A stretch of DNA of 59,139 bases, counting the filler, from Candidatus Woesearchaeota archaeon CG1_02_57_44 (GTDB taxonomy: Archaea > Nanobdellota > Nanobdellia > Woesearchaeales > CG1-02-57-44): the NCBI GenBank assembly GCA_001871415.1. It is 4 parts of 4 records of this genome, joined end to end, with 100 filler letters (N's around TTAATTAATTAA, not from the genome) between each part and the next. Parts side by side here need not be neighbours in the genome. Positions count along the whole stretch, not along the records: positions 26,430 to 46,378 come from MNWW01000003.1; 3 more parts are not named here. One strand, 5' to 3'. The position numbers and the translations under genes are program-made. The notes under the pieces were generated by a model. The model made no database searches. It was not told where the DNA came from and worked only from the letters and a program-made list of their open reading frames with translations. Below, in pieces: positions 1 to 59,139 of the stretch (position 1 is its first letter; each line of letters opens with the position of its first letter).

Positions 1-257
1 GATAATAGCATTATCCCCCTTATCAACATCCACAACCGTAACCGCTATATTAACCACTCTTGCGACAAAGATGGACGAGATTGAATCAGCCAACACACAG
101 ATCACCTCCTGCCCGCAGGTGTACTGACATGCGCAAAACCCGAATGCATCAGCCATCAGAAGCCCGGCGCGGCGGCCGCGCTGTCAGCAAGGCGATACAC
201 CTGTGCGGCAATCCACTATCTACGCGCAGCAGGCCGTTATTCCTTCGCAGCGACCGG

Positions 258-908
258 GTGTTCGCACGCCGCAAACGCGCACAGCTCCAGATAGGCGAGA
301 GCATCGCAGTGCTCTTCATCTTCATGCTCATGGTGGGCTTTGGCCTGTTCTTTTACTTTCGCGCGTCGCTCGCGGGCTATAACGAGAAGCTCGCGTCTGA
401 TCAGAGCATGGACATCGTGCGCATCACGCTCGCGGCGCAGTCATTGCCAGAGCTGCAGTGCACGAGCCGGCTGAGCATCCGCAATTGCGTTGACCTGCAG
501 GCCATGAAGGCGCTCGCGGATGAGATTTACGGTGAAGGACAGGTCGAGGAAGCAGGAGGCAAGTTCAGCAAGGAGCTTCGCGACTTCTACTACAACGACA
601 TCTTCCTGACCAGCAGGATAGAGGCGATAATAACCTATGATGGCATGGCCGGCTCTGCAATAGACACAGACAAGTACGCTGATGATGGCTTGGGCATAAC
701 CTTTGAAGCAAGTCCGCCGCCTGCCGCCTACCCCACCAAACCGTTTATCATCTACGACAAGACCATCCTCGATTCACTGCATCCCAACACCTACGTCGAG
801 ATTGTCCCCGTGGTCTTCAACAACCCGACGCGTATGGACCATGGCGCGTCGCGGGGAGAACTGTACTTTGGCCTGCTGAGGATAACCTATACCGCACCGA
901 GGATATGA
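258..908 (+). CDS. Pilin-like protein with class III (prepilin) signal peptide
   Basis: RRKRA|QLQIGESIAVLFIFMLMVGFGLFFYF: basic residues, A|Q cleavage site, E+5-like residue, hydrophobic helix. Start uncertain: in-frame GTG at 258 chosen, ORF is open from 60. Overlaps the next gene by ATGA. Confidence 0.7.
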   Translation: MFARRKRAQLQIGESIAVLFIFMLMVGFGLFFYFRASLAGYNEKLASDQSMDIVRITLAAQSLPELQCTSRLSIRNCVDLQAMKALADEIYGEGQVEEAGGKFSKELRDFYYNDIFLTSRIEAIITYDGMAGSAIDTDKYADDGLGITFEASPPPAAYPTKPFIIYDKTILDSLHPNTYVEIVPVVFNNPTRMDHGASRGELYFGLLRITYTAPRI

Positions 909-1417
909 TGAGAAAAGCGCAGATGGAGATAATGGGCATAGCTATCGTCGTGATGCTGATAGCCGTAGGTCTGGTCTTCTATCTCTCGTTTTCCCTCAAG
1001 CCAAAAGATACGTCGGTCAAGACCACTTACATTCAGTCAACCATCGCCGCGAACACGCTCAACGCGCTGCTGCAGGTGAGCACCAAGTGCGGCAAGAACA
1101 TGATGGGCGTGCTCATCGAAGGCACGAAGAATACCGGGGCGACGTGTGTTATCGATAGGGCAGGGACAACGAAGAACCAGCTCAATGACATCGCGAAGCC
1201 GGCGATTAAGATAATACTGGACTCATCCATCAAGGCCCGCAACCTCGACTATGAGTTCACGTCGCAGGCCGTGATCAGCACAACGTCTGAGCTGTTCATA
1301 TCAAGCAAGACAGGTGCATCTGGTGCATATGTGCAAGTCTGCACCCGCTCGCGCGAGACAGAGACGCAGCCATTAGGGCTGGTGAGAGTATCCCTCTCGG
1401 TGTGCAACAATGGCTGA
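905..1417 (+). CDS. Pilin-like protein with class III signal peptide
   Basis: MMRKA|QMEIMGIAIVVMLIAVGLVFYLSF; four Cys in the head domain; coupled to its neighbours. Confidence 0.8.
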   Translation: MMRKAQMEIMGIAIVVMLIAVGLVFYLSFSLKPKDTSVKTTYIQSTIAANTLNALLQVSTKCGKNMMGVLIEGTKNTGATCVIDRAGTTKNQLNDIAKPAIKIILDSSIKARNLDYEFTSQAVISTTSELFISSKTGASGAYVQVCTRSRETETQPLGLVRVSLSVCNNG

Positions 1418-1538
1418 GGACGAGACAGATAGCATGTCGCCCACATTGGTGGTGACGATGATACTATTGGCAGTATTCATCCTGGTGCTCATCATGGCCT
1501 TCGTGGGCCTGAAGAGGGCGATAGGGGTGGTACCATGA
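1410..1538 (+). CDS. Small single-TM protein, 42 aa (absent from ORF track)
   Basis: My translation: MAEDETDSMSPTLVVTMILLAVFILVLIMAFVGLKRAIGVVP*. It fills the gap exactly, overlapping the upstream stop and forming an ATGA overlap with the 1535 start. Confidence 0.65.
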   Translation: MAEDETDSMSPTLVVTMILLAVFILVLIMAFVGLKRAIGVVP

Positions 1539-2407
1539 AGAGAGGAGCGGTGAGCCTGCTGGTGACGTTGTTGGCCCTGCTGCTCGCGGCGGCCATCCTT
1601 TTTGCGTTGCATATCGAGCAGCTCAAGAGAATGGACAGGTTCAGCAAGGATCAGATATGTGAGCTGTCCGTGTTCGGCAGAGCAACCACAGCGAAGAGGA
1701 CCGGGGGGACAGAGACCTTGGTAGGTCTGGACTGCGAGACCTATAAGGTGAAAATGACCGGAGAGGGTATTCTGCTCAATAATAAGCCGCTGGACAAGAC
1801 GATGAACTATAAGCGCCTTTCTGATCCTGATGCGCAGACCCGGATGAACGGCGCCATCGCTGAGGAGATGCGCTCCTGCTGGTATCGGTTCCTGGAGGGC
1901 AATCTGGATCCTTTTGAGCGCTTCGGAGGTAACTCCCGGTGTGCCATGTGCTCGACCATCGCGTTTGACGATGAGGTGAGCAGGCAGGTGCCGACGCTTG
2001 ACGGTCTCAATGATTACCTCACAGACAACAAGATCCCTTCCGGGGGTGTGACGTATCTCCAGTATCTCACCAAGGGAGCGACCGCCTGGAGCGGCCCGCC
2101 GGTAAGCATCGACACCAGCAAGACCTATGGCATCGTCTACATCTCTGACAAGAAGGACGGTACCAAGTGGGGCGTTACCTGGGGCGCTGCGGCGTGCGCG
2201 GGCTGGCTGCTTGCGGGCATCCCCACCAGCGGCGCTGCGTGGATAGGCGCAGTGGGGGTGTGCGGAAGTGCCGTCGGTCTCGGATTGGCTGGCGAGGGTG
2301 TCATGTCATCGAAAGGCGCGTGGAAGGTGCACACGGACGCGAAACAATTATACGTCGCGCTCATGCCGCTGAGCGAATTGGGTACCAGCTGCAAGCGTTT
2401 TGACTGA
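1535..2407 (+). CDS. Cys-containing pilin-like protein with an internal Gly/Ala-rich hydrophobic hairpin
   Basis: MKRG|AVSLLVTLLALLLAAAILF; motifs EMRSCW..F..G, CAMCS and LNDYL are shared with 2435..3793. Confidence 0.75.
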   Translation: MKRGAVSLLVTLLALLLAAAILFALHIEQLKRMDRFSKDQICELSVFGRATTAKRTGGTETLVGLDCETYKVKMTGEGILLNNKPLDKTMNYKRLSDPDAQTRMNGAIAEEMRSCWYRFLEGNLDPFERFGGNSRCAMCSTIAFDDEVSRQVPTLDGLNDYLTDNKIPSGGVTYLQYLTKGATAWSGPPVSIDTSKTYGIVYISDKKDGTKWGVTWGAAACAGWLLAGIPTSGAAWIGAVGVCGSAVGLGLAGEGVMSSKGAWKVHTDAKQLYVALMPLSELGTSCKRFD

Positions 2408-2434
2408 ACAACGTTGTGACGAAACGAGCCAAGC

Positions 2435-3793
2435 ATGGGAAGAAAAGCGACACTCAACGGTATTTTGATAGGACTGGTGGCGTTGGCGCTGGCATTGCTG
2501 GTCATCGTCCTGGCGTTCATCGGGCCATTCAGTAGCGGAAGCGAGCGCATCACGATATTCAACCTGTGCCGTGGCTCGGTGGCCGCGAACGCGGCGGCGC
2601 ACATCCGTGCCTTCGGCTTTGAGCTGTTCAACGACTTAGGGGAGAACATCGAGCTCATGTGCCCTACCTTGATAATTCCTGTAAAGAAAGGTGATGAGTA
2701 CACCAGGACCGCGCGGGAGATGCAATACTGCTACAACCAATACGGCGCAGGCAACTGGGAGATCTTTGACACCGAGTCCGGCAACTTCTGCGCTGTCTGC
2801 TCGCGGCTGATATACAGGGAGAATCCGGGGGTAGCAAAGCTCAACGACTATCTCATGACGACCGAGGCCTATGATGGCAGGACCTACTTTGAGGAGTTCA
2901 CCGGTGATGCGCCGACGGATGCGGCGAAGCAGGATATCGATAAGGCGTTGTCAGCCGCGGGTCAGTTTCAGGACAACGATCTGGCTGTGGTGTTCGTGAT
3001 GAACAAGGCCGCGGCCAATGACGCTGACGCATGGCGGCTCTATGGGACGGCAGGGGGCCTTGCTGTCGACCTGTTTTCTCTGGGTCTGGGCAAGATAGTC
3101 AAGACAGCGCGCGCAGGTCTCTTCGCGACCAAGGCGACGAAGATTGCCGCGGCAGAGGCTGCTGAGGCCGCGGCCAAGGCGGCGACAAGAGGCATGGAGG
3201 CGCGTATAGCGTCAGGCCTCGCATCGCACACAGCAGAATTCGCGCTTTCAGGGTCAGAGGTCATGGTGACCATCGCGAAGCAGGATGCGGTGGCGAAGGC
3301 GGCAGCTGCCGCAGGTGGCCGGGCAGTGACGGAAGGCGTGACCGCCGCGACCAAGAAGGCGGCGGCAGAGCAGCTGACCAAGTCAGCGGCGGCGCGCTTT
3401 GCTGAGACCGAGGCGGTGAAGATAAGCGCTGACGCGGCGCAGCGTATAGAGGCGTCGATAGCGGATCAGTTGATAGCTGAGGGTCTGATCCTCTCGTCAG
3501 ACAGGGCCATCGCAGAGCGCATCGCCAAGGAGGCGGCGGAGGAAGTCATAGGCGCTTCCGCCAAGGCGCTGAATGTGGGTTATCAGAGCGCTATCAGATC
3601 CGTGCTCACGAGAGTGGCGAGCTGGGTATTTGGCGGCGCGTCCACAGGGAGAGCAACGGGCTATCATCTGGGCAAGAAGCACACCAGCGCGACGTATGAG
3701 ACGCACGTGCTCCTGTATCCGTATGAATACCTCTACGAGCTTGACTGCACGAGACTGGAAGGGGACGCTGAAGGAATCAGGGTGGTGGGGTGA
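2435..3793 (+). CDS. Cys-containing pilin-like protein with a long Ala-rich insertion; paralogue of 1535..2407
   Basis: MGRKA|TLNGILIGLVALALALLVIV; EMQYCY..Y..G, CAVCS, LNDYL; about 200 aa Ala-rich helical insert. Confidence 0.75.
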   Translation: MGRKATLNGILIGLVALALALLVIVLAFIGPFSSGSERITIFNLCRGSVAANAAAHIRAFGFELFNDLGENIELMCPTLIIPVKKGDEYTRTAREMQYCYNQYGAGNWEIFDTESGNFCAVCSRLIYRENPGVAKLNDYLMTTEAYDGRTYFEEFTGDAPTDAAKQDIDKALSAAGQFQDNDLAVVFVMNKAAANDADAWRLYGTAGGLAVDLFSLGLGKIVKTARAGLFATKATKIAAAEAAEAAAKAATRGMEARIASGLASHTAEFALSGSEVMVTIAKQDAVAKAAAAAGGRAVTEGVTAATKKAAAEQLTKSAAARFAETEAVKISADAAQRIEASIADQLIAEGLILSSDRAIAERIAKEAAEEVIGASAKALNVGYQSAIRSVLTRVASWVFGGASTGRATGYHLGKKHTSATYETHVLLYPYEYLYELDCTRLEGDAEGIRVVG

Positions 3794-3814
3794 ACAAGAG
3801 CTCGATACGCTGGC

Positions 3815-4603
3815 TTATGTGCTTGGCGCCATCACATATTTCAGCTGAGTGGGATTCTTACCCGTGAATCTGAATGAGAATGGTTCTGTTACTCTATTCT
3901 CTGCATAGCAGACATACACGATGTTATTATCAGCACGGCATCCTATGTAATAACTGGTGTCTTGATTGTCTTGGCTCATCACGCTCCAATCATAATGGTC
4001 ATAGCCTCTTTCATGAATCTCATCTATCTTCATCAGATAGACTTTGTTGTCAAACGCGATGACATGGATCTCTCCCGGATTGAAGCGGGCGGCTTGCCAG
4101 TCTTCGACATCGACCTTCTCGATCGTCGCTGAGCCACTTGATACATCAGTCACTCTGATACCAAAAGGCGCTGGTTTGATATTGGGCAGGCCGATACCTC
4201 CTTTTTGCATCTTATCAGATGAGGATGTGCCGGAGCCGTCATTGATAGTGAAGTATACATAATCTCCTTCCACTTTATCGACCTTCACGTTGTAGTTATC
4301 GCCGTCTGCCTGCATGGTAGTGGAACTGCCCACAGTAACGCTCGTTCCGGTACCCCCTGTGTCGGTTCCTCCCCCGCTTTCGGTTCCTCCAGCGGTTCCT
4401 GTCCCGCTGTCGGTTGCGTCTTTGCCCGGGATTATGCCGGTAACCGTCTTTTTGATGCCCTCATAGGCAGGGTTGGTGGTATCATCGGAGTTCTTCAGGA
4501 AATTCATGACTGGTTTGGTGGCTGCCATGAGTATCACCACGACCAGAACCGCGACAAGCAGGAGTTTTCCAAGCTGTCCCCACGCGAATCCTTTCTTGTT
4601 CAT
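3815..4603 (-). CDS. Pilin-like/adhesin-like protein: class III signal, G/T-rich linker, beta-rich head
   Basis: MNKKG|FAWGQLGKLLLVAVLVVVILMAA; start at 4603 gives an ATGA overlap with the upstream stop; linker DSGTGTAGGTESGGGTDTGGTGT. Confidence 0.75.
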   Translation of the reverse strand: MNKKGFAWGQLGKLLLVAVLVVVILMAATKPVMNFLKNSDDTTNPAYEGIKKTVTGIIPGKDATDSGTGTAGGTESGGGTDTGGTGTSVTVGSSTTMQADGDNYNVKVDKVEGDYVYFTINDGSGTSSSDKMQKGGIGLPNIKPAPFGIRVTDVSSGSATIEKVDVEDWQAARFNPGEIHVIAFDNKVYLMKIDEIHERGYDHYDWSVMSQDNQDTSYYIGCRADNNIVYVCYAENRVTEPFSFRFTGKNPTQLKYVMAPST

Positions 4604-4851
4604 GGTTCTTTCACGCAGCATTTCTCGTTCTGGTTCGGGCAGCCAAGGCCGAGCGCGTAGGAGCTATACCCTTGTTTCTCGCTGCAGCTTTTCACCACGA
4701 AGCACTCGCCTCCTTTGCTCGCGCACTGGTTTGACTTGGTGAAATTAGAGGAACTCTGGCTGAATATCACGAGCATGACCGCGACGATGAGCAGCAGCAG
4801 CATGGCGAAGACAACAATCTTCAATGCGGTGGTGTCGCCGTGCTTATCCAT
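4600..4851 (-). CDS. Small pilin-like protein with 6-Cys (beta-defensin-like spacing) head
   Basis: MDKHG|DTTALKIVVFAMLLLLIVAVMLVIF, then C-x6-C-x5-C-x14-C-x6-CC. Confidence 0.75.
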   Translation of the reverse strand: MDKHGDTTALKIVVFAMLLLLIVAVMLVIFSQSSSNFTKSNQCASKGGECFVVKSCSEKQGYSSYALGLGCPNQNEKCCVKEP

Positions 4852-4870
4852 GGGAATGCCTTATGTAGTG

Positions 4871-5173
4871 TCAATTTATCGGGATGCAGCAGACGCGGGT
4901 AGGATTGCTGTCGCATTCTGTTCCCTTGATGGTTGAGAAGATCTTGCCGCCTGTTGCCTGTGTATTGACTACATTGATGTTGCACTCACAGGGGCCTGTG
5001 GGCGGACAGGTATTGCTGCACGTCCCGCCTTTCTGGCTGCAGCTTTTCGTGCTCTCCACCACATTCCTGCTGCTGTTGGCGAAGATGACCACAAGGACTG
5101 CCATGATGATGAGCAGCAGCACCGCGATGATGACTATCTGCAGGGAAAACGTGCCTTTCTTCATGGTTCTCAC
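4871..5173 (-). CDS. Small pilin-like protein with 8-Cys head
   Basis: MKKG|TFSLQIVIIAVLLLIIMAVLVVIF, then CSQKGGTC...CC. Start is GTG 5173 or ATG 5164. Confidence 0.8.
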   Translation of the reverse strand: MRTMKKGTFSLQIVIIAVLLLIIMAVLVVIFANSSRNVVESTKSCSQKGGTCSNTCPPTGPCECNINVVNTQATGGKIFSTIKGTECDSNPTRVCCIPIN

Positions 5174-5424
5174 GTGGGTATGCAGCAGGCAACCGCTGTC
5201 GTGCCGACCTTGCAGTCTGTGCCGATGACCGAGCCCTGGCCATCAGGGCAGGTGCCGCCGACCGTGGTTACGCACGTGCCGCCCTTGGCCGTGCAGCTCT
5301 TGACGTTCTCGACGAAATTGCGGTTGCTGCTGATGAAGATGGCCAGCAGCACGGCCAGCACGATGAGCAGGAGCACTGCGATGATGATTATCTGCAGGCT
5401 CAGCTCGCCCTTTACTGCCTTCAT
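5170..5424 (-). CDS. Small pilin-like protein with 6-Cys (beta-defensin-like spacing) head
   Basis: MKAVKG|ELSLQIIIIAVLLLIVLAVLLAIF, then C-x6-C-x7-C-x11-C-x8-CC; start at 5424 gives an ATGA overlap. Confidence 0.8.
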   Translation of the reverse strand: MKAVKGELSLQIIIIAVLLLIVLAVLLAIFISSNRNFVENVKSCTAKGGTCVTTVGGTCPDGQGSVIGTDCKVGTTAVACCIPT

Positions 5425-5687
5425 TGGGTTGGTACGCAGCATATCTTTTCCCTGTCAATCGTGCCATCAGCTTTGTAGCAGGACTGCGCGGGGTTCTTGG
5501 CGAATCCCTCCAAGCAGCCGGTGGCTGCCGCAGCGCACTGCTGCGTGCTGATGTCCAGGCAGTTGTTCACGCTCTTGCCGAACTTGATCTGGTTGCTCAG
5601 GAATGTCGCCGAGAGCACGACCAGGACAAGGAGCACGATGATGGCGATGATTATCACATTCAATGACATGGATTGCGCCTTTCGCAT
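5421..5687 (-). CDS. Small pilin-like protein with 6-Cys head
   Basis: MRKA|QSMSLNVIIIAIIVLLVLVVLSATF, then C-x7-C-x6-C-x11-C-x12-CC; ATG at 5687 is preceded by an AGAGGTGA Shine-Dalgarno. Confidence 0.8.
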   Translation of the reverse strand: MRKAQSMSLNVIIIAIIVLLVLVVLSATFLSNQIKFGKSVNNCLDISTQQCAAAATGCLEGFAKNPAQSCYKADGTIDREKICCVPTQ

Positions 5688-5692
5688 GATGG

Positions 5693-5732
5693 TCACCTCT
5701 GAGTGGATTTTAGCGGCCCTTCTATTTAAATA
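5693..5732 (-). promoter_or_regulatory. Archaeal TATA box and Shine-Dalgarno for the Cys-pilin operon
   Basis: TTTAAATA on the minus strand (5730-5723) about 40 nt above ATG 5687; AGAGGTGA at 5700-5693. Confidence 0.6.
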
Positions 5733-5750
5733 TTGCCCTGGCTGCAACCC

Positions 5751-5876
5751 TCAGGGCGGTAGGATGGGTTGCGTGCCGAACTGGACTGCCTTGATGGCGA
5801 ACAATGCTATGAAGAAGATGGCGACTGCCGCGATGATGATATATCCTATCATGGACATGGCCATGCCTTTTCTCAT
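5751..5876 (-). CDS. Micro-pilin, 41 aa (absent from ORF track)
   Basis: My translation: MRKG|MAMSMIGYIIIAAVAIFFIALFAIKAVQFGTQPILPP*; ATGA overlap with the stop of 5873..6070. Confidence 0.7.
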   Translation of the reverse strand: MRKGMAMSMIGYIIIAAVAIFFIALFAIKAVQFGTQPILPP

Positions 5877-6070
5877 CCTATCGGCCTCCCGAACAGAGCG
5901 AATATCCTGGCATTCGCGTCCGCGCCGCCTTTTCCAAATGCTGCGATGATGATGACGATGGCGAGAAGCGCTATGGCCGCAGCGATGACCCAGAACATGA
6001 CCGTGGTGCTGACTTCAGCGTGTCTTTGCTTTGTGCAGTAGCTTAGCTTCGTGCGGCATCTTCGCTTCAT
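5873..6070 (-). CDS. Micro-pilin-like protein
   Basis: ...KQRHA|EVSTTVMFWVIAAAIALLAIVIIIAAF; basic leader, hydrophobic helix, very short tail. Confidence 0.6.
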   Translation of the reverse strand: MKRRCRTKLSYCTKQRHAEVSTTVMFWVIAAAIALLAIVIIIAAFGKGGADANARIFALFGRPIG

Positions 6071-6093
6071 GCAGCATCCTTGCCCGTCGAGAC

Positions 6094-6606
6094 TTATATA
6101 CTTTGCGCCAATGCAGTATAGACCGGGCCCTGCGATGTCAGGGTACTCTCATAGAGCGTCACGTGCGATACCGTGAATCGCAAGGTCGGCGGAGCAGGAA
6201 ACCTTGTCAGGTCCATAGTACCACTCCCTCCGGGCATCTTCGCCCGAAAGAGCGTTACATGAGGCACAAACCCCGGCTCAGCATCCTGACCTGCCGGAAA
6301 GCCCAGTGCGTCATCGACGTTTCTCTTCAGTTCCTGCCATGCTCCGGACACACCTGTCCAGACGACACGGCTTCCAAATGAGCCAATAGCAGTCAGCGAG
6401 GCGTCAAATGGCCTGAAGCAGAATCGTGACAACCGCTCCTTCAGCGCATCCAGGTCGCAATCATCAGGCAGCTGCTCCCCGATAAAGCGTAGTGTCACGT
6501 GGAACTGCCTGGCAGGCCGCAATCCAGCCACATCGACCTGTTCCTGATAGCGCGCCAACTGCGCGCGCTCATCATCAGGCAGGGCAACAGCGATAAAGAG
6601 TCTCAT
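6094..6606 (-). CDS. thpR: RNA 2',3'-cyclic phosphodiesterase (2H phosphoesterase, 2'-5' RNA ligase family)
   Basis: MRLFIAV N-terminus; two HxT motifs (HVTLRF, PHVTLFR); LYESTL...GPVY C-terminus. Confidence 0.9.
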   Translation of the reverse strand: MRLFIAVALPDDERAQLARYQEQVDVAGLRPARQFHVTLRFIGEQLPDDCDLDALKERLSRFCFRPFDASLTAIGSFGSRVVWTGVSGAWQELKRNVDDALGFPAGQDAEPGFVPHVTLFRAKMPGGSGTMDLTRFPAPPTLRFTVSHVTLYESTLTSQGPVYTALAQSI

Positions 6607-6630
6607 GAAAAAGAAGGAAAAAAGGGAGGA

Positions 6631-7035
6631 TTACTCCTCCTTCTCCTCAACATCATCGGACGAGTCATCTGAAGATTCATCAGCTGTCTCATCAGAGGAT
6701 TCATCAGCCGCATCATCGGATGCATCGTCTGACGATTCCTCGCCGAAATCCTCAGTGTCCTCATATTCCTGCTCAGGCTCTGGCTGGACACTGGGGGCGT
6801 TGCTCGGGGCTGCGGCGCCGCTGCCTTGGCCAATGACCTCAGCGAATCCGACTTTGCGCAGCACCTTGGTGATCCTGACCTTGACAACCTGACCCTGCTT
6901 GGTGTTTGGGACGAATAGTACAAAGCCCTTCACTTTGGCAATGCCGTCGCCTTTCTCGCCGACAGCTTCGATGGTCACGTCAAGCTCTTCGCCTTCACTT
7001 ACTGGAGCAAAGCTCCTTCTCTCACTTCCATACAT
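6631..7035 (-). CDS. Single TRAM-domain RNA-binding protein with acidic tail
   Basis: APVSEGEELDVTIEAVGEKGDGIAKVKGFVLFVP...VKVRITKV...FAEV; D/E/S-rich C-terminus. Confidence 0.9.
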   Translation of the reverse strand: MYGSERRSFAPVSEGEELDVTIEAVGEKGDGIAKVKGFVLFVPNTKQGQVVKVRITKVLRKVGFAEVIGQGSGAAAPSNAPSVQPEPEQEYEDTEDFGEESSDDASDDAADESSDETADESSDDSSDDVEEKEE

Positions 7036-7239
7036 TGCTATTTCACCTATTTCTTTTTGCCGATACCGGCACTTCTATCTGACCTGCATTATTTCACTCC
7101 AGTATAAAAAGGTTTGGCAGGAAAAAGCGTAAAACGCTCAATATGGCCTGAAATGGGGTGCACAAACAGCGGAATAGCCAAAAAACCGTGTTGTCTGCTG
7201 TTCATAGCATCCCGGATATGCCAGTCACTAACGGGTCTG

Positions 7240-8934
7240 CTATCCTATCCACACGCCCATGGCGTCTAGCGCCTGGCCCAGGCATCGCGCTTCAAGGGTT
7301 CCTGTCTGGACAGGGGTGATTCTGCCGCTGGACGCGTCAGCAGGCGCGTTGCCCGCCTGCTCAAGAAGTTCCCTGCTCCGCTCAAGCGATGTCGTGCAGT
7401 CGTCATGCAGTACGATGCGCGGCGCATCAGCCGTGCCCATGCTCCAGAGCAGGGCCGATGCAATGTCCCGTGCGCTGCGCAAAGCTGCTGCCTCAGGGCG
7501 CAGGGAAAGGGGGTTGAGGCCTGCCCACGTATGTCCGGCATAGGGGTCCTGCTGTGTCAGCTGGTTGAGATAGGCGATGGTGGTCGCCTTCTTTTCGCCA
7601 GCAATGCCCCCGATGGTCGGCAGTCTGAGCGCTATGCCGCTGTCTCCGATACTATCCAATCGTTCAGGCAGGGCATAGGTCCCTTCTTCCTGCTGCGAGA
7701 GCGTGCCATCCAGTGCGATGCGCGCAGCATCCCTTCCATCAACCATGATAGTGTACCCTCCTTCAGCACCCCCTGCTTTCAGGTCGTCCATCCATTTCTG
7801 CCACCAGTCCTGGCAATAGCGATTCCCGGGACTGCCCTGGCGGACCGCACCGATGCAAGGAGCGCATTCCTCTGGCGCGATGGATGTCTGCTGGCAGTGC
7901 GTGAGCGCGCCATCCGGGATATCCCATCTGATGATGCCCCGGACAGGGGGGGTCACCCAGGCGTTGCCCGTGTGGATGATCTCGATAGGTCTGTTGCTGC
8001 CCGGCCCGTCGAGCGCGAGGGTGATATCCTGCTCTGCTGTTGGAGGATGGTGGGTCCTCTCGAGCAGGTCCAGCAGCTCGTTTCGGCTCAGATCCTTTGC
8101 CTGTGTATTGAGCATCCGGACATTGGACCCTCTGACCAGCCCTCCAGTGCCGATGCCCCACAGCTCATCCTCACCGCCACCTGTGGTCAGCAGGGCCCCC
8201 GAGGGGCCAGCAGGGCCGTGACGTGTCCGGCTGATGCTGGTCTTTGCCTCCTGCTTGCTCAGCGAGAACATAGTGCCGCCAAGCTCCAGTGTCGCCAGGT
8301 GCTGTATGTATGCTTCGGGATGGGTGATGCTCACTTTGAGCATGCGCCCCTGCGGGCCGGTCAGCTCGACCGTGGCATACGCGTACTCATCAAGCAGCGT
8401 GAGTGTCAGGTCGCGGACCGTTATCGTACCAAGCCCTTGCAGGGATACGCCCGTATAGGACCCGACGCGCATCATGGCTCCTGTGCCATCCAAGGAGCCA
8501 AAGCGCACCGTGACCTGTTGCTCGGGCTGCAACGTGAACTCGCCCAACATAAGGATGCTTCCTGCCTGCAGGATGATGCTGTCAGGTCCGACGATGCCGG
8601 TTCCGATAAGGGTCCCGAGGCCAAGGTCTGCGCCGTCAGGAGCAGGGGCCTCTATGCGCCAGCTGGTCTGTGCGTCAGTAGTCCCGCCATCCTGCCCTCC
8701 CATCTGTTCAGATACCGTGGCGCCAGTGAGCGCCGTCGCCCAGGTACCATGTGCGTTGAGCGTCGCGAGCGCGGAATCGGCAAGTCCATCGGCGAGAACG
8801 GGATGCGCGAGAGCGAGTGCTGCCAGCAGCGCGAGGAGCAGCACAGCTGCCTTGGCCGTTGGACAACCTCCTTCATTAGCTCCTGTCGCTTCCATGTGCG
8901 TGCCTTGATTGACACTGTGATGATGATGCATCAT
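7240..8934 (-). CDS. Hypothetical secreted protein
   Basis: 564-aa ORF with signal-like AAVLLLALLAALALAHPVLA; coupled to 8931..9761; exact start uncertain. Confidence 0.6.
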   Translation of the reverse strand: MMHHHHSVNQGTHMEATGANEGGCPTAKAAVLLLALLAALALAHPVLADGLADSALATLNAHGTWATALTGATVSEQMGGQDGGTTDAQTSWRIEAPAPDGADLGLGTLIGTGIVGPDSIILQAGSILMLGEFTLQPEQQVTVRFGSLDGTGAMMRVGSYTGVSLQGLGTITVRDLTLTLLDEYAYATVELTGPQGRMLKVSITHPEAYIQHLATLELGGTMFSLSKQEAKTSISRTRHGPAGPSGALLTTGGGEDELWGIGTGGLVRGSNVRMLNTQAKDLSRNELLDLLERTHHPPTAEQDITLALDGPGSNRPIEIIHTGNAWVTPPVRGIIRWDIPDGALTHCQQTSIAPEECAPCIGAVRQGSPGNRYCQDWWQKWMDDLKAGGAEGGYTIMVDGRDAARIALDGTLSQQEEGTYALPERLDSIGDSGIALRLPTIGGIAGEKKATTIAYLNQLTQQDPYAGHTWAGLNPLSLRPEAAALRSARDIASALLWSMGTADAPRIVLHDDCTTSLERSRELLEQAGNAPADASSGRITPVQTGTLEARCLGQALDAMGVWIG

Positions 8935-9761
8935 AGCTGCCCCGCGAAGATGAGCGGAGGCAGTGTACCGTCCTTCTCTGCGATGCTGTAGATGATGGTG
9001 TCCTGGTCATAGGGGATGAGCACACAATCAAGGTTCTGCTCCCTGCAGACCGTGTTGACATAGCTGAGACTGATGGAGTTGCCAGCGCTTATCTGCTTGC
9101 TCACTATCTTATCCGTCACTTCCATGACAGTGTGGAGGTTGCTGGGGATGCTGACCGGGCTTGGCTGCACCTCATGCACGCCGTCGCTGCAGCGCAGCCG
9201 CGCGCCGCTGATGGTGATGTCCAGCGAGCCGGGGAGTATCTGCGTCTCCACGCTCATCCTGCTCGTGTCCATGCCGCAGTCTGATACCGTCAGATCGCTG
9301 AGCCGTTTCTTGACCTGCGCGCTGATGCGTCGTGAGAGCTCTGAGGAAGTAGGCAATGTCGACTGCCCATGGCCAAAGAAGATGGGGATGTCATGCTCCT
9401 GCAGGATCTGCTCCTGCGGCAGGCCGTCCAGCAGCAGGTCGCTGATGGTGCGAAGCTCCTGCAGGTTGGCGCTTATCTCTGCTGACAATTCAAGCGCCTG
9501 GCCTTGCTCCGGTCCCTGCTGGATATACTGGTCCAGTTGCCCGGAGGTGACGCTGCTGCTGGTGTAGTTGCGAAGATAGAGCGTGGCGGAGAACACGATC
9601 ATGAGCACGATGCCCGCCATCAGGAAGATGGTCACCTGCGCGCGCCTGCTCTTGCGCTTCCAGCGCGATGGCATGGTCTGCAGGCTCTGGAGCAGATGGC
9701 CGACGCTATGCCTGACTGGAGGGCTGATGGTGCTGCTCTGTGGCTCAGTGTCTATGCTCAC
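8931..9761 (-). CDS. Pilin-like protein with class III signal peptide
   Basis: KRKSRRA|QVTIFLMAGIVLMIVFSATLYL; the true start may be downstream (MPSRW). Confidence 0.75.
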   Translation of the reverse strand: MSIDTEPQSSTISPPVRHSVGHLLQSLQTMPSRWKRKSRRAQVTIFLMAGIVLMIVFSATLYLRNYTSSSVTSGQLDQYIQQGPEQGQALELSAEISANLQELRTISDLLLDGLPQEQILQEHDIPIFFGHGQSTLPTSSELSRRISAQVKKRLSDLTVSDCGMDTSRMSVETQILPGSLDITISGARLRCSDGVHEVQPSPVSIPSNLHTVMEVTDKIVSKQISAGNSISLSYVNTVCREQNLDCVLIPYDQDTIIYSIAEKDGTLPPLIFAGQL

Positions 9762-9828
9762 GACTACCCCGGTGATTGTGGGTGCCAGGGCGGCTTATAA
9801 GGTTGGCGGTGCAGAGAAGAAGGATTGC

Positions 9829-10962
9829 TTACGGATGTTTGGTACTGTCATTGGTCAGTCTTCTCTTCAGCCCTTCATAGATGGCGACCATGGGTGATTT
9901 CTCAAGCCGGTAGCGTCCTCTGCTTATCTGTTTGAGGATCCCGAGCTTCACAAGCCTGCCGATGTAGGTGGAAGGGACGCCAAGTGAGCTTATCTCTGAA
10001 CTTCTGAACATATCTTTGTCAAGCTTGATGAGTTGTAGGAAATACATAACATCCTTATCTGATGCTGTTGGAATCTCGTGGTCGAGCCAACTTTTGCCGA
10101 TATCAACGGCTTTTTCAACCGATTGAATTACTTGACCCTTTGTTATGCTTGCATTGTCAAGATAGCTCGCGCTCGCTAGGCACTGGACGAGATAGGGATA
10201 ACCAAAGGTGAGTTTCTGGATCTGCTCGATGGCGGAGTCTTCCCACGATGTTTTCTGAGATACTAATGGTTTGTTCAGTACTTCTTTAGTTTCATCAAGA
10301 GTGAACCTGCCTAGATTATAACTTGCGCCAGAGAAGATGCGCGCGATGGGTGAATATTCATCAACGAGTCTTTTTTCAAATTGTATGCCTCCTGAAGTAA
10401 CCAGCAGGACGGGAGTCTGCGATACATTCTCGACAATGGTCTTTAACTCACCAATGGCTTCTGATGAGAGATAGTCAGCATCATCAAGGGCTACAAGGAT
10501 AAACTCCGCATTGTGGATGTGCTTGACTGCTTTTTTCCAAAGCTGATATTGGCTATTATTGAGTTGTGGTCTGGTCAGGTCGATTTCAATAGATAATGCT
10601 TTGACTTTGGATATGTCTTCTCCTTTCTTTCTGAGCTTTTCAATGAGATTCTGCCGTTCGTGAATCTGTGCCTGTAATTCTTCTAAGAGCATGACATAGA
10701 GCTCTTCATTGCTGATGGTCCTGGAGAGTCTCCTGCAAAAGGATATGCCTCCTGGAAACTCTTCATTTGCGATATCTATGATTTTATGCAGAAGGGAGGT
10801 TTTTCCAACACCTCTATGTCCATAGACGAGAAGTCCTCCTGACTGATCCTGGACTATTGCCTTCCTGAGGCGTTCTCTGGCAGACGATAGCACGGAGTTT
10901 CTGCCTCCAAAGTAATCAGGCTTTGCAGGGGCCTGAGGGTCATATGGATTTGCCATGCGCAT
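9829..10962 (-). CDS. AAA+/STAND-like P-loop ATPase with C-terminal winged helix
   Basis: NPY.P..P...FGGR; Walker A GHRGVGKT; Walker B VALDDAD; GYPY motif; LVKLGILKQISRGRYRL wHTH. Visibly more AT-rich than flanks. Confidence 0.85.
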   Translation of the reverse strand: MRMANPYDPQAPAKPDYFGGRNSVLSSARERLRKAIVQDQSGGLLVYGHRGVGKTSLLHKIIDIANEEFPGGISFCRRLSRTISNEELYVMLLEELQAQIHERQNLIEKLRKKGEDISKVKALSIEIDLTRPQLNNSQYQLWKKAVKHIHNAEFILVALDDADYLSSEAIGELKTIVENVSQTPVLLVTSGGIQFEKRLVDEYSPIARIFSGASYNLGRFTLDETKEVLNKPLVSQKTSWEDSAIEQIQKLTFGYPYLVQCLASASYLDNASITKGQVIQSVEKAVDIGKSWLDHEIPTASDKDVMYFLQLIKLDKDMFRSSEISSLGVPSTYIGRLVKLGILKQISRGRYRLEKSPMVAIYEGLKRRLTNDSTKHP

Positions 10963-11272
10963 GGGATATATATCAATATTTATTAATGTTTTGTATAATT
11001 AATAAAAATAAATTAACGCTTGTATAACTTAAAAATATCAATGCCAACCTTTTTAAACAACTCCCTGTTTGCCAGCCCTATTGCCGAGAGCGCGAGGCGA
11101 GAAAGAGCGCGACAGGTGCGAAGGCTTTGGCCGATATCGCCGCCTGGCTGTGTGGTCGCATGGTGTATGCGATTTCAGCATCTCCTCGTTCTTGGCAATG
11201 TATGAGATACAGAATACTATCAAAGCGCAAGCAAATTGAAGCAAGACCCGCAAGGTCAGACAAGGTGAGAAC

Positions 11273-11866
11273 ATGACAGACGAGCAGATACTTGTGCCAC
11301 AGGACCAGTACCTCAAGAGCGGTATCCACATCGGCACCAAGTTCAAGACCAAGTACATGGAGCCATTCATCTACAAGACGCGCCCGGACGGGCTGAGCGT
11401 GCTCAACCTGCAGAAGATAGACGAGCGCATCAAGCTGGCGGCCAACATGGTCTCCCAGTACGAGCCAAAGGACATCATGATCGTCTGCCGCCGCGAGAAC
11501 GGCTGGAAGGCAGTGCGGAAATTCGCCGAGCTGACCGGCTGCAACTTCTACGCGGGCAGGTATCCACCAGGAACCCTTACGAATCCCGCGCTCAAGTATT
11601 TTCGCGAGATAAAGCTGCTGCTCGTGACCGACGCGTGGCCTGACCGCAACGCGGTGATGGACGCGTTCAAGGCGAGCATCCCGGTCATCGGGCTCTGCGA
11701 CACCAACAACCAGTCCAACTACCTTGATCTGGTCGTGCCCTGCAACAACAAGGGCAAGAAGTCGTTGGGGCTCTTCTTTTGGATCCTGGCGCGCGAGTAC
11801 ATGACCCGCCGTGGCCTGGTGCAAGGAGAGTTCGACGTCAGCGTCGATGACTTCACGGAGCTCTGA
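11273..11866 (+). CDS. rps2: 30S ribosomal protein S2 (uS2, archaeal type)
   Basis: YLKSGIHIGTK, GRYPPGTLTNP, IPVIGLCDTNN, PCNNKGKKSLG; AGGTGA Shine-Dalgarno upstream. Confidence 0.97.
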   Translation: MTDEQILVPQDQYLKSGIHIGTKFKTKYMEPFIYKTRPDGLSVLNLQKIDERIKLAANMVSQYEPKDIMIVCRRENGWKAVRKFAELTGCNFYAGRYPPGTLTNPALKYFREIKLLLVTDAWPDRNAVMDAFKASIPVIGLCDTNNQSNYLDLVVPCNNKGKKSLGLFFWILAREYMTRRGLVQGEFDVSVDDFTEL

Positions 11867-11982
11867 ACGAGCATCCAGACCAGAACATATGGCGGTTATT
11901 GCCGCTTTTTTCTATTTCTTTCCTCTGGTATATAGTTGTACAGCATAGTGCTTGCGTAGATATCAGAAATGACCAGAGACAA

Positions 11983-12897
11983 TTACTGCCCTTTCGTCAT
12001 GGCCGCCAGCAGCGCCTGCGCCGTATTGACGCCCTCTTCAAAATACGTGCGAACTGGGTCATTGTCGTTCTTCTCGAGCACGTCGATGACGGGCATGCTG
12101 CCGTCCTTCGCGCGCTGCAGCTCGCGAAGCCTGCCAGCCATCGTCTCACCAAACACTTCCGTTTCGCTCAGGGCATATCGTTGCAGATACCCGAGTATCT
12201 GGTTCAGTACAGCAGCTGCCTGCCGCGTGTCCAGCTCCTCATGCTCGAGCAGCTTGGAGAATTCATTATATAGTTCGGTAGGAATGGACAATTTGGAGCG
12301 AAGCTGTTTGCCACCGCCGCGGCCTTTGCGATAGACCCTGCCGACCGCGGAGTTCAGGCCTTTGCATTTCTCTTCGAGCGACCGTGCCTGCACGCGTATC
12401 TGCTGCTCTTGCATGACCGGCACTTCCTTGATGACCTCTTTGACGACAGGAACCTCCTTGACGACCTCTTTGATGACAGGTACTTCCCTCACCACTTCCT
12501 TGATCTCAGGCACGCGCTTGATGACTTCCTTGGTCTTGACGCGCACCTCCGTGTGGTGCCCGGCACCAAGGTTGAGAAGCGCGACCAGCAGCAGACCCAG
12601 CAGGATATTGTCCACGATGAGTGCCGGGATGTTGGGCGTGATGCTCATGCTGCTGAATAATGGCGCGGTCAGCAGGAGCGTGAACGGCCAGAGGAGCGCG
12701 AAGATCCACGCCAATGGATATTGCTTGCCACGGAGCATCACCTGCGCGGTGATGAAGGTGAGCAACAGCGGATAGAACGCGGCGGCGATGGCGTGTAGTG
12801 GCTGGTCGACAAGATAGGAGACATACCCTAAGAGCACCAGCACCAGCAGGAAGATGGCAATGCTATAGAGCGCGACCAGCTTGTCCCACATACCCAT
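11983..12897 (-). CDS. Multi-TM membrane protein with KEVPV repeats and a cytoplasmic helical domain
   Basis: Four N-terminal hydrophobic helices, then KEVIKRVPEIKEVVREVPVIKEVVKEVPVVKEVIKEVPV. Confidence 0.75.
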   Translation of the reverse strand: MGMWDKLVALYSIAIFLLVLVLLGYVSYLVDQPLHAIAAAFYPLLLTFITAQVMLRGKQYPLAWIFALLWPFTLLLTAPLFSSMSITPNIPALIVDNILLGLLLVALLNLGAGHHTEVRVKTKEVIKRVPEIKEVVREVPVIKEVVKEVPVVKEVIKEVPVMQEQQIRVQARSLEEKCKGLNSAVGRVYRKGRGGGKQLRSKLSIPTELYNEFSKLLEHEELDTRQAAAVLNQILGYLQRYALSETEVFGETMAGRLRELQRAKDGSMPVIDVLEKNDNDPVRTYFEEGVNTAQALLAAMTKGQ

Positions 12898-12975
12898 GCC
12901 CTGTTGGATGGTATAGACATTTATAAGGGTTTAGCATGTCCAATGCATCTCATCCAGGCAGAATTGCCCTTCATT

Positions 12976-13106
12976 ATTGCAAAGCACGGGGTTGAATACC
13001 CCGTCCTTCAGGACGTGCTTTGCAATTCAAAAATCCGCCTGCAATGACGAGGCGCGGTAATACCGCGGCCTTCAGGCCGCGGTTAGCGCCGAGTGGCGGA
13101 TTTTTG
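12976..13106. repeat. Two adjacent nested inverted-repeat elements with IS200/IS605-end-like hairpins
   Basis: 13-bp IR ATTGCAAAGCACG/CGTGCTTTGCAAT (12976-13026) and 12-bp IR CAAAAATCCGCC/GGCGGATTTTTG (13028-13106). Each encloses AATACC.CG.CC-TTCA-GG.CG. Confidence 0.65.
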
Positions 13107-13200
13107 TTATCTCTATAGTTACTGTCCAATAACATATTTAAAGCCCGCGGCACTTGTCGGCTGCATGGCCCGCTCAAGCGCGTGGTATCTTGCGCTGCTC

Positions 13201-13300
13201 NNNNNNNNNNNNNNNNNNNNNNNNNNNNNNNNNNNNNNNNNNNNTTAATTAATTAANNNNNNNNNNNNNNNNNNNNNNNNNNNNNNNNNNNNNNNNNNNN
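13201..13300. other. Artificial contig linker (assembly gap)
   Basis: N44-TTAATTAATTAA-N44, stops in all six frames. Confidence 0.97.
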
Positions 13301-13377
13301 CAATTTCTTGTCGAGATTCGTCATGTATCCTCTTTAGAACCGAAAAGTATATAAGGATATCTATGGATATCCTGATT

Positions 13378-13536
13378 ATGAGACAAATCCAAACACGAAA
13401 AGGCGATCTGACCATCAAAGAACACGTCAACGTGATTTACGAAAAACAAATCACACCATTTGGCAACTCAGCAAAACTTGACGCGCCAAAGAAATACATC
13501 GGCAAAAGAGCATACGTCATAATCGTTGACGATTAA
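13378..13536 (+). CDS. DUF2080-like small transposon-associated protein, 52 aa (absent from ORF track)
   Basis: My translation: MRQIQTRKGDLTIKEHVNVIYEKQITPFGNSAKLDAPKKYIGKRAYVIIVDD*; FGNSAK.D.PK.YIGKR.YVII signature; AAAAGTATATAAG promoter just upstream. Confidence 0.8.
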   Translation: MRQIQTRKGDLTIKEHVNVIYEKQITPFGNSAKLDAPKKYIGKRAYVIIVDD

Positions 13537-14149
13537 TTACGCAACACAGCAGTTTATTATCCAAATCCAATAATTCATAGGGTATTTCTTCATTAGGACA
13601 AACGATGTTAAAGATTTTCATGATTTCTCGCGTAGATAAATCTGGAAGGTGAGCCCGAAGGAGTTCAACGCCGGACTTGTCCTTTGAGAGTTCACTTATA
13701 TTCTTAATCTCAATGCTTTTATGTACAATATTGATATCCATGAATAGCTTTACAATCTTTACTGGAATAATCTCATTTATAAGTGGAAATACCCTTTTTT
13801 GAGTTTCACTGAGTCTTCCACTGTTGGCCTTCACTTCTAAAAAAAATTCGTCTTGAGTAGAATATACAAAATAATCTGGTATACCAATAGCATAATCGGG
13901 AAAGAACCCTGAATTTGAAATATCGCATACTTGACAACACTTCATGTATCTTGATTCTTGATCTTTATCTCGTAATAATTCGAATCTAGGTTTCTTTGTC
14001 TTTAATAGATATTCTGAGGAGAGTACTGTGTATCCAGAGTGCTTGAGCATATACCTGACCAAGGATTCGCTGATTATCGAAGCAACAAATCCTTTTACAC
14101 ATGCTCTTCGTTGAGTATCGTCGAGTCTGATGGTCATTTTTCTCCCCAC
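13517..14149 (-). CDS. VRR-NUC-like PD-(D/E)XK nuclease
   Basis: GIPDYFV...FFLEVKANSGRLSETQK; AT-rich. Confidence 0.75.
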   Translation of the reverse strand: MGRKMTIRLDDTQRRACVKGFVASIISESLVRYMLKHSGYTVLSSEYLLKTKKPRFELLRDKDQESRYMKCCQVCDISNSGFFPDYAIGIPDYFVYSTQDEFFLEVKANSGRLSETQKRVFPLINEIIPVKIVKLFMDINIVHKSIEIKNISELSKDKSGVELLRAHLPDLSTREIMKIFNIVCPNEEIPYELLDLDNKLLCCVINRQRL

Positions 14150-14228
14150 TGTACATGGGCGTCATCGCTGCCCCTTACGAGCATGGTCGCCGCGCCAGTC
14201 GGGGGACCTGGGTGCAGGAACCTTATTA

Positions 14229-14861
14229 TTACTCCCTGTGTATCCTGTGTGCTTCAATGAGGGCTTGGTTCATCCGTCTAGTGCCCGAACAACTATTCAC
14301 GAGGTCCCCTGTAAAAGGTTTAGGGAAATGGCAATAATCTACTTCCTTCTCTGTTTTCTGGATGATATACATCACCGAAGGCTTCATATCTGCATCGCTG
14401 CTGAAGAGTAGCGCGACATCATATTCGTCATTGAGTGCATCAACCAACATCGTTATAGCAAGTTGAACGTCCACACCTTTTTCTACACTTCTTTCAACGT
14501 TTCTAAGAAACACAACCCGTCCGCACTTTGGACAGTTTACATCTGTAGCAAGCTGCTTTTTACATACGCTGCATTGAACCCAGATGTCATTCAAATGGCG
14601 CTTGACCAGTTTGCCAGTATGCATAATAACATGGGAATCTCTTTGAAGTTGCGCAAAGAATTTTTGTTGGCTGCTAGCTACTTCTGGCTTTTCCATCCGG
14701 TCAACCGTGGCGCTAAAGAAGTGTATTTTGTTTAGTTCTTCTCCGTCCTCGAGCATGTCATTTATTAAATTGGAATAGTTAACACGCACTATTCCAAAAT
14801 TTGCCTTGCAAAGATGGTAGAAATTACTGCCGTCTATGTATGCGGAAACGCGTTGAACCAT
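14229..14861 (-). CDS. NYN-domain (LabA/DUF88, PIN-like) RNase with inserted Zn ribbon
   Basis: YIDGSNF, EKGVDV.LA, SSDADM; CSVC...CPKC insertion. Confidence 0.9.
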   Translation of the reverse strand: MVQRVSAYIDGSNFYHLCKANFGIVRVNYSNLINDMLEDGEELNKIHFFSATVDRMEKPEVASSQQKFFAQLQRDSHVIMHTGKLVKRHLNDIWVQCSVCKKQLATDVNCPKCGRVVFLRNVERSVEKGVDVQLAITMLVDALNDEYDVALLFSSDADMKPSVMYIIQKTEKEVDYCHFPKPFTGDLVNSCSGTRRMNQALIEAHRIHRE

Positions 14862-14878
14862 TTTTGTTATGAAAAGGA

Positions 14879-14950
14879 CCTTTCGTTGACGGCTAGGCCG
14901 GCAACGAAAGGGAGTTAATTATGCTAGAGGAGGGCATGTGGTATATAAAA
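14879..14950 (-). promoter_or_regulatory. 5' leader hairpin and TATA box of the NYN gene
   Basis: IR CCTTTCGTTG (14879-88) / CAACGAAAGG (14902-11) with inner CGGC/GCCG stem; TTTTATATAC on the minus strand at 14950-14941. Confidence 0.5.
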
Positions 14951-15040
14951 ACCTTGCCTCCGAGCAATCCAGTTCATTTATTAATCTTTTATACTGGATT
15001 CTATATTCGCGCACAACATTTAATCATTTTCCTTGTAGAG

Positions 15041-15394
15041 TCATTTTGCACTACATCCTTGTATTACAATCAAACTCGTTGGTAGAAACGTCCGATTTCG
15101 GGCTGGCCCTCCCGTCGACGACGTCAACCCTCGGGTTTGTAGGGGGTTTTTTCTCGGGCGGCTGAGCTTCTTACCCTGAGCCCTCGCCCTCGCGAGCCCG
15201 AGCATCGTCCTCTCCCTGATACAATCACGCTCGAAGTTGGCCATGGCCGCCAGCACGTTCGCCATCAGCCAGCCGGCGGCGGTGCTAAGGTCAATGCCCT
15301 CCTTTAGGCTGACCATGCTCACCCCCGCCGTCGCCTTCCACGCGCGCTCGCTCATGGCGAACACGCCAGTCAATTTCGTCATCACCCTCATCAC
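15041..15394 (-). pseudogene. Truncated serine recombinase (resolvase/invertase) fragment
   Basis: GVSMVSLKEGIDLSTAAG.LM..VLAAMANFERDCIRERTMLGLARARAQGK..RP is the C-terminal half of the resolvase domain; the catalytic YxRVS N-terminus is missing. Confidence 0.8.
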
Positions 15395-15674
15395 ATCCTA
15401 CACCTCCAAAACGATTCAGAACGCGCGCGTGTCATCATCCGCGCCCGTCCTCATTCAGCACCCTCGCAAGACGTGGACGTGCGAGAATCGTCAACCTCGC
15501 CACGGCGACCGCGCCACCACAACAAGCGAGACAGGCTAGCGCTGTCCAGCAATGTGAAACAGTACTCGTCAGCCCCGGGGCGGGGCACGAAAAGGAACAT
15601 GGCCAGCTTGCAGCGCTTCACTCGCGTGCGGCTTTTTATACGTTGTATTACGTCGCATCAGAAAGGAGTAGGAG

Positions 15675-15749
15675 TGCCCCGTACGGGATTCGAACCCGTG
15701 TCGCAGCCTCGAAAGGGCCGCATGATTGGCCGGACTACACCAACGGGGC
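15675..15749 (-). tRNA. tRNA-Glu(TTC)
   Basis: Reverse complement GCCCCGTTGGTGTAGTCCGGCCAATCATGCGGCCCTTTCGAGGCTGCGACACGGGTTCGAATCCCGTACGGGGCA folds as a cloverleaf; loop CTTTCGA; CCA not encoded. Confidence 0.95.
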
Positions 15750-16143
15750 GGTGTTGGTTGCGACGTCAGCCATAGACATCTGCCCTGCAAACATTTCCCG
15801 TCTCTTTTAAACCTTTTCTGTTCGGGGCCTGGATCTGAAGGTTCTGCTTCAGGTGGAGGTTGTTGGGAACTGCATTATGAGCCCCCTTTTGGACTCACAA
15901 AACCCTATACTGATTCCCACATGCCATTATTTTCCTCGTCGACAAAGCAGAAACGCTTAAATAGCCAACAGCTACTCTCACGCATGGTGGGTTCGTTCAG
16001 CAAGCAGGGCAGCAGGGGCCCAAATCCCTCTCCCTGAATGCTTTTTTTCCGCTTCCTTGGCTTTGTATGTCTGCCGCTATCATCTGTGGCATTGCTCCTT
16101 TCCTTGCAAAACTTTAAAAGCAACCCCTTTGTTTTGCTCTGCT

Positions 16144-16338
16144 ATGGGACGCATCAAGACCGTGCTCGTCAAGCGTGTCAGTCGCGAGCTCGTTGACAAC
16201 TATGAAGACCGCCTCTGCACTGATTATGCCACAAACAAGCAGTCCATCAAGAGTCTCGCTCATATCCCCAGCAAGAAGATAGAGAATGTCGTCGCGGGAT
16301 ATGTGACAAGACTCATGAGGGCGCGCAAGGCAGCGTAG
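16144..16338 (+). CDS. rps17e: 30S ribosomal protein S17e
   Basis: MGRIKTVLVKR...DY.TNK...SKK..N.VAGYVTR; TTTAAA box upstream. Confidence 0.93.
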   Translation: MGRIKTVLVKRVSRELVDNYEDRLCTDYATNKQSIKSLAHIPSKKIENVVAGYVTRLMRARKAA

Positions 16339-16342
16339 CAGA

Positions 16343-16618
16343 ATGCAAGGCAATCTCTTTGTCGGCACCAAGCCTGTCATGAACTATGTGACCGGGCTGG
16401 TCATGCAATTGACGACCAAGGGCGCGACTACCGTGACTGTCAAGGCACGCGGCAAGTTCATCAGCAAGGCTGTGGACATCGCAGAGGTCGCGACCAAGCG
16501 ATTCCTGCAGGGCCAGGCGAAGATTTCTGATATAACAACCAACTCTGAATCCTTCAAGAACGCTGATGGAAAAGACGTGACCGTGAGTACCATCACAATC
16601 ACGGTCAGCAAGATATGA
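16343..16618 (+). CDS. albA: DNA/RNA-binding protein Alba
   Basis: FVG.KPVMNYV...VKARGKFISKAVDIAE...VSTI.I. Confidence 0.95.
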   Translation: MQGNLFVGTKPVMNYVTGLVMQLTTKGATTVTVKARGKFISKAVDIAEVATKRFLQGQAKISDITTNSESFKNADGKDVTVSTITITVSKI

Positions 16619-16743
16619 TGAGCCAGATGCGCCAGTGTGGTGTCCAGCCGACGTGTGTCTCTGCGGTCTTCCAGGATTGTCCATCTTCGTCTGCCATGTG
16701 TCGTATCATGTGCTCACCTCGGATGATCTGTTCTTGTGTCGAC

Positions 16744-17580
16744 CTATCTTGCGACCAGTCCGACGTACGGGCAGTCTGCCTCATAGCCCCGCCAATAAGC
16801 GTCTCCCATCGCGTCCCTGCCGGCCTGCGTGACGCGTAGTGTCTGCCATTCCAGCGAGTGAAATCCTGCCCTCGCTGCCGCCTGCTCATAGTCTGCACGG
16901 GAGAAGTCCGTGAAGCGCGCGGAGGTCAGCACCTGTTGGTTGTCGTCGAGGAAATCGACGCGCACTAGGTTTCCCTCGCGCTCGAACACTCTGTTGTACG
17001 CGGCGTGTCCAATCCTGCCGTAGTCGGGGTCGCAGATGACGCCGACGAGCGCGCCGCCTTCGCGTAGGAGCCCAAGCGTCGAAGAAAAGAATCGCGTCAG
17101 CTCATCCGTGTCTGCCGCGTACATCAGCACCAGCGCCGCGACCGCGCTGTCGAAGTGTCCGGTGACGCCCGCGCTTGACAGCACAGCTTCTATCGTGCCG
17201 GGTGTTGCTATATGATAGCTGATGCCCAGGGGCGCTGTCGCCTCAGCGTCGAGCGCGAGCGAGATCTGTTCCGCGCTATTATCGTAGCCGACGACCGATG
17301 CGCCCAGCTGCGTCAGTATGCGCGTCAGTGTTCCTGGTCCGCAGCCGACATCCAGGAAGCGCCTGCCTGAGAAGTTGTCTCTGGCATCGTGGTCACAGGA
17401 TGACTTCAGCAGACTGATGGCTGAGGGGTACTGCACGTGCTGTTTCTGGGGGTCCATGGCAGCGACAGAGGCATAATCATGACTGATGGCGTCATATTGC
17501 GGGGCATGGGCGTCGTGATCGCAGAACCGTTCTGATGACGCTGCCCTTCTCTGAAGTCTATGCTCGTCCATGGTCGTCAC
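16744..17580 (-). CDS. Class I SAM-dependent methyltransferase
   Basis: FLDVGCGPG motif I; GYDNS; FDSAV; LREGG. Confidence 0.88.
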   Translation of the reverse strand: MTTMDEHRLQRRAASSERFCDHDAHAPQYDAISHDYASVAAMDPQKQHVQYPSAISLLKSSCDHDARDNFSGRRFLDVGCGPGTLTRILTQLGASVVGYDNSAEQISLALDAEATAPLGISYHIATPGTIEAVLSSAGVTGHFDSAVAALVLMYAADTDELTRFFSSTLGLLREGGALVGVICDPDYGRIGHAAYNRVFEREGNLVRVDFLDDNQQVLTSARFTDFSRADYEQAAARAGFHSLEWQTLRVTQAGRDAMGDAYWRGYEADCPYVGLVAR

Positions 17581-17585
17581 CTCGC

Positions 17586-18197
17586 TCAGAATGTGGCCGT
17601 GAAACGCCCTCCGACATAGTCGGTGTGAAGGTCGTCGGCCTGTCCGCTCAACCGGGCCTCAATGCCTGCGCGAAGGTGCGTAGCGACCTTCACGTCGATG
17701 CCCGGGCGTATCATGACGCTGCCTGTTGACAGATTTGCTTTCCAGAGCACATCCGCGAACACACCCGGGGTATCCAGGATGCCATACCCATCGAGCATGC
17801 CGTCGGGCATGAGGTAGCGTGTGTCTATCTTGCCATACGCGCCATGCCAAGGATGCCCGCTCACGCGCAGCGACGGGCCATAGGAGAGATGCCCGCGGCC
17901 TCCGGAGCGATAGGTCTCCTGCACCGCGCCTCCGAGCGACACTGCTCCTCGCCGCACCGGGAAGTATTGCCCTCTCGCCATCAGTAACCAGTGATTGTCC
18001 TGATGCTCTGCGAGCAGGTAGCCGTCCATGTGCAGCATGGGCGCTTTGATCACAGCTTCGCTGCGGGAGACAATATCGCCTGCAGCAACCTCTGTCTGGA
18101 TGCCGCTCACCAACACCTCAGGGACATTGGCCTGCGAGCCGCCCACCGCGAGCAGGCAGCCGGCCGCAAGCATCAGGTTCCTCGTCATGTTGCGCAT
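17586..18197 (-). CDS. Secreted all-beta protein, outer-membrane beta-barrel-like
   Basis: Signal peptide ending SQA; alternating amphipathic strands; C-terminus YVGGRFTATF. Start 18197 chosen from the GAGGTGA Shine-Dalgarno (ORF open from 18206). Confidence 0.6.
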   Translation of the reverse strand: MRNMTRNLMLAAGCLLAVGGSQANVPEVLVSGIQTEVAAGDIVSRSEAVIKAPMLHMDGYLLAEHQDNHWLLMARGQYFPVRRGAVSLGGAVQETYRSGGRGHLSYGPSLRVSGHPWHGAYGKIDTRYLMPDGMLDGYGILDTPGVFADVLWKANLSTGSVMIRPGIDVKVATHLRAGIEARLSGQADDLHTDYVGGRFTATF

Positions 18198-18329
18198 GCT
18201 CTTCACCTCGTATGGTCAACCATCAATGTTGTTACAATTTAGTAGTAGTCATTACGTATATCAATGCTTATTCTCCAAAATAGGAGAATAAGCGAAAGCA
18301 TTATAAGTGCCCATCCATCATCCCTTGGT

Positions 18330-19052
18330 ATGGATACCTCCATACTCGAGGACATCGGTCTCACCAATGCCGAGATCAAGGTCTATCTCGCACTACTCGA
18401 GCTTGGCGAGTCCACAGCAGGCCCTATCCTGGAGAAGAGCGGGCTGCAGAACTCGGTCGTGCACATGACCCTGCGCAAGCTGGCCGAGAAAGGATTTATC
18501 TCCTTTATAAAGCGCGGTCGTGTCAAGGTCTATACGCCATCGGATCCTAAGCACGTGCTCAGTTTCATTGACGAGAAACGAAAGCGCTATGAGCAGCTGC
18601 TGCCAGAGCTGCTCTTGCGGCAGAAGAAAGTGGAACCACAGGAGGCCGAGGTCTTCGAGGGATTCAGGGGACTCAAGAACATGTTGCACAGGATGATAGA
18701 GGACGCGCAGCATGGAGACGAATTCCTCTTCTTCTCGTTTTACACAAAGAACCCTGACGACTTTGACAATGTCTATAATTATTACCGCGAATTCGAGGCA
18801 GAACGGCTGAGGCGTGGCATACATACGCGCGGCATCGCGCCAAAGAGCATTCGCGGCAAGCTTGCGAACAGGCCGACCATCAATCTCAGATATGCGTCAT
18901 TTCCCGTCCTCGTCAACATCTCCGTCTTCCGCAATAAGGTCATCTTCACGCCTTGGGAAGACCGGCAAGTGTCCTTTCTTGTCCATTCCCGGCAGCTCGC
19001 TGACTCTTTTCGGCAATACTTTGAGATGATGTGGGAGCAATGCGCTCCATAA
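18330..19052 (+). CDS. TrmB-family transcriptional regulator
   Basis: LEDIGLTNAEIKVYLALLELGESTA...L.EKGFI...Y....P; EVFEGFRGLK; TTATAA box at 18301. Confidence 0.9.
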   Translation: MDTSILEDIGLTNAEIKVYLALLELGESTAGPILEKSGLQNSVVHMTLRKLAEKGFISFIKRGRVKVYTPSDPKHVLSFIDEKRKRYEQLLPELLLRQKKVEPQEAEVFEGFRGLKNMLHRMIEDAQHGDEFLFFSFYTKNPDDFDNVYNYYREFEAERLRRGIHTRGIAPKSIRGKLANRPTINLRYASFPVLVNISVFRNKVIFTPWEDRQVSFLVHSRQLADSFRQYFEMMWEQCAP

Positions 19053-19070
19053 GGACAGCTGCATCAGAGG

Positions 19071-20243
19071 TCAAGATGCTGAGCATAGATGATACTTGCC
19101 CTCAGAGCAGAAAATGACTATCACTTTGTCCCCGTCAAGCCCTGCCTCGAGCGTCTTACGCTCTTTCCAGTAGTCGCCTGGCGCGATGGCATACCGTATC
19201 AGCACAGAGCCGGCGCCTGCCTTGCGCAAGGCCGCGCTCAACCCGTCGCGGTCAGTGGATGCGACGACCTTGTATGTCGTGAACACCGGCGCAGGCAACG
19301 GCGCATCAGACCAGAGCAACGTCCTCTTGTCGATCTCGGCGCGGGCTATTCCCGCGTGGCTTCCAGCTGCGGCGACAGCCACACTGATGAGTCCGGCCCT
19401 CACCACTGCAGGGTCTACTTCGCACAGGTGCGTGCGGGCATCCTGCCGCTTCCCCATGCTCGAGAACGACGAAGGCTTTCCGGCGATTCGATGTCCTGAT
19501 GGCAGCAGCACGGCTGATGCGGCATCTTCTGCCAATGCTCCTGTATAGACAGTCAGCCGACTGAGCTTGCCATCCAAGGACAGGTACTCGCGCTCGCCGG
19601 CGATGGGCATATCGCGTACTTGGGGTGGCAGCTCGACAGCGAGATTCGGGCACGCCGCCGCGAGCGCTAGGACATTCGGGCTGGTGCGCGAGGCATCGCG
19701 CGTCTCTTCAGATGCGGCCCGCTCAGGATCGCAGAACACGGTATCGACCTTGGTCTTCTGCGCCAGGGCATAGCCGTCACCAGTGTGGAATTCGATGTTC
19801 GCGAGCACCGCGCTGTCACCTGCCATCCTGGCAGCCGTCTTGGCATTCTCCTTCGCATACGCGACCTTCCTGGCATCAAGGTCATTGGCGATGACCCGCT
19901 TGCAGGTGGCAGCGAAGGCTATCGACTGCATGCCGATGCCGCACGCGCAATCGAGCACGTGTCTGCCCGCGAGCCGCTGCGCCCGCCAGGCAGCTACCGA
20001 CTGGTGCGTCGCGAACCGGTAATCTTCCTCCGTGAAGAGGAATCCTTCAGGCAGTTTGCCCTCGCGGGTGTTGCGGATGCGAGCCCTCGCGATGCTCAGC
20101 AATTCTTGCCGCGCACCTGCATACTTCTTTGGGACTGCGCGAAGCACAGCGGCATGCACGCCTGCGCGCATGGCGGTGACGATGTTCTCCAGTATCTTCT
20201 CGCGCTCGGGAAACGCGATGTCTGTTGCGCCCATGCTGCGCAC
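19071..20243 (-). CDS. SAM-dependent (RNA) methyltransferase with THUMP-like C-terminal domain
   Basis: RFAT...VA.WRA.R, VLDCACGIG, VFCDPER, E.EYLSLDG, EVDPAVVRAGL. Confidence 0.8.
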   Translation of the reverse strand: MRSMGATDIAFPEREKILENIVTAMRAGVHAAVLRAVPKKYAGARQELLSIARARIRNTREGKLPEGFLFTEEDYRFATHQSVAAWRAQRLAGRHVLDCACGIGMQSIAFAATCKRVIANDLDARKVAYAKENAKTAARMAGDSAVLANIEFHTGDGYALAQKTKVDTVFCDPERAASEETRDASRTSPNVLALAAACPNLAVELPPQVRDMPIAGEREYLSLDGKLSRLTVYTGALAEDAASAVLLPSGHRIAGKPSSFSSMGKRQDARTHLCEVDPAVVRAGLISVAVAAAGSHAGIARAEIDKRTLLWSDAPLPAPVFTTYKVVASTDRDGLSAALRKAGAGSVLIRYAIAPGDYWKERKTLEAGLDGDKVIVIFCSEGKYHLCSAS

Positions 20244-20393
20244 GAACCCGTCGATGCTTATTAACTATTCCCCTGGGCGGACTCTGTGCGGCGGGTCATA
20301 TCAACAACCATTCTGCCAGTATGCCTCGCACTAGCCACTGGCCAGTACGCCGTGGCCCATATAAGCTGCGCCACCAACAGCAATGCTGGTGAT

Positions 20394-20792
20394 ATGATGC
20401 AGGAAACTATACAGAAGCCACGGGAGCTCTTGGCCAAGAAATCTTTTTTCGGCCGCGGCAACTGCCTGAAGGTCATGTTCAACAGCGCCGGCGAGTTTTA
20501 CCTTCACCTTGGCAAGGAATCCAAGCAAGGTTGGCAGTGGAGCAAGCTCAAGCTCAGCGACATGGAGCTCGGCGACATCCTGCTGGTCATCAAGGGTGTG
20601 AAGGAGAGCACGTCTTTTTTTCACAAATTCAACAATTCCAGCCAGCAGCTCTGGGTGAACCGCAAGGACGCGCTGTTCTTCAAGGCAGGTGACGTGAACA
20701 AGCAGCTGAGTTTCGCAGAAGCAGAGGTGCTGCGTGTCATCATCGAGGGTTTCCTGTTGGTGTCAGCGAAACTGGAGGCAAGACCGCAATGA
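20394..20792 (+). CDS. Hypothetical protein, Whirly/PC4-like ssDNA-binding fold suspected
   Basis: Two beta4-alpha repeats; W.W.K.KLS..ELG.I, ES..FFH, LS.AE..VL; GGTGAT Shine-Dalgarno upstream. Confidence 0.6.
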   Translation: MMQETIQKPRELLAKKSFFGRGNCLKVMFNSAGEFYLHLGKESKQGWQWSKLKLSDMELGDILLVIKGVKESTSFFHKFNNSSQQLWVNRKDALFFKAGDVNKQLSFAEAEVLRVIIEGFLLVSAKLEARPQ

Positions 20793-20880
20793 ATCGTGCA
20801 ATGAGTCCGCTATCCGCGTTCCCTATAGATCATTGCTGGCCGCATCTGCGCCATGACAAACAGGGGCAGGAAGCCGCGGC

Positions 20881-21243
20881 GTGATGCGTATGGATGCATG
20901 GCAGGTAGCGACGGTCGTGAGCTTCCTGTTCGTCCTGCTGCTGCTCTACCTGCTCCATCGCGTGACTCGTTCCTATCACCGACTCCTCAAGGCGAAACGA
21001 AGCGATGCCGTCCGTCATGGCCTGGCCTTTGAGCAGCTTTTCCCCTTTGCTGCTCATTACCCCTTTGACCCGACGCACTTCCGCTTTCTTGGCAAGCCAG
21101 TGGACGGCATCAGCTTTGAGGAAGATGAACTCGTATTTATCGAGTTCAAGACCGGAACCTCAAGATTATCAGCAGTGCAGCGGCATGTCAGGGATCTGAT
21201 AAAAGAAAAAAAGGTCTCCTGGCGGGAGATCAGAGCATCGTGA
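20881..21243 (+). CDS. Holliday junction resolvase-like endonuclease (Endonuc_Holl) with N-terminal TM
   Basis: KRS..V..G...EQL.PF, FRFLG.PVD.I.F, FIEFKTG.S.LS..QR.VRD. Confidence 0.88.
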   Translation: MMRMDAWQVATVVSFLFVLLLLYLLHRVTRSYHRLLKAKRSDAVRHGLAFEQLFPFAAHYPFDPTHFRFLGKPVDGISFEEDELVFIEFKTGTSRLSAVQRHVRDLIKEKKVSWREIRAS

Positions 21244-21613
21244 GCCAGGCCATCAGCAGGAAGAACGCTTCTACTGTGAACAGGATATAGTACAGCAAGG
21301 GTGGCAGGGGTATCTTGAACGGGATGCTGCCATGCTCGCCCAGAACTGCGACGATGCCCAAAGCGAGGAACACGAGCCCTGCGATGATGGTCGGGTGTTT
21401 ATGCACATGATCCTCCATGATACCGTCCACGAGGATGATGAACCCTGCAGCCGCGATGACATAGACGCCGATGCTGGTCGCGACACTGGTCATCCATGCC
21501 GGGACGCTCTTGAGAACGCCGAATTGGCCTAGCAAGGGTATTCCACCGAATGCCAGGAGCAGTATGCCAAGGAATCCTGAAAACATGTTTTTTGGTTCTG
21601 TGAGATGCTGCAT
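21230..21613 (-). CDS. Small 4-TM membrane protein
   Basis: Four hydrophobic helices; ATG 21613 preceded by GAGGTGAT and TTTAAATA. Confidence 0.75.
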   Translation of the reverse strand: MQHLTEPKNMFSGFLGILLLAFGGIPLLGQFGVLKSVPAWMTSVATSIGVYVIAAAGFIILVDGIMEDHVHKHPTIIAGLVFLALGIVAVLGEHGSIPFKIPLPPLLYYILFTVEAFFLLMAWLTML

Positions 21614-21746
21614 AGTATCACCTCTCTGATGAGCATTGCTGCCCTGAGAGTATTTAAAGGTTTCTGTGCGCAAGGGGAGAGCGCTAAACCCTTGGCGCGC
21701 AGGCGTCACCATACCTTTATAACCCTCCCCGGGTTTTTCCTGGTGT

Positions 21747-22718
21747 ATGGCAATGGTCTCGCGCGCCGATGATCCAATCCCCCCGTCCGACCCTGTTCCT
21801 GAGCGCTCAGTCGAGCAGCTGCTGGATTTCGGCATCGTGGTCATTGACAAGCCCTCAGGGCCCACGAGCCATCAGGTGAGCGCGTATGTGCAGCAGATCC
21901 TGCATATCAGGAAGTCTGGTCATTCCGGCACCCTTGACCCGCAGGTGACCGGGGTCTTGCCGGTGGCGCTCGGACGCGCCACTAGGACGCTGGGCTGTCT
22001 GCTGTCTGCGGGCAAAGAATATGTCGCGCTCATGCATCTGCACGCGCCAGTGAAAGAATCCAGTGTCAAGAAGGTCTTTCACACGTTCACCGGGACCATC
22101 ACCCAATTACCGCCGGTCCGAAGCAGTGTCAAGCGTCAGTCCCGTCAGCGTAAGGTATACGCGATGGAGATCCTGGAGTTTCATGGTCAGGACGTGCTCT
22201 TCCGGGCTGATGTGCAGGCAGGAACGTACATCCGCAAGCTTATCCATGACATGGGCCAGCGCCTTGGTTGCGGCGCTCATATGGCTGAGCTGCGCCGCAC
22301 GCGCGCAGGACCTTTCTTTGAGCGCCAGGCTATTCCTCTCCATGACTTGGCTGACGCCTTCTATTATTGGAAGCAGGGCAATGACAAGGCCATCCGCAGG
22401 TTCATCCTGCCGGGCGAAGACTGCGTCAGCCAGCTGCCAAAGCTCTGGGTGCATGACGGCGCGGTGGACGCGGTCTGCCATGGATCGCCCCTGGCCATGC
22501 CTGGCATCGAGCGCTTTGAGGATACCATCATGGCAGGTGACACCATCGCGCTGATGAGTCTGAAGGGTGAGCTGATAGGCCTCGCGCGAGCAGAGCAGGA
22601 CGCGAGCCACTTCAAGGAGGAGCATGGCATCGCGGCAAAGTCGAGCGCAGTGCTCATGCCTGTTGGGACCTATGAGCGCTGCGTGCCTAAGGTCAAGGCT
22701 GCGGCTCCTGAGAAATAG
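21747..22718 (+). CDS. cbf5: H/ACA RNA-guided pseudouridine synthase Cbf5 (TruB family)
   Basis: DKPSGPTSHQV, GHSGTLDPQVTGVL, KEYV, AGTYIRKL, ELRRTR; C-terminal PUA domain. Confidence 0.95.
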   Translation: MAMVSRADDPIPPSDPVPERSVEQLLDFGIVVIDKPSGPTSHQVSAYVQQILHIRKSGHSGTLDPQVTGVLPVALGRATRTLGCLLSAGKEYVALMHLHAPVKESSVKKVFHTFTGTITQLPPVRSSVKRQSRQRKVYAMEILEFHGQDVLFRADVQAGTYIRKLIHDMGQRLGCGAHMAELRRTRAGPFFERQAIPLHDLADAFYYWKQGNDKAIRRFILPGEDCVSQLPKLWVHDGAVDAVCHGSPLAMPGIERFEDTIMAGDTIALMSLKGELIGLARAEQDASHFKEEHGIAAKSSAVLMPVGTYERCVPKVKAAAPEK

Positions 22719-22780
22719 CTTACCGCTGATGATGGCCTCGACAGTGAATAGTCGGCACAACCGATAGAAGATGGGCAGCC

Positions 22781-23275
22781 CTAGTAGTCATTACCTACGC
22801 CACGCGCCATGCGGCGTACTTCTATCATGGCGAATCTGCAGAACAGCTCAAGCTCTGTCTTGGATAGGCAGATCTGACGGGCTCCCTTGAGGATATCACT
22901 GAGCATGACCATCCTATTGCCGTACTCGTACGCGCCTTCCATCCGGTAGGATGCCATGATATCCGTGACCTCATCCCTGATATGCGCCGCGTTCTCGCTG
23001 AGCATGGAGAAGATGTCCGTGATGAGCGTGTTGATGTCGTCTTCAGACACATCCATGCAGAGCTCCTGGAAGACCAGGTTCTCCTGGTGCGGGAGTTCAT
23101 TGCCTTCTATCCTGCTCTGATACGTCGGAGAGAGAGTATGCGCGATGCGTCCAAGCTCCCTGGCGACATAGGTCATATTGGTCGGAGTGATCTTGCAGGC
23201 GAGCGCCTGCATGCGTAATCCCAGATTGCCTGGGGGTATTTCTGCGTAACGTGGTTGCTGCTCCACGCTTCTCAT
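22781..23275 (-). CDS. Hypothetical alpha-helical protein
   Basis: 164-aa ORF filling the interval; TTTATTAA box upstream. Confidence 0.6.
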   Translation of the reverse strand: MRSVEQQPRYAEIPPGNLGLRMQALACKITPTNMTYVARELGRIAHTLSPTYQSRIEGNELPHQENLVFQELCMDVSEDDINTLITDIFSMLSENAAHIRDEVTDIMASYRMEGAYEYGNRMVMLSDILKGARQICLSKTELELFCRFAMIEVRRMARGVGNDY

Positions 23276-23428
23276 TCCGGCGTTTGCCGGTTAATAAAGT
23301 TTTTTGTTTTGCCGCCAGACCGTGCATGATGTGTCACAAGAGCATGTGAGTGAAGGGCCTGCGGAGTGTATAATTGGATTTCGTTCTTCGTGCCCGTCCA
23401 TTCCTGTATGATGATCTGTCATCAGGTG

Positions 23429-24259
23429 TCAGACCTTGTCGAACTCAGCGAATCCTGGGTCGATGATGCGCTCGCAGTTGCCAAGCGCGTCCAGCGCCTG
23501 CATGTCCGTCTCATCCAATGCGATCTGCGATGCTTCGAGATTCTCCTTCATGTGTCCCATGCTGCTGGCCTTGGGCAAGGGTACGCTGCCGTGGTGCATC
23601 AGCCAGGCAAGGCAGACCTGCGCAGGGCTGCAGCCTCGGCGCTGCGCTATCTTCCTGATGGTAGGGTCCGGGAGTATCGTGGCGCGTCCGAGCGGGCTGT
23701 AGGCAGTGACGGCAATGCCCTGCTCCTTGCAGAAGTCGACGAGCTCCTTTTGCCAGAGGCCGACATGCAGCTCCACCTGGTTGCAGCACAGGGGCAAGCT
23801 GTCATCGCATTGCTGCAATGCCTCGCGCAGGTGTGCTATGGTGAAATTGCTCACCCCGAAGGCGCGTATCTTGTCAGATGACCGCAACGATTTCATGGCG
23901 CGCAAGGTCTCTGCCAGAGGAACGCTCATGTCCGGCCAGTGTATCAGATACAGGTCGAGATAGTTGGTGCCGAGACGTTGGAGGCTCGCGGAGCACGCAG
24001 CGAGCACGCTTTTTTCACGCAGATTGCCATGGAACACTTTGGAGGTGAGAAATAGCTGCTCGCGAGGGAAGTCCTGTATGCCCTGCCCGACCGCCTTCTC
24101 ATTCTCATAGACCTCTGCGGTGTCGATGTGACGATAACCGACCTGGAGGGCCTCCTTGACCGCCCGGGTACATTGCTGCCCGCGTAATTGCCAGGTGCCA
24201 AAGCCGGGAGACGGCATGAGGGCCTTGTTGCTGAGCCGGGCTTGTTTGATATGTTGCAT
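23429..24259 (-). CDS. Aldo/keto reductase
   Basis: GFGTWQ, GYRHIDTAEVY, LDLYLIHWP, GVSNF, AYSPLG; start uncertain (ORF open from 24328). Confidence 0.93.
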   Translation of the reverse strand: MQHIKQARLSNKALMPSPGFGTWQLRGQQCTRAVKEALQVGYRHIDTAEVYENEKAVGQGIQDFPREQLFLTSKVFHGNLREKSVLAACSASLQRLGTNYLDLYLIHWPDMSVPLAETLRAMKSLRSSDKIRAFGVSNFTIAHLREALQQCDDSLPLCCNQVELHVGLWQKELVDFCKEQGIAVTAYSPLGRATILPDPTIRKIAQRRGCSPAQVCLAWLMHHGSVPLPKASSMGHMKENLEASQIALDETDMQALDALGNCERIIDPGFAEFDKV

Positions 24260-24414
24260 GAGTGTCGCCTCCTGCAGTCGAGCAAAGAGGGCATACCTTA
24301 TTAATGTACGTTCGACCGAACGGTTCATGGCAGAATCTGTTGTGGCGCGATATGGGGGTGCCTGGGGGAATCATATCACAATCCTTAATAATATCTGCAG
24401 CCTACAGCCAGAAA

Positions 24415-24687
24415 ATGGACCTGTTGCTTCGACACCTGCTTCTGGGCACCCGTGGTGGCGAGACGCGCTTGCGCCTGCTCAAGGAAGCGGTGGCGGAGCC
24501 AAAGAACGCGCACCAGTTGGCGAAAGCGCTGGGCGTTGATTATAAGACCGTGCGTCATCATCTGGATGTGCTGCAGAAGAATGGTCTCATGGTGATGGTG
24601 GGCGAGGGCTACGGTGCCGGGTATGTGCTCTCCCCGGGCAAGGCCGCTGACTTTGGCGCGATTTGGGATGAATTTGGGAAAAGGTAG
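24415..24687 (+). CDS. ArsR-family winged-helix regulator
   Basis: GTRGG.TR, NAHQLAKALGVDYKTVRHHLDVL..NG, YGA.Y. Confidence 0.88.
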   Translation: MDLLLRHLLLGTRGGETRLRLLKEAVAEPKNAHQLAKALGVDYKTVRHHLDVLQKNGLMVMVGEGYGAGYVLSPGKAADFGAIWDEFGKR

Positions 24688-24714
24688 TTAAGTAGACCAA
24701 ACTCTGGTCTTCGC

Positions 24715-24999
24715 ATGGAACCCCTCATGCGATGGTCGACGGTGTTGACCGGTATCTCGACGTTGGTGCTGTTTGCGCTGATGACGATCTACGCGCGAAG
24801 CTATCGCGCGATGAGATCCAAGTATACGCTGGGGCTGTTGCTCTTTGTCGGGCTCTTCGTTGTGCAGAACATCATCTCCCTGTACTTTTATTTCACTATG
24901 ATGGACTTCTATGTGGCGCAGGTGCTCTTGCATGTGTTCCTGTTCAACCTGCTCGAGGCGATAGCGCTCATCGTCCTCCTGTTGATAACCTGGGGGTGA
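24715..24999 (+). CDS. Small 3-TM membrane protein
   Basis: Y..MRSKYTLGLLLF...QN pattern; in an operon with the ArsR regulator. Confidence 0.75.
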   Translation: MEPLMRWSTVLTGISTLVLFALMTIYARSYRAMRSKYTLGLLLFVGLFVVQNIISLYFYFTMMDFYVAQVLLHVFLFNLLEAIALIVLLLITWG

Positions 25000-25695
25000 A
25001 TGATGATGCGACGAAACACACAAGACAATCGCGATGAACAGCAAAGCAGACCTGCTGCAGACAGCAGCAGCGTACGACGCCAGCGTGGCGCTGCTACTAT
25101 TGGTCATGGCAGCGGTGTGACCACGTTCTTGGCGCTATTGCTGCTCTCGGTGCTGGCGCTGGCCGCCTGCGCACCTGCTGTCAGGAATGCGGATACGGGT
25201 ATGATGGATGACGCGGGCAGTGCGATGATCGATGACGCTGCTGGCGGGGGCATGATGGATGATAGCACTGCGGACGCGATGATGGATGATACCGCTGCAG
25301 GCGCGATGATAGGCGACGACGCGATGATGATCTCATATGAAGGCACCATTCTTGCCGGCACCACCTCGCCATACCTGACATTCACAGAGCAAGACTACAA
25401 TGCGGCGATAGCGGATGGCAAGACCGTGCTGCTCAATTTCTACGCGAACTGGTGTCCTACGTGCAAAGCGGAGGAGCATGACGCCTTCGCGGCATTCGAC
25501 GCTCTTGACGATCCAAAGGCCATAGGCTTTCGTGTCAACTACAAGGATGGCGATACCGACGCTGCTGAAGAGGCACTGGCAAAGGCGTTCGGTATCACCT
25601 ACCAGCACACCAAAGTCGTCCTGAAGGACGGAGCGCTCGTCATCAAGAGCCCGGAGACCTGGGATGCGGCCCGCTACGTGAAAGAGCTAGTGTAA
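25000..25695 (+). CDS. Thioredoxin-family lipoprotein with Met/Asp-rich linker
   Basis: LALAAC lipobox-like; MMDD/MIDD repeats; FYANWCPTC; GITYQHT. Confidence 0.85.
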   Translation: MMMRRNTQDNRDEQQSRPAADSSSVRRQRGAATIGHGSGVTTFLALLLLSVLALAACAPAVRNADTGMMDDAGSAMIDDAAGGGMMDDSTADAMMDDTAAGAMIGDDAMMISYEGTILAGTTSPYLTFTEQDYNAAIADGKTVLLNFYANWCPTCKAEEHDAFAAFDALDDPKAIGFRVNYKDGDTDAAEEALAKAFGITYQHTKVVLKDGALVIKSPETWDAARYVKELV

Positions 25696-25700
25696 TCCCT

Positions 25701-26329
25701 ATGGCAAACCCCACCATTCCCATAGCATTCCTGGCCGGTCTCATCAGCTTCGTGAGCCCATGCATCCTGCCTATCATCCCGGGATTCCTCGCCTATCTCT
25801 CCGGGACCAGCGTGAATGACAGAAGCCCGCAGGCAAGAGTCCACACCTTCCTCAATAGCGTCGCTTTTGTGCTGGGGTTCTCCAGCATCTTCGCCATGGT
25901 GGGTGTGCTGCTCAACCGCGCTCTCGGTGCGACCGCCTACGCCCTTCAGGTGTGGCTGTCGCGATTGGGCGGTCTGGTCATCATCTTCTTCGCCTTGAGC
26001 ATCATGGGGGTCATCAGGATACCATGGCTGCAGGCAGAGCATAAGCTGCGCGTGAAGCACCGCTTCAGGTTCGACTATGTCACGAGTTTCGTGTTCGGCG
26101 CGGCATTCGCCGTGGGCTGGTCGCCTTGCGTGGGAGCAGTGCTGGGCACTATATTGGCGCTGGCATTGACGCAGCCGGCAAGCTCCTTCGTGCTGCTCAT
26201 GTCCTACGCGCTCGGTCTGGGCATCCCGTTCCTGCTGGTGGGGCTCTTCACGCAGGAGGCAGCGGCGTTGATCAGGCGCAGCGGCAAGTTGCTCAAGTAC
26301 TTCAACCTCGTGGTTGGCATGCTGTTGCT
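25701..26329 (+). CDS. ccdA: Cytochrome c biogenesis/thiol-disulfide transporter CcdA (3' truncated by gap)
   Basis: AGLISFVSPCILP, GWSPCVG, YALGLGIPF. Confidence 0.9.
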
Positions 26330-26429
26330 NNNNNNNNNNNNNNNNNNNNNNNNNNNNNNNNNNNNNNNNNNNNTTAATTAATTAANNNNNNNNNNNNNNN
26401 NNNNNNNNNNNNNNNNNNNNNNNNNNNNN
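26330..26429. other. Artificial contig linker (assembly gap)
   Basis: N44-TTAATTAATTAA-N44. Confidence 0.97.
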
Positions 26430-27674
26430 CAGCAGGTCCCGGAGACGGACAAGCATCACTATGTGCAACCAGCGACGCTGCCTCAGCTGTGCCTTGACGG
26501 CAGTGTCGCGCAGGCGGACATGCTCGTTCGCAGCTCTGGATTTAGCGGGCATCCTGTCATCTGGGCGCGATCCCACGAGGAAGAGACCTTCGCGCGCAGG
26601 ATGTCGACGCTGGGTTCAGAGCTGCTCTTTTCTATTCTCGAGGTTCCTACACTCATCATCAACTGCTTTGCCCTTGGTTCCTGGGTGAGTGGCGTTGACG
26701 TGCTCAAGATAGCTGATGAGCGATGCACCATCATCAGCCCGGGCATCAATCAGGAGGAGATTCTTGAGCTGGTGGCGACGCTTGGTCCGCACTACCCCCA
26801 ACTGGTCCTGGTCGGCAGCCCGCCATTTGTCAAAGATGTGGTTGACGCGCTTCCAATCGGTGGTCATCCTGATCTGCACGTGGTTGTCGGAGGCGAGCCT
26901 ATCACCGAAGAATGGCGCGACCATGTCAGCGCGCGTACAGGCGGTAAGGTGTACAGCTTTTTCGGGGCTTCAGACATCGGTGTGATGGGCATCAATGAGA
27001 ACGAGCAGACCTTGGCCATACGGCGCGCATGCCGCAAGGACATGGCACTGCGCGAAGCTGTGTTCCAGGCAAGGGACACCTTGCCCATGTTGTTTCAGTA
27101 CGACCCCGCACGTTATCATATCACCAAAGGCCCTGATGGCCTTTTATTCACGACCCTAGGCCTGGATGTCATGCTTCCGCTCATCAAGTACTGCCTGGAT
27201 GACCTGGGGCATGTAATCCCTTACAGCGACATGCGGGAGCTGCTTTCTCGCAGAGGCCTGCAGGTGTCTCGCGGCATTCCCTTCCCGTTCCTGGTCATGG
27301 CTGGTAGGAAAAGCGGCACGGTCTCGTTTTATGGCTCGCTCATCTATCCGGACAATGTCAGCAGTGCAATTGAAGCAAGGGTCGCGCTCGCACGTGTGGT
27401 CACCGGGCGCTTCAAACTGTATGTCACGCATGACGCGCATCAGAATGAGGTGCTGGCGGTCGACATACAGCTCAAGCCCAAGGTCGCGACCTCCAAAGCG
27501 CTTGATGGACAGTTTTCCAAGGCCATAGAGCAGGGATTGCGTGATGGCAATCCAGATTTCGCGGTCGACTATGAGTGCCTCAAGCAGCGGCGCGCGCCGT
27601 TCCTGCGGGTCCGCGTGTTCACGGCTGGTCGCTATCCGTACAAAGAAGGCATCAAAGCACGACACACTATCTGA
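26430..27674 (+). CDS. Phenylacetate-CoA ligase-like adenylate-forming enzyme (5' truncated by gap)
   Basis: Frame open from the gap (QQVPETDK..Y); SSGFSGHP P-loop, GGE, FGASD.G, PLIKY...D.G, GR. Confidence 0.8.
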   Translation, partial: QQVPETDKHHYVQPATLPQLCLDGSVAQADMLVRSSGFSGHPVIWARSHEEETFARRMSTLGSELLFSILEVPTLIINCFALGSWVSGVDVLKIADERCTIISPGINQEEILELVATLGPHYPQLVLVGSPPFVKDVVDALPIGGHPDLHVVVGGEPITEEWRDHVSARTGGKVYSFFGASDIGVMGINENEQTLAIRRACRKDMALREAVFQARDTLPMLFQYDPARYHITKGPDGLLFTTLGLDVMLPLIKYCLDDLGHVIPYSDMRELLSRRGLQVSRGIPFPFLVMAGRKSGTVSFYGSLIYPDNVSSAIEARVALARVVTGRFKLYVTHDAHQNEVLAVDIQLKPKVATSKALDGQFSKAIEQGLRDGNPDFAVDYECLKQRRAPFLRVRVFTAGRYPYKEGIKARHTI

Positions 27675-27697
27675 ATCGCATCGCAATCTGATACACC

Positions 27698-28444
27698 ATG
27701 ACACCTGCAATCATTATCATGACCGTTGTCACCGTGTGGCTGCTCTGGCGTCATGTCTGGTTCTTTCGCAATCCGAAGCGAACGCCTGCGGAAACAGGGC
27801 GGGTCGTGTTGTCTCCTGCTGACGGGAAAGTCATCTACATCCGATGCGTGGCGAAAGGTGCTGTTCCTGTCTCTGTCAAGCGCAGGCGAAGCATTGCCTT
27901 ACAGGAACTTGTCGGTTCAGCGGCCAAGAAACCTGCGGGAGATATGCTCGTCGTGGGCATCTTCATGAGCCCCTTTGATGTACATTATCAACGCGCGCCT
28001 ATCGCGGGCAGGGTTGATGGTGTGTGGTACACGCGAGGCACAAACCTTCCCATGACCGCGACGTGGATGCGCAGCGCGCTTGGTCTGCGTCCCTATGAGC
28101 GCGGTGCATCACACCTGTTCACCAACGAGCGCAATACGGTGCTTTTTTCTGGTGAGCGTGGTGTTGATGGCCGGACGGAGCCGGAGCTTGGGTGTGTCAA
28201 GGCGCGCAGTAAGCGGTCTGAGGGAGTCCTTCGCGTGTGGGTCGTGCAGATAGCAGACCTCTATGTGCGGCGCATCGTCTGCAAGGTGCATCCTGGCGTT
28301 CGGGTGAGGGCAGGGGAATCTTACGGTCTCATCCGCATGGGATCGCAGGTCGATGTCGTGATGCCAGCGCGTATGGTCAAGAAGATGCTTGTGGCAGAGG
28401 GTGACAGGGTCCGCGCTGGTGAGACTGTTCTGGCCACGTATTGA
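27698..28444 (+). CDS. psd: Phosphatidylserine decarboxylase proenzyme
   Basis: FFRNPKR, SPADGKV, IFMSPFDVH, NERN, IRMGSQVD (GS self-cleavage site). Confidence 0.9.
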   Translation: MTPAIIIMTVVTVWLLWRHVWFFRNPKRTPAETGRVVLSPADGKVIYIRCVAKGAVPVSVKRRRSIALQELVGSAAKKPAGDMLVVGIFMSPFDVHYQRAPIAGRVDGVWYTRGTNLPMTATWMRSALGLRPYERGASHLFTNERNTVLFSGERGVDGRTEPELGCVKARSKRSEGVLRVWVVQIADLYVRRIVCKVHPGVRVRAGESYGLIRMGSQVDVVMPARMVKKMLVAEGDRVRAGETVLATY

Positions 28445-28518
28445 GTCTGAGCAGATGAGGGTCCCCCTGTTGATGTTTTGGTACAATAGACTTTGCTAGT
28501 GATAGTTCCAGTAGAACT

Positions 28519-29631
28519 CTACGTCATCCTATTGAGTGCCTTTTCCAAAACCCGATAGCGCTTGTAAGGGACGCCGCCAAACGACCTGGCCAGATGTTTG
28601 CTCGCCTCATTATCCTCGACGACCCAGGAGTATTCAAGCTCGCGATAGCCAGCGGCAATGAGGTGTCGCATGACCGCTGCCAGCAAGGCCTTACCCACGC
28701 CATGGCCCCGATATTCTGGCGACACACATATCAGCTCTACTTTTGCTTCCTTAATCTTATGCAGACGCAGGAGAAAATCCATCCGCTGCCTTATCCCCAT
28801 GCGACCATCATACTTCTTGAGCAGCATGTTGATGTTCGGATAGCTGATGATGACCCCGGCATACTCGCCATGGACGAGCGCGAACTGCACCATCTGGGGA
28901 AAATACAGCATCTTCATCTCCTTGATGAGATAGAAGAATTCCTCTTTTCCCCAGGGTCTGCTCTGCCAATGATGCTCCATTCCCTTGTTGATGAGCACGC
29001 GCAATAGCTCTAGCTCCTCATCCATCCGATGGCGGTCAAACGGGCGCGTGGTGACATCTGCGGAAGGATGGAATGATGCTGCTTCTATCGCCCTGGGGCT
29101 GTCCAGGCGTATGTGATAGGCATGCAGGTCCCTGCATTTCCTATATCCTAATTGCTCAATCTGATGGAGATAGTGGATGGGGTTATAGGCCATCAAGGGC
29201 TGCGGGTCAAGATGGAATCCGCTTGTCAGGATGCCCACCTGATTCCCGATAGTGCCATTGATAGGCCCTCTGATGGTCCTCATGCCACGGGCCTGCAGGT
29301 CTGATTCCGCCTTTTCCATCAGGGCCTGCCAGACATCCTTCTGGTTGACAGCGTCGCAATAACCAAAATAACCCACCTGCTCGTTGGCATGCTCGTGGTA
29401 TGCCATGTCCATGAACCAGGCGATGCGACCCACTGGCAGATCATGCTTCTTCACCACATATAGCGCGGTTCCGGTCCGGCGCCAGAATGGGTTATCCTGA
29501 TCAAAGAACCTTCGCGCCTCAGACTTGATGTCCTCCACATGGTGCTGGTGGCCTGCCAGCACCCTGCTCGGCACATCCAGGAACAGCTCCATGCTCGCAG
29601 GATCATTCACCTGCATGAGCTCTATGGTCAT
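28519..29631 (-). CDS. Tandem GNAT N-acyltransferase (YghO/bacterial ceramide synthase-like)
   Basis: NPFW, VGRIA, GYFGY, RGPIN, MAYNP.HY, GY.K..DL.AY, V.PEYRGHGVG, SWVVEDN. Confidence 0.8.
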   Translation of the reverse strand: MTIELMQVNDPASMELFLDVPSRVLAGHQHHVEDIKSEARRFFDQDNPFWRRTGTALYVVKKHDLPVGRIAWFMDMAYHEHANEQVGYFGYCDAVNQKDVWQALMEKAESDLQARGMRTIRGPINGTIGNQVGILTSGFHLDPQPLMAYNPIHYLHQIEQLGYRKCRDLHAYHIRLDSPRAIEAASFHPSADVTTRPFDRHRMDEELELLRVLINKGMEHHWQSRPWGKEEFFYLIKEMKMLYFPQMVQFALVHGEYAGVIISYPNINMLLKKYDGRMGIRQRMDFLLRLHKIKEAKVELICVSPEYRGHGVGKALLAAVMRHLIAAGYRELEYSWVVEDNEASKHLARSFGGVPYKRYRVLEKALNRMT

Positions 29632-29801
29632 ATGCTGTATTTTGCGGAATGGAGCATATAAACATTTCTACTCGTCTTCACGCAGGGGTGAGCGCACATT
29701 GCATCAGGGCGGTCCCTGTCGCATGCTCGCCGCTATTCCTTGTGCCGCGTATTGACCTTGGAACGCACGGCTGACCCTATGACCGCCTGTAGCGTGCCGC
29801 A

Positions 29802-30701
29802 TCAAAACTTGAACAAGGCGGTCTCGACCATGATCTCAGGTCCAGAGAAGTTGGTGCTCGCATGTCCTGAGAACGGAGCGCCATTCAGGGTCCCGGAGAA
29901 AGTCCCGCCCATGGGCTGGAACACATAACCGGCCCGCACCCTGCCATGCAGGTGCAAGCCCAGGGCAGACACCTCAAATGGCATCGCGATGTATGGCTCT
30001 ACACCGAAACCCCAGTTATTGTAGCTGGTGCTTGAGGTCGCCGCGCCTCCTGCCAGACTTGTCGACACGTCTGACGCGATGTAGGTCGCGATCGCCCTTC
30101 CGCCAAGGTAGAGGGTGGGGCTATCACATATCTTGGTCTCGCCACCAAGGGAGACCTGAATGTTGCGGGTAGACCAACGCAGGTTGCTTCCATTGGATGT
30201 GGTGTCAAGGATTCCCGGCAGCGGCGTGAACTCCAGGCCCAGGATCACCTGATCAGCAGGCTGGAATGTGCGAAGGTCCCATCTGGTGAAGAATACGGCC
30301 TCGAAGCTTGTGCGATACTTCAATTGCGGGTCCCAGTCATCAAAATCAGCCCCCACTGAGGCGCCGGTCGCGTGGATGAAGTCATTATCAGGGTGCAGGT
30401 TGGGAACGTAGCTCTGTGTTCCCATGTAGACGACGCCCGTTGGCAGCCGCGGCATGGCGTATGCAGCAGCGGGCTGCTCGTCCTGCGATTCTGTGGGCAG
30501 CACTATCGCTTTGGGCGCCTGCTCTGCGGCTTTCTCGGCAGCAGTCGCGCCAGTGACAGCACCAGTCGCGAGCGCAGTGCCGAGCAGGATGTTCCGGCCA
30601 ACTTCACCGAATCTGCCTGACGCCATGGCATCAGTGACGCGTCCGATGAGTCCTGTTGATCTGGGTGCTGTGGTCTGCTGTGCGGTCTGTGTTCTTGCCA
30701 T
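29802..30701 (-). CDS. Secreted all-beta protein, outer-membrane beta-barrel-like
   Basis: Extended leader with hydrophobic segment; amphipathic strands (YLGGRAIATYI, WGFGVEPYIAM, GRVRAGYVF); ends ...TALFKF. Confidence 0.6.
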   Translation of the reverse strand: MARTQTAQQTTAPRSTGLIGRVTDAMASGRFGEVGRNILLGTALATGAVTGATAAEKAAEQAPKAIVLPTESQDEQPAAAYAMPRLPTGVVYMGTQSYVPNLHPDNDFIHATGASVGADFDDWDPQLKYRTSFEAVFFTRWDLRTFQPADQVILGLEFTPLPGILDTTSNGSNLRWSTRNIQVSLGGETKICDSPTLYLGGRAIATYIASDVSTSLAGGAATSSTSYNNWGFGVEPYIAMPFEVSALGLHLHGRVRAGYVFQPMGGTFSGTLNGAPFSGHASTNFSGPEIMVETALFKF

Positions 30702-30934
30702 GCTTCATCCCTCGTCTGCCTATGCGCCGTATGCTGCTCGACAATGCTTGTGTTCGGGGAAACTAGTGCTGATATTGAAAAATGTTTCTATTTTTCAGTA
30801 GGTTCAACCTTTATGCTCATCGTTGGTCGCGTCGGGCATGGTGGCTTGATGCTGTTGCTCAGTGCCATCATTAATACTACTGAATCGTGGTTAATGTCGT
30901 AATATTTATATATGCGACAGACGTCCTCTCGTGC

Positions 30935-32338
30935 ATGACTGATGTGTCTGATGTGTCTGATGTGTCTGATGTGTCTGATCGTGCTGACGTGCCTGACCTG
31001 TGGACTGATGACGCCTTGGCTGTCGAAGGTGTCCCCTGGACTCCGTATGTCGCGTATCGCAGGCGCAAGGGCGTATCTGCTGACGCGCCCACCAGAGCGG
31101 ACGCGCTGCGATTGACGCCCTCTGAGGGTGATGTCCGCCATGGCAAGCGTCTGCAAGAAGCAGGACTTGCCTGGCTCACGCACGTGCTGGATGCGACCGG
31201 GCAATTCACGAGCATCAAGGCCACATCAGCGACGCCAGACAGGCAATACGGGTTGCTCCTCGCCCAAAAGAAACCATCCTATGTCGAGGACCGTGAGCCA
31301 TTCCTCTTCTCTGTGCAATTGCATACGCACGCGCCCGGCAGCCTGGAGCAGGTCCTGGCTGATATGGATTGGGCGAGCAGCAGGGGCATCGCGACAATCC
31401 TCATCGGCACAAAATACCTTGATTCCGAGGGCTGGATGTTTCGTCGGGGACTTCGTGAGCAGGATAGGCGGTCTGGCCGCGAGTATGGCGAAGCAGCGGC
31501 GCATCGCAAGCGCTCGCTCAGACATCCTGAAGCGCAGCGTCTTAATATGCCCTCCACGCCTGACAATGCCATTGACACGCGCGGACTGGAGCGTGACATC
31601 TTCCTGGCGCATCAGGTGACGCCCTTCTATCTGCAGCCTGCATCATCGCGGCTTGGGGCTGCTGTGCGCCGATTCGCGTTCCGGCCTGTGTGGATGTATC
31701 ATGAGGGGCAGCAGCGTCCCTTGGTGCAGTCTGTCAAATGGTATGACCCTCTGCCGCTGGAGACGCTCACGCATTTCACGCTCGTCCCGCAACCCAAGAT
31801 CGCTGCCCGCAAGACGCCGTATCTGATGGGCGATCTCATGGCGCTGCCTTCTGTGGAGAATCCCTACAAGGGCACGACGTCGAATACCCGGCATATGCGG
31901 CACGAATTCGGTCGTCTTGTCGACGCAATCGCGCGACTGGAATTTTCTGCCATGTCTCCTTGGTTGTATGATGGGCGCGCGCCATCTCTGGATACAGACA
32001 GGTTAGAAGCGCTCCGCATGCACGTGATGCGTACGATTCGTGGAAGAGCTACATGGGCCGAGGCAGGAGGGGAGCTCAATGCGCATCTTTCTGCGCTCTA
32101 TGAGCTCTTGCCAGGGGCTGCGTCAGTGCGCGATGATTTCCAGCCGGACCGACAGGAGTTTGTCGCGCATTATCCTAGCAGGAGCAATCCTGGAACGATG
32201 CATACGTCTCGACTGCGTGTCCCTGACGGTAAGATAGACAGTGCCCGTTTTGATTGTTCCTGCCCAGGGCATCAGTACCTGGACAAGTGTTGGCACGAGC
32301 GCGACCTGTATGCGCGCGTCGGCGCAAAGCAGCGTTGA
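30935..32338 (+). CDS. Hypothetical protein with C-terminal SWIM zinc finger
   Basis: CSCP......CWH near the C-terminus; TTTATATA box about 25 nt upstream of ATG 30935. Confidence 0.75.
   Translation: MTDVSDVSDVSDVSDRADVPDLWTDDALAVEGVPWTPYVAYRRRKGVSADAPTRADALRLTPSEGDVRHGKRLQEAGLAWLTHVLDATGQFTSIKATSATPDRQYGLLLAQKKPSYVEDREPFLFSVQLHTHAPGSLEQVLADMDWASSRGIATILIGTKYLDSEGWMFRRGLREQDRRSGREYGEAAAHRKRSLRHPEAQRLNMPSTPDNAIDTRGLERDIFLAHQVTPFYLQPASSRLGAAVRRFAFRPVWMYHEGQQRPLVQSVKWYDPLPLETLTHFTLVPQPKIAARKTPYLMGDLMALPSVENPYKGTTSNTRHMRHEFGRLVDAIARLEFSAMSPWLYDGRAPSLDTDRLEALRMHVMRTIRGRATWAEAGGELNAHLSALYELLPGAASVRDDFQPDRQEFVAHYPSRSNPGTMHTSRLRVPDGKIDSARFDCSCPGHQYLDKCWHERDLYARVGAKQR
30939..30979 (+). repeat. 9-bp in-frame tandem repeat (GATGTGTCT x4)
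   Basis: Directly visible; encodes DVS x4. Confidence 0.9.
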
Positions 32339-32346
32339 ATGCTCTG

Positions 32347-32583
32347 CTAATTCATGCTCAGCGCCTTAGCCAGGCTCACATTGCCGCAATTGAAGCAATT
32401 GCAGAACGTGCCGTACTTTCCTTCGAGAATATCAAGCCTCTCTCCACAGATACATTTGAGTGTCACGGTCGCATTCTTGTGATGGCTGCACACCGGCAGG
32501 CCCTGGCTGTTTCTGGCAATCGCCTGCTTGCCGCACAGCGGGCACTTGTCGATCCTGCTCTGACCATAGATTTTCTTGCGCAT
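32347..32583 (-). CDS. Small Zn-binding protein
   Basis: CPLC, CSHH, CICG, G.YG.FC.C..C motifs. Confidence 0.8.
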   Translation of the reverse strand: MRKKIYGQSRIDKCPLCGKQAIARNSQGLPVCSHHKNATVTLKCICGERLDILEGKYGTFCNCFNCGNVSLAKALSMN

Positions 32584-32682
32584 GGTACTGCTCCTCTCTC
32601 TGGTTGTCTCAATGCTGTTCGCTGTCGCAATAGTAATAAGAAAAAATACTGGCGACGTTGGTGCCAGTTGATGTGTTGTCGT

Positions 32683-33360
32683 CTATGGATAGAGTGATAT
32701 CCGCTTGTCGGTCATCAGGTCAGGCGTCTTGCCCTCTATCGACATCGCAGCGCCGACCATGGGAATCACGGTTATCTTGAACTTCTCGCTCTCATTGACA
32801 TGCCGCGATGATTTGAAGCAGACTTGTACCACATCGCCCTTGGTCAGGTAACCGCTCTTGTTGTTGGTCCCTGTTATCTGATACTTTGCGCCAAAGTATG
32901 TCCTGTTATAGTACGTGTCGTTGAGTGGGGTGAAATTCACATCAGCGCATCCCGCGATCTCACAGGGGGTATTCGGGCTTGATGTATTCTCGGTATAGTT
33001 GTATGTATAGGAGACATTGTCGCAGCGGGCAGTGGATGTGTATTGATATTGCGTAGAGCTGTCGTCAAGGTTCAGGGACATGAGCATGTCGGAAAGCCGC
33101 AGCTCATCAGAGCCGCTGGACAGCTTGATGGTCTGATACACCCAATCCAGCTGCTGGTCAGAGCCGTCTTCGGCGTAGGTGTCGATAATGCGTAGGGACG
33201 TTCCGACCTCGTGGCTCGTCGCCTTGCCTGTTGTCAACGCTTTACTCTGCAGGGTTCCGGTCGTGCTGATGAGCACTTTGGCAGCGACCGCCGCCACCAG
33301 AATCAACGCGATGAAAATGACCAGGGTACCCATGCCCATTTCTGCTTTACGCTCTGCCAT
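32683..33360 (-). CDS. flaB: Archaellin (archaeal flagellin)
   Basis: RKA|EMGMGTLVIFIALILVAAVAA.VLI.T.G.LQSKA..TG matches the canonical archaellin N-terminus; C-terminal LYP; GGAGGT Shine-Dalgarno. Confidence 0.9.
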   Translation of the reverse strand: MAERKAEMGMGTLVIFIALILVAAVAAKVLISTTGTLQSKALTTGKATSHEVGTSLRIIDTYAEDGSDQQLDWVYQTIKLSSGSDELRLSDMLMSLNLDDSSTQYQYTSTARCDNVSYTYNYTENTSSPNTPCEIAGCADVNFTPLNDTYYNRTYFGAKYQITGTNNKSGYLTKGDVVQVCFKSSRHVNESEKFKITVIPMVGAAMSIEGKTPDLMTDKRISLYP

Positions 33361-33490
33361 GATTGAGACCTCCAAATATCAAAAATCTGTTAGACCCTTA
33401 TGCTTTCTGGGTGCATTATTATATATAACTTCCGGCAAAATAATCCTGTTAGGACGACCTTAAATCTCTGTCTGGGGGGCATGCTGTTCC

Positions 33491-34132
33491 CTATGCGCGC
33501 TCCCAGGTCTCTCCTATGATGATATGATCCAGCAATGGGATGCCTATCAGTTCTCCTGCTTTCGCGATGGCGCGGGTCAGCTGCTGGTCTTCTTCTGATG
33601 GTGTCGGATCTCCTGACGGGTGGTTGTGCGCGATAATGACTGATTTTGCGCTCTTCTGGATGGCTGGTCGGAAAATCTCCCGAGGATGGGCAAGGCAACT
33701 GTCAAGGGTGCCTTTGGCAATCATTTCATGGCCTAGCACCTTATTGCGCACATCCAGGAACAAGGCTAGCAGATGCTCCTGTCGCAGATGGCCGATAATA
33801 GGTTTGCAATAAGTGAACACATCTGCTGCGTCTTGGATACTCGGGTTGTCTGGCTTTTGCGCTCTTCTAGTCAACTCAAACACGGCGATGAGTTGCGATG
33901 CTTTTGCCATGCCGATGCCAGGGACCTTGCGCAATTCATCAATGTCCGCCTGATGCAGACCTTCAAGGCCAAAATCCGCGAGCAGTCGGGACGCGAGGGT
34001 GATCGCGTTTTGTCCTTTGGTTCCGGACTGCAGCAGGATCGCCAGGAGCTCCGCGTCTGAGAGAGAGGCTATACCTTGCGCATAGAGTCGTTCCCTTGGC
34101 CGGTCGCAGACCCGAAGCTCTGTTATGCGCAT
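33491..34132 (-). CDS. radC: RadC family protein (HhH plus JAB/MPN)
   Basis: RPRERL, LSDAELLAILL, GIGMAKA, HPREIF, HNHPSGDPTPSEED, LLDHIII. Confidence 0.95.
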   Translation of the reverse strand: MRITELRVCDRPRERLYAQGIASLSDAELLAILLQSGTKGQNAITLASRLLADFGLEGLHQADIDELRKVPGIGMAKASQLIAVFELTRRAQKPDNPSIQDAADVFTYCKPIIGHLRQEHLLALFLDVRNKVLGHEMIAKGTLDSCLAHPREIFRPAIQKSAKSVIIAHNHPSGDPTPSEEDQQLTRAIAKAGELIGIPLLDHIIIGETWERA

Positions 34133-34339
34133 GGCCTGTAGCGCGATGCAGGCCTTAATAGCTGTTACTAGCAGAAAACCGGAGCTGTTTCGTTATTCCC
34201 GGAATTTGATGCATCGCGGGTAACTTCAGTCTTGGCAGCTGCTTTCTCGTTAACTACCACTCTGCAATGATATACAATAAAAGCCTATTGATTTTCAGCG
34301 CCAAAAGCATTTAAACCGCCTTACCATCCCTTTTTCGGG

Positions 34340-36673
34340 ATGATTTTCAGCCAGGTGCGGCTGCAGAACATACGGTCGTATGTGGATGAGACCATCACTC
34401 TGCCCGCGGGGTCTGTGCTCTTGTCAGGGGACATCGGAGCGGGTAAGTCCACTATACTTAAGGCCATTGAGTTCGTTATCTTCGGGCTGAAAGGCACGGA
34501 TCTTACGGGCTCAACACTGCTTCGCCATGGCGCGGGCAAGGGAATGGTTGAGGTCACGCTTGTGCTGGACTCTGGCGAGGTCATCATCCGCAGAGGTCTG
34601 AAACGCACTAAAACCAGCATCGTGCAGGATATCGGCAGTCTGCAGGCGAATGGCGTGCTCGAGGAACTCACCCCTGAGGAACTGCGGGCCAAGGTGCTCT
34701 TGTTGCTTGGCTATCCCGCAAGCGCGCGCAACGCGAATCTGCTGTATCGCTATACGGTCTACACACCGCAGGAGGACATGAAGCGCATCATCCTGGAGCC
34801 CGCGGAGCAGCGCCTGGAAATCATCAGGAACCTTTTTCTGGTTGATCGCTACAAGCAGGCCAAGCTGAACGCGGAGCTCGTCGCAAAAGAGTATAGGGCG
34901 CAGGCGCGTGCTCTTGAGCGAGAAGCGGCAGGAAAATCACTGGTTGAACAACGCGGCAAGCATGTCGCTGCTGCTCTTGCCAGCGCGCAAGCGGAATTGT
35001 CTGATACACAAGCGGCGCTTACCAAGACCAAGGGTCAATTGGAACAAGCATCTGCCTCTGTCGCTGCCAGCCGGCGCGATCAGGACGCGTTCACCGAAGC
35101 GCAGGCAAGACTAGGTAGTCTGCTCGCGACGCTTGATTCATTGAAAGGACAGGCCACGGGACTGCTCAAGGACAAGGCAGCGCTGGAACAGGAGCGGTTG
35201 GCAGTCATGCGGCAATTGGACAAGCTTCCTGGCGATTCGTCGCAGATTTCGGCAGCTCGCGCAGCGTTGCTGGCGGCAGAGCGCTCTCAGGCGAGCCAGC
35301 AGGCGCTCAAGCAGACCCACGCGGTGCTTGTCAGGGAGCAGGCGCAATATGTCAAAGCTGCTGCTGAACAGCAGGCCGCGCGCAAGCGACTGGCGACGTT
35401 GCCAGATGCCACTACGCTTTCACAACGTATCGAATCGCTGGAGCAGGAGTTGTCACAGTGCATGGCGCGGCGCGCCACAGTGCAGGCAGGCATCAGCGAA
35501 CAGGGACGCATATTATCAGAGCTTGAGGAGGGTGATGTCTGTCCGTTATGCAACCAAGACCTGACTGACGCGTACAGGGAATCGTTGCTGGGCTCGGCCA
35601 AGCAGCATGTCGCGGAGCACAATGCCACGCTGACAGGGTTGGAATCAGATCACGTGCGTGTGTCAGGGGCACTGGCTGGCGCCCGCAAGGAGGCAAAGGA
35701 CTACGACGCATTGCGCGAGTCGCTGCTTTCCCGATTGAACCTGCTTGATGGCAGGAAGGATACAACAGATGATATCGAGCGTGTGGATGCGCAACTCGCT
35801 GCCATCATGATCGCTGATCTGCCAGGACTTCGCGCTACTCTCGCATGTCTCGAACAGAAACAACAGCTTCTGGACAAGGCCAAAGGTCTTGAGGAGCGTT
35901 CGCAGTCAATAGCGAGTTCTATCGGCGAGGTCAAGGCGCGCATGGCGTCAGCGCAGCAGCAGGTCTCTGCCGCGCAGCAGGCCGTCGACTCCCTAGCGCA
36001 TGCCAAAGCTGCGTTCGATTCAGCTCTGGCAATGCAGCAGCAGGCCAATGACGCGCTGCTGCAGGCGAAGAGTAGGGAGTCGCAGGCGACCGCGGCTCTG
36101 GCGGGATTGCAGCGCGAAGCCGCGCATCTGGCAGAACAGCTCGCGTTGCTTGCGGAAAAGCAGCGGAGCGCGCAGAACTACACCACACTTGCCACATGGT
36201 TGACAGGATTTTTCAGCCCCCTGGCTGAGACCATTGAGCGCCATGTGCTGCATGCTATACGCGCTGAATTCGGGCAGGTCTTCTCATCCTGGTTCTCAGC
36301 CATCCTTGATGATGAAGGCATCGACGCGCGACTGGATGAGAGTTTCAGTCCCCTGCTTGTGCAAAACGAGTATGAGACAACGCCCCAGCACTTATCGGGA
36401 GGCGAGCTCACGGGTCTTGCGCTCTCGTATCGTCTCGCGCTCAACAAAGTGCTCAACAATCTCACGCAGGGCATCGCCACACGCGATGTCCTCATCCTTG
36501 ACGAACCCACAGACGGATTCTCCTCTGAGCAGCTTGACCGCGTTCGCGATGTGTTTCCGCAGACCGGAGCGAAGCAGACCATCATTGTCAGCCACGAGCC
36601 AAAGATAGAGGCCTTTGTCGACCATTGTCTCAGGATCCATAAAGAAAATGCGACCAGCCAGGTGATAGCATGA
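34340..36673 (+). CDS. rad50: Rad50/SbcC-type SMC ATPase
   Basis: Walker A GDIGAGKST; coiled coil with CPLC Zn hook; LSGGE; ILDEPTDG; IIVSH. Confidence 0.88.
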   Translation: MIFSQVRLQNIRSYVDETITLPAGSVLLSGDIGAGKSTILKAIEFVIFGLKGTDLTGSTLLRHGAGKGMVEVTLVLDSGEVIIRRGLKRTKTSIVQDIGSLQANGVLEELTPEELRAKVLLLLGYPASARNANLLYRYTVYTPQEDMKRIILEPAEQRLEIIRNLFLVDRYKQAKLNAELVAKEYRAQARALEREAAGKSLVEQRGKHVAAALASAQAELSDTQAALTKTKGQLEQASASVAASRRDQDAFTEAQARLGSLLATLDSLKGQATGLLKDKAALEQERLAVMRQLDKLPGDSSQISAARAALLAAERSQASQQALKQTHAVLVREQAQYVKAAAEQQAARKRLATLPDATTLSQRIESLEQELSQCMARRATVQAGISEQGRILSELEEGDVCPLCNQDLTDAYRESLLGSAKQHVAEHNATLTGLESDHVRVSGALAGARKEAKDYDALRESLLSRLNLLDGRKDTTDDIERVDAQLAAIMIADLPGLRATLACLEQKQQLLDKAKGLEERSQSIASSIGEVKARMASAQQQVSAAQQAVDSLAHAKAAFDSALAMQQQANDALLQAKSRESQATAALAGLQREAAHLAEQLALLAEKQRSAQNYTTLATWLTGFFSPLAETIERHVLHAIRAEFGQVFSSWFSAILDDEGIDARLDESFSPLLVQNEYETTPQHLSGGELTGLALSYRLALNKVLNNLTQGIATRDVLILDEPTDGFSSEQLDRVRDVFPQTGAKQTIIVSHEPKIEAFVDHCLRIHKENATSQVIA

Positions 36674-37644
36674 CTATGACAGCATCAAAGAAGCGCAAGG
36701 CAAACGCAGGAAAGACAAATAAGAAAACCACTCGGTCTGCGTCTTCGCAAACGCCAGCGCGAAAAAAAGCGCCCTTGAAAGGCAAGGGGGTCAAACGAAA
36801 AGGCACAGGCAAGAAACCAATCGCTGGCCGAACATTGGTAAAACGTGCTGTCGTCAAGAAGCAATCACGGTCAGTATCACAGACGCGCAAGGTGAAAGGT
36901 CCTGCAAGAAAAACGGTTCGACCGGTCCGCAAGTCCGCTCCTGCGCGAAAGACGGCGTCCCGAGCGCCCAGGCAACGCGCTGTTGTGAAGCGCCCCAAAT
37001 CAGCCGTCAGGGTGTCTCGCAAGGCTGTTGGCAAAGCGCGCGCAAAGGCGAATGCGCGAGCAAAAGCGAAGCCACGCGCAGTCAAGAAGAGGATCAATAA
37101 GGCCAACGCGTCCAGATCACGACCAGCAAAGCCACCGCGCAGCAGGTCAACCAAGAGCCCTGCTCAGAAACGCGTTGTGAAAAAGAGGGTGGTACGGAAA
37201 CCTGTGAGAAAGAGTCCTGTCAGGAAACCCACGAAAAAATCCCCTGGAAAGAACCAGGTCAAAAGGCGCGTCCTGAAGCGCGGCGAGAGCGCGTCAAAGC
37301 GTGCCTCCAGCAAGCAGAAGGGCTTCGTGCACAAGCAGGCGAAGCCTGCCAAGACACGGCTGGTGAAGAAAAACGTCATCAAGAAAAAATCTGTAAAATC
37401 GGCCAAAAAGAGCCCTGTCAAGAAGCGGCCTGCGGTCGGCAAAAAGGGCGCTGCAAAAAAAGCCGGCGCCAAAAAACAGGGCGCGGCAAAAAAACAAGTC
37501 AAGGCTGCAAAAAAAGAAGATGTGCCACCCTGGCGGGAAATCAAGCGAACTCCTCATGCGCTGCCTAAGACAACGCACCGCATGCACAGCGATAGGAGCC
37601 GACTTCCGCCGCACAAGCGCTTCTTCATCGATATGCGTGAGTGA
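36670..37644 (+). CDS. Lys/Arg/Ala-rich histone-H1-like (Hc2-like) protein
   Basis: 324 aa of K/R/A/S/P/V low complexity with almost no acidic residues; ATGA overlap with rad50; AGGTGAT Shine-Dalgarno. Confidence 0.75.
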   Translation: MTMTASKKRKANAGKTNKKTTRSASSQTPARKKAPLKGKGVKRKGTGKKPIAGRTLVKRAVVKKQSRSVSQTRKVKGPARKTVRPVRKSAPARKTASRAPRQRAVVKRPKSAVRVSRKAVGKARAKANARAKAKPRAVKKRINKANASRSRPAKPPRSRSTKSPAQKRVVKKRVVRKPVRKSPVRKPTKKSPGKNQVKRRVLKRGESASKRASSKQKGFVHKQAKPAKTRLVKKNVIKKKSVKSAKKSPVKKRPAVGKKGAAKKAGAKKQGAAKKQVKAAKKEDVPPWREIKRTPHALPKTTHRMHSDRSRLPPHKRFFIDMRE

Positions 37645-37834
37645 GCGTCGGACAGTCGGCAGCTGGTCAGTGATGCAAGGGCAGCATGTCATCGCGTTGC
37701 CCTGTACGCGTGTGGTTGCTCTGGTGAGTATTGGTCCTTGGATCACCGCGGCGCATTTCCCATACCTTTATTAGCGGCTGTACCGGTAAGTGCCATCAAC
37801 GCGCGCTGATTGCGTTCAGAAACGTGTGAGCATC

Positions 37835-38626
37835 ATGTACGTTCCCTCAGAATCCCACCTCGCATTGTCCATGCTCTGGTATCTCATCAAGTTGCCGTTT
37901 CTGCTGATAGCGTCTATTTTTTCAGAACACGCTCGCCACGACCTGCTTGAGCCGCTGGATAAGATAGTGCATTTCTTGCTGACCGCGCCGTTCACGCTCT
38001 CGCTGGCGCTTGTCTGTTTTCTGAGCTCATTGTATGGGTTCTGGCTCAGCTACAACGGGCAGGACGCGCTTTTTCAGTCATTGATGTGGCAGCCGTCATT
38101 GCTGCTCGGCTGGCACCCTGTCGCGCTCTTCGCCCATCTGTTCCTGCACGCGTCCATCGCGCACCTGCTCGGCAATCTGTTGTTTCTGCTGGTCTTTGGC
38201 AGGGTCGTGGAGCGCAACATCGGCTGGCGCGTCATCCTGGTGTTCCTGCTCGCAGGCGTCTTCGCCAGCCTCAGCTACTCTGCCATTCACTTAGCGCTTG
38301 GCGGCAGCGGGTATCTTCTCGGCGCGTCAGGCGCCATCATGGGGCTGGTCGCGACAGCTATATTATTTGAGCCCTTCTACATCTCCTTTGTACTGATACT
38401 GCCCTTGCCCATCATGGCCATCGGGTTGCTGCAACTGTTCACGGACGCGCTCGGTGTTCTCACACCGACGGATAATATCGCGCATCTCGCGCACATCATG
38501 GGCTTTGCCTCGGTCACGCTCGTTGTCTGGCTGTTGGCTCGCGAGCGAAAGAAGCTGCTCAAGGGCCTGCTGGTGAATGTCGCGGCTGTGGTGGCGCTAC
38601 TGGTGTGGTGGTTTGTGAGCGGATGA
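37835..38626 (+). CDS. Rhomboid intramembrane serine protease
   Basis: FLHASIAHLLGN, GASGAI, AHLAHI.G; start uncertain. Confidence 0.92.
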   Translation: MYVPSESHLALSMLWYLIKLPFLLIASIFSEHARHDLLEPLDKIVHFLLTAPFTLSLALVCFLSSLYGFWLSYNGQDALFQSLMWQPSLLLGWHPVALFAHLFLHASIAHLLGNLLFLLVFGRVVERNIGWRVILVFLLAGVFASLSYSAIHLALGGSGYLLGASGAIMGLVATAILFEPFYISFVLILPLPIMAIGLLQLFTDALGVLTPTDNIAHLAHIMGFASVTLVVWLLARERKKLLKGLLVNVAAVVALLVWWFVSG

Positions 38627-38716
38627 TAGGTCTGCATCTATGGCTCGCTGAATCACTGGTCCTCATCCTGCCTGGTTCCACAACGCTTATAACCTTCGGA
38701 GCTGCTGGTAGTCAAC

Positions 38717-39556
38717 ATGGCGTCCTGTCTGTTCTGCGGGCTCATCAAAAAGCAGCAGCCCAATACCATCGTCTCCAATGACGCGGTGGTCGCGCTACTG
38801 GACAAACGCCCGAGCGTCGCTGGGCAGATCATCGTGCTCACACGCAACCATTATCCGCTCCTCAGCCAGATTCCTGACCGCGAATTGGCAGAGCTGCTCG
38901 GCAGCGTCAAGAAGATATCACAGGCGATGCTACGCACCTATGATGTCGCGGGCACCACGGTGCTCGGCCGTGTCGGGGTGGAGGCAGGGCAGATTGTGCC
39001 GCATGCATCGCTGGTGGTCATGCCCCGCTATGAGGGTGATGGTGTCGGCCTTGATGTGCCTGTACCTGCTAGCGCAGGTTGCAACCTTTGTCAGATGGAA
39101 GGGGTGTCTGAAGAATTCGGCGATGCTGATACGCTCTGCTTTCAGCTTGAGGGGTTTGCGGGGTTGGGGGTTGCGACCAGGGCTCATTATCCCATCCTTG
39201 AGGCCGTGCCCGACCAGATGCTCGAGCCGCTTGGTCGAACGCTCAAAGAGGCCATTCAGCTCATGCTCTCCAACTGGAATGCGTCTGCTGTCACCGTACT
39301 GCTACACAACGGCATCCCTGCCGGACAGCGCATGCCGCACGCAGTTTTCTGGCTTATCGCGCGCGAAAAAAATGATGGACGGTTCTCGCTGCCTGAGCGC
39401 GCGGTCGGCGAGGAGGACACGGGTCGCATTGTCAGCGCGATGCGTGAAGCTCTTGTTGGCATGGGTGGGCCTGTCGGGGTCGAAACAATGCAATCAGCGC
39501 AAGTCAGCAATGAGGTCAGTGATTATCTCCTGGAGAAATTAAAACGGGTTCCATAA
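38717..39556 (+). CDS. Tandem HIT-family protein with degenerate triads
   Basis: CLFC and CNLC starts of two domains; AGQIVPHA and AGQRMPHA in place of GQxVxHxHxH. Confidence 0.8.
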   Translation: MASCLFCGLIKKQQPNTIVSNDAVVALLDKRPSVAGQIIVLTRNHYPLLSQIPDRELAELLGSVKKISQAMLRTYDVAGTTVLGRVGVEAGQIVPHASLVVMPRYEGDGVGLDVPVPASAGCNLCQMEGVSEEFGDADTLCFQLEGFAGLGVATRAHYPILEAVPDQMLEPLGRTLKEAIQLMLSNWNASAVTVLLHNGIPAGQRMPHAVFWLIAREKNDGRFSLPERAVGEEDTGRIVSAMREALVGMGGPVGVETMQSAQVSNEVSDYLLEKLKRVP

Positions 39557-39558
39557 AA

Positions 39559-40140
39559 TCATTCGTCTGGTCCGCCTTCGTCTTCATCTCCTGACTCCTC
39601 GTTATCAGAGTTGTCTTCGTCTGAGGGGACTTCCTCGCGCGTTCGAGGGCATCCTGTTGATCGCTTTCGTTTCCCGTCATCGTACTTGTTGCCGTCTTGG
39701 TTTCTTGCGGATTGGTAATTCTCGGCGTCTTTGCCCGTATAATGAGCGCCTTCGCTTTCACTCCAGTCGTACTCGTTGGTGCTCACTTCGCTATCGAGCG
39801 CATAATTGGGATGCAGGTCGTCTTCGATATCGACGTCCTTGCCGTATTTTCCCTGGAGAGCATGCTTGACGACTTTGTATGCTTCTTTCATGACCGTGTC
39901 CTCGTCGGTCTTGTCTTGCTTGCCATTGCCGCTATAATGGTCGATGGCATGGCCGATAAGCTCGTAAGAGCCGCCCAAGGTCTCTTTGACCACATCATAG
40001 GCGACTTTCCGGGCATGCGCTTTATCGTAGTGAGAATGTCCGCTCGGCCAGGAGGTATTGCCTGATGACAGCGCTGCCTCAAGGCCTCCCATGTCCACAT
40101 GCTGGCCCATCACTGTCTGGCCTGCCAGGTAGCTTGTCAT
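39559..40140 (-). CDS. Hypothetical acidic protein
   Basis: 193-aa ORF with D/E-rich tail; AT-rich promoter region upstream. Confidence 0.6.
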   Translation of the reverse strand: MTSYLAGQTVMGQHVDMGGLEAALSSGNTSWPSGHSHYDKAHARKVAYDVVKETLGGSYELIGHAIDHYSGNGKQDKTDEDTVMKEAYKVVKHALQGKYGKDVDIEDDLHPNYALDSEVSTNEYDWSESEGAHYTGKDAENYQSARNQDGNKYDDGKRKRSTGCPRTREEVPSDEDNSDNEESGDEDEGGPDE

Positions 40141-40279
40141 ACAGAAGATAGAATATGTCCCAGTTTATTAACTTTACGGTAGTAAAAAAATAAAAAATAT
40201 TTATAAATTGTTTATAAAGACTTGGTTCCTGTATCTGCCCCCTGTATCTTTCAGGGTAGATGGAGCATTCTTCCCCGGT

Positions 40280-40906
40280 CTATTCCTCTCCCGGGATCTG
40301 TCCGGGGCATACTCTGTCAGGGAACACGTCCACTTTCCCGAATCGGTTGACTACTGCTCCACTAGCGCGGCAACGCAACATATAGGTGTTCGCGCGGTCA
40401 GCTAGCATCCCTGCCCTTGACAGGGCGTCCTTGACCGTCATCCCTCCGAAGTAACCGCCGATGCCTTCATCGCGTTCCACTCTGGGGTATGCTACAGCCG
40501 CCAGTTGCTCCCATCTTCTTGTCAGGAACGTACCTGGCTCTGCTGGCGCGTCAGAGCGCTCATAGCTGCCGATGGGAAACTCACGCGCGACCACTATGGG
40601 CTCAAAGCCCACGCTTCTTGGTATCAACAGCGGCGTCATGAGCCACCCATCATAGAGCTCATTGAAGGCATTGGCAAACGCGGTCAGGATGGCACCATCC
40701 CCTTTTGTCTGCACCTCCAATGGCCGCATGCTCATGCGGTCACTTGGATCCGGGTTCATGACGTACCAGGTCCCCTGTGTTCTGGCACTGCTGCTGTAGT
40801 CTTGAGGGAACACATCCCTGAGGCTTTGTCCGAGCAGTTCATCAGTCTTCACACCTGCTCTTGAAGCGAGCAGTTCCACTAGTTCATTCAATCGCATGTT
40901 CTTCAC
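40280..40906 (-). CDS. Hypothetical protein
   Basis: 208-aa ORF; an AGGTGA Shine-Dalgarno suggests a start at 40897. Confidence 0.55.
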   Translation of the reverse strand: MKNMRLNELVELLASRAGVKTDELLGQSLRDVFPQDYSSSARTQGTWYVMNPDPSDRMSMRPLEVQTKGDGAILTAFANAFNELYDGWLMTPLLIPRSVGFEPIVVAREFPIGSYERSDAPAEPGTFLTRRWEQLAAVAYPRVERDEGIGGYFGGMTVKDALSRAGMLADRANTYMLRCRASGAVVNRFGKVDVFPDRVCPGQIPGEE

Positions 40907-41187
40907 CTGTTGTATCCAACCGGCCTATTGCCGGCGGCAGTAAGCGTATCACGCTGCTATCACTGCAGTCCTGAGACTGAGGTGATGCAGGTCGGTCGCG
41001 TTGCGCGGACTTCCTGCTGTTGGAGTCACACTTCGCAGAAGAGAGGCACCGCCAGCATCACAACAGCGGATGATGAACTGAATCCGCGCGGGTGGCGCTG
41101 GTTACCTGTGCCATGATGCACGGGGAAGGAATGGTGTGTAATAAACTTTGTGGAATCCTCTTGCGCGCAGCTGCACCTCGCACGGTC

Positions 41188-42045
41188 CTATGGCATCGCG
41201 GCCAGCAGCACATTGCCCCACAGCATCGTCATGAGAAACGCGATGAGAAACGCGGGCATGAAGGGGATGCCGACTTTCAGCAGTACCTTCTTCACCTTTC
41301 CTTCACGGTGCAATCTCTTCAGCAAGCGTATCTGCTCTTTTGTCACGCCCAGATCCTTCGGACCGGTGATGCGTTTTTTTCCGACCATGACATCTTTCGC
41401 TATCCAGTCGCCTTCGGTCAGTCTCGACGGCGCGACCCATTGCAGCATGGCTGAATCCTCCACTGCTTTGGCGAAAGACCAGAGGATGAGCAGCAGGGCG
41501 AGCAGACCTGTCAGCGTCCCTGCCAGATAGAGGGCCTCGCGCATCGGCAGTATGGCGAAACATACGATGATGAGCGCCACGATGACCAGGGCAAGCGCGT
41601 AGACTTGCTTTGGCAATCGGGTGAATGCTGAGCGCATCGCTGTCCAGGTCTTTTTCGGACGTAGCAGCCCTATGACCAGCGAGTAGACAAGGCCATACAA
41701 CGCTCCGGCGATGACCAGATTGAGCAGGAACGCGAGCGTGAAATCTGCGCGGGTCCAACCAGCGATGCCGACGAGCGCGCCTACGCCCATGAGCGCCTTG
41801 GCGTCGCCACCGCCCCACTGCCCAAGGTAGTACATGACATTGGCCACCACGGCGCAGACGAGCACGCCATAGACGCCAGCGAGCAGCGGCTGCCAGGAGA
41901 GCAGAGCGATCGAGAACAGCAACCTGATGCCGATGCCGGACGCCATCATGCTGTAGGACACCCAGTCAGGCACTTCGCGTTTCTTGATGTCTGTCGCCGA
42001 GCCGATGACGATGCCTATCAGCGCGAGCAGCAGCAGGAATTGCAT
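41188..42045 (-). CDS. Prepilin/prearchaellin peptidase (A24 family, FlaK/PibD-like)
   Basis: TDIKKREVPD, WGGGDAK, LTEGDWI, IPFMPAF; multi-TM. Confidence 0.92.
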   Translation of the reverse strand: MQFLLLLALIGIVIGSATDIKKREVPDWVSYSMMASGIGIRLLFSIALLSWQPLLAGVYGVLVCAVVANVMYYLGQWGGGDAKALMGVGALVGIAGWTRADFTLAFLLNLVIAGALYGLVYSLVIGLLRPKKTWTAMRSAFTRLPKQVYALALVIVALIIVCFAILPMREALYLAGTLTGLLALLLILWSFAKAVEDSAMLQWVAPSRLTEGDWIAKDVMVGKKRITGPKDLGVTKEQIRLLKRLHREGKVKKVLLKVGIPFMPAFLIAFLMTMLWGNVLLAAMP

Positions 42046-42204
42046 GATGCTCTGCGACGCCGGGAGGTATAAATATCATTCGATTTGTGCTGAGGGCGTG
42101 ACTTATCGCGCCGCTTATTGCGCTGTCCATTGCTTTCATTTCCTCCCCACATGGACTATGCTCTCGTTCCCAATCGCTGGTCCATTCTCCTCCTTTTCCC
42201 TTGT

Positions 42205-43308
42205 TCATTCCTGGCGCAGCGCTATCCGTGGTCGCGCAGCATAGCGAAAGCCCATGCGCTCTCCTGTGCTGGCGACATACAGCGCCGCGTGCGCGAGGCA
42301 GGAGCCGACCACGATGTTCGTGGTTATGACCGACGGGATGGGGTTGTCCTGGCATGATGCCCTCTGCGCGGGCGTCGGTCCGGGCGTCATCGGAACATTG
42401 TCTCCTGGCAGGTAGGTTGCGACCTGCCCAGCATGCGCGCCAGCGCCGCCGTCGACGTAGGGGATGCTTCTCGCGTTCATCACCTTGGCTGCTGTTGCTC
42501 TGGCCGCGCTGTTGTCCAGGCACCCTACGAGCACGCTGCCTGGCCGGAAGTGTCGCGCGCTGCACTTCTCAAGGTACTGCGGCACTGCCACATATTCGTG
42601 GGGATAGCGGGCGGCGAGGGATTCCGCGAGCACCTCGGCCTTATTGCCCTGCTCCAGCGCGTAGAAGAACTGCCTGTTCAGGTTGCGGCGCTCCGGGATG
42701 TCAGGGTCGATGAGGGTGAATCGCGCCTGCTTATGCTGCTGCACGCAGGCGTAGGACAGGACCAGCGACGCTATCGTGCCAAGGCCTCCGCAGCCCGCGA
42801 TGACAAAGTCAGGGCGCTGCAGAGTAGGGGCATCTGAGACCTGGATGCGCGGTTCATCCGCACACTCCTGCTCTAAGGGAGCGATGGTCGCGCGTAACAA
42901 CTCAGCGCCCATACCTGCGCAGATGCCCTGCACGCTGGCAGGACCTGCTCCATCCAGCGCCACCAGCGGTGTTGCCCCGACCCATTGCTCCACCCGGGCG
43001 CGGTCATGGCCGCCTCCTGCGAGCAGGCCGTCCAATGACGGCAATGCATGACGTGAAAGCGGCATATCCATGTCCAGGTCCCAGCAACCGACGCTGCATG
43101 AGGGGGTGATGGCGCGCAGCTCATCATCAGTGAGGAAACAATCCTCCTGGCGCTGGCCTATCAGATGCGCGTGGCCGAATCCCAGGCACTGCAGGCAGAT
43201 AGCGGCCAGGTCAGCGCCGAAGGAGCGGCCGATGACAGCGACTGATTTAGTCGCCAGCAATGCCTGATACTCATCGCCCCAGTCATGCGACGTGAATCGG
43301 TCAACCAT
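42205..43308 (-). CDS. E1-like enzyme with tandem ThiF/MoeB domains (degenerate plus active)
   Basis: Domain 2: AGCGGLG, DPD..ERRNLNRQF, KAEVL, CLDN..AR, RASC (candidate catalytic Cys). Domain 1: degenerate VAVIG..FGA...CL..LGFG. Confidence 0.85.
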   Translation of the reverse strand: MVDRFTSHDWGDEYQALLATKSVAVIGRSFGADLAAICLQCLGFGHAHLIGQRQEDCFLTDDELRAITPSCSVGCWDLDMDMPLSRHALPSLDGLLAGGGHDRARVEQWVGATPLVALDGAGPASVQGICAGMGAELLRATIAPLEQECADEPRIQVSDAPTLQRPDFVIAGCGGLGTIASLVLSYACVQQHKQARFTLIDPDIPERRNLNRQFFYALEQGNKAEVLAESLAARYPHEYVAVPQYLEKCSARHFRPGSVLVGCLDNSAARATAAKVMNARSIPYVDGGAGAHAGQVATYLPGDNVPMTPGPTPAQRASCQDNPIPSVITTNIVVGSCLAHAALYVASTGERMGFRYAARPRIALRQE

Positions 43309-44920
43309 GGGCGCTCCGGTTCATGCTCGCCAGCAGCGCGAGCGCCAGCAGCACCTGACGCTGCTCTTCTGACAGGGTGTCTCTTTTTTTCCACACTTCC
43401 TGCATCGCTGCCTTGCGCTCTGTCCAGGGTCTTCTGCTTGCCATGAGGTCCGCGAGCCGTGAGAGCTCGTCATCAGCGCCTGTCTGCCTGTACGTCGCGG
43501 CTATCGCCTTGGCTGCGGCCGTATATCCGATACCGTCTGGCGCGCTGCGGTTCCTGCCCATGAGGTACTGAGCGCAGATGCCTTGCAATCGCGATCCTTG
43601 CGCGCTGCTGGACGCAGGGTCCTGTTGCTGTCCTGATCCTTCGTCGCCGCTGCCCATCCCGTGCAGTGCTTTGCGCACATCATGGATGCGCTCAGACCAT
43701 CTTCTATGATGGTCTCCAGCGAGCGCGGCTCCCAGTCCTGGCGAGATGACGCGCATGACCTCGGCCACCTCGCGATAGCCCAGACGTGCGGGCTGAAAGG
43801 TGATATCCGGGTCCAATGGCAACGTCGCCCTCGCGCAGAGGAAATACTCCTGCTCTGTCTCTGCTGTGTACTCGCAGATGCGTGTCCCCAAGGAGGCATG
43901 GCTGAATGTCCTGTCCACGCGCATGAGCGCATGCTCCACCGTTGTTGTCCGTTGCGCGTATGCCAGGGCCTGACCTGCCTGCAGCGAGGGTACACCGACT
44001 TTCGCCGCATGGTATCGATAGAACGGATGGACTGTTCCTGCCTGCATGCTGACCGGGATAGGCGCTCCTGCGAGGATGCTGATGGCGCGGCACCAGTCGA
44101 GCTTCTGATACGATGAGGGCTCTATCAGCGTAGTGCCCAGTGAGAAGCCCCCGGGTATGTGTGCGGGATTGTTCTGCGATGGACTTGGCGCTATGCGTGA
44201 TAGCGGCGCGGTGATCCGTGGCGGCGGCAGATTCCTCGCAGCTTCCACTGCTGCTGGGACCGGCTGATGCTCATGGGTGAGATGCGCCAGCGCTTCCTCG
44301 ATGCTCTGCTGCGGGGTCCGTGGCAGTATTGCGGGTTCATCGGTCCAATGTACCTGCATCGGTGTCGCTTTGACATTGCCTGTCGCGTCCATGACCAGAT
44401 GCTCCGCGTATTCTGTCCCCAGGCCGCTGATTATCAACTGATATCCCTGATGCTCCTCGCGGGGAAGGCTCAGGCGCACATGTATCCTGCCAGCAGGTTC
44501 CCCTGATGTGATGCTATAGTCCTGCCAGGGTGCTTGCAACCGCGCGTGATGCCAGCCCTGCTGATCAGCGATGAGCGGCCCGTCATACTCCACCAGGTTC
44601 TCTAATGGTTTTTTCCAGCAAGATTCCTGCCCTGCTATCCCTGTCCTTGCCGCCCTATCGAGTCCGGAAGGATTCGGACCGAAGCGAGGATGCGTATGCA
44701 CACGTCCCAGCGCTATCATGTTGTCTGGTATGGGTGCGCCATGGCCGGTGCAACGTGTCTGGCTAAGGTCCATGACCTGATGCAAAGAGACTCCCCTGAT
44801 GGTGCCGTCGGGCGAACCGAACGGCTGGCCGATTATCTCATACGGTTCCTGCACAATAGTCTCCAGCAAGCCACCGCAGCTGAGCATATAGTCCTTCACA
44901 CCTCGAGGGACGGCGAGCAT
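43301..44920 (-). CDS. JAB/JAMM (MPN+) metallopeptidase-domain protein with large C-terminal extension
   Basis: E (PYEIIG) and HTHPRFGPNPSGLD give an exact H-x-H-x7-S-x2-D; start 44920 forms a TGATG overlap with the upstream stop. Confidence 0.75.
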   Translation of the reverse strand: MLAVPRGVKDYMLSCGGLLETIVQEPYEIIGQPFGSPDGTIRGVSLHQVMDLSQTRCTGHGAPIPDNMIALGRVHTHPRFGPNPSGLDRAARTGIAGQESCWKKPLENLVEYDGPLIADQQGWHHARLQAPWQDYSITSGEPAGRIHVRLSLPREEHQGYQLIISGLGTEYAEHLVMDATGNVKATPMQVHWTDEPAILPRTPQQSIEEALAHLTHEHQPVPAAVEAARNLPPPRITAPLSRIAPSPSQNNPAHIPGGFSLGTTLIEPSSYQKLDWCRAISILAGAPIPVSMQAGTVHPFYRYHAAKVGVPSLQAGQALAYAQRTTTVEHALMRVDRTFSHASLGTRICEYTAETEQEYFLCARATLPLDPDITFQPARLGYREVAEVMRVISPGLGAALAGDHHRRWSERIHDVRKALHGMGSGDEGSGQQQDPASSSAQGSRLQGICAQYLMGRNRSAPDGIGYTAAAKAIAATYRQTGADDELSRLADLMASRRPWTERKAAMQEVWKKRDTLSEEQRQVLLALALLASMNRSAHG

Positions 44921-46378
44921 CAGTGCACCTCCACGACCGGCACATTGTCCGGCGCGCTCGTCCTGCATGGGAAGCTGTTGAGCCGATGGTATGGTGTGCA
45001 GGAGGATACATACCCATGCGTCAGCACATCGATGCCCAGCCGCTGCACAGACGCGGCCAAGGCCCTGCCAACCTCTCCCCGTGCGATGAGTTCGTCAATG
45101 GCTTCGCCTGTGGTGGTGGCGGTGCCGTAGCATATGCTCCTGTACCCCCTCGGAAGAAACGGGTGCTGATACGGATCGAGCGTCTCTGGACCGGGCACCT
45201 GCGGGTGTATCTTGACGCCCACCCGCACCGGTTCAAACACGTAGTACCTGTCGTTCTCCTTGTAGCAGTGCCTCGGCGCCCATTTGTAGACGTATGCCTG
45301 GCCCTGCACGATGGCGGTCCCGCAGATGTCGTCCTGCCGGGGCAGGGGGGCGATGATGGCGGAGCTGACCCTCTCGACGAATTCTGCGCTGGAGGCAGGC
45401 GCACCCTTGTAGTCGACATCACCGATGCGGGCCGTGACGATGGGCTGTCCTGACGTTGCTCTGACGAGCTGTGCATAAGAATCCTGATTGAAGGCGAATG
45501 GTCCCTGCGCGAGCAGGAGCTGCTGCATCTTTGCGATGAGCCCGACGCTGCTCTCATGGTCTGTGTCCACGAGATACGTGAGGGCATCGACAGCCAGCTC
45601 ATGCGTCCTGTGCGTGAGCATCGCCCTGCAGAACTCATCGAGGCTGATTGCCCTTCGCAGGTAGGTGCGCTGCCCTTCCCAGTCGAGCCAGCTCCCTGAG
45701 GGTCGATGCTGGGCGACATATACAGCGTCGGCGATGATGCCAGTGGCTGCGCCCAGGTGCGAGACGATATTCTGTGCCAGAGTACTGGCCATCGGATCAG
45801 CACCATCCGCTGCTTGGGCCGGCGCGGGCGCCTTCACTGATTCAGCGCTAGGTCGCGATCTACCCGTCGCTGCTCCCTGCCTTCCGGGCAGCCTGCGCAC
45901 AGGGGAGAGGATGTCCAGCAGGCCTGGCTGCCTGCGCGAGGGCAGCAGGTCCTCGAGCGGATCAGGGAACAATCGTCTGGTGATGGGATCCTCGTTGCGG
46001 AAATCATACTGTGGTGTGATGTCGTGGTATCCTGCTGTGTTGCCGGTGTTATGGAGCAGGTCGGTGACGGGTGTCGATAATCCGTCAGCAGCAAGGCCTG
46101 GTGTGCGCGAGGGCAGCAAGCCGTCGAGCGGATTAGGGAATAATCGTCTGGTGATGGGATCCTCGTTGCGGAAATCATACTGTGGTGTGATGTCGTGGTA
46201 TCCTGCTGTGTTGCCGGTGTTATGGAGCAGGTCGGTGACGGGTGTCGATAATCCGTCAGCAGCAAGGCCTGGTGTGCGCGAGGGCAGCAAGCCGTCGAGC
46301 GGATTAGGGAATAATCGTCTGGTGATGGGATCCTCGTTGCGGAAATCATACTGTGGTGTGATGTCGTGGTATCCTGCT
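44920..46378 (-). CDS. Putative E2/UBC-like protein with N-terminal 57-aa repeats (5' truncated by gap)
   Basis: C-terminal YQHPFLPRGYRSICYG followed by helices resembles the UBC HPN...ICL catalytic motif; frame open into the gap. Confidence 0.6.
45933..46378 (-). repeat. 171-bp near-perfect in-frame tandem repeat (at least 2.6 copies)
   Basis: Identical blocks at 46101 and 46272; unit LPSRTPGLAADGLSTPVTDLLHNTGNTAGYHDITPQYDFRNEDPITRRLFPNPLDGL. Confidence 0.93.
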
Positions 46379-46478
46379 NNNNNNNNNNNNNNNNNNNNNN
46401 NNNNNNNNNNNNNNNNNNNNNNTTAATTAATTAANNNNNNNNNNNNNNNNNNNNNNNNNNNNNNNNNNNNNNNNNNNN
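46379..46478. other. Artificial contig linker (assembly gap)
   Basis: N44-TTAATTAATTAA-N44. Confidence 0.97.
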
Positions 46479-46480
46479 CG

Positions 46481-46990
46481 CAATATGCCAACACGGCATT
46501 GTATGGCATCGCTGCGCTGCTCATCACTGTCTGGCTGACATCGGTCATCGTACAGACAGGACTATGGTTGCTGGCCAGCTACCTGAAGGAGGGAACGAGT
46601 GGGAAGATGACCCGGCCATGGCGGGGCGCGCTCGGCATGGCAGTCCTGCAAGCAGTTCTGCTCAGCGCTGGCGTGATACTGTTGCTGTGGCTCGCTCCCC
46701 ACATACAGAAGTGGTTTGCCCTTGAACTGGCAGGGCTCACCTGGACGGTACTAGGACTTATCGGTCTTGGTATATCCGTCGTGTATGCGTTGCATGTCAT
46801 CGTGGTCGCCGCGCTGTTTAGCGCCGGCCCATTCATCAAACAGCTCTCATTCAGAAAATTCTCTTTTATTTGGGGCCTGACCCTCATCGGATGCAGCGTC
46901 ACTGTCGCGTGCTGGAAGATAAGCCCCTATCTCGGATTGGCGATGCTCGCCTGTTTCAGGACAAGCGGAAGAGCATATGCCATAAGCTAA
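46481..46990 (+). CDS. Multi-TM membrane protein (5' truncated)
   Basis: Hydrophobic ORF open from the gap. Confidence 0.6.
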   Translation, partial: QYANTALYGIAALLITVWLTSVIVQTGLWLLASYLKEGTSGKMTRPWRGALGMAVLQAVLLSAGVILLLWLAPHIQKWFALELAGLTWTVLGLIGLGISVVYALHVIVVAALFSAGPFIKQLSFRKFSFIWGLTLIGCSVTVACWKISPYLGLAMLACFRTSGRAYAIS

Positions 46991-47517
46991 GCAGGCAGCA
47001 TCTCATAGCCATTCCTTCTGGCGGATTCAGCGTGTCCAAACAGATAGGCGGCCAGCTGGCCTGTCGCGTCGGATGCCGCGTTCTTCGCCGCGTACCAGAG
47101 CGCAGGAGCATAGAGCGAACGCACGCCAGTCTCAGAGGAGACACCACGAGCATGGACCTCTTCGTGGCCAAGAGCGTATTGGACTGCACGGTCATTGAGC
47201 TCATGGCTGCTGCGGTTGAGCGCAAGATACTGACCATTGCCAGTGTTGATGATGGCAGCGACCGTACCCTGCTTTCCGGACAGTTGATTCAGGTCTGTTG
47301 ATACATAGCCGTCGATGGACGCTGGCGGCAGACCTTGCGCGTCAAGATACCTTCCCACCAGCCTGCCCATGGTCGAGCCCTGCCAGGCCTGATACAATGC
47401 CATATTGCGCTCAGCAAGGCTGATATCATCGTCTTGGGTCGCGTAGTCCGTGCCGTCCTCATAGATGACCGCACCGCCGACCTGTTCGAGGATAGATTCC
47501 AGATTCTGGTCTTGCAT
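46987..47517 (-). CDS. Putative Zn-metallopeptidase-like protein
   Basis: YALGHEEVH (HExxH). Confidence 0.55.
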   Translation of the reverse strand: MQDQNLESILEQVGGAVIYEDGTDYATQDDDISLAERNMALYQAWQGSTMGRLVGRYLDAQGLPPASIDGYVSTDLNQLSGKQGTVAAIINTGNGQYLALNRSSHELNDRAVQYALGHEEVHARGVSSETGVRSLYAPALWYAAKNAASDATGQLAAYLFGHAESARRNGYEMLPA

Positions 47518-47662
47518 GGAGCCAATTGAGGACCAGGCAGCTTAAATGCACTGTGACGACGCAGTCGTCGATAGCGTGTCAGAATACTGACGACCCTATA
47601 CTTACCCACACCCCCGGAGCGCCACCAACAGGTTTAAATAGCCGAATACGCCTGATACAGGT

Positions 47663-48100
47663 ATGGAACAACGGCAGCAGAACATCGTCAGCGCGGCGGT
47701 CATCGTGACCCTGTTCATCATAGGAGGCATGAGCTTCTATCATCATGTGGAAGGATGGACCTGGTCGCAGTCATTCTACTTCGTCTCCATGACCATGGGC
47801 ACGGTCGGGACGGGAGATCTCTCTCCGAGCACTGATCTCTCCAGGATGTTCACCGGCGTGTTCGTGCTCACCGCGGTGCCCATCGTCTTCTTCGCTCTGC
47901 TGCTCATCGCCGAGGTGTATTTCAAGCGTCACTTCGAGCAGATTCAATGGAAGAACATGGCGGCATACCATGCTGTGCAGAGGGTGGGCAAGTTCACCAA
48001 GGATTCCACCAGCTTGCTGGGCAAGAACAGCTTCCTGCGCAAGTACAAAGAAGAGCTTGACGCCTTTGACAATGAGCTCAAGAAAGAAGGGCTTATCTGA
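47663..48100 (+). CDS. 2-TM potassium channel family protein
   Basis: EGWTW.QSFYF...TMGTVGTGDL.P...R.FT pore loop. Confidence 0.88.
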   Translation: MEQRQQNIVSAAVIVTLFIIGGMSFYHHVEGWTWSQSFYFVSMTMGTVGTGDLSPSTDLSRMFTGVFVLTAVPIVFFALLLIAEVYFKRHFEQIQWKNMAAYHAVQRVGKFTKDSTSLLGKNSFLRKYKEELDAFDNELKKEGLI

Positions 48101-48179
48101 CTGCGACGCATCATGATGCAGTAAGTGTCGGAGCAACACCCATCAGGGCAAAGTGACGCTTGACGCATCATTCTGACAC

Positions 48180-50072
48180 TTATTTCAGCCGCAGCGCTTC
48201 CAGATTCCTTGGCGCGACGGTCTCAATCCTGAACTGCTTATGGATGCTGCTGGCCAGATCAAGGCAGCGGCTCACTTCCCCGTGATTGACAATGACCTTC
48301 TTTGGCTTTGGGTTGATGTTGTTGACGTAGTTCATCAATTGCTTGCGCCCGGAATGACCGGTGAAGCCTTCCATAGTATTTATCTGCATAGTGATGTGCA
48401 GCATCTCTGGTTGCGGACCGCCAGACATCTGGATCTCACGCTCACCGCGCTGGATGCGCCTTCCAAGGGATCCTTCACCCTGATACGCGACAAAAATCAT
48501 CTGGTTCTTGGAGCCATTGGCCAAGGCCTTCAAGTACTCGACGCTCGGGCCGCCGACAAGCATGCCACTGGTCGCGATAAAGACACAAGGGCCGCCTTCC
48601 TCGATTATCTGGCGGCGCTCCTTGCTGGAACCGACGCGCTTGAAGATGGGAGATATGAACGGGTTGTGGTCTTTGTGAAAAATCAGCCTGCGCACCTGGC
48701 TGTTGAGGAACTCTGGATACGCTGTATGGATAGCTGTCACGTCCCAGACCATGCCGTCAAGATACACCGGAATCTGCGGGAGCTTGCCGCTTCGCGCCAG
48801 ACTTTCAACTATCAATATAACTTCCTGCGCGCGACCCGTTCCCAAAACGGGAATCAACACCTTACCGCCGCGATTTATCGCATCCTCGATGAGCTTTGCG
48901 AATTCATCCTCGCACTCCTTACGGCTGGGCAGCACATTCTCACGCCCGCCATAAGTCGCCTCTATCATCAGGGTCTCGACGCGAGGGAAATTCGTCCATG
49001 CCGGATCAAGCAGCATGGTCTTGCCATACTTCATGTCAGCCGTATAGACAAAATTATGCAGCCCATTGCCGATATGCAGATGCGTTATCGCGCTGCCGAG
49101 CGTATGACCCGCATTGTAGAAGGTCATGCGCACATCGGGTGTGATATCCGTCACTTCCTCATACCCGATGGTCACGGTGTGCTTGACCATCTCGCGCACC
49201 TCCTCAGAGGTGTAGATGGGGTCTTTGCCTTCGCCACGCGCAATCTTCACATAGTCTAGGGTCAATAGCGCCATGACATCGCGCGTCGGCAAGGTGCAAT
49301 AGACCGGACCACGGTAGCCGAACTTGAAGAGGTAGGGCACAAAGCCACAATGATCAAGGTGCGCGTGGCTGATGATGACCGCGTCAAGCTCATTGATCTT
49401 GAATTCCGGGGCCTCGAGGAACGGATAGGGCTCCTGGTCGTCGGCCACGTTCACGCCGCAGTCCAGGAGGATGCGGGACTCAGGCGTCTGCAGGAACATA
49501 CAGCTGCGACCGACCTGCCGTCCCGAGCCCAGCACGGTGAGCCGCACCCACTCGTGCTTCTTCTCACGCATCCAGCCGTCATAGATGCGATGACCGACCT
49601 TATTGAGGAACTTGCGTCGGTAGTCGGAATTCTTATAGAGGACGCTGCGGATATCCTCGGTGAGCTGGCTCTTGATAGCAGGAGTCCTCTTGACAATAGG
49701 CACCCAAAGGGTCTGCTTACGGATCTCGCGAAGGTTGCTTCCCTGCTTGCCGATTGCCAGCCCTGGCTTTTCCGCCTCGATGATGACCTGGCTGCGCTGC
49801 GCATCAAATATAATGTTTCCGACGCCCGCTTCCTCTGGCAGAATCTTGCGGATAGTCGGCTCAGCCTCATCCTGGTTCTGCGTGATGCTTGGATCAGAGC
49901 GCAACTCAATACGCTTCTTGACCACATCGACCGCTTTCTTGATACTTCCCTGATTGTCGAGGAAATAGTCAGAGTCTTTCGTGTACAGCACGATGTTTGC
50001 CGCCTCAAAGACCGCGTCGCTGATCTTCCCATCAGGCAAGACTTTCAAAATCTCATCAATAATTGTTGTCAT
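48180..50072 (-). CDS. fttA: Beta-CASP ribonuclease aCPSF1 (FttA)
   Basis: N-terminal KH domains (GLAIGKQG); SHAHLDH; AGH.LGS; GRAQE; GFTGHSG; NHGE. Confidence 0.96.
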   Translation of the reverse strand: MTTIIDEILKVLPDGKISDAVFEAANIVLYTKDSDYFLDNQGSIKKAVDVVKKRIELRSDPSITQNQDEAEPTIRKILPEEAGVGNIIFDAQRSQVIIEAEKPGLAIGKQGSNLREIRKQTLWVPIVKRTPAIKSQLTEDIRSVLYKNSDYRRKFLNKVGHRIYDGWMREKKHEWVRLTVLGSGRQVGRSCMFLQTPESRILLDCGVNVADDQEPYPFLEAPEFKINELDAVIISHAHLDHCGFVPYLFKFGYRGPVYCTLPTRDVMALLTLDYVKIARGEGKDPIYTSEEVREMVKHTVTIGYEEVTDITPDVRMTFYNAGHTLGSAITHLHIGNGLHNFVYTADMKYGKTMLLDPAWTNFPRVETLMIEATYGGRENVLPSRKECEDEFAKLIEDAINRGGKVLIPVLGTGRAQEVILIVESLARSGKLPQIPVYLDGMVWDVTAIHTAYPEFLNSQVRRLIFHKDHNPFISPIFKRVGSSKERRQIIEEGGPCVFIATSGMLVGGPSVEYLKALANGSKNQMIFVAYQGEGSLGRRIQRGEREIQMSGGPQPEMLHITMQINTMEGFTGHSGRKQLMNYVNNINPKPKKVIVNHGEVSRCLDLASSIHKQFRIETVAPRNLEALRLK

Positions 50073-50258
50073 AGAATATACACCATTGATTTTTTTCTGT
50101 TATTTACTTGTTTATGTTCTTGTATCGATTACCGCTGTATCACTATTGTGCATCGCAATGTCGGTTCAACCACTGAGTACTGCTTACACCCATGAGGGAG
50201 CAGATCTCATAAAACCATTGCCTAGCGAGGAATTGAAATGGTTAAGTTGGAATGATTT

Positions 50259-50900
50259 TCAGACCGTCACGGTCAAGTCCTTCTCGAATATCTTCTTGAC
50301 ACCATCCTTGTTGACAAGGACAACGTCAAGGCCATTGCCGCTCGCTGCGTCGCGCTGTATGGCAGCGTTGATGCACTTGAGCGCAAGCTTCAAACCCTCG
50401 TCCGAAGTCATGTCCGGCTTGTAGAGCGTCTCCATCACACCATAAGCCATGACGCTTCCTGATCCTGAGCCGATAAAGTCATCGATCAGTTGGATGGAGC
50501 CATCCGCGAAAATGTCATACAGATGAAAGCCGTCAGTGTCCTTTCCACCCATGAGGAAATGGCTGATGCCTGGGATAAGCGACATCCTGCGGATATTGTA
50601 ATAGACCATGCGAGAGAGCAGGTTAGCTGCCTCCTTGACTGACACTTCCCTGTCCAGGCGGATGCGGTTGAGCGCCAGCTCAGATTTCACCAGCTTTATG
50701 AGCATCTGGGCGTCCGAGGCAGTGCCTGCCATGGTCACGGCGATATTATCAGCGATAGCATGGACCTTCTCGGTCTTCTTGCTGGCAATCAGCGTACCTG
50801 CTGTGGCGCGCCTATCGGCAGCGAGGATGATGCCATCCTTGCACACGATACCAACGGTCGTGGTCCCTGTCTTCAACACATTGCTCTCGACATTATCCAT
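50259..50900 (-). CDS. psmB: Proteasome subunit beta
   Basis: KTG|TTTVG, AADRRAT, GSGS, RD..SG; conserved pairing with aCPSF1. Confidence 0.96.
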   Translation of the reverse strand: MDNVESNVLKTGTTTVGIVCKDGIILAADRRATAGTLIASKKTEKVHAIADNIAVTMAGTASDAQMLIKLVKSELALNRIRLDREVSVKEAANLLSRMVYYNIRRMSLIPGISHFLMGGKDTDGFHLYDIFADGSIQLIDDFIGSGSGSVMAYGVMETLYKPDMTSDEGLKLALKCINAAIQRDAASGNGLDVVLVNKDGVKKIFEKDLTVTV

Positions 50901-51025
50901 AGCGTATCCACCCAGAAGGTCAATTGGAAAGGGGTTATGGCGAGGTTGTATATAAAGCTTGTGGAGGGTCTGATGAATGGAGACGGTCTGCGATGATTCA
51001 CAGGCGCACCCGCATCAAATCCCGT

Positions 51026-52045
51026 TCACTGCAGCGTGATGCCCGTCCAGGTGAATATCCTGTCTGTGTCCAACCGCTCGATTGTCGGCACATAGACATC
51101 AAAACCGTCCAGCGGCTGCGCCGAGGTGACGGCGACGCGCTCGAAGCGGCCCATTAATTCTTCCCGCAATGGCGCGGGCAGCAGATCAGCGCCATCCAGG
51201 AGCAGGGTGCTGGAATGAGCGTGCTGCTCAAGCTCCGCCCATAGCGATTCCGGACGCTCAGCATAATCTGGATAGACGGTCAGGTTGCACACTCCTGCCA
51301 ATCCCATCAGGGCGTTAAGCATGGTAAGATGGTAGGTCTTGCCAGTACACGTGCTTCCATAGAAGTCCACGTTATTGCCTGCGTACAAGGCATCCGCGAA
51401 AGTTCTGAACCGCTCCATCCAATCCGCTTCAATGAACATACCATATTTATGGGGAAAATCAGCCGTACGCAGACCCAAGACATAACCAAGATTCGCACCA
51501 TAGGAGCCATCAGGGAGCATTCCCTCGGCGAGAAAATCCTTCTTCATCATCCACCCTCCGCGTTCGAGCAGAAGGCCAATATCCGGCATGCTCGCGCAGT
51601 TCTGCTTATGGACGATTGTGGCACCCAGGTCCCTTGCCTGATCAAGATCCATGCAATGCGCATTCTTCAGCAGCACTGCGATGCGCCACCCGGCACTGTA
51701 TCCGTCAGGCGTATGCATCGCAGATTCTGGCACGCCTCTCGCGAGCATACTCTCCATATTGAGCTGCTCGGCGATATCCCTCAGGCCTGCTCTTGAGGTC
51801 ACCCCTTGATAAGGTCGCAGGTCAGGGTGCGCTGCCAACAGGTCCCTGAAGGGTTCGTCGTTTCGATAATCTATCTTCACGACGGCGATACCGCCCTCCT
51901 TTGCCGCAAGCTCGTCCAGACGCAGTTCTGTCGCGCGCATCATCGTCTGTGATGATATCAAGAGCACGCCATCCAGGTTCGATGGCTGCAGCTCATTCAC
52001 CACTAGCCGCCTCACCCATTCCGGCACCGGAGGAAGTTCTTCCAT
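51026..52045 (-). CDS. Divergent P-loop NTPase-like protein
   Basis: YGSTCTGKT and LLLDGAD in the C-terminal half; AGGTGAT Shine-Dalgarno. Confidence 0.6.
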   Translation of the reverse strand: MEELPPVPEWVRRLVVNELQPSNLDGVLLISSQTMMRATELRLDELAAKEGGIAVVKIDYRNDEPFRDLLAAHPDLRPYQGVTSRAGLRDIAEQLNMESMLARGVPESAMHTPDGYSAGWRIAVLLKNAHCMDLDQARDLGATIVHKQNCASMPDIGLLLERGGWMMKKDFLAEGMLPDGSYGANLGYVLGLRTADFPHKYGMFIEADWMERFRTFADALYAGNNVDFYGSTCTGKTYHLTMLNALMGLAGVCNLTVYPDYAERPESLWAELEQHAHSSTLLLDGADLLPAPLREELMGRFERVAVTSAQPLDGFDVYVPTIERLDTDRIFTWTGITLQ

Positions 52046-52056
52046 AGCGCATCACC

Positions 52057-53190
52057 TCATCCGAACAATAGGAGATCAGCGAAGGCCCGCTGCAGCAATC
52101 CACCGCGAATAGCATATCTCCCGTCGTCCAAGGCAAAGATACCATTGCCTTGCTCTGCCAGCGGCATCATGGCGCCGACAAATGCGGAAGGATTGTCTTC
52201 ATGTGACGCTCGAGTAGCGTCTATCAATCCAGCGTACGTCACAGGCGAAGGCGCGCGAGACACCGTTCGGATCATATCCTTCTGCAGGCCCGTCAGTCGG
52301 TTCCACATATTGCTCGTCTCTTTCAACAGGTTCATCGCGTAGTAGCCTTCTGATGCCTGCGTGATGGCATCGAGCGTAACCTGACCAGTTTCAACCGCAT
52401 CCAAGGCCGCCCCCATCAGCCCCTGGATCAAGCAGGGAAATCCACCGGTCTGTCGATAGACCTTCGCCGCTGCATCGTCCTCTATCATCCAGGGCGACAT
52501 CCGATACTCGTCGACGCGAGCACCGGCTGCCTGGCGCAGCACATCCTCGGACTCGCACAGTCGGACAAGACGCCCGGTCTGCGCCTCATCAAATGGAAGC
52601 AACGCCGGATGCGTGATGGTCCTGTCAAAACGGCTGCTCGAGCCCTGCATCTCAGCGTAGACTGAGGGAAACAATGTGTAGACCATGCGGACATGCTGGA
52701 GCTCCTGACCCATGGCTCCGAGCACCTCGACGACGGCTTGGTCGCGAAAGAGCCGTTCAGTCTCGTCCAGGATAATCATGACCTTGGATGCACCTGGCTC
52801 ATGGTCATCAGCGCGTTCTTGGCAGTATCGGTCCACGCCTGAGAGCAGGCGCTGCAGACCCGCGCCGGTCGCAATCGCAGCATCCCTCATGCGTCCGTCT
52901 TGACGGAGAAGGTAGTGATCGATATGTCCTGCCAGCTCAGCCTCATCGCTGCCTGCGAGCGGCAGATAGGCCACCGTGACGCCAGACTCCTGAGCGGCCT
53001 GCGCCACTGCCTTGAGCAGACTGCTCTTGCCCATGCGCGGAAAACCCACTGTAGCAAAGGATCCTTGCGAAGCGAGCGCTTTATGCACCAGGTCCTGGCG
53101 ACCGAGGAACATGCTGCCAGATGCGGGACAGGTCGTGTTGTAGGGGTTGAACCGTTGCTTGTCCATTGACAAAGGCAATTTCTTCTTCAT
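52057..53190 (-). CDS. AAA+/STAND-like ATPase
   Basis: NPY....P....FLGR; GFPRMGKSS; IILDETE; TGGFP; C-terminal wHTH-like. Confidence 0.85.
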   Translation of the reverse strand: MKKKLPLSMDKQRFNPYNTTCPASGSMFLGRQDLVHKALASQGSFATVGFPRMGKSSLLKAVAQAAQESGVTVAYLPLAGSDEAELAGHIDHYLLRQDGRMRDAAIATGAGLQRLLSGVDRYCQERADDHEPGASKVMIILDETERLFRDQAVVEVLGAMGQELQHVRMVYTLFPSVYAEMQGSSSRFDRTITHPALLPFDEAQTGRLVRLCESEDVLRQAAGARVDEYRMSPWMIEDDAAAKVYRQTGGFPCLIQGLMGAALDAVETGQVTLDAITQASEGYYAMNLLKETSNMWNRLTGLQKDMIRTVSRAPSPVTYAGLIDATRASHEDNPSAFVGAMMPLAEQGNGIFALDDGRYAIRGGLLQRAFADLLLFG

Positions 53191-53257
53191 TTAAAAAAAT
53201 GAGCCAGAGCAAAGGGGGCGAACATGGAGGGCATCATAAAATATGCAAAAAATAAGC

Positions 53258-53380
53258 TGGCGCCGCGGGGATTTGAACCCCGGACTTCTACGTGACCCAG
53301 TTAGAGGTGCGGTCATCGGCATCACTGCCTCTCTGCTCACCTATGAGCGTAGCGCTCTAACCAGTCTGAGCTACGGCGCC
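53258..53380 (-). tRNA. tRNA-Met(CAT) with 48-nt intron at 37/38 (intron 53294-53341)
   Basis: Exons GGCGCCGTAGCTCAGACTGGTTAGAGCGCTACGCTCATA and ACGTAGAAGTCCGGGGTTCAAATCCCCGCGGCGCCA; bulge-helix-bulge (CTCA pairs TGGG, bulges TAG and TCA). The elongator Met versus Ile2 assignment is inferred. Confidence 0.92.
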
Positions 53381-53566
53381 GTAGCATCTATGTAGTGCAT
53401 GGCAAAACCGCAGGGGATATAAAAAGCTTGCCCAGGCAGTGGTCCTGCACACCCAGCGGCCGGGACAACCAATAGCCGGGAACTTGACCCGATCACAGCA
53501 CACCGCACAGGAGCGCCCGGCACCCGGCAACCAGCGTCATTTCTAAAGAGCAGGTGGCATTCCCGA

Positions 53567-54844
53567 CTATGCGAAGCGGGTGCACCGATTGCCCTGCAGC
53601 CTTACATTCCGCCGCCAGGACGCATCCTGTTCAGGCAACGCAAGCACGCGGAAGGATGCGAGAGGAATGCGGGAGAGCGCAGGATAGTCCTCCGCAGGGA
53701 ACATACCATCGTATGGGTCACCCTCAAAGCTCTTTGGATCGACCGCGTACAAAGAGACACCGTACTCGCCTGCGTTGTCGACGAGATACATGCCATATTC
53801 CTGCAATGCCCGGGCGATGGTCCTTTCCGCAGGCGTCAGGTTCAGCGTGTCAAGGTCCAGAGCAGGATCCAGCTGCACATGCGCGCCCTCGGGCAGCGCG
53901 AAATCCGCCTTGCTCTCGCCATCGCTCTCTGTGGCCGGCGGCACCGGCCCACTGCTTCGCGTGAACGGATAGCTGAACACAAGGGCGTGCGCGATGCGTC
54001 CCCGCGCAAGCTCAGCCGGCCAGATCAGGCCCGAGCTGAAAGCGATCCCCGAACCCCGTGTCGATAAGCCGGTCGGATAGATGCCGCTGCCGCCCAAGGG
54101 CAGGGCGTTCCCCCATGAAGCCACCCAGGAGCCATCGACCTTACGCATCTGCCAGAAATCATACTCGCATCCTGCGTCAAGGTCCAATATGACCATATGA
54201 TTGTCCTTTACCGACGCTTCGCCGCACCCGACCGGATCAGGCCCACCAGGATCGTCCTCAGATGGCGCTGCCCCTTCCGGGAGCGGGACCCCCTCCAGCG
54301 CCTGCACTCCCAGCTGCCATGCCGGACCGCAGGAGAGCATCACGCGCTGGCGGGGCGAGTCAGGCGACGCGAAATACACCGGCGATGTGTACTGTCGCAG
54401 CAGGAGCAGGATAGACCCATCATCCCCCGCAGCGTCGATGATCCCCTGCACGTACGCGGCGGTCCTTGAATCCACCGATGCGCCGACAGCTACCGGCGTG
54501 ACCAGCGGGCTGTCGGCGGCAAGAAGACCATCAGGCAGGAATGATGCAGGATCCACAGCACCAGCCATGCCTGGAGGCACTCCTTCGGGATAGGTCAGCT
54601 CGTCATAGGGGCATGGCCTGAATTCCTCACGAAGGGCGCATGAGCCGTTCTCGCAGACAGAGACATTGCGCGACAAGAATCCATCGCTGCATCCTGACCA
54701 AGCTTCTGGCGAAGGACAGTCGCACGCACCCCCAAGAGGGACCTGGCCACGGGGATGCGCATCGCCTACCCCCTCAAGGACTGCGCACGACGCGAGGAGC
54801 AAGGACGCGCAGAGCGAGAGAGCCACGAGCACGAGGGATCGCAT
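53567..54844 (-). CDS. Secreted lipoprotein-like protein with Cys-rich module and uncharacterised catalytic-like domain
   Basis: LLLASC lipobox-like; WSGC..G..SR...C module; DNHM, EYDFWQ, G.I.HAL, ALQEYGMYLVDN.G. Confidence 0.7.
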   Translation of the reverse strand: MRSLVLVALSLCASLLLASCAVLEGVGDAHPRGQVPLGGACDCPSPEAWSGCSDGFLSRNVSVCENGSCALREEFRPCPYDELTYPEGVPPGMAGAVDPASFLPDGLLAADSPLVTPVAVGASVDSRTAAYVQGIIDAAGDDGSILLLLRQYTSPVYFASPDSPRQRVMLSCGPAWQLGVQALEGVPLPEGAAPSEDDPGGPDPVGCGEASVKDNHMVILDLDAGCEYDFWQMRKVDGSWVASWGNALPLGGSGIYPTGLSTRGSGIAFSSGLIWPAELARGRIAHALVFSYPFTRSSGPVPPATESDGESKADFALPEGAHVQLDPALDLDTLNLTPAERTIARALQEYGMYLVDNAGEYGVSLYAVDPKSFEGDPYDGMFPAEDYPALSRIPLASFRVLALPEQDASWRRNVRLQGNRCTRFA

Positions 54845-54969
54845 AGCATCTTGGCATGCGGACGAGTATAAAATGATTGCGCAATGCACCATCACACAGC
54901 AGCATGGGACAGGGAAGATAGTCCAGACCCCCACAAAATATTAAAACATTGTTTGCTTTACCGAAGAGC

Positions 54970-57900
54970 ATGGGTCATCACACAACCGCCGCACTTGCCG
55001 TGTCGCTGCTCATCCTGGTCATCGTCCCCTACGCATTCGCGCTCACGCTCCCCCCTCACCCTGACATCCATCTCTCAGGCGAGGGCAGACAGACCTTTGG
55101 GCCCTATGATATCGCAGAGGGCACGCTCGAGTTTCACATACAGCATACCACGCAGAAAATCAATGCCTACATGGCCGTCTCGCTCGAGACAGACAGCGAC
55201 CTGGACGGTGAATTCTGCGACAGCTCGGACCAGGGATGCTTCAACGTCTGGCATGGCGCCTATGAGACGCTCAACAACCTGGACATATACACCAACTACT
55301 CCTCGTTCCTCATGGGCGGCAAGGCCCGCATCGTCGTAGAGGCGCCCGGTGCATACCAGATAGATGTGAGGCAGTATCCGTGGCCCCGACACGCCATCAA
55401 CGGAGTTGTGCAGGAGGTCCTTGTCAAGGAGGGCAGAGCATACCCTGATATCATCACCTTCTCGGGCAACGCCAATGTCACAATCACGGACGGGTTTGGA
55501 AACACGCAGTCGCAGATCACCAACTATGTCGGCGACTACAGCTTCACCGTCTTCGGCTACACCAACTACACGCTGACCGCATCGTCGCCAGGGCACCGCT
55601 CCCGCAGCACCAGGGTGGACGGCCAGAATTTCATCGTCGGAGGAAGAAATCCCGGATGGGCGCTCGACGTCGGGTTCACGCTCCCCGCGGGCGGCGCAGG
55701 CGCAAGCCTGTATTGCGCGGTCAAGGACAAGGAGACCGGCAGGGCCGTCGCAGGGGCCTTGGTCAATATCATAGACAAAGAGGGCAATGCCGTGTCGCAC
55801 ACCACCACGGACCAGGACGGCCGCTGCGCATTCACGGGCCTTGAGGAGCAGACCTACACGCTCATCGCGAGCGCTGGCGGGTACGCGACATCAAGCGCGC
55901 AAGGCACCGCCTCGTCGGGCAGCAGCGTGGAGCAGGTTTGGCTCGCGCTGCCCCCCGCCAGCCAGGCGACGGACCTCTCGCTTGTATTCGACACCGCATC
56001 TATCGTCATCAGCACGAACAGCAGCGATGCGCTGACAGTGACCGTGCGCAACAAGAAGCAGGCGGGATCGCTCGCCACTGCCTTCCGCCTGGAGCATCCT
56101 GGGCTCCGGGTCCAGATGCCTTCGTCCTGTAGTCGCAAAGGAACAGAAGAGGCCATCGGCTGTAAGGTCCCCGCGTTGCCAGGTGGCGGACAGGCGACCT
56201 ATTCCTTCACGGTCAGCGGACCTCAGGCAGGCACGTTCGGCATCGATGCATTCGTCGCCAGCGACGGAGACGAGCATCCCGACGACAATGAGGCAGGAGC
56301 AACGGTCAGTGTCAGCGACACCCTGCTCTGGGGCAAGGTCTTCACGCTCGACGAGAAGAACCAGCCTGTCTTCCTTGCGCGCGTGAAGGTGACCGCAAAG
56401 ACGGGCACGGAGGAGAAGATTGCGTACACGGACGAATCCGGCATCTATCGCATCGGCGGGATCGGCACGCAGCCATACATCCTGCGCGTCGCGCTCACCG
56501 ACAAGCAGGGCATCGTAGCCATCCACAGCAAAAAGGGCTTCGGAGGATCAGTGGCATCCCTGCAGACCAAGGAGCGCACGCCGACGCCCGGCACCATGCG
56601 CCAGGATATCGCCTTCCTGCCCAGCAGCGCAGACTGGTCACCGGCCATCACCGCTGATCAGCGCGCCGTGCTGCGCGACGCCGCGGTATACTATTATCAC
56701 ACCATGGAGGCGGTCCGCTTCGCGCAGAAGTCGCTGGGCCTCACCTTCAACCACCTGCTGCCCGTGGACATCATGCTCTACGACGACCAGTGCGGCGCCT
56801 GCTACTCCAAGGCGGACAGCAGCATCAGCGTCGCGGCGACCAAGGACAGGTCCAGCATCCGCTCCCGCGACATGCCCGACAACAGGGACTACCATGAATT
56901 CGGGCATCATGTGCAGGCCGACTCCCTCATCGGAGGAGAGAATATCTATCCGGACAGGCTGCCAGGCGATGTCAACCACATGGGCGTGGAGAATTCTGAT
57001 TCGCGCGACTCATTCATCGAGGGATTCGCTGAGTTCTTCTCGCTCATGGTGAAGCAGAGCCACCTTTACCGCTGGGCAGGCATGCTCACCAACCTGGAGG
57101 GCAACAACCATGTGACCGTGCAGGGCGGCGTGAAGATGCCTGACGAGGAGTTCCAGGTCGCGTCGCTGCTCTGGGACCTTGTCGATTCGCAGAACGAGCC
57201 GGGGGACCTCTTCAGCCTCGGCGAGAAGAGGACCTTCGAGCTCATCAGCACGCCTGACGTGGTCACGGTGCACTCGCTCTACCTTGTGCTCAACAAGACA
57301 CTCGGCGCGCAAGACAGCACGCCCAATGACTCTGTCAGTGACCTGGATGAGCTCTTCATCATCCATGGCTTCTACTATGACGCCAACCAGAACCATACCT
57401 ACCAGCGAGGCGAGCCGCCGGGATACGCGGACAGCTTCGCTGCATCGCAGCACGGGAAGCGGTCCGAACGCGAGCCGGCGCCCGGCACAGCGCTCCAGGT
57501 GAGCGTCGCGGACATTCCCCCCGGCCAAGATGTCCCGGTCCGCGTCGAGGTCATCTACGATGGTGTGCGCGAAGGCCTGTCCTACGCGTATAACGACCTC
57601 ACCCGCGGCGGCACCATCTACCTCATGCCCCCCGGGGATGCCCGGGAGATACGTGTCACGCCCATCATCCCGGGCAGGCGCGTGCAGACCTACGCCATCA
57701 CGGCCGATCAATTCTACACGCGCGTCGCGGCGGCCCAGGAGGTCGGGAGCGACAGCTTCGACTCCCACGCGTTCACGGTGTCCGAGGACGGTCCCGCCGC
57801 CCCTGAGCCGTTCACGGCCCTCTGGCAGGATGACGAGCACGTCCGCCTCCGCTGGAAGGCCGGAGGCGACGTCGCGGTTGTCAAAGCTTACGACGGCTTC

Positions 57901-58176
57901 CCCGCGAGCCCCGACGAGGGAATCGTGGTCTTTGACGGCGACGCCCGCGGTGCCATGGTCGAAGAGCTGTCAGCAGGCGAGCTGCCGGTCTACTACAGCG
58001 CTTTCACGCGCGACGGCACGGCGTATTCTCTGCCAGCGCACGCGCAGCCCGCACTGGCGCAGCAGCCAGGCCAGCCGGGATGGATGCGCTGGGTCCTGCC
58101 GCTCCTCGCACTCCTGCTCGTGGTCAGCATCGTGCGTCGCCGCCGGGCCAGCCATCGCGAGCAGAGAGGACATTGA
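54970..58176 (+). CDS. Large surface-anchored gluzincin-like metalloprotease with Ig-like/carboxypeptidase-regulatory-like repeats
   Basis: Signal peptide; TTDQDG/TDESGIY repeats; DUF11-like D...DDNEA; YHEFGHH ... EGFAEF; C-terminal QPGQPG, TM helix, RRRR. Confidence 0.8.
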   Translation: MGHHTTAALAVSLLILVIVPYAFALTLPPHPDIHLSGEGRQTFGPYDIAEGTLEFHIQHTTQKINAYMAVSLETDSDLDGEFCDSSDQGCFNVWHGAYETLNNLDIYTNYSSFLMGGKARIVVEAPGAYQIDVRQYPWPRHAINGVVQEVLVKEGRAYPDIITFSGNANVTITDGFGNTQSQITNYVGDYSFTVFGYTNYTLTASSPGHRSRSTRVDGQNFIVGGRNPGWALDVGFTLPAGGAGASLYCAVKDKETGRAVAGALVNIIDKEGNAVSHTTTDQDGRCAFTGLEEQTYTLIASAGGYATSSAQGTASSGSSVEQVWLALPPASQATDLSLVFDTASIVISTNSSDALTVTVRNKKQAGSLATAFRLEHPGLRVQMPSSCSRKGTEEAIGCKVPALPGGGQATYSFTVSGPQAGTFGIDAFVASDGDEHPDDNEAGATVSVSDTLLWGKVFTLDEKNQPVFLARVKVTAKTGTEEKIAYTDESGIYRIGGIGTQPYILRVALTDKQGIVAIHSKKGFGGSVASLQTKERTPTPGTMRQDIAFLPSSADWSPAITADQRAVLRDAAVYYYHTMEAVRFAQKSLGLTFNHLLPVDIMLYDDQCGACYSKADSSISVAATKDRSSIRSRDMPDNRDYHEFGHHVQADSLIGGENIYPDRLPGDVNHMGVENSDSRDSFIEGFAEFFSLMVKQSHLYRWAGMLTNLEGNNHVTVQGGVKMPDEEFQVASLLWDLVDSQNEPGDLFSLGEKRTFELISTPDVVTVHSLYLVLNKTLGAQDSTPNDSVSDLDELFIIHGFYYDANQNHTYQRGEPPGYADSFAASQHGKRSEREPAPGTALQVSVADIPPGQDVPVRVEVIYDGVREGLSYAYNDLTRGGTIYLMPPGDAREIRVTPIIPGRRVQTYAITADQFYTRVAAAQEVGSDSFDSHAFTVSEDGPAAPEPFTALWQDDEHVRLRWKAGGDVAVVKAYDGFPASPDEGIVVFDGDARGAMVEELSAGELPVYYSAFTRDGTAYSLPAHAQPALAQQPGQPGWMRWVLPLLALLLVVSIVRRRRASHREQRGH

Positions 58177-58182
58177 GGACAT

Positions 58183-58279
58183 AGCACGAAAGACATTGAA
58201 GAATCAGCACGAAAGACATTGAAGAATCAGCACGAAAGACATTGAAGAATCAGCACNNNNNNNNNATCAGCACGAAAGA
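58183..58279. repeat. 23-bp intergenic tandem repeat AGCACGAAAGACATTGAAGAATC (at least 3 copies, contains a 9-N gap)
   Basis: Exact copies at 58183, 58206 and 58229; partial copies flank Ns at 58257-58265. Confidence 0.9.
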
Positions 58280-58374
58280 GATTGGGGACTCGTCAATGCG
58301 CGGGTGCAGGCCTGCGGGACGATCCGGAATCCCTTGCCTGGGCATTGCTGGCCCCCGAGGCCCTTCACAGCAAG

Positions 58375-59139
<765 letters not shown>

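Follow-up and report, generated by a model that had tools for sequence, protein, structure and literature searches.

A candidate ubiquitin-like tagging operon with the BilABCD gene order in a Woesearchaeales archaeon

The locus at positions 42205..46378 of the window (the whole stretch of DNA that was analyzed, 59,139 nucleotides, filler included, from Candidatus Woesearchaeota archaeon CG1_02_57_44) is, in our judgment, probably a tagging operon consisting of a tag, an E2-like carrier, a JAMM protease and an E1, and a divergent member of a Woesearchaeales-type DPANN class with the gene order of BilABCD. On this reading, a tag and a carrier from protein families recognized by no library would occur in the layout of the antiviral Bil operons.

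Gene layout and the predicted E1-like and JAMM proteins

Three minus-strand genes with overlapping ends were confirmed within the window (Table 1), and all motifs quoted for them in an earlier, sequence-only reading are present. The stop codon of gene 1 and the ATG of the JAB gene have one base in common (TGATG), and the end of the JAB gene is joined to the beginning of the E1 gene by an 8-nt overlap (ATGGTTGA). Gene 1 is cut by the end of contig C54, within a 171-bp tandem repeat. The stretch beyond it (46379-46478), taken before for a gap upstream of gene 1, was rejected as a sequencing gap inside the locus: a TTAATTAATTAA linker with N runs joins unrelated contigs here, and the window DNA past this junction is therefore not upstream of the operon. 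As had been claimed for the adjacent genes, none for thiamine, molybdopterin or tRNA thiolation was found on the operon's contig, and no ATPase adjoins the operon. The host is a tiny groundwater archaeon.

Table 1. Features of the locus, in window positions.
Feature	Position	Strand	Remarks
E1-like activating enzyme	42205..43308	-	367 aa; Pfam ThiF 1.1e-18
E1 RASC	42352-42363	-	motif
E1 CLDNSAAR	42499-42522	-	motif
E1 NLNRQ	42670-42684	-	motif
E1 GCGGLG	42778-42795	-	motif
JAMM/MPN+ metalloprotease-domain protein	43301..44968	-	likely start 44920 (M17); exact JAMM motif
JAB HTH-x7-S-x2-D	44657-44698	-	motif
JAB EPYEIIG	44828-44848	-	motif
E2-like carrier candidate (gene 1)	44920..46377	-	5'-truncated, 485 aa seen
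Gene 1 C-terminal conserved domain	44923-45414	-	relatives' profile
Gene 1 motif HPFLPRGYRSIC	45130-45165	-	HPF-x8-C
Gene 1 Cys	45130-45132	-	C390 in 459-aa form
Gene 1 H-P-F	45157-45165	-	H379-P380-F381 in 459-aa form
171-bp (57-aa) tandem repeat, N-terminal region of gene 1	45916..46378	-	Tandem Repeats Finder
Artificial contig joint	46379..46478	.	N runs around TTAATTAATTAA linker

As judged from profile comparisons, the motifs quoted for the three genes are beyond chance, because the E1 matches ThiF at 1.1e-18 and profiles built solely from relatives score far over 1000 shuffles of each protein: 138.8 bits for the E1 (best shuffle 1.0), 57.8 bits for the E2-like domain (3.0) and 18.3 bits for the candidate tag described below (5.7).

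The description of the E1 as a tandem-ThiF enzyme holds for its C-terminal half, where the Pfam match spans residues 161-346, the predicted active adenylation half, but the N-terminal Rossmann half (about aa 1-160, 42829-43308) is short and degenerate and does not match ThiF on its own. This half can be aligned with the N-terminal half of the E1s of relatives, 10/16 of which match ThiF in two stretches; the window E1 has a shortened N-terminal half and lacks the Zn-binding cysteines of most relatives. No inserted CYS domain, UFD, rhodanese domain or Zn-binding CxxC...CxC was found in it. The putative catalytic residue, Cys319 (42352-42354), lies within a short crossover loop and is present in 34 of the 35 sequences of alignment A6, in which G172, G174, D201, D203, N209, R212, K223, D265 and N331 are invariant (35/35). 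The closest solved relative of the window E1 is the SUMO E1 subunit UBA2 (1.2e-8). With the family profile, the best matches among solved structures were UBA2 (6.6e-39) and Uba1 (5.3e-37, in two stretches), so that eukaryotic E1 catalytic subunits rank above ThiF (4.5e-36), MoeB (1.1e-35), BubCD (5.6e-24) and Cap2 (1e-19). The E1 half is also matched by the PADLOC Cap2 (E1-E2) models; at a threshold of E 1, the BilD model did not match the window E1, and among the 9 E1s scanned from relatives it matched 2, at just 0.002-0.015.

The JAMM motif of the JAB protein is exact (E(41)-x..-H91-T-H-x7-S-x2-D104). The JAMM/MPN+ domain comprises about the first 110 aa and is followed by about 430 extra residues, rather than the about 300 counted before. 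Translation likely starts at M17 (539 aa), the ATG that overlaps the gene 1 stop, with an alternative ATG at 44968; the recorded database form of the protein also has 539 aa. The scores lie under every curated cut-off (Pfam Prok-JAB 0.037, under its cut-off; PADLOC JAB 0.014). A profile of 30 operon JAB proteins gave a weak 10.9-bit match, which lines up the Glu and the HxH...SxxD motif, and leads from the Atlas likewise indicate Prok-JAB clusters. A search for relatives of the C-terminal part found none. The predicted identities of the E1 and the JAB protein are, at the level of sequence, real.

The E2-like carrier candidate and the candidate tag

The gene 1 product combines 57-aa tandem repeats with a low-complexity linker, a middle region of helices and a C-terminal domain that is conserved. 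Its full-length forms in other assemblies (protein variants P0001 and P0013) have 459 aa with one copy of the repeat or 516 aa with two; in the window, Tandem Repeats Finder reports a period of 171, with 2.7 copies and 96% matches up to the contig end, and in run X1 the repeat unitig has a depth of 54 vs 29-33 for its flanks. In sequence searches gene 1 is an orphan: apart from the protein itself, they found a single relative, of 427 aa (33% identity, pairwise E 3e-20). The C-terminal domain is homologous to domains of 31 proteins encoded beside E1 genes. Among these 32 E2-like domains, which are merely 14-24% identical outside the His-Pro...Cys signature, the His (31/32), Pro (29/32) and Cys (31/32) are near-invariant, at a His-to-Cys distance of 10-15 residues; the residue following His-Pro is Phe, Ser, Ala, Gly or similar, and never the Asn of HPN.

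The conservation of this signature speaks for the proposed E2 assignment, but a match to the UBC fold is absent throughout. The suggested search of the C-terminal domain against UBC and Prok-E2 families was negative: even at E 10, neither Pfam UQ_con nor the Prok-E2 families matched the window protein or the 32 family members. PADLOC (BilD model included) had no match for the window protein, nor, in a scan of 24 relatives' proteins, for the E2-like or tag proteins. At E 10, 177,635 PDB sequences yielded no match to the family profile, hhalign against one Prok-E2_E protein gave a probability of 0.1%, and no profile test connects the carrier to UBC, Prok-E2 or BilB. Atlas features of the carrier, as leads only, point to phage clusters (0.96) and to a cluster with Prok-E2_D in 11% of its members (0.92). 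The two AlphaFold2 models (pLDDT 31.5 and 46.2) are too poor to use; the low-confidence carrier model runs helix, four strands, HPF loop, Cys, three helices. Since the profile tests are negative and both models unusable, the predicted E2 and Ubl roles are drawn from context and motifs.

A modifier gene had been expected upstream, beyond the supposed gap. A candidate does lie directly upstream of gene 1, but on a metagenome contig, L002 (99.6% identical to the window across 991 bases), and it was not found in the window or the genome bin. The true upstream DNA of the operon is visible in L002:1-751. The candidate tag gene (L002:182-580, 132 aa) ends in ...YLKMRLNQVGG followed by LHEPTFRM (8 residues), and its ORF meets or overlaps the start of gene 1. 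Contigs from runs X3 (spanning L002:31-1049) and X1 (1-801) show no differences and connect the tag gene to gene 1; a database record of the identical tag sequence gives 6337 bases for the longest contig, the same figure as for gene 1 and the E1. With the upstream part supplied by L002, the genes follow one another as tag, E2-like, JAB, E1. In 19/25 tag family members GG is followed by a tail of 0-11 residues. Inspection of homologous operons for a beta-grasp gene yielded a small Gly-Gly-ended protein, but no Pfam or PDB profile match to beta-grasp proteins, and hhalign of the tag family against 24 local ThiS/SAMP proteins gave a probability of 0.8%.

The operon class and known conjugation systems

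Searching via the E1, we collected 36 loci from 30 related DPANN genomes, with an E1 at 34, an E2-like gene at 30, a JAB gene at 28, a tag gene at 26 and all four at 20 loci, in the order tag-E2L-JAB-E1 or tag-E2L-E1-JAB. Rhodanese, ThiG, MoaE and other families of sulfur pathways are absent from the 218 neighboring proteins scanned. The E1 type matches at all in 88 of 401 genomes, and 55 of the 104 matching sites in genomes other than the window's own are in frames of at least 380 aa; several genomes carry multiple copies (e.g. G332, G021, G249, G264, G277). The window's JAB protein is absent from 40 same-order genomes. The E1 and JAB components of the distinct Ubl-conjugation system proposed before are real, but by its sequence relatives the system is not unique to its genome: the class to which it belongs, as a divergent member, is found repeatedly in related DPANN. 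Our literature search found no published description of this class. A Bub-like locus in another DPANN genome (L056), with Prok-E2_E beside a JAB-E1 fusion, is distinct from it. UQ_con was found in 0/301 genomes of the phylum, by a search that also found it in 0/14 control genomes.

According to the accounts cited, Bil operons are organized as Ubl-E2-DUB-E1, with an E1 of the IAD-AAD type and a Ubl that is pre-processed by the DUB (10.1101/2023.09.26.559546; PMC11601596). As described there, BilABCD (Type I/II Bil, formerly CEHH/6C; bacterial antiviral) has in common with the present locus the order tag, E2, JAB, E1, a single-chain E1 with one inactive and one active adenylation half, a pre-tag extending beyond the reactive Gly (an extension that the JAB protein removes in Bil), variable N-terminal parts and no E3 gene. 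The window operon differs in its archaeal host, in the His-Pro that precedes the carrier Cys (the Cys of BilB is reported to be followed by Glu/His/His; CEHH; 10.1101/2023.09.26.559546), in an E1 Cys within a short loop instead of an inserted helical CYS domain, without Zn cysteines, in a tag and carrier unrecognizable as beta-grasp and UBC, and in the long extension of its JAB protein.

The eukaryote-like ubiquitin operons of Caldiarchaeum and Asgard (Ub, E1-like, E2-like, small RING, Rpn11-like) are likewise archaeal, encode a Gly-Gly modifier together with an E1, a Cys carrier and a JAMM protease, and resemble the present operon in that the E1 family of the latter has its top scores with the catalytic subunits of eukaryotic E1s, but the window operon has no ubiquitin-family, UQ_con or RING match. 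Sampylation (SAMP1-3/UbaA/HvJAMM1) shares the ThiF-type E1, the JAMM protease and a small Gly-Gly-ended protein; SAMP systems, however, lack an E2-like protein, and their tags are of the ThiS/MoaD type, about 64-90 aa, ending exactly in GG. A separate, ordinary and SAMP-like ThiS/ThiF pair sits on another contig of the same genome (C18). Bub (6E/DUF6527) and Type II CBASS (Cap2/Cap3) also contain E1, E2-like and JAB components. Bub, as reported in PMC11601596, contains BubE together with Ubl-E2 and JAB-E1 fusions or with an E2-E1 fusion, all absent here, and a Ser-based E2 chemistry not present in the window operon; in CBASS the E2 is fused to the E1 and a CD-NTase is encoded, neither of which holds for the window operon.

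Predicted mechanism and alternative readings

In the cascade that we propose, the JAMM protease would trim the 132-aa pre-tag by its 8-residue tail, exposing ...VGG. The E1, a predicted single-chain pseudo-dimer of one degenerate and one active adenylation half, would then adenylate the terminal Gly and load it on the crossover-loop Cys319, from which the tag would pass to the near-invariant Cys of the gene 1 C-terminal domain, 11 residues past His-Pro. Targets may be chosen by the variable N-terminal part of gene 1, with its 57-aa repeats of varying copy number, as has been proposed for Bil E2s. The JAMM protease may also strip the tag from targets. We favor a role in conflict or defence because the distribution is patchy, multi-copy and fast-diverging, and the unfoldase genes adjoining some relatives' operons suggest tagging for unfolding or degradation.

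The same cascade might instead serve housekeeping, marking proteins for AAA+ unfoldases or the proteasome as a DPANN counterpart of degradation tagging by ubiquitin or Pup, a possibility that we entertain only tentatively. AAA ATPases of relatives adjoin the tag gene or the operon: ClpB/Cdc48-type AAA_2 genes flank the operons in L040, L046, L050 and L063, and a proteasomal-ATPase OB match is seen in L058 (24.6 bits, over the cut-off of 23.4) and, weakly, in L043 (0.0013, 19 bits, under the cut-off of 23). The window operon itself has no such neighbor, however, and the restriction of the E1 type to a minority of genomes, its multiple copies in single genomes and the 40 same-order genomes without the window's JAB protein are all unlike a core pathway.

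We think it unlikely that gene 1 is no thioester carrier and that the Gly-Gly tag is handled by E1 and JAB without an E2, as in sampylation, with gene 1 as main target, adaptor, E3-like specificity factor or co-occurring regulator. All E2 homology tests are negative, archaeal SAMP systems are described as functioning with E1 and JAMM alone, and an E2-like gene was undetected at 4 of the 34 loci having an E1. Yet a near-invariant His-Pro...Cys in so divergent a domain is difficult to account for if gene 1 encodes just a substrate; a gene 1 homologue is found at 30/36 loci, usually directly between tag and JAB/E1 with overlapping ends, and the genome already has its ordinary ThiS/ThiF pair elsewhere.

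Carrier trimming by JAMM proteins is known from sulfur-carrier or peptide-maturation pathways. A pathway of this kind, in which the E1 would activate the trimmed C-terminus by adenylation, giving a thiocarboxylate (CysO/Mec+, QbsCDE type) or a modified peptide (MccB, PaaA type) and the JAMM protein would act as trimming enzyme only, could draw on this precedent, on the E1 family matches to ThiF, MoeB, MccB and PaaA (4.5e-36 to 3e-23) and on a tag whose ubiquitin similarity is not detectable, but seems quite improbable given that no conserved rhodanese, cysteine desulfurase partner, ThiG, MoaE, YcaO or other biosynthetic gene occurs on the window contig or at the 36 loci, that the crossover-loop Cys is kept in nearly all E1s, that a conserved Cys protein is encoded between the tag and the enzymes, and that eukaryote-type E1s score at least equal to ThiF and MoeB.

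Gene organization and recurrence of the locus

Three minus-strand open reading frames occupy positions 42205–46377, encoding a candidate E1, a JAB protein and a third protein whose frame runs off the end of its contig (see table). The stop codon of the third ORF and the ATG of the second have one base in common (TGATG). This ATG corresponds to Met17 of the long JAB ORF and gives a 539-aa form, as in public gene calls. The stop of the JAB ORF overlaps the start of the E1 ORF by eight bases (ATGGTTGA). All motifs that the sequence-only reading had quoted for the three proteins are present where it placed them.

What had been described as a gap inside the locus proved to be a joint of contigs, consisting of N runs around TTAATTAATTAA. 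The window is made up of several contigs joined by such linkers, so that gene neighbourhoods are not readable across the three joints. Positions 26430–46378 correspond to contig C54 of the 77-contig, 1.53-Mb genome. As this contig ends at 46378, the operon stops at the contig end, which cuts it inside a 171-bp tandem repeat (2.7 copies, 96% identity). The DNA from 46479 onward belongs to another contig, and was therefore ruled out as a location of the modifier gene. The remaining genes of C54 are archaeal and ordinary (archaellin, Rad50-like ATPase, RadC, rhomboid, HIT, phosphatidylserine decarboxylase, A24 prepilin peptidase), and the contig carries no thiamine, molybdopterin or thiolation genes, in line with the earlier observation.

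Features of the window, of the metagenome contig L002, of contig C18 of the window's own genome, and of loci L039–L063 of related DPANN genomes (positions without prefix are those of the window)
Feature	Position	Strand	Remark
ORF 1, E1	42205–43308	−	367 aa
ORF 2, JAB protein	43301–44968	−	555 aa
ORF 3, third protein (E2-like carrier candidate)	44920–46377	−	open to 46377
Helical middle region of third protein	45495–45770		residues 10–102 of the 292-aa part
Tandem repeat of third protein	45916–46378		57-aa unit, N-terminal part
Tag ORF P0008	L002:182–580		132 aa, directly upstream of third gene
Contig joint	13201–13300		N runs around linker
Contig joint	26330–26429		N runs around linker
Contig joint	46379–46478		N runs around linker
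RadC-like JAB protein	33491–34132		C54
Rad50-like ATPase	34340–36673		C54; followed by a 324-aa ORF without assignment
HIT-domain protein	38717–39556		C54; N-terminal HIT domain and ~170 further residues
ThiS-family gene	C18:20414–20581		ordinary; ~2 kb from the next entry
Second ThiF-family gene	C18:22759–23169
AAA ATPase	L039:11289–12770		directly upstream of tag gene
AAA ATPase	L043:1636–3108		directly upstream of tag gene; weak OB-domain match
AAA ATPase	L058:10156–11649		directly upstream of tag gene; weak OB-domain match
AAA_2 (ClpB/Cdc48-type)	L040:4523–6037		beside operon
AAA_2 (ClpB/Cdc48-type)	L046:8421–9884		beside operon
AAA_2 (ClpB/Cdc48-type)	L050:4220–5335		beside operon
AAA_2 (ClpB/Cdc48-type)	L063:13675–14850		beside operon
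Ser/Thr protein kinase	L042:8573–9958		flanks operon
Ser/Thr protein kinase	L043:7813–9642		flanks operon
Ser/Thr protein kinase	L062:8769–10424		flanks operon
Transglutaminase-like protein	L055:4066–4635		flanks operon
Transglutaminase-like protein	L063:1741–2856		flanks operon
Transglutaminase-like protein	L063:3794–4696		flanks operon
Prok-E2_E protein	L056:8113–8724	−	directly upstream of E1
E1	L056:6609–8099	−	N-terminal JAB-type motif

Of 401 genomes of the phylum, 88 contained a match to the E1. Outside the window's own genome, 104 places were listed, 55 of them in open frames of at least 380 aa, which is roughly double the size of MoeB or ThiF. We took 36 long-frame loci from 30 genomes, using a simple script for ORF calling. 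The E1s of the first 16 loci are adjoined by Prok-JAB or JAB proteins of 224–618 aa and by many proteins without a family. Iterative searches within 505 context proteins yielded three further families, comprising 31 proteins with the C-terminal domain seen in the third protein of the window (E2-like), 30 JAB proteins and 28 small proteins. Counted per locus (n = 36), an E1 is found in 34, an E2-like protein in 30, a JAB protein in 28 and a small protein in 26; E1, E2-like and JAB proteins occur together in 24 loci and all four in 20. The genes are arranged either as small-E2L-JAB-E1, the order of the window, or as small-E2L-E1-JAB.

The E1 and JAB proteins

The window E1 matches Pfam ThiF (PF00899) at 1.1e-18 over residues 161–346 (67.7 bits, cut-off 28.1). 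Together with a GxGxxG motif and the Arg/Asn/Gln/Lys/Asp active-site set, this identifies it, as judged from sequence, as a member of the ThiF/E1 superfamily. The adenylation residues are invariant in all 35 aligned E1s and Cys319 (the Cys of RASC) is kept in 34. The first half of the window enzyme is ~60 residues shorter than in relatives and has no Pfam match of its own, but its N-terminal 160 aa align with the first half of the relatives and the conserved Cys follows the crossover, the arrangement of a pseudo-dimeric E1. Pfam found ThiF in the E1s of all of the first 16 loci, with two ThiF stretches in 10 of them. A profile built from relatives only scored 138.8 bits on the window E1 (best of 1000 shuffles 1.0). 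A word-index homology search with the E1 returned the query itself only.

Among solved structures the closest to the window E1 is the SUMO E1 subunit UBA2 (1.2e-8), with MoeB behind at 5e-4. With the E1 family profile, the top solved matches are UBA2 (6.6e-39), Uba1 (5.3e-37, both halves matched) and UBA3 (2.9e-36), so that eukaryotic E1 catalytic subunits lead narrowly over ThiF (4.5e-36) and MoeB (1.1e-35) and by a wide margin over BubCD (5.6e-24) and Cap2 (1e-19). The window E1 has no rhodanese domain, UFD or inserted Cys domain, and only a short loop leads from its PG motif to PSVITTN. Most relatives carry a CxxC after the PG motif and a CxC near the C-terminus, whereas the window E1 has neither.

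Plasmid E1 matches were also followed as a route to bona fide E2s. Among the 236 plasmid records matched by a relative's E1 (tblastn), MoeB and ThiF predominated. Three regions were inspected and proved to be thiamine or TfuA/YcaO contexts, and the route was rejected. The window's own genome encodes on contig C18 an ordinary ThiS-family gene near a second ThiF-family gene, a SAMP/ThiS-type pair that is separate from the operon.

The JAB protein carries an exact JAMM signature (E41...H91-T-H-x7-S-x2-D104). Its match to Pfam Prok-JAB (0.037, 14.4 bits) is below the cut-off of 25, and PADLOC JAB models match at 0.014. A profile of the 30 operon JAB proteins scores 10.9 bits on it, with the catalytic Glu and HxH...SxxD aligned, and its feature and structure leads in the Atlas are Prok-JAB clusters. 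The ~430 residues after the JAB domain gave no match to anything searched. A word-index homology search with the JAB protein found nothing, jackhmmer from its two halves found no relatives among the 505 context proteins, and the protein is absent from 40 genomes of the same order.

The candidate carrier and the upstream small protein

The third protein, a near-orphan like the E1 and the JAB protein, has no family match in Pfam, PADLOC, NCBIfam or PDB, and a word-index search returned the query itself only (1 of 3123 candidates). An exhaustive phmmer search with its last 292 residues against 1.84 billion representatives gave six matches at E ≤ 1e-3, of which just one, P0003 (427 aa), has the C-terminal domain in common (33% identity, pairwise E 3e-20). 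Conserved between the two are PRH-Y, YVF, Y-HPF, R-ICYG and GID-L-GY. Scans of genome contigs and viral contigs with this two-sequence alignment found nothing, because the patterns chosen were poor.

The E2-like domains of the related loci are 14–24% identical to that of the window, which a relatives-only profile recognizes with 57.8 bits (best of 1000 shuffles 3.0). The Cys of the motif quoted by the sequence-only reading is conserved, being kept in 31 of 32 domains, as is the His (31/32); the next Pro is kept in 29. His and Cys are 10–15 residues apart (11 in the window). Following His-Pro, Phe is found in 20 of the 32 domains and otherwise Ser, Ala, Gly, Tyr, Leu or Cys, never Asn. In the UBC/E2 superfamily, the catalytic Cys lies about 8–10 residues after a conserved HPN. 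A second Cys that might have been considered (CTPY) is not conserved.

Pfam at E 10 detected no UQ_con or Prok-E2 family in the window protein or in any of the 32 domains. The E2-like family profile found nothing at E 10 in the PDB sequence set. PADLOC had no match for E2-like or small proteins among 24 relatives' proteins scanned, and hhalign of the E2-like family against one genuine Prok-E2_E protein from another DPANN locus gave 0.1%. UQ_con was found in none of 301 genomes of the phylum, in a search that matched no control genome either, and the genome to which the window belongs gave no match to PF14460. Against phages (tblastn), the domain gave four records, all at E 4 or worse.

An AlphaFold2 model of the E2-like part from the two-sequence alignment was unusable (pLDDT 31.5); its order of elements (helix, four strands, HPF loop, Cys, three helices) is that of UBC, at this confidence a hint at most. 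Atlas features place the domain at 0.96 to phage hypothetical clusters and at 0.92 to a cluster with Prok-E2_D in 11% of its members, both being leads only. Prediction of a complex of the E1, residues 1–124 of the tag and the E2-like domain gave no answer (score 0.01) and is evidence neither way.

The N-terminal part of the third protein contains a 57-aa tandem repeat whose copy number varies between assemblies (proteins P0001 and P0013): one copy in a 459-aa form, two in a 516-aa form and at least 2.7 in the window. In sequencing run X1 the repeat unitig has a depth of 54 against 29–33 for its flanks, about 1.8 times. A population variant of the protein, P0012, differs by four substitutions, all in a 20-residue stretch that immediately follows the conserved Cys (TTT to ATI, E to G, R to Q), and is identical over the rest. 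The helical middle region shows a weak likeness (E 7.1e-4) to a 136-aa cluster, P0007, with ...YVAQH-P-G...DW-G... residues in common.

The alignment of the third protein and P0003 retrieved a single JGI metagenome contig, L002 (1739 bases), which matches the window with 99.6% identity across 991 bases. L002 contains the 5' end of the third gene, here with just one copy of the repeat. The ORF directly upstream of the third gene, P0008, encodes a protein ending in ...GDSIYLKMRLNQVGG-LHEPTFRM, that is, in VGG plus eight residues. The P0008 stop is 23 bases into the third gene if that gene begins at its first ATG, and 19 bases short of it if it begins at the second. The window's genome bin lacks this ORF. 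Candidatus Woesearchaeota MAGs are recorded with exactly the P0008 sequence, listed as a hypothetical protein; the longest contig given for it has 6337 bases, a length also recorded for the full-length third protein and the E1. Positions 31–1049 of L002 are covered by a 1019-base contig of run X3, and positions 1–801 by an 804-base contig of run X1, which may be the source sample, both without differences; hence, the tag ORF adjoins the third gene in at least one independent assembly. A contig of run X5 reaches 448 bases past L002. The modifier had been expected upstream, and a candidate tag does lie directly 5' of the third gene in L002, but not across the joint of the window. Rfam gave nothing meaningful on L002:1–700.

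P0008 was also recruited by the jackhmmer run that defined the small-protein family, and a relatives-only profile scores 18.3 bits on it (best of 1000 shuffles 5.7). Gly-Gly followed by 0–11 residues occurs in 19 of 25 members, one of which ends exactly in GG, and the rest have single-Gly or other ends; in every member, a ...Y-x-x-L-E/D-I/M-x-V... strand precedes this position. With trimming allowed, P0008 and the 19 members present the C-terminal Gly-Gly required for adenylation. Searches for ubiquitin or ThiS likeness in Pfam and PDB were negative for the family, bar one member at 0.077 against ThiS, and hhalign against 24 local ThiS/SAMP proteins gave 0.8%. A single-sequence AlphaFold2 model of the tag was unusable (pLDDT 46.2). 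Inspection of homologous operons for a beta-grasp gene, as had been proposed, yielded a small Gly-Gly protein but no link to a beta-grasp family.

A probable tagging cascade and its relation to known systems

The locus encodes a two-half ThiF-type E1 with a conserved loop Cys and a JAMM-motif protein, and a conserved Cys protein lies between these enzymes and the small Gly-Gly-plus-tail protein. All four genes are translationally coupled, and the same set recurs in related genomes. This combination, with the ThiS/ThiF pair elsewhere in the genome and no sulfur-transfer partners among the 218 neighbours scanned, leads us to infer that the locus probably encodes a protein-tagging cascade, with the Cys protein as putative carrier. 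The JAMM protease would trim the tail of the tag, and the E1 would adenylate its Gly and then take the tag as thioester. The Cys protein would receive the tag and hand it to targets, which its variable N-terminal part may choose.

Tagging that proceeds without a true E2 appears unlikely. It would agree with the negative results for E2 homology in Pfam, PDB, PADLOC and hhalign, a part of the E2 call that was not borne out, whereas the conserved His-Pro...Cys speaks for a carrier. A sulfur-carrier or peptide-maturation pathway, with which the nearness of the E1 profile to ThiF and MoeB would be compatible, is less likely still: neither the window contig nor the 218 neighbouring proteins scanned in the 36 loci include a linked sulfurtransferase, rhodanese or biosynthetic gene, so that the sulfur-pathway setting named as a possible refutation was not encountered.

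The closest described systems to this presumed tagging cascade are the bacterial BilABCD operons, for which the preprint passages give the gene order Ubl-E2-JAB-E1 (10.1101/2023.09.26.559546). The window genes with the tag ORF of L002 have the same order, a two-half E1 and a tailed tag, but no detectable sequence homology and no Bil E2 signature. Bil E1s carry an inserted, mobile alpha-helical CYS domain as well as a Cys4 zinc site, both absent from the window E1. PADLOC returned no Bil match for the three window proteins, and its BilD model matched only 2 of 9 relatives' E1s, at 0.002 and 0.015. The system would therefore work like Bil without being a member of it. An identity as CBASS or Bub was rejected because CD-NTase, fusions and DUF6527 are all absent; likewise, the Caldiarchaeum/Asgard ubiquitin operons and SAMP systems, as well as Bub and CBASS, each differ in their defining features. 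In a full-text literature search, the titles, opening lines of abstracts and preprint passages contained no description of such an operon in DPANN archaea; supplementary tables could list archaeal cases. The operon class is real, recurrent and unannotated, with putative roles for carrier and tag.

A putative role as a conflict system such as Bil, whose anti-phage action works by conjugation to a virion protein, is suggested by the patchy occurrence, the presence of several copies in a genome, the extreme divergence and the variable repeat array. AAA ATPases adjoin the tag gene in some relatives, two of them with weak matches to proteasomal-ATPase OB domains, and point to a putative role in degradation tagging; the window operon has no AAA ATPase neighbour. 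We tentatively consider a broader reading, for which the odds are rather low, of a widespread undescribed DPANN tagging system in which tag and Cys carrier are new families, possibly with new folds, that arose independently of ubiquitin/ThiS and UBC, with a pseudo-dimeric E1 that scores equally near to eukaryotic E1 catalytic subunits and to ThiF/MoeB, and with proteasome-type unfoldase coupling in some lineages. If true, the E1-E2 relay would gain a branch of its own or would have been re-invented by convergence, and the window copy would be a fast-evolving variant with a variable-length carrier repeat array for target choice.

Outside eukaryotes, complete E1-E2-DUB cascades are known from a handful of defence systems of bacteria (Bil, Bub, CBASS) and from rare ubiquitin operons of archaea. 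A version that recurs in DPANN would bring them to the smallest, host-dependent archaea and would bear on the antiviral versus proteolytic beginnings of these systems. Because tag and carrier escape all current family models, it would also supply test cases for the minimal definition of an E2 and a ubiquitin-like tag. To these the window copy would add three testable features: an E1 that lacks the zinc site, a JAB protein bearing a large unassigned extension and a carrier whose repeat array is variable.

Several other genes accompany the operons of relatives (see table). The AAA ATPases directly upstream of the tag gene include two, in L043 and L058, with weak matches to the proteasomal-ATPase OB domain, and ClpB/Cdc48-type AAA_2 proteins stand beside four operons. 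Ser/Thr protein kinases and transglutaminase-like proteins flank others. In L056, a Prok-E2_E protein (6.9e-6, above the cut-off) is encoded directly upstream of an E1 with a JAB-type HSH...S..D motif at its N-terminus, an arrangement that is Bub/6E-like and distinct from the operon class.
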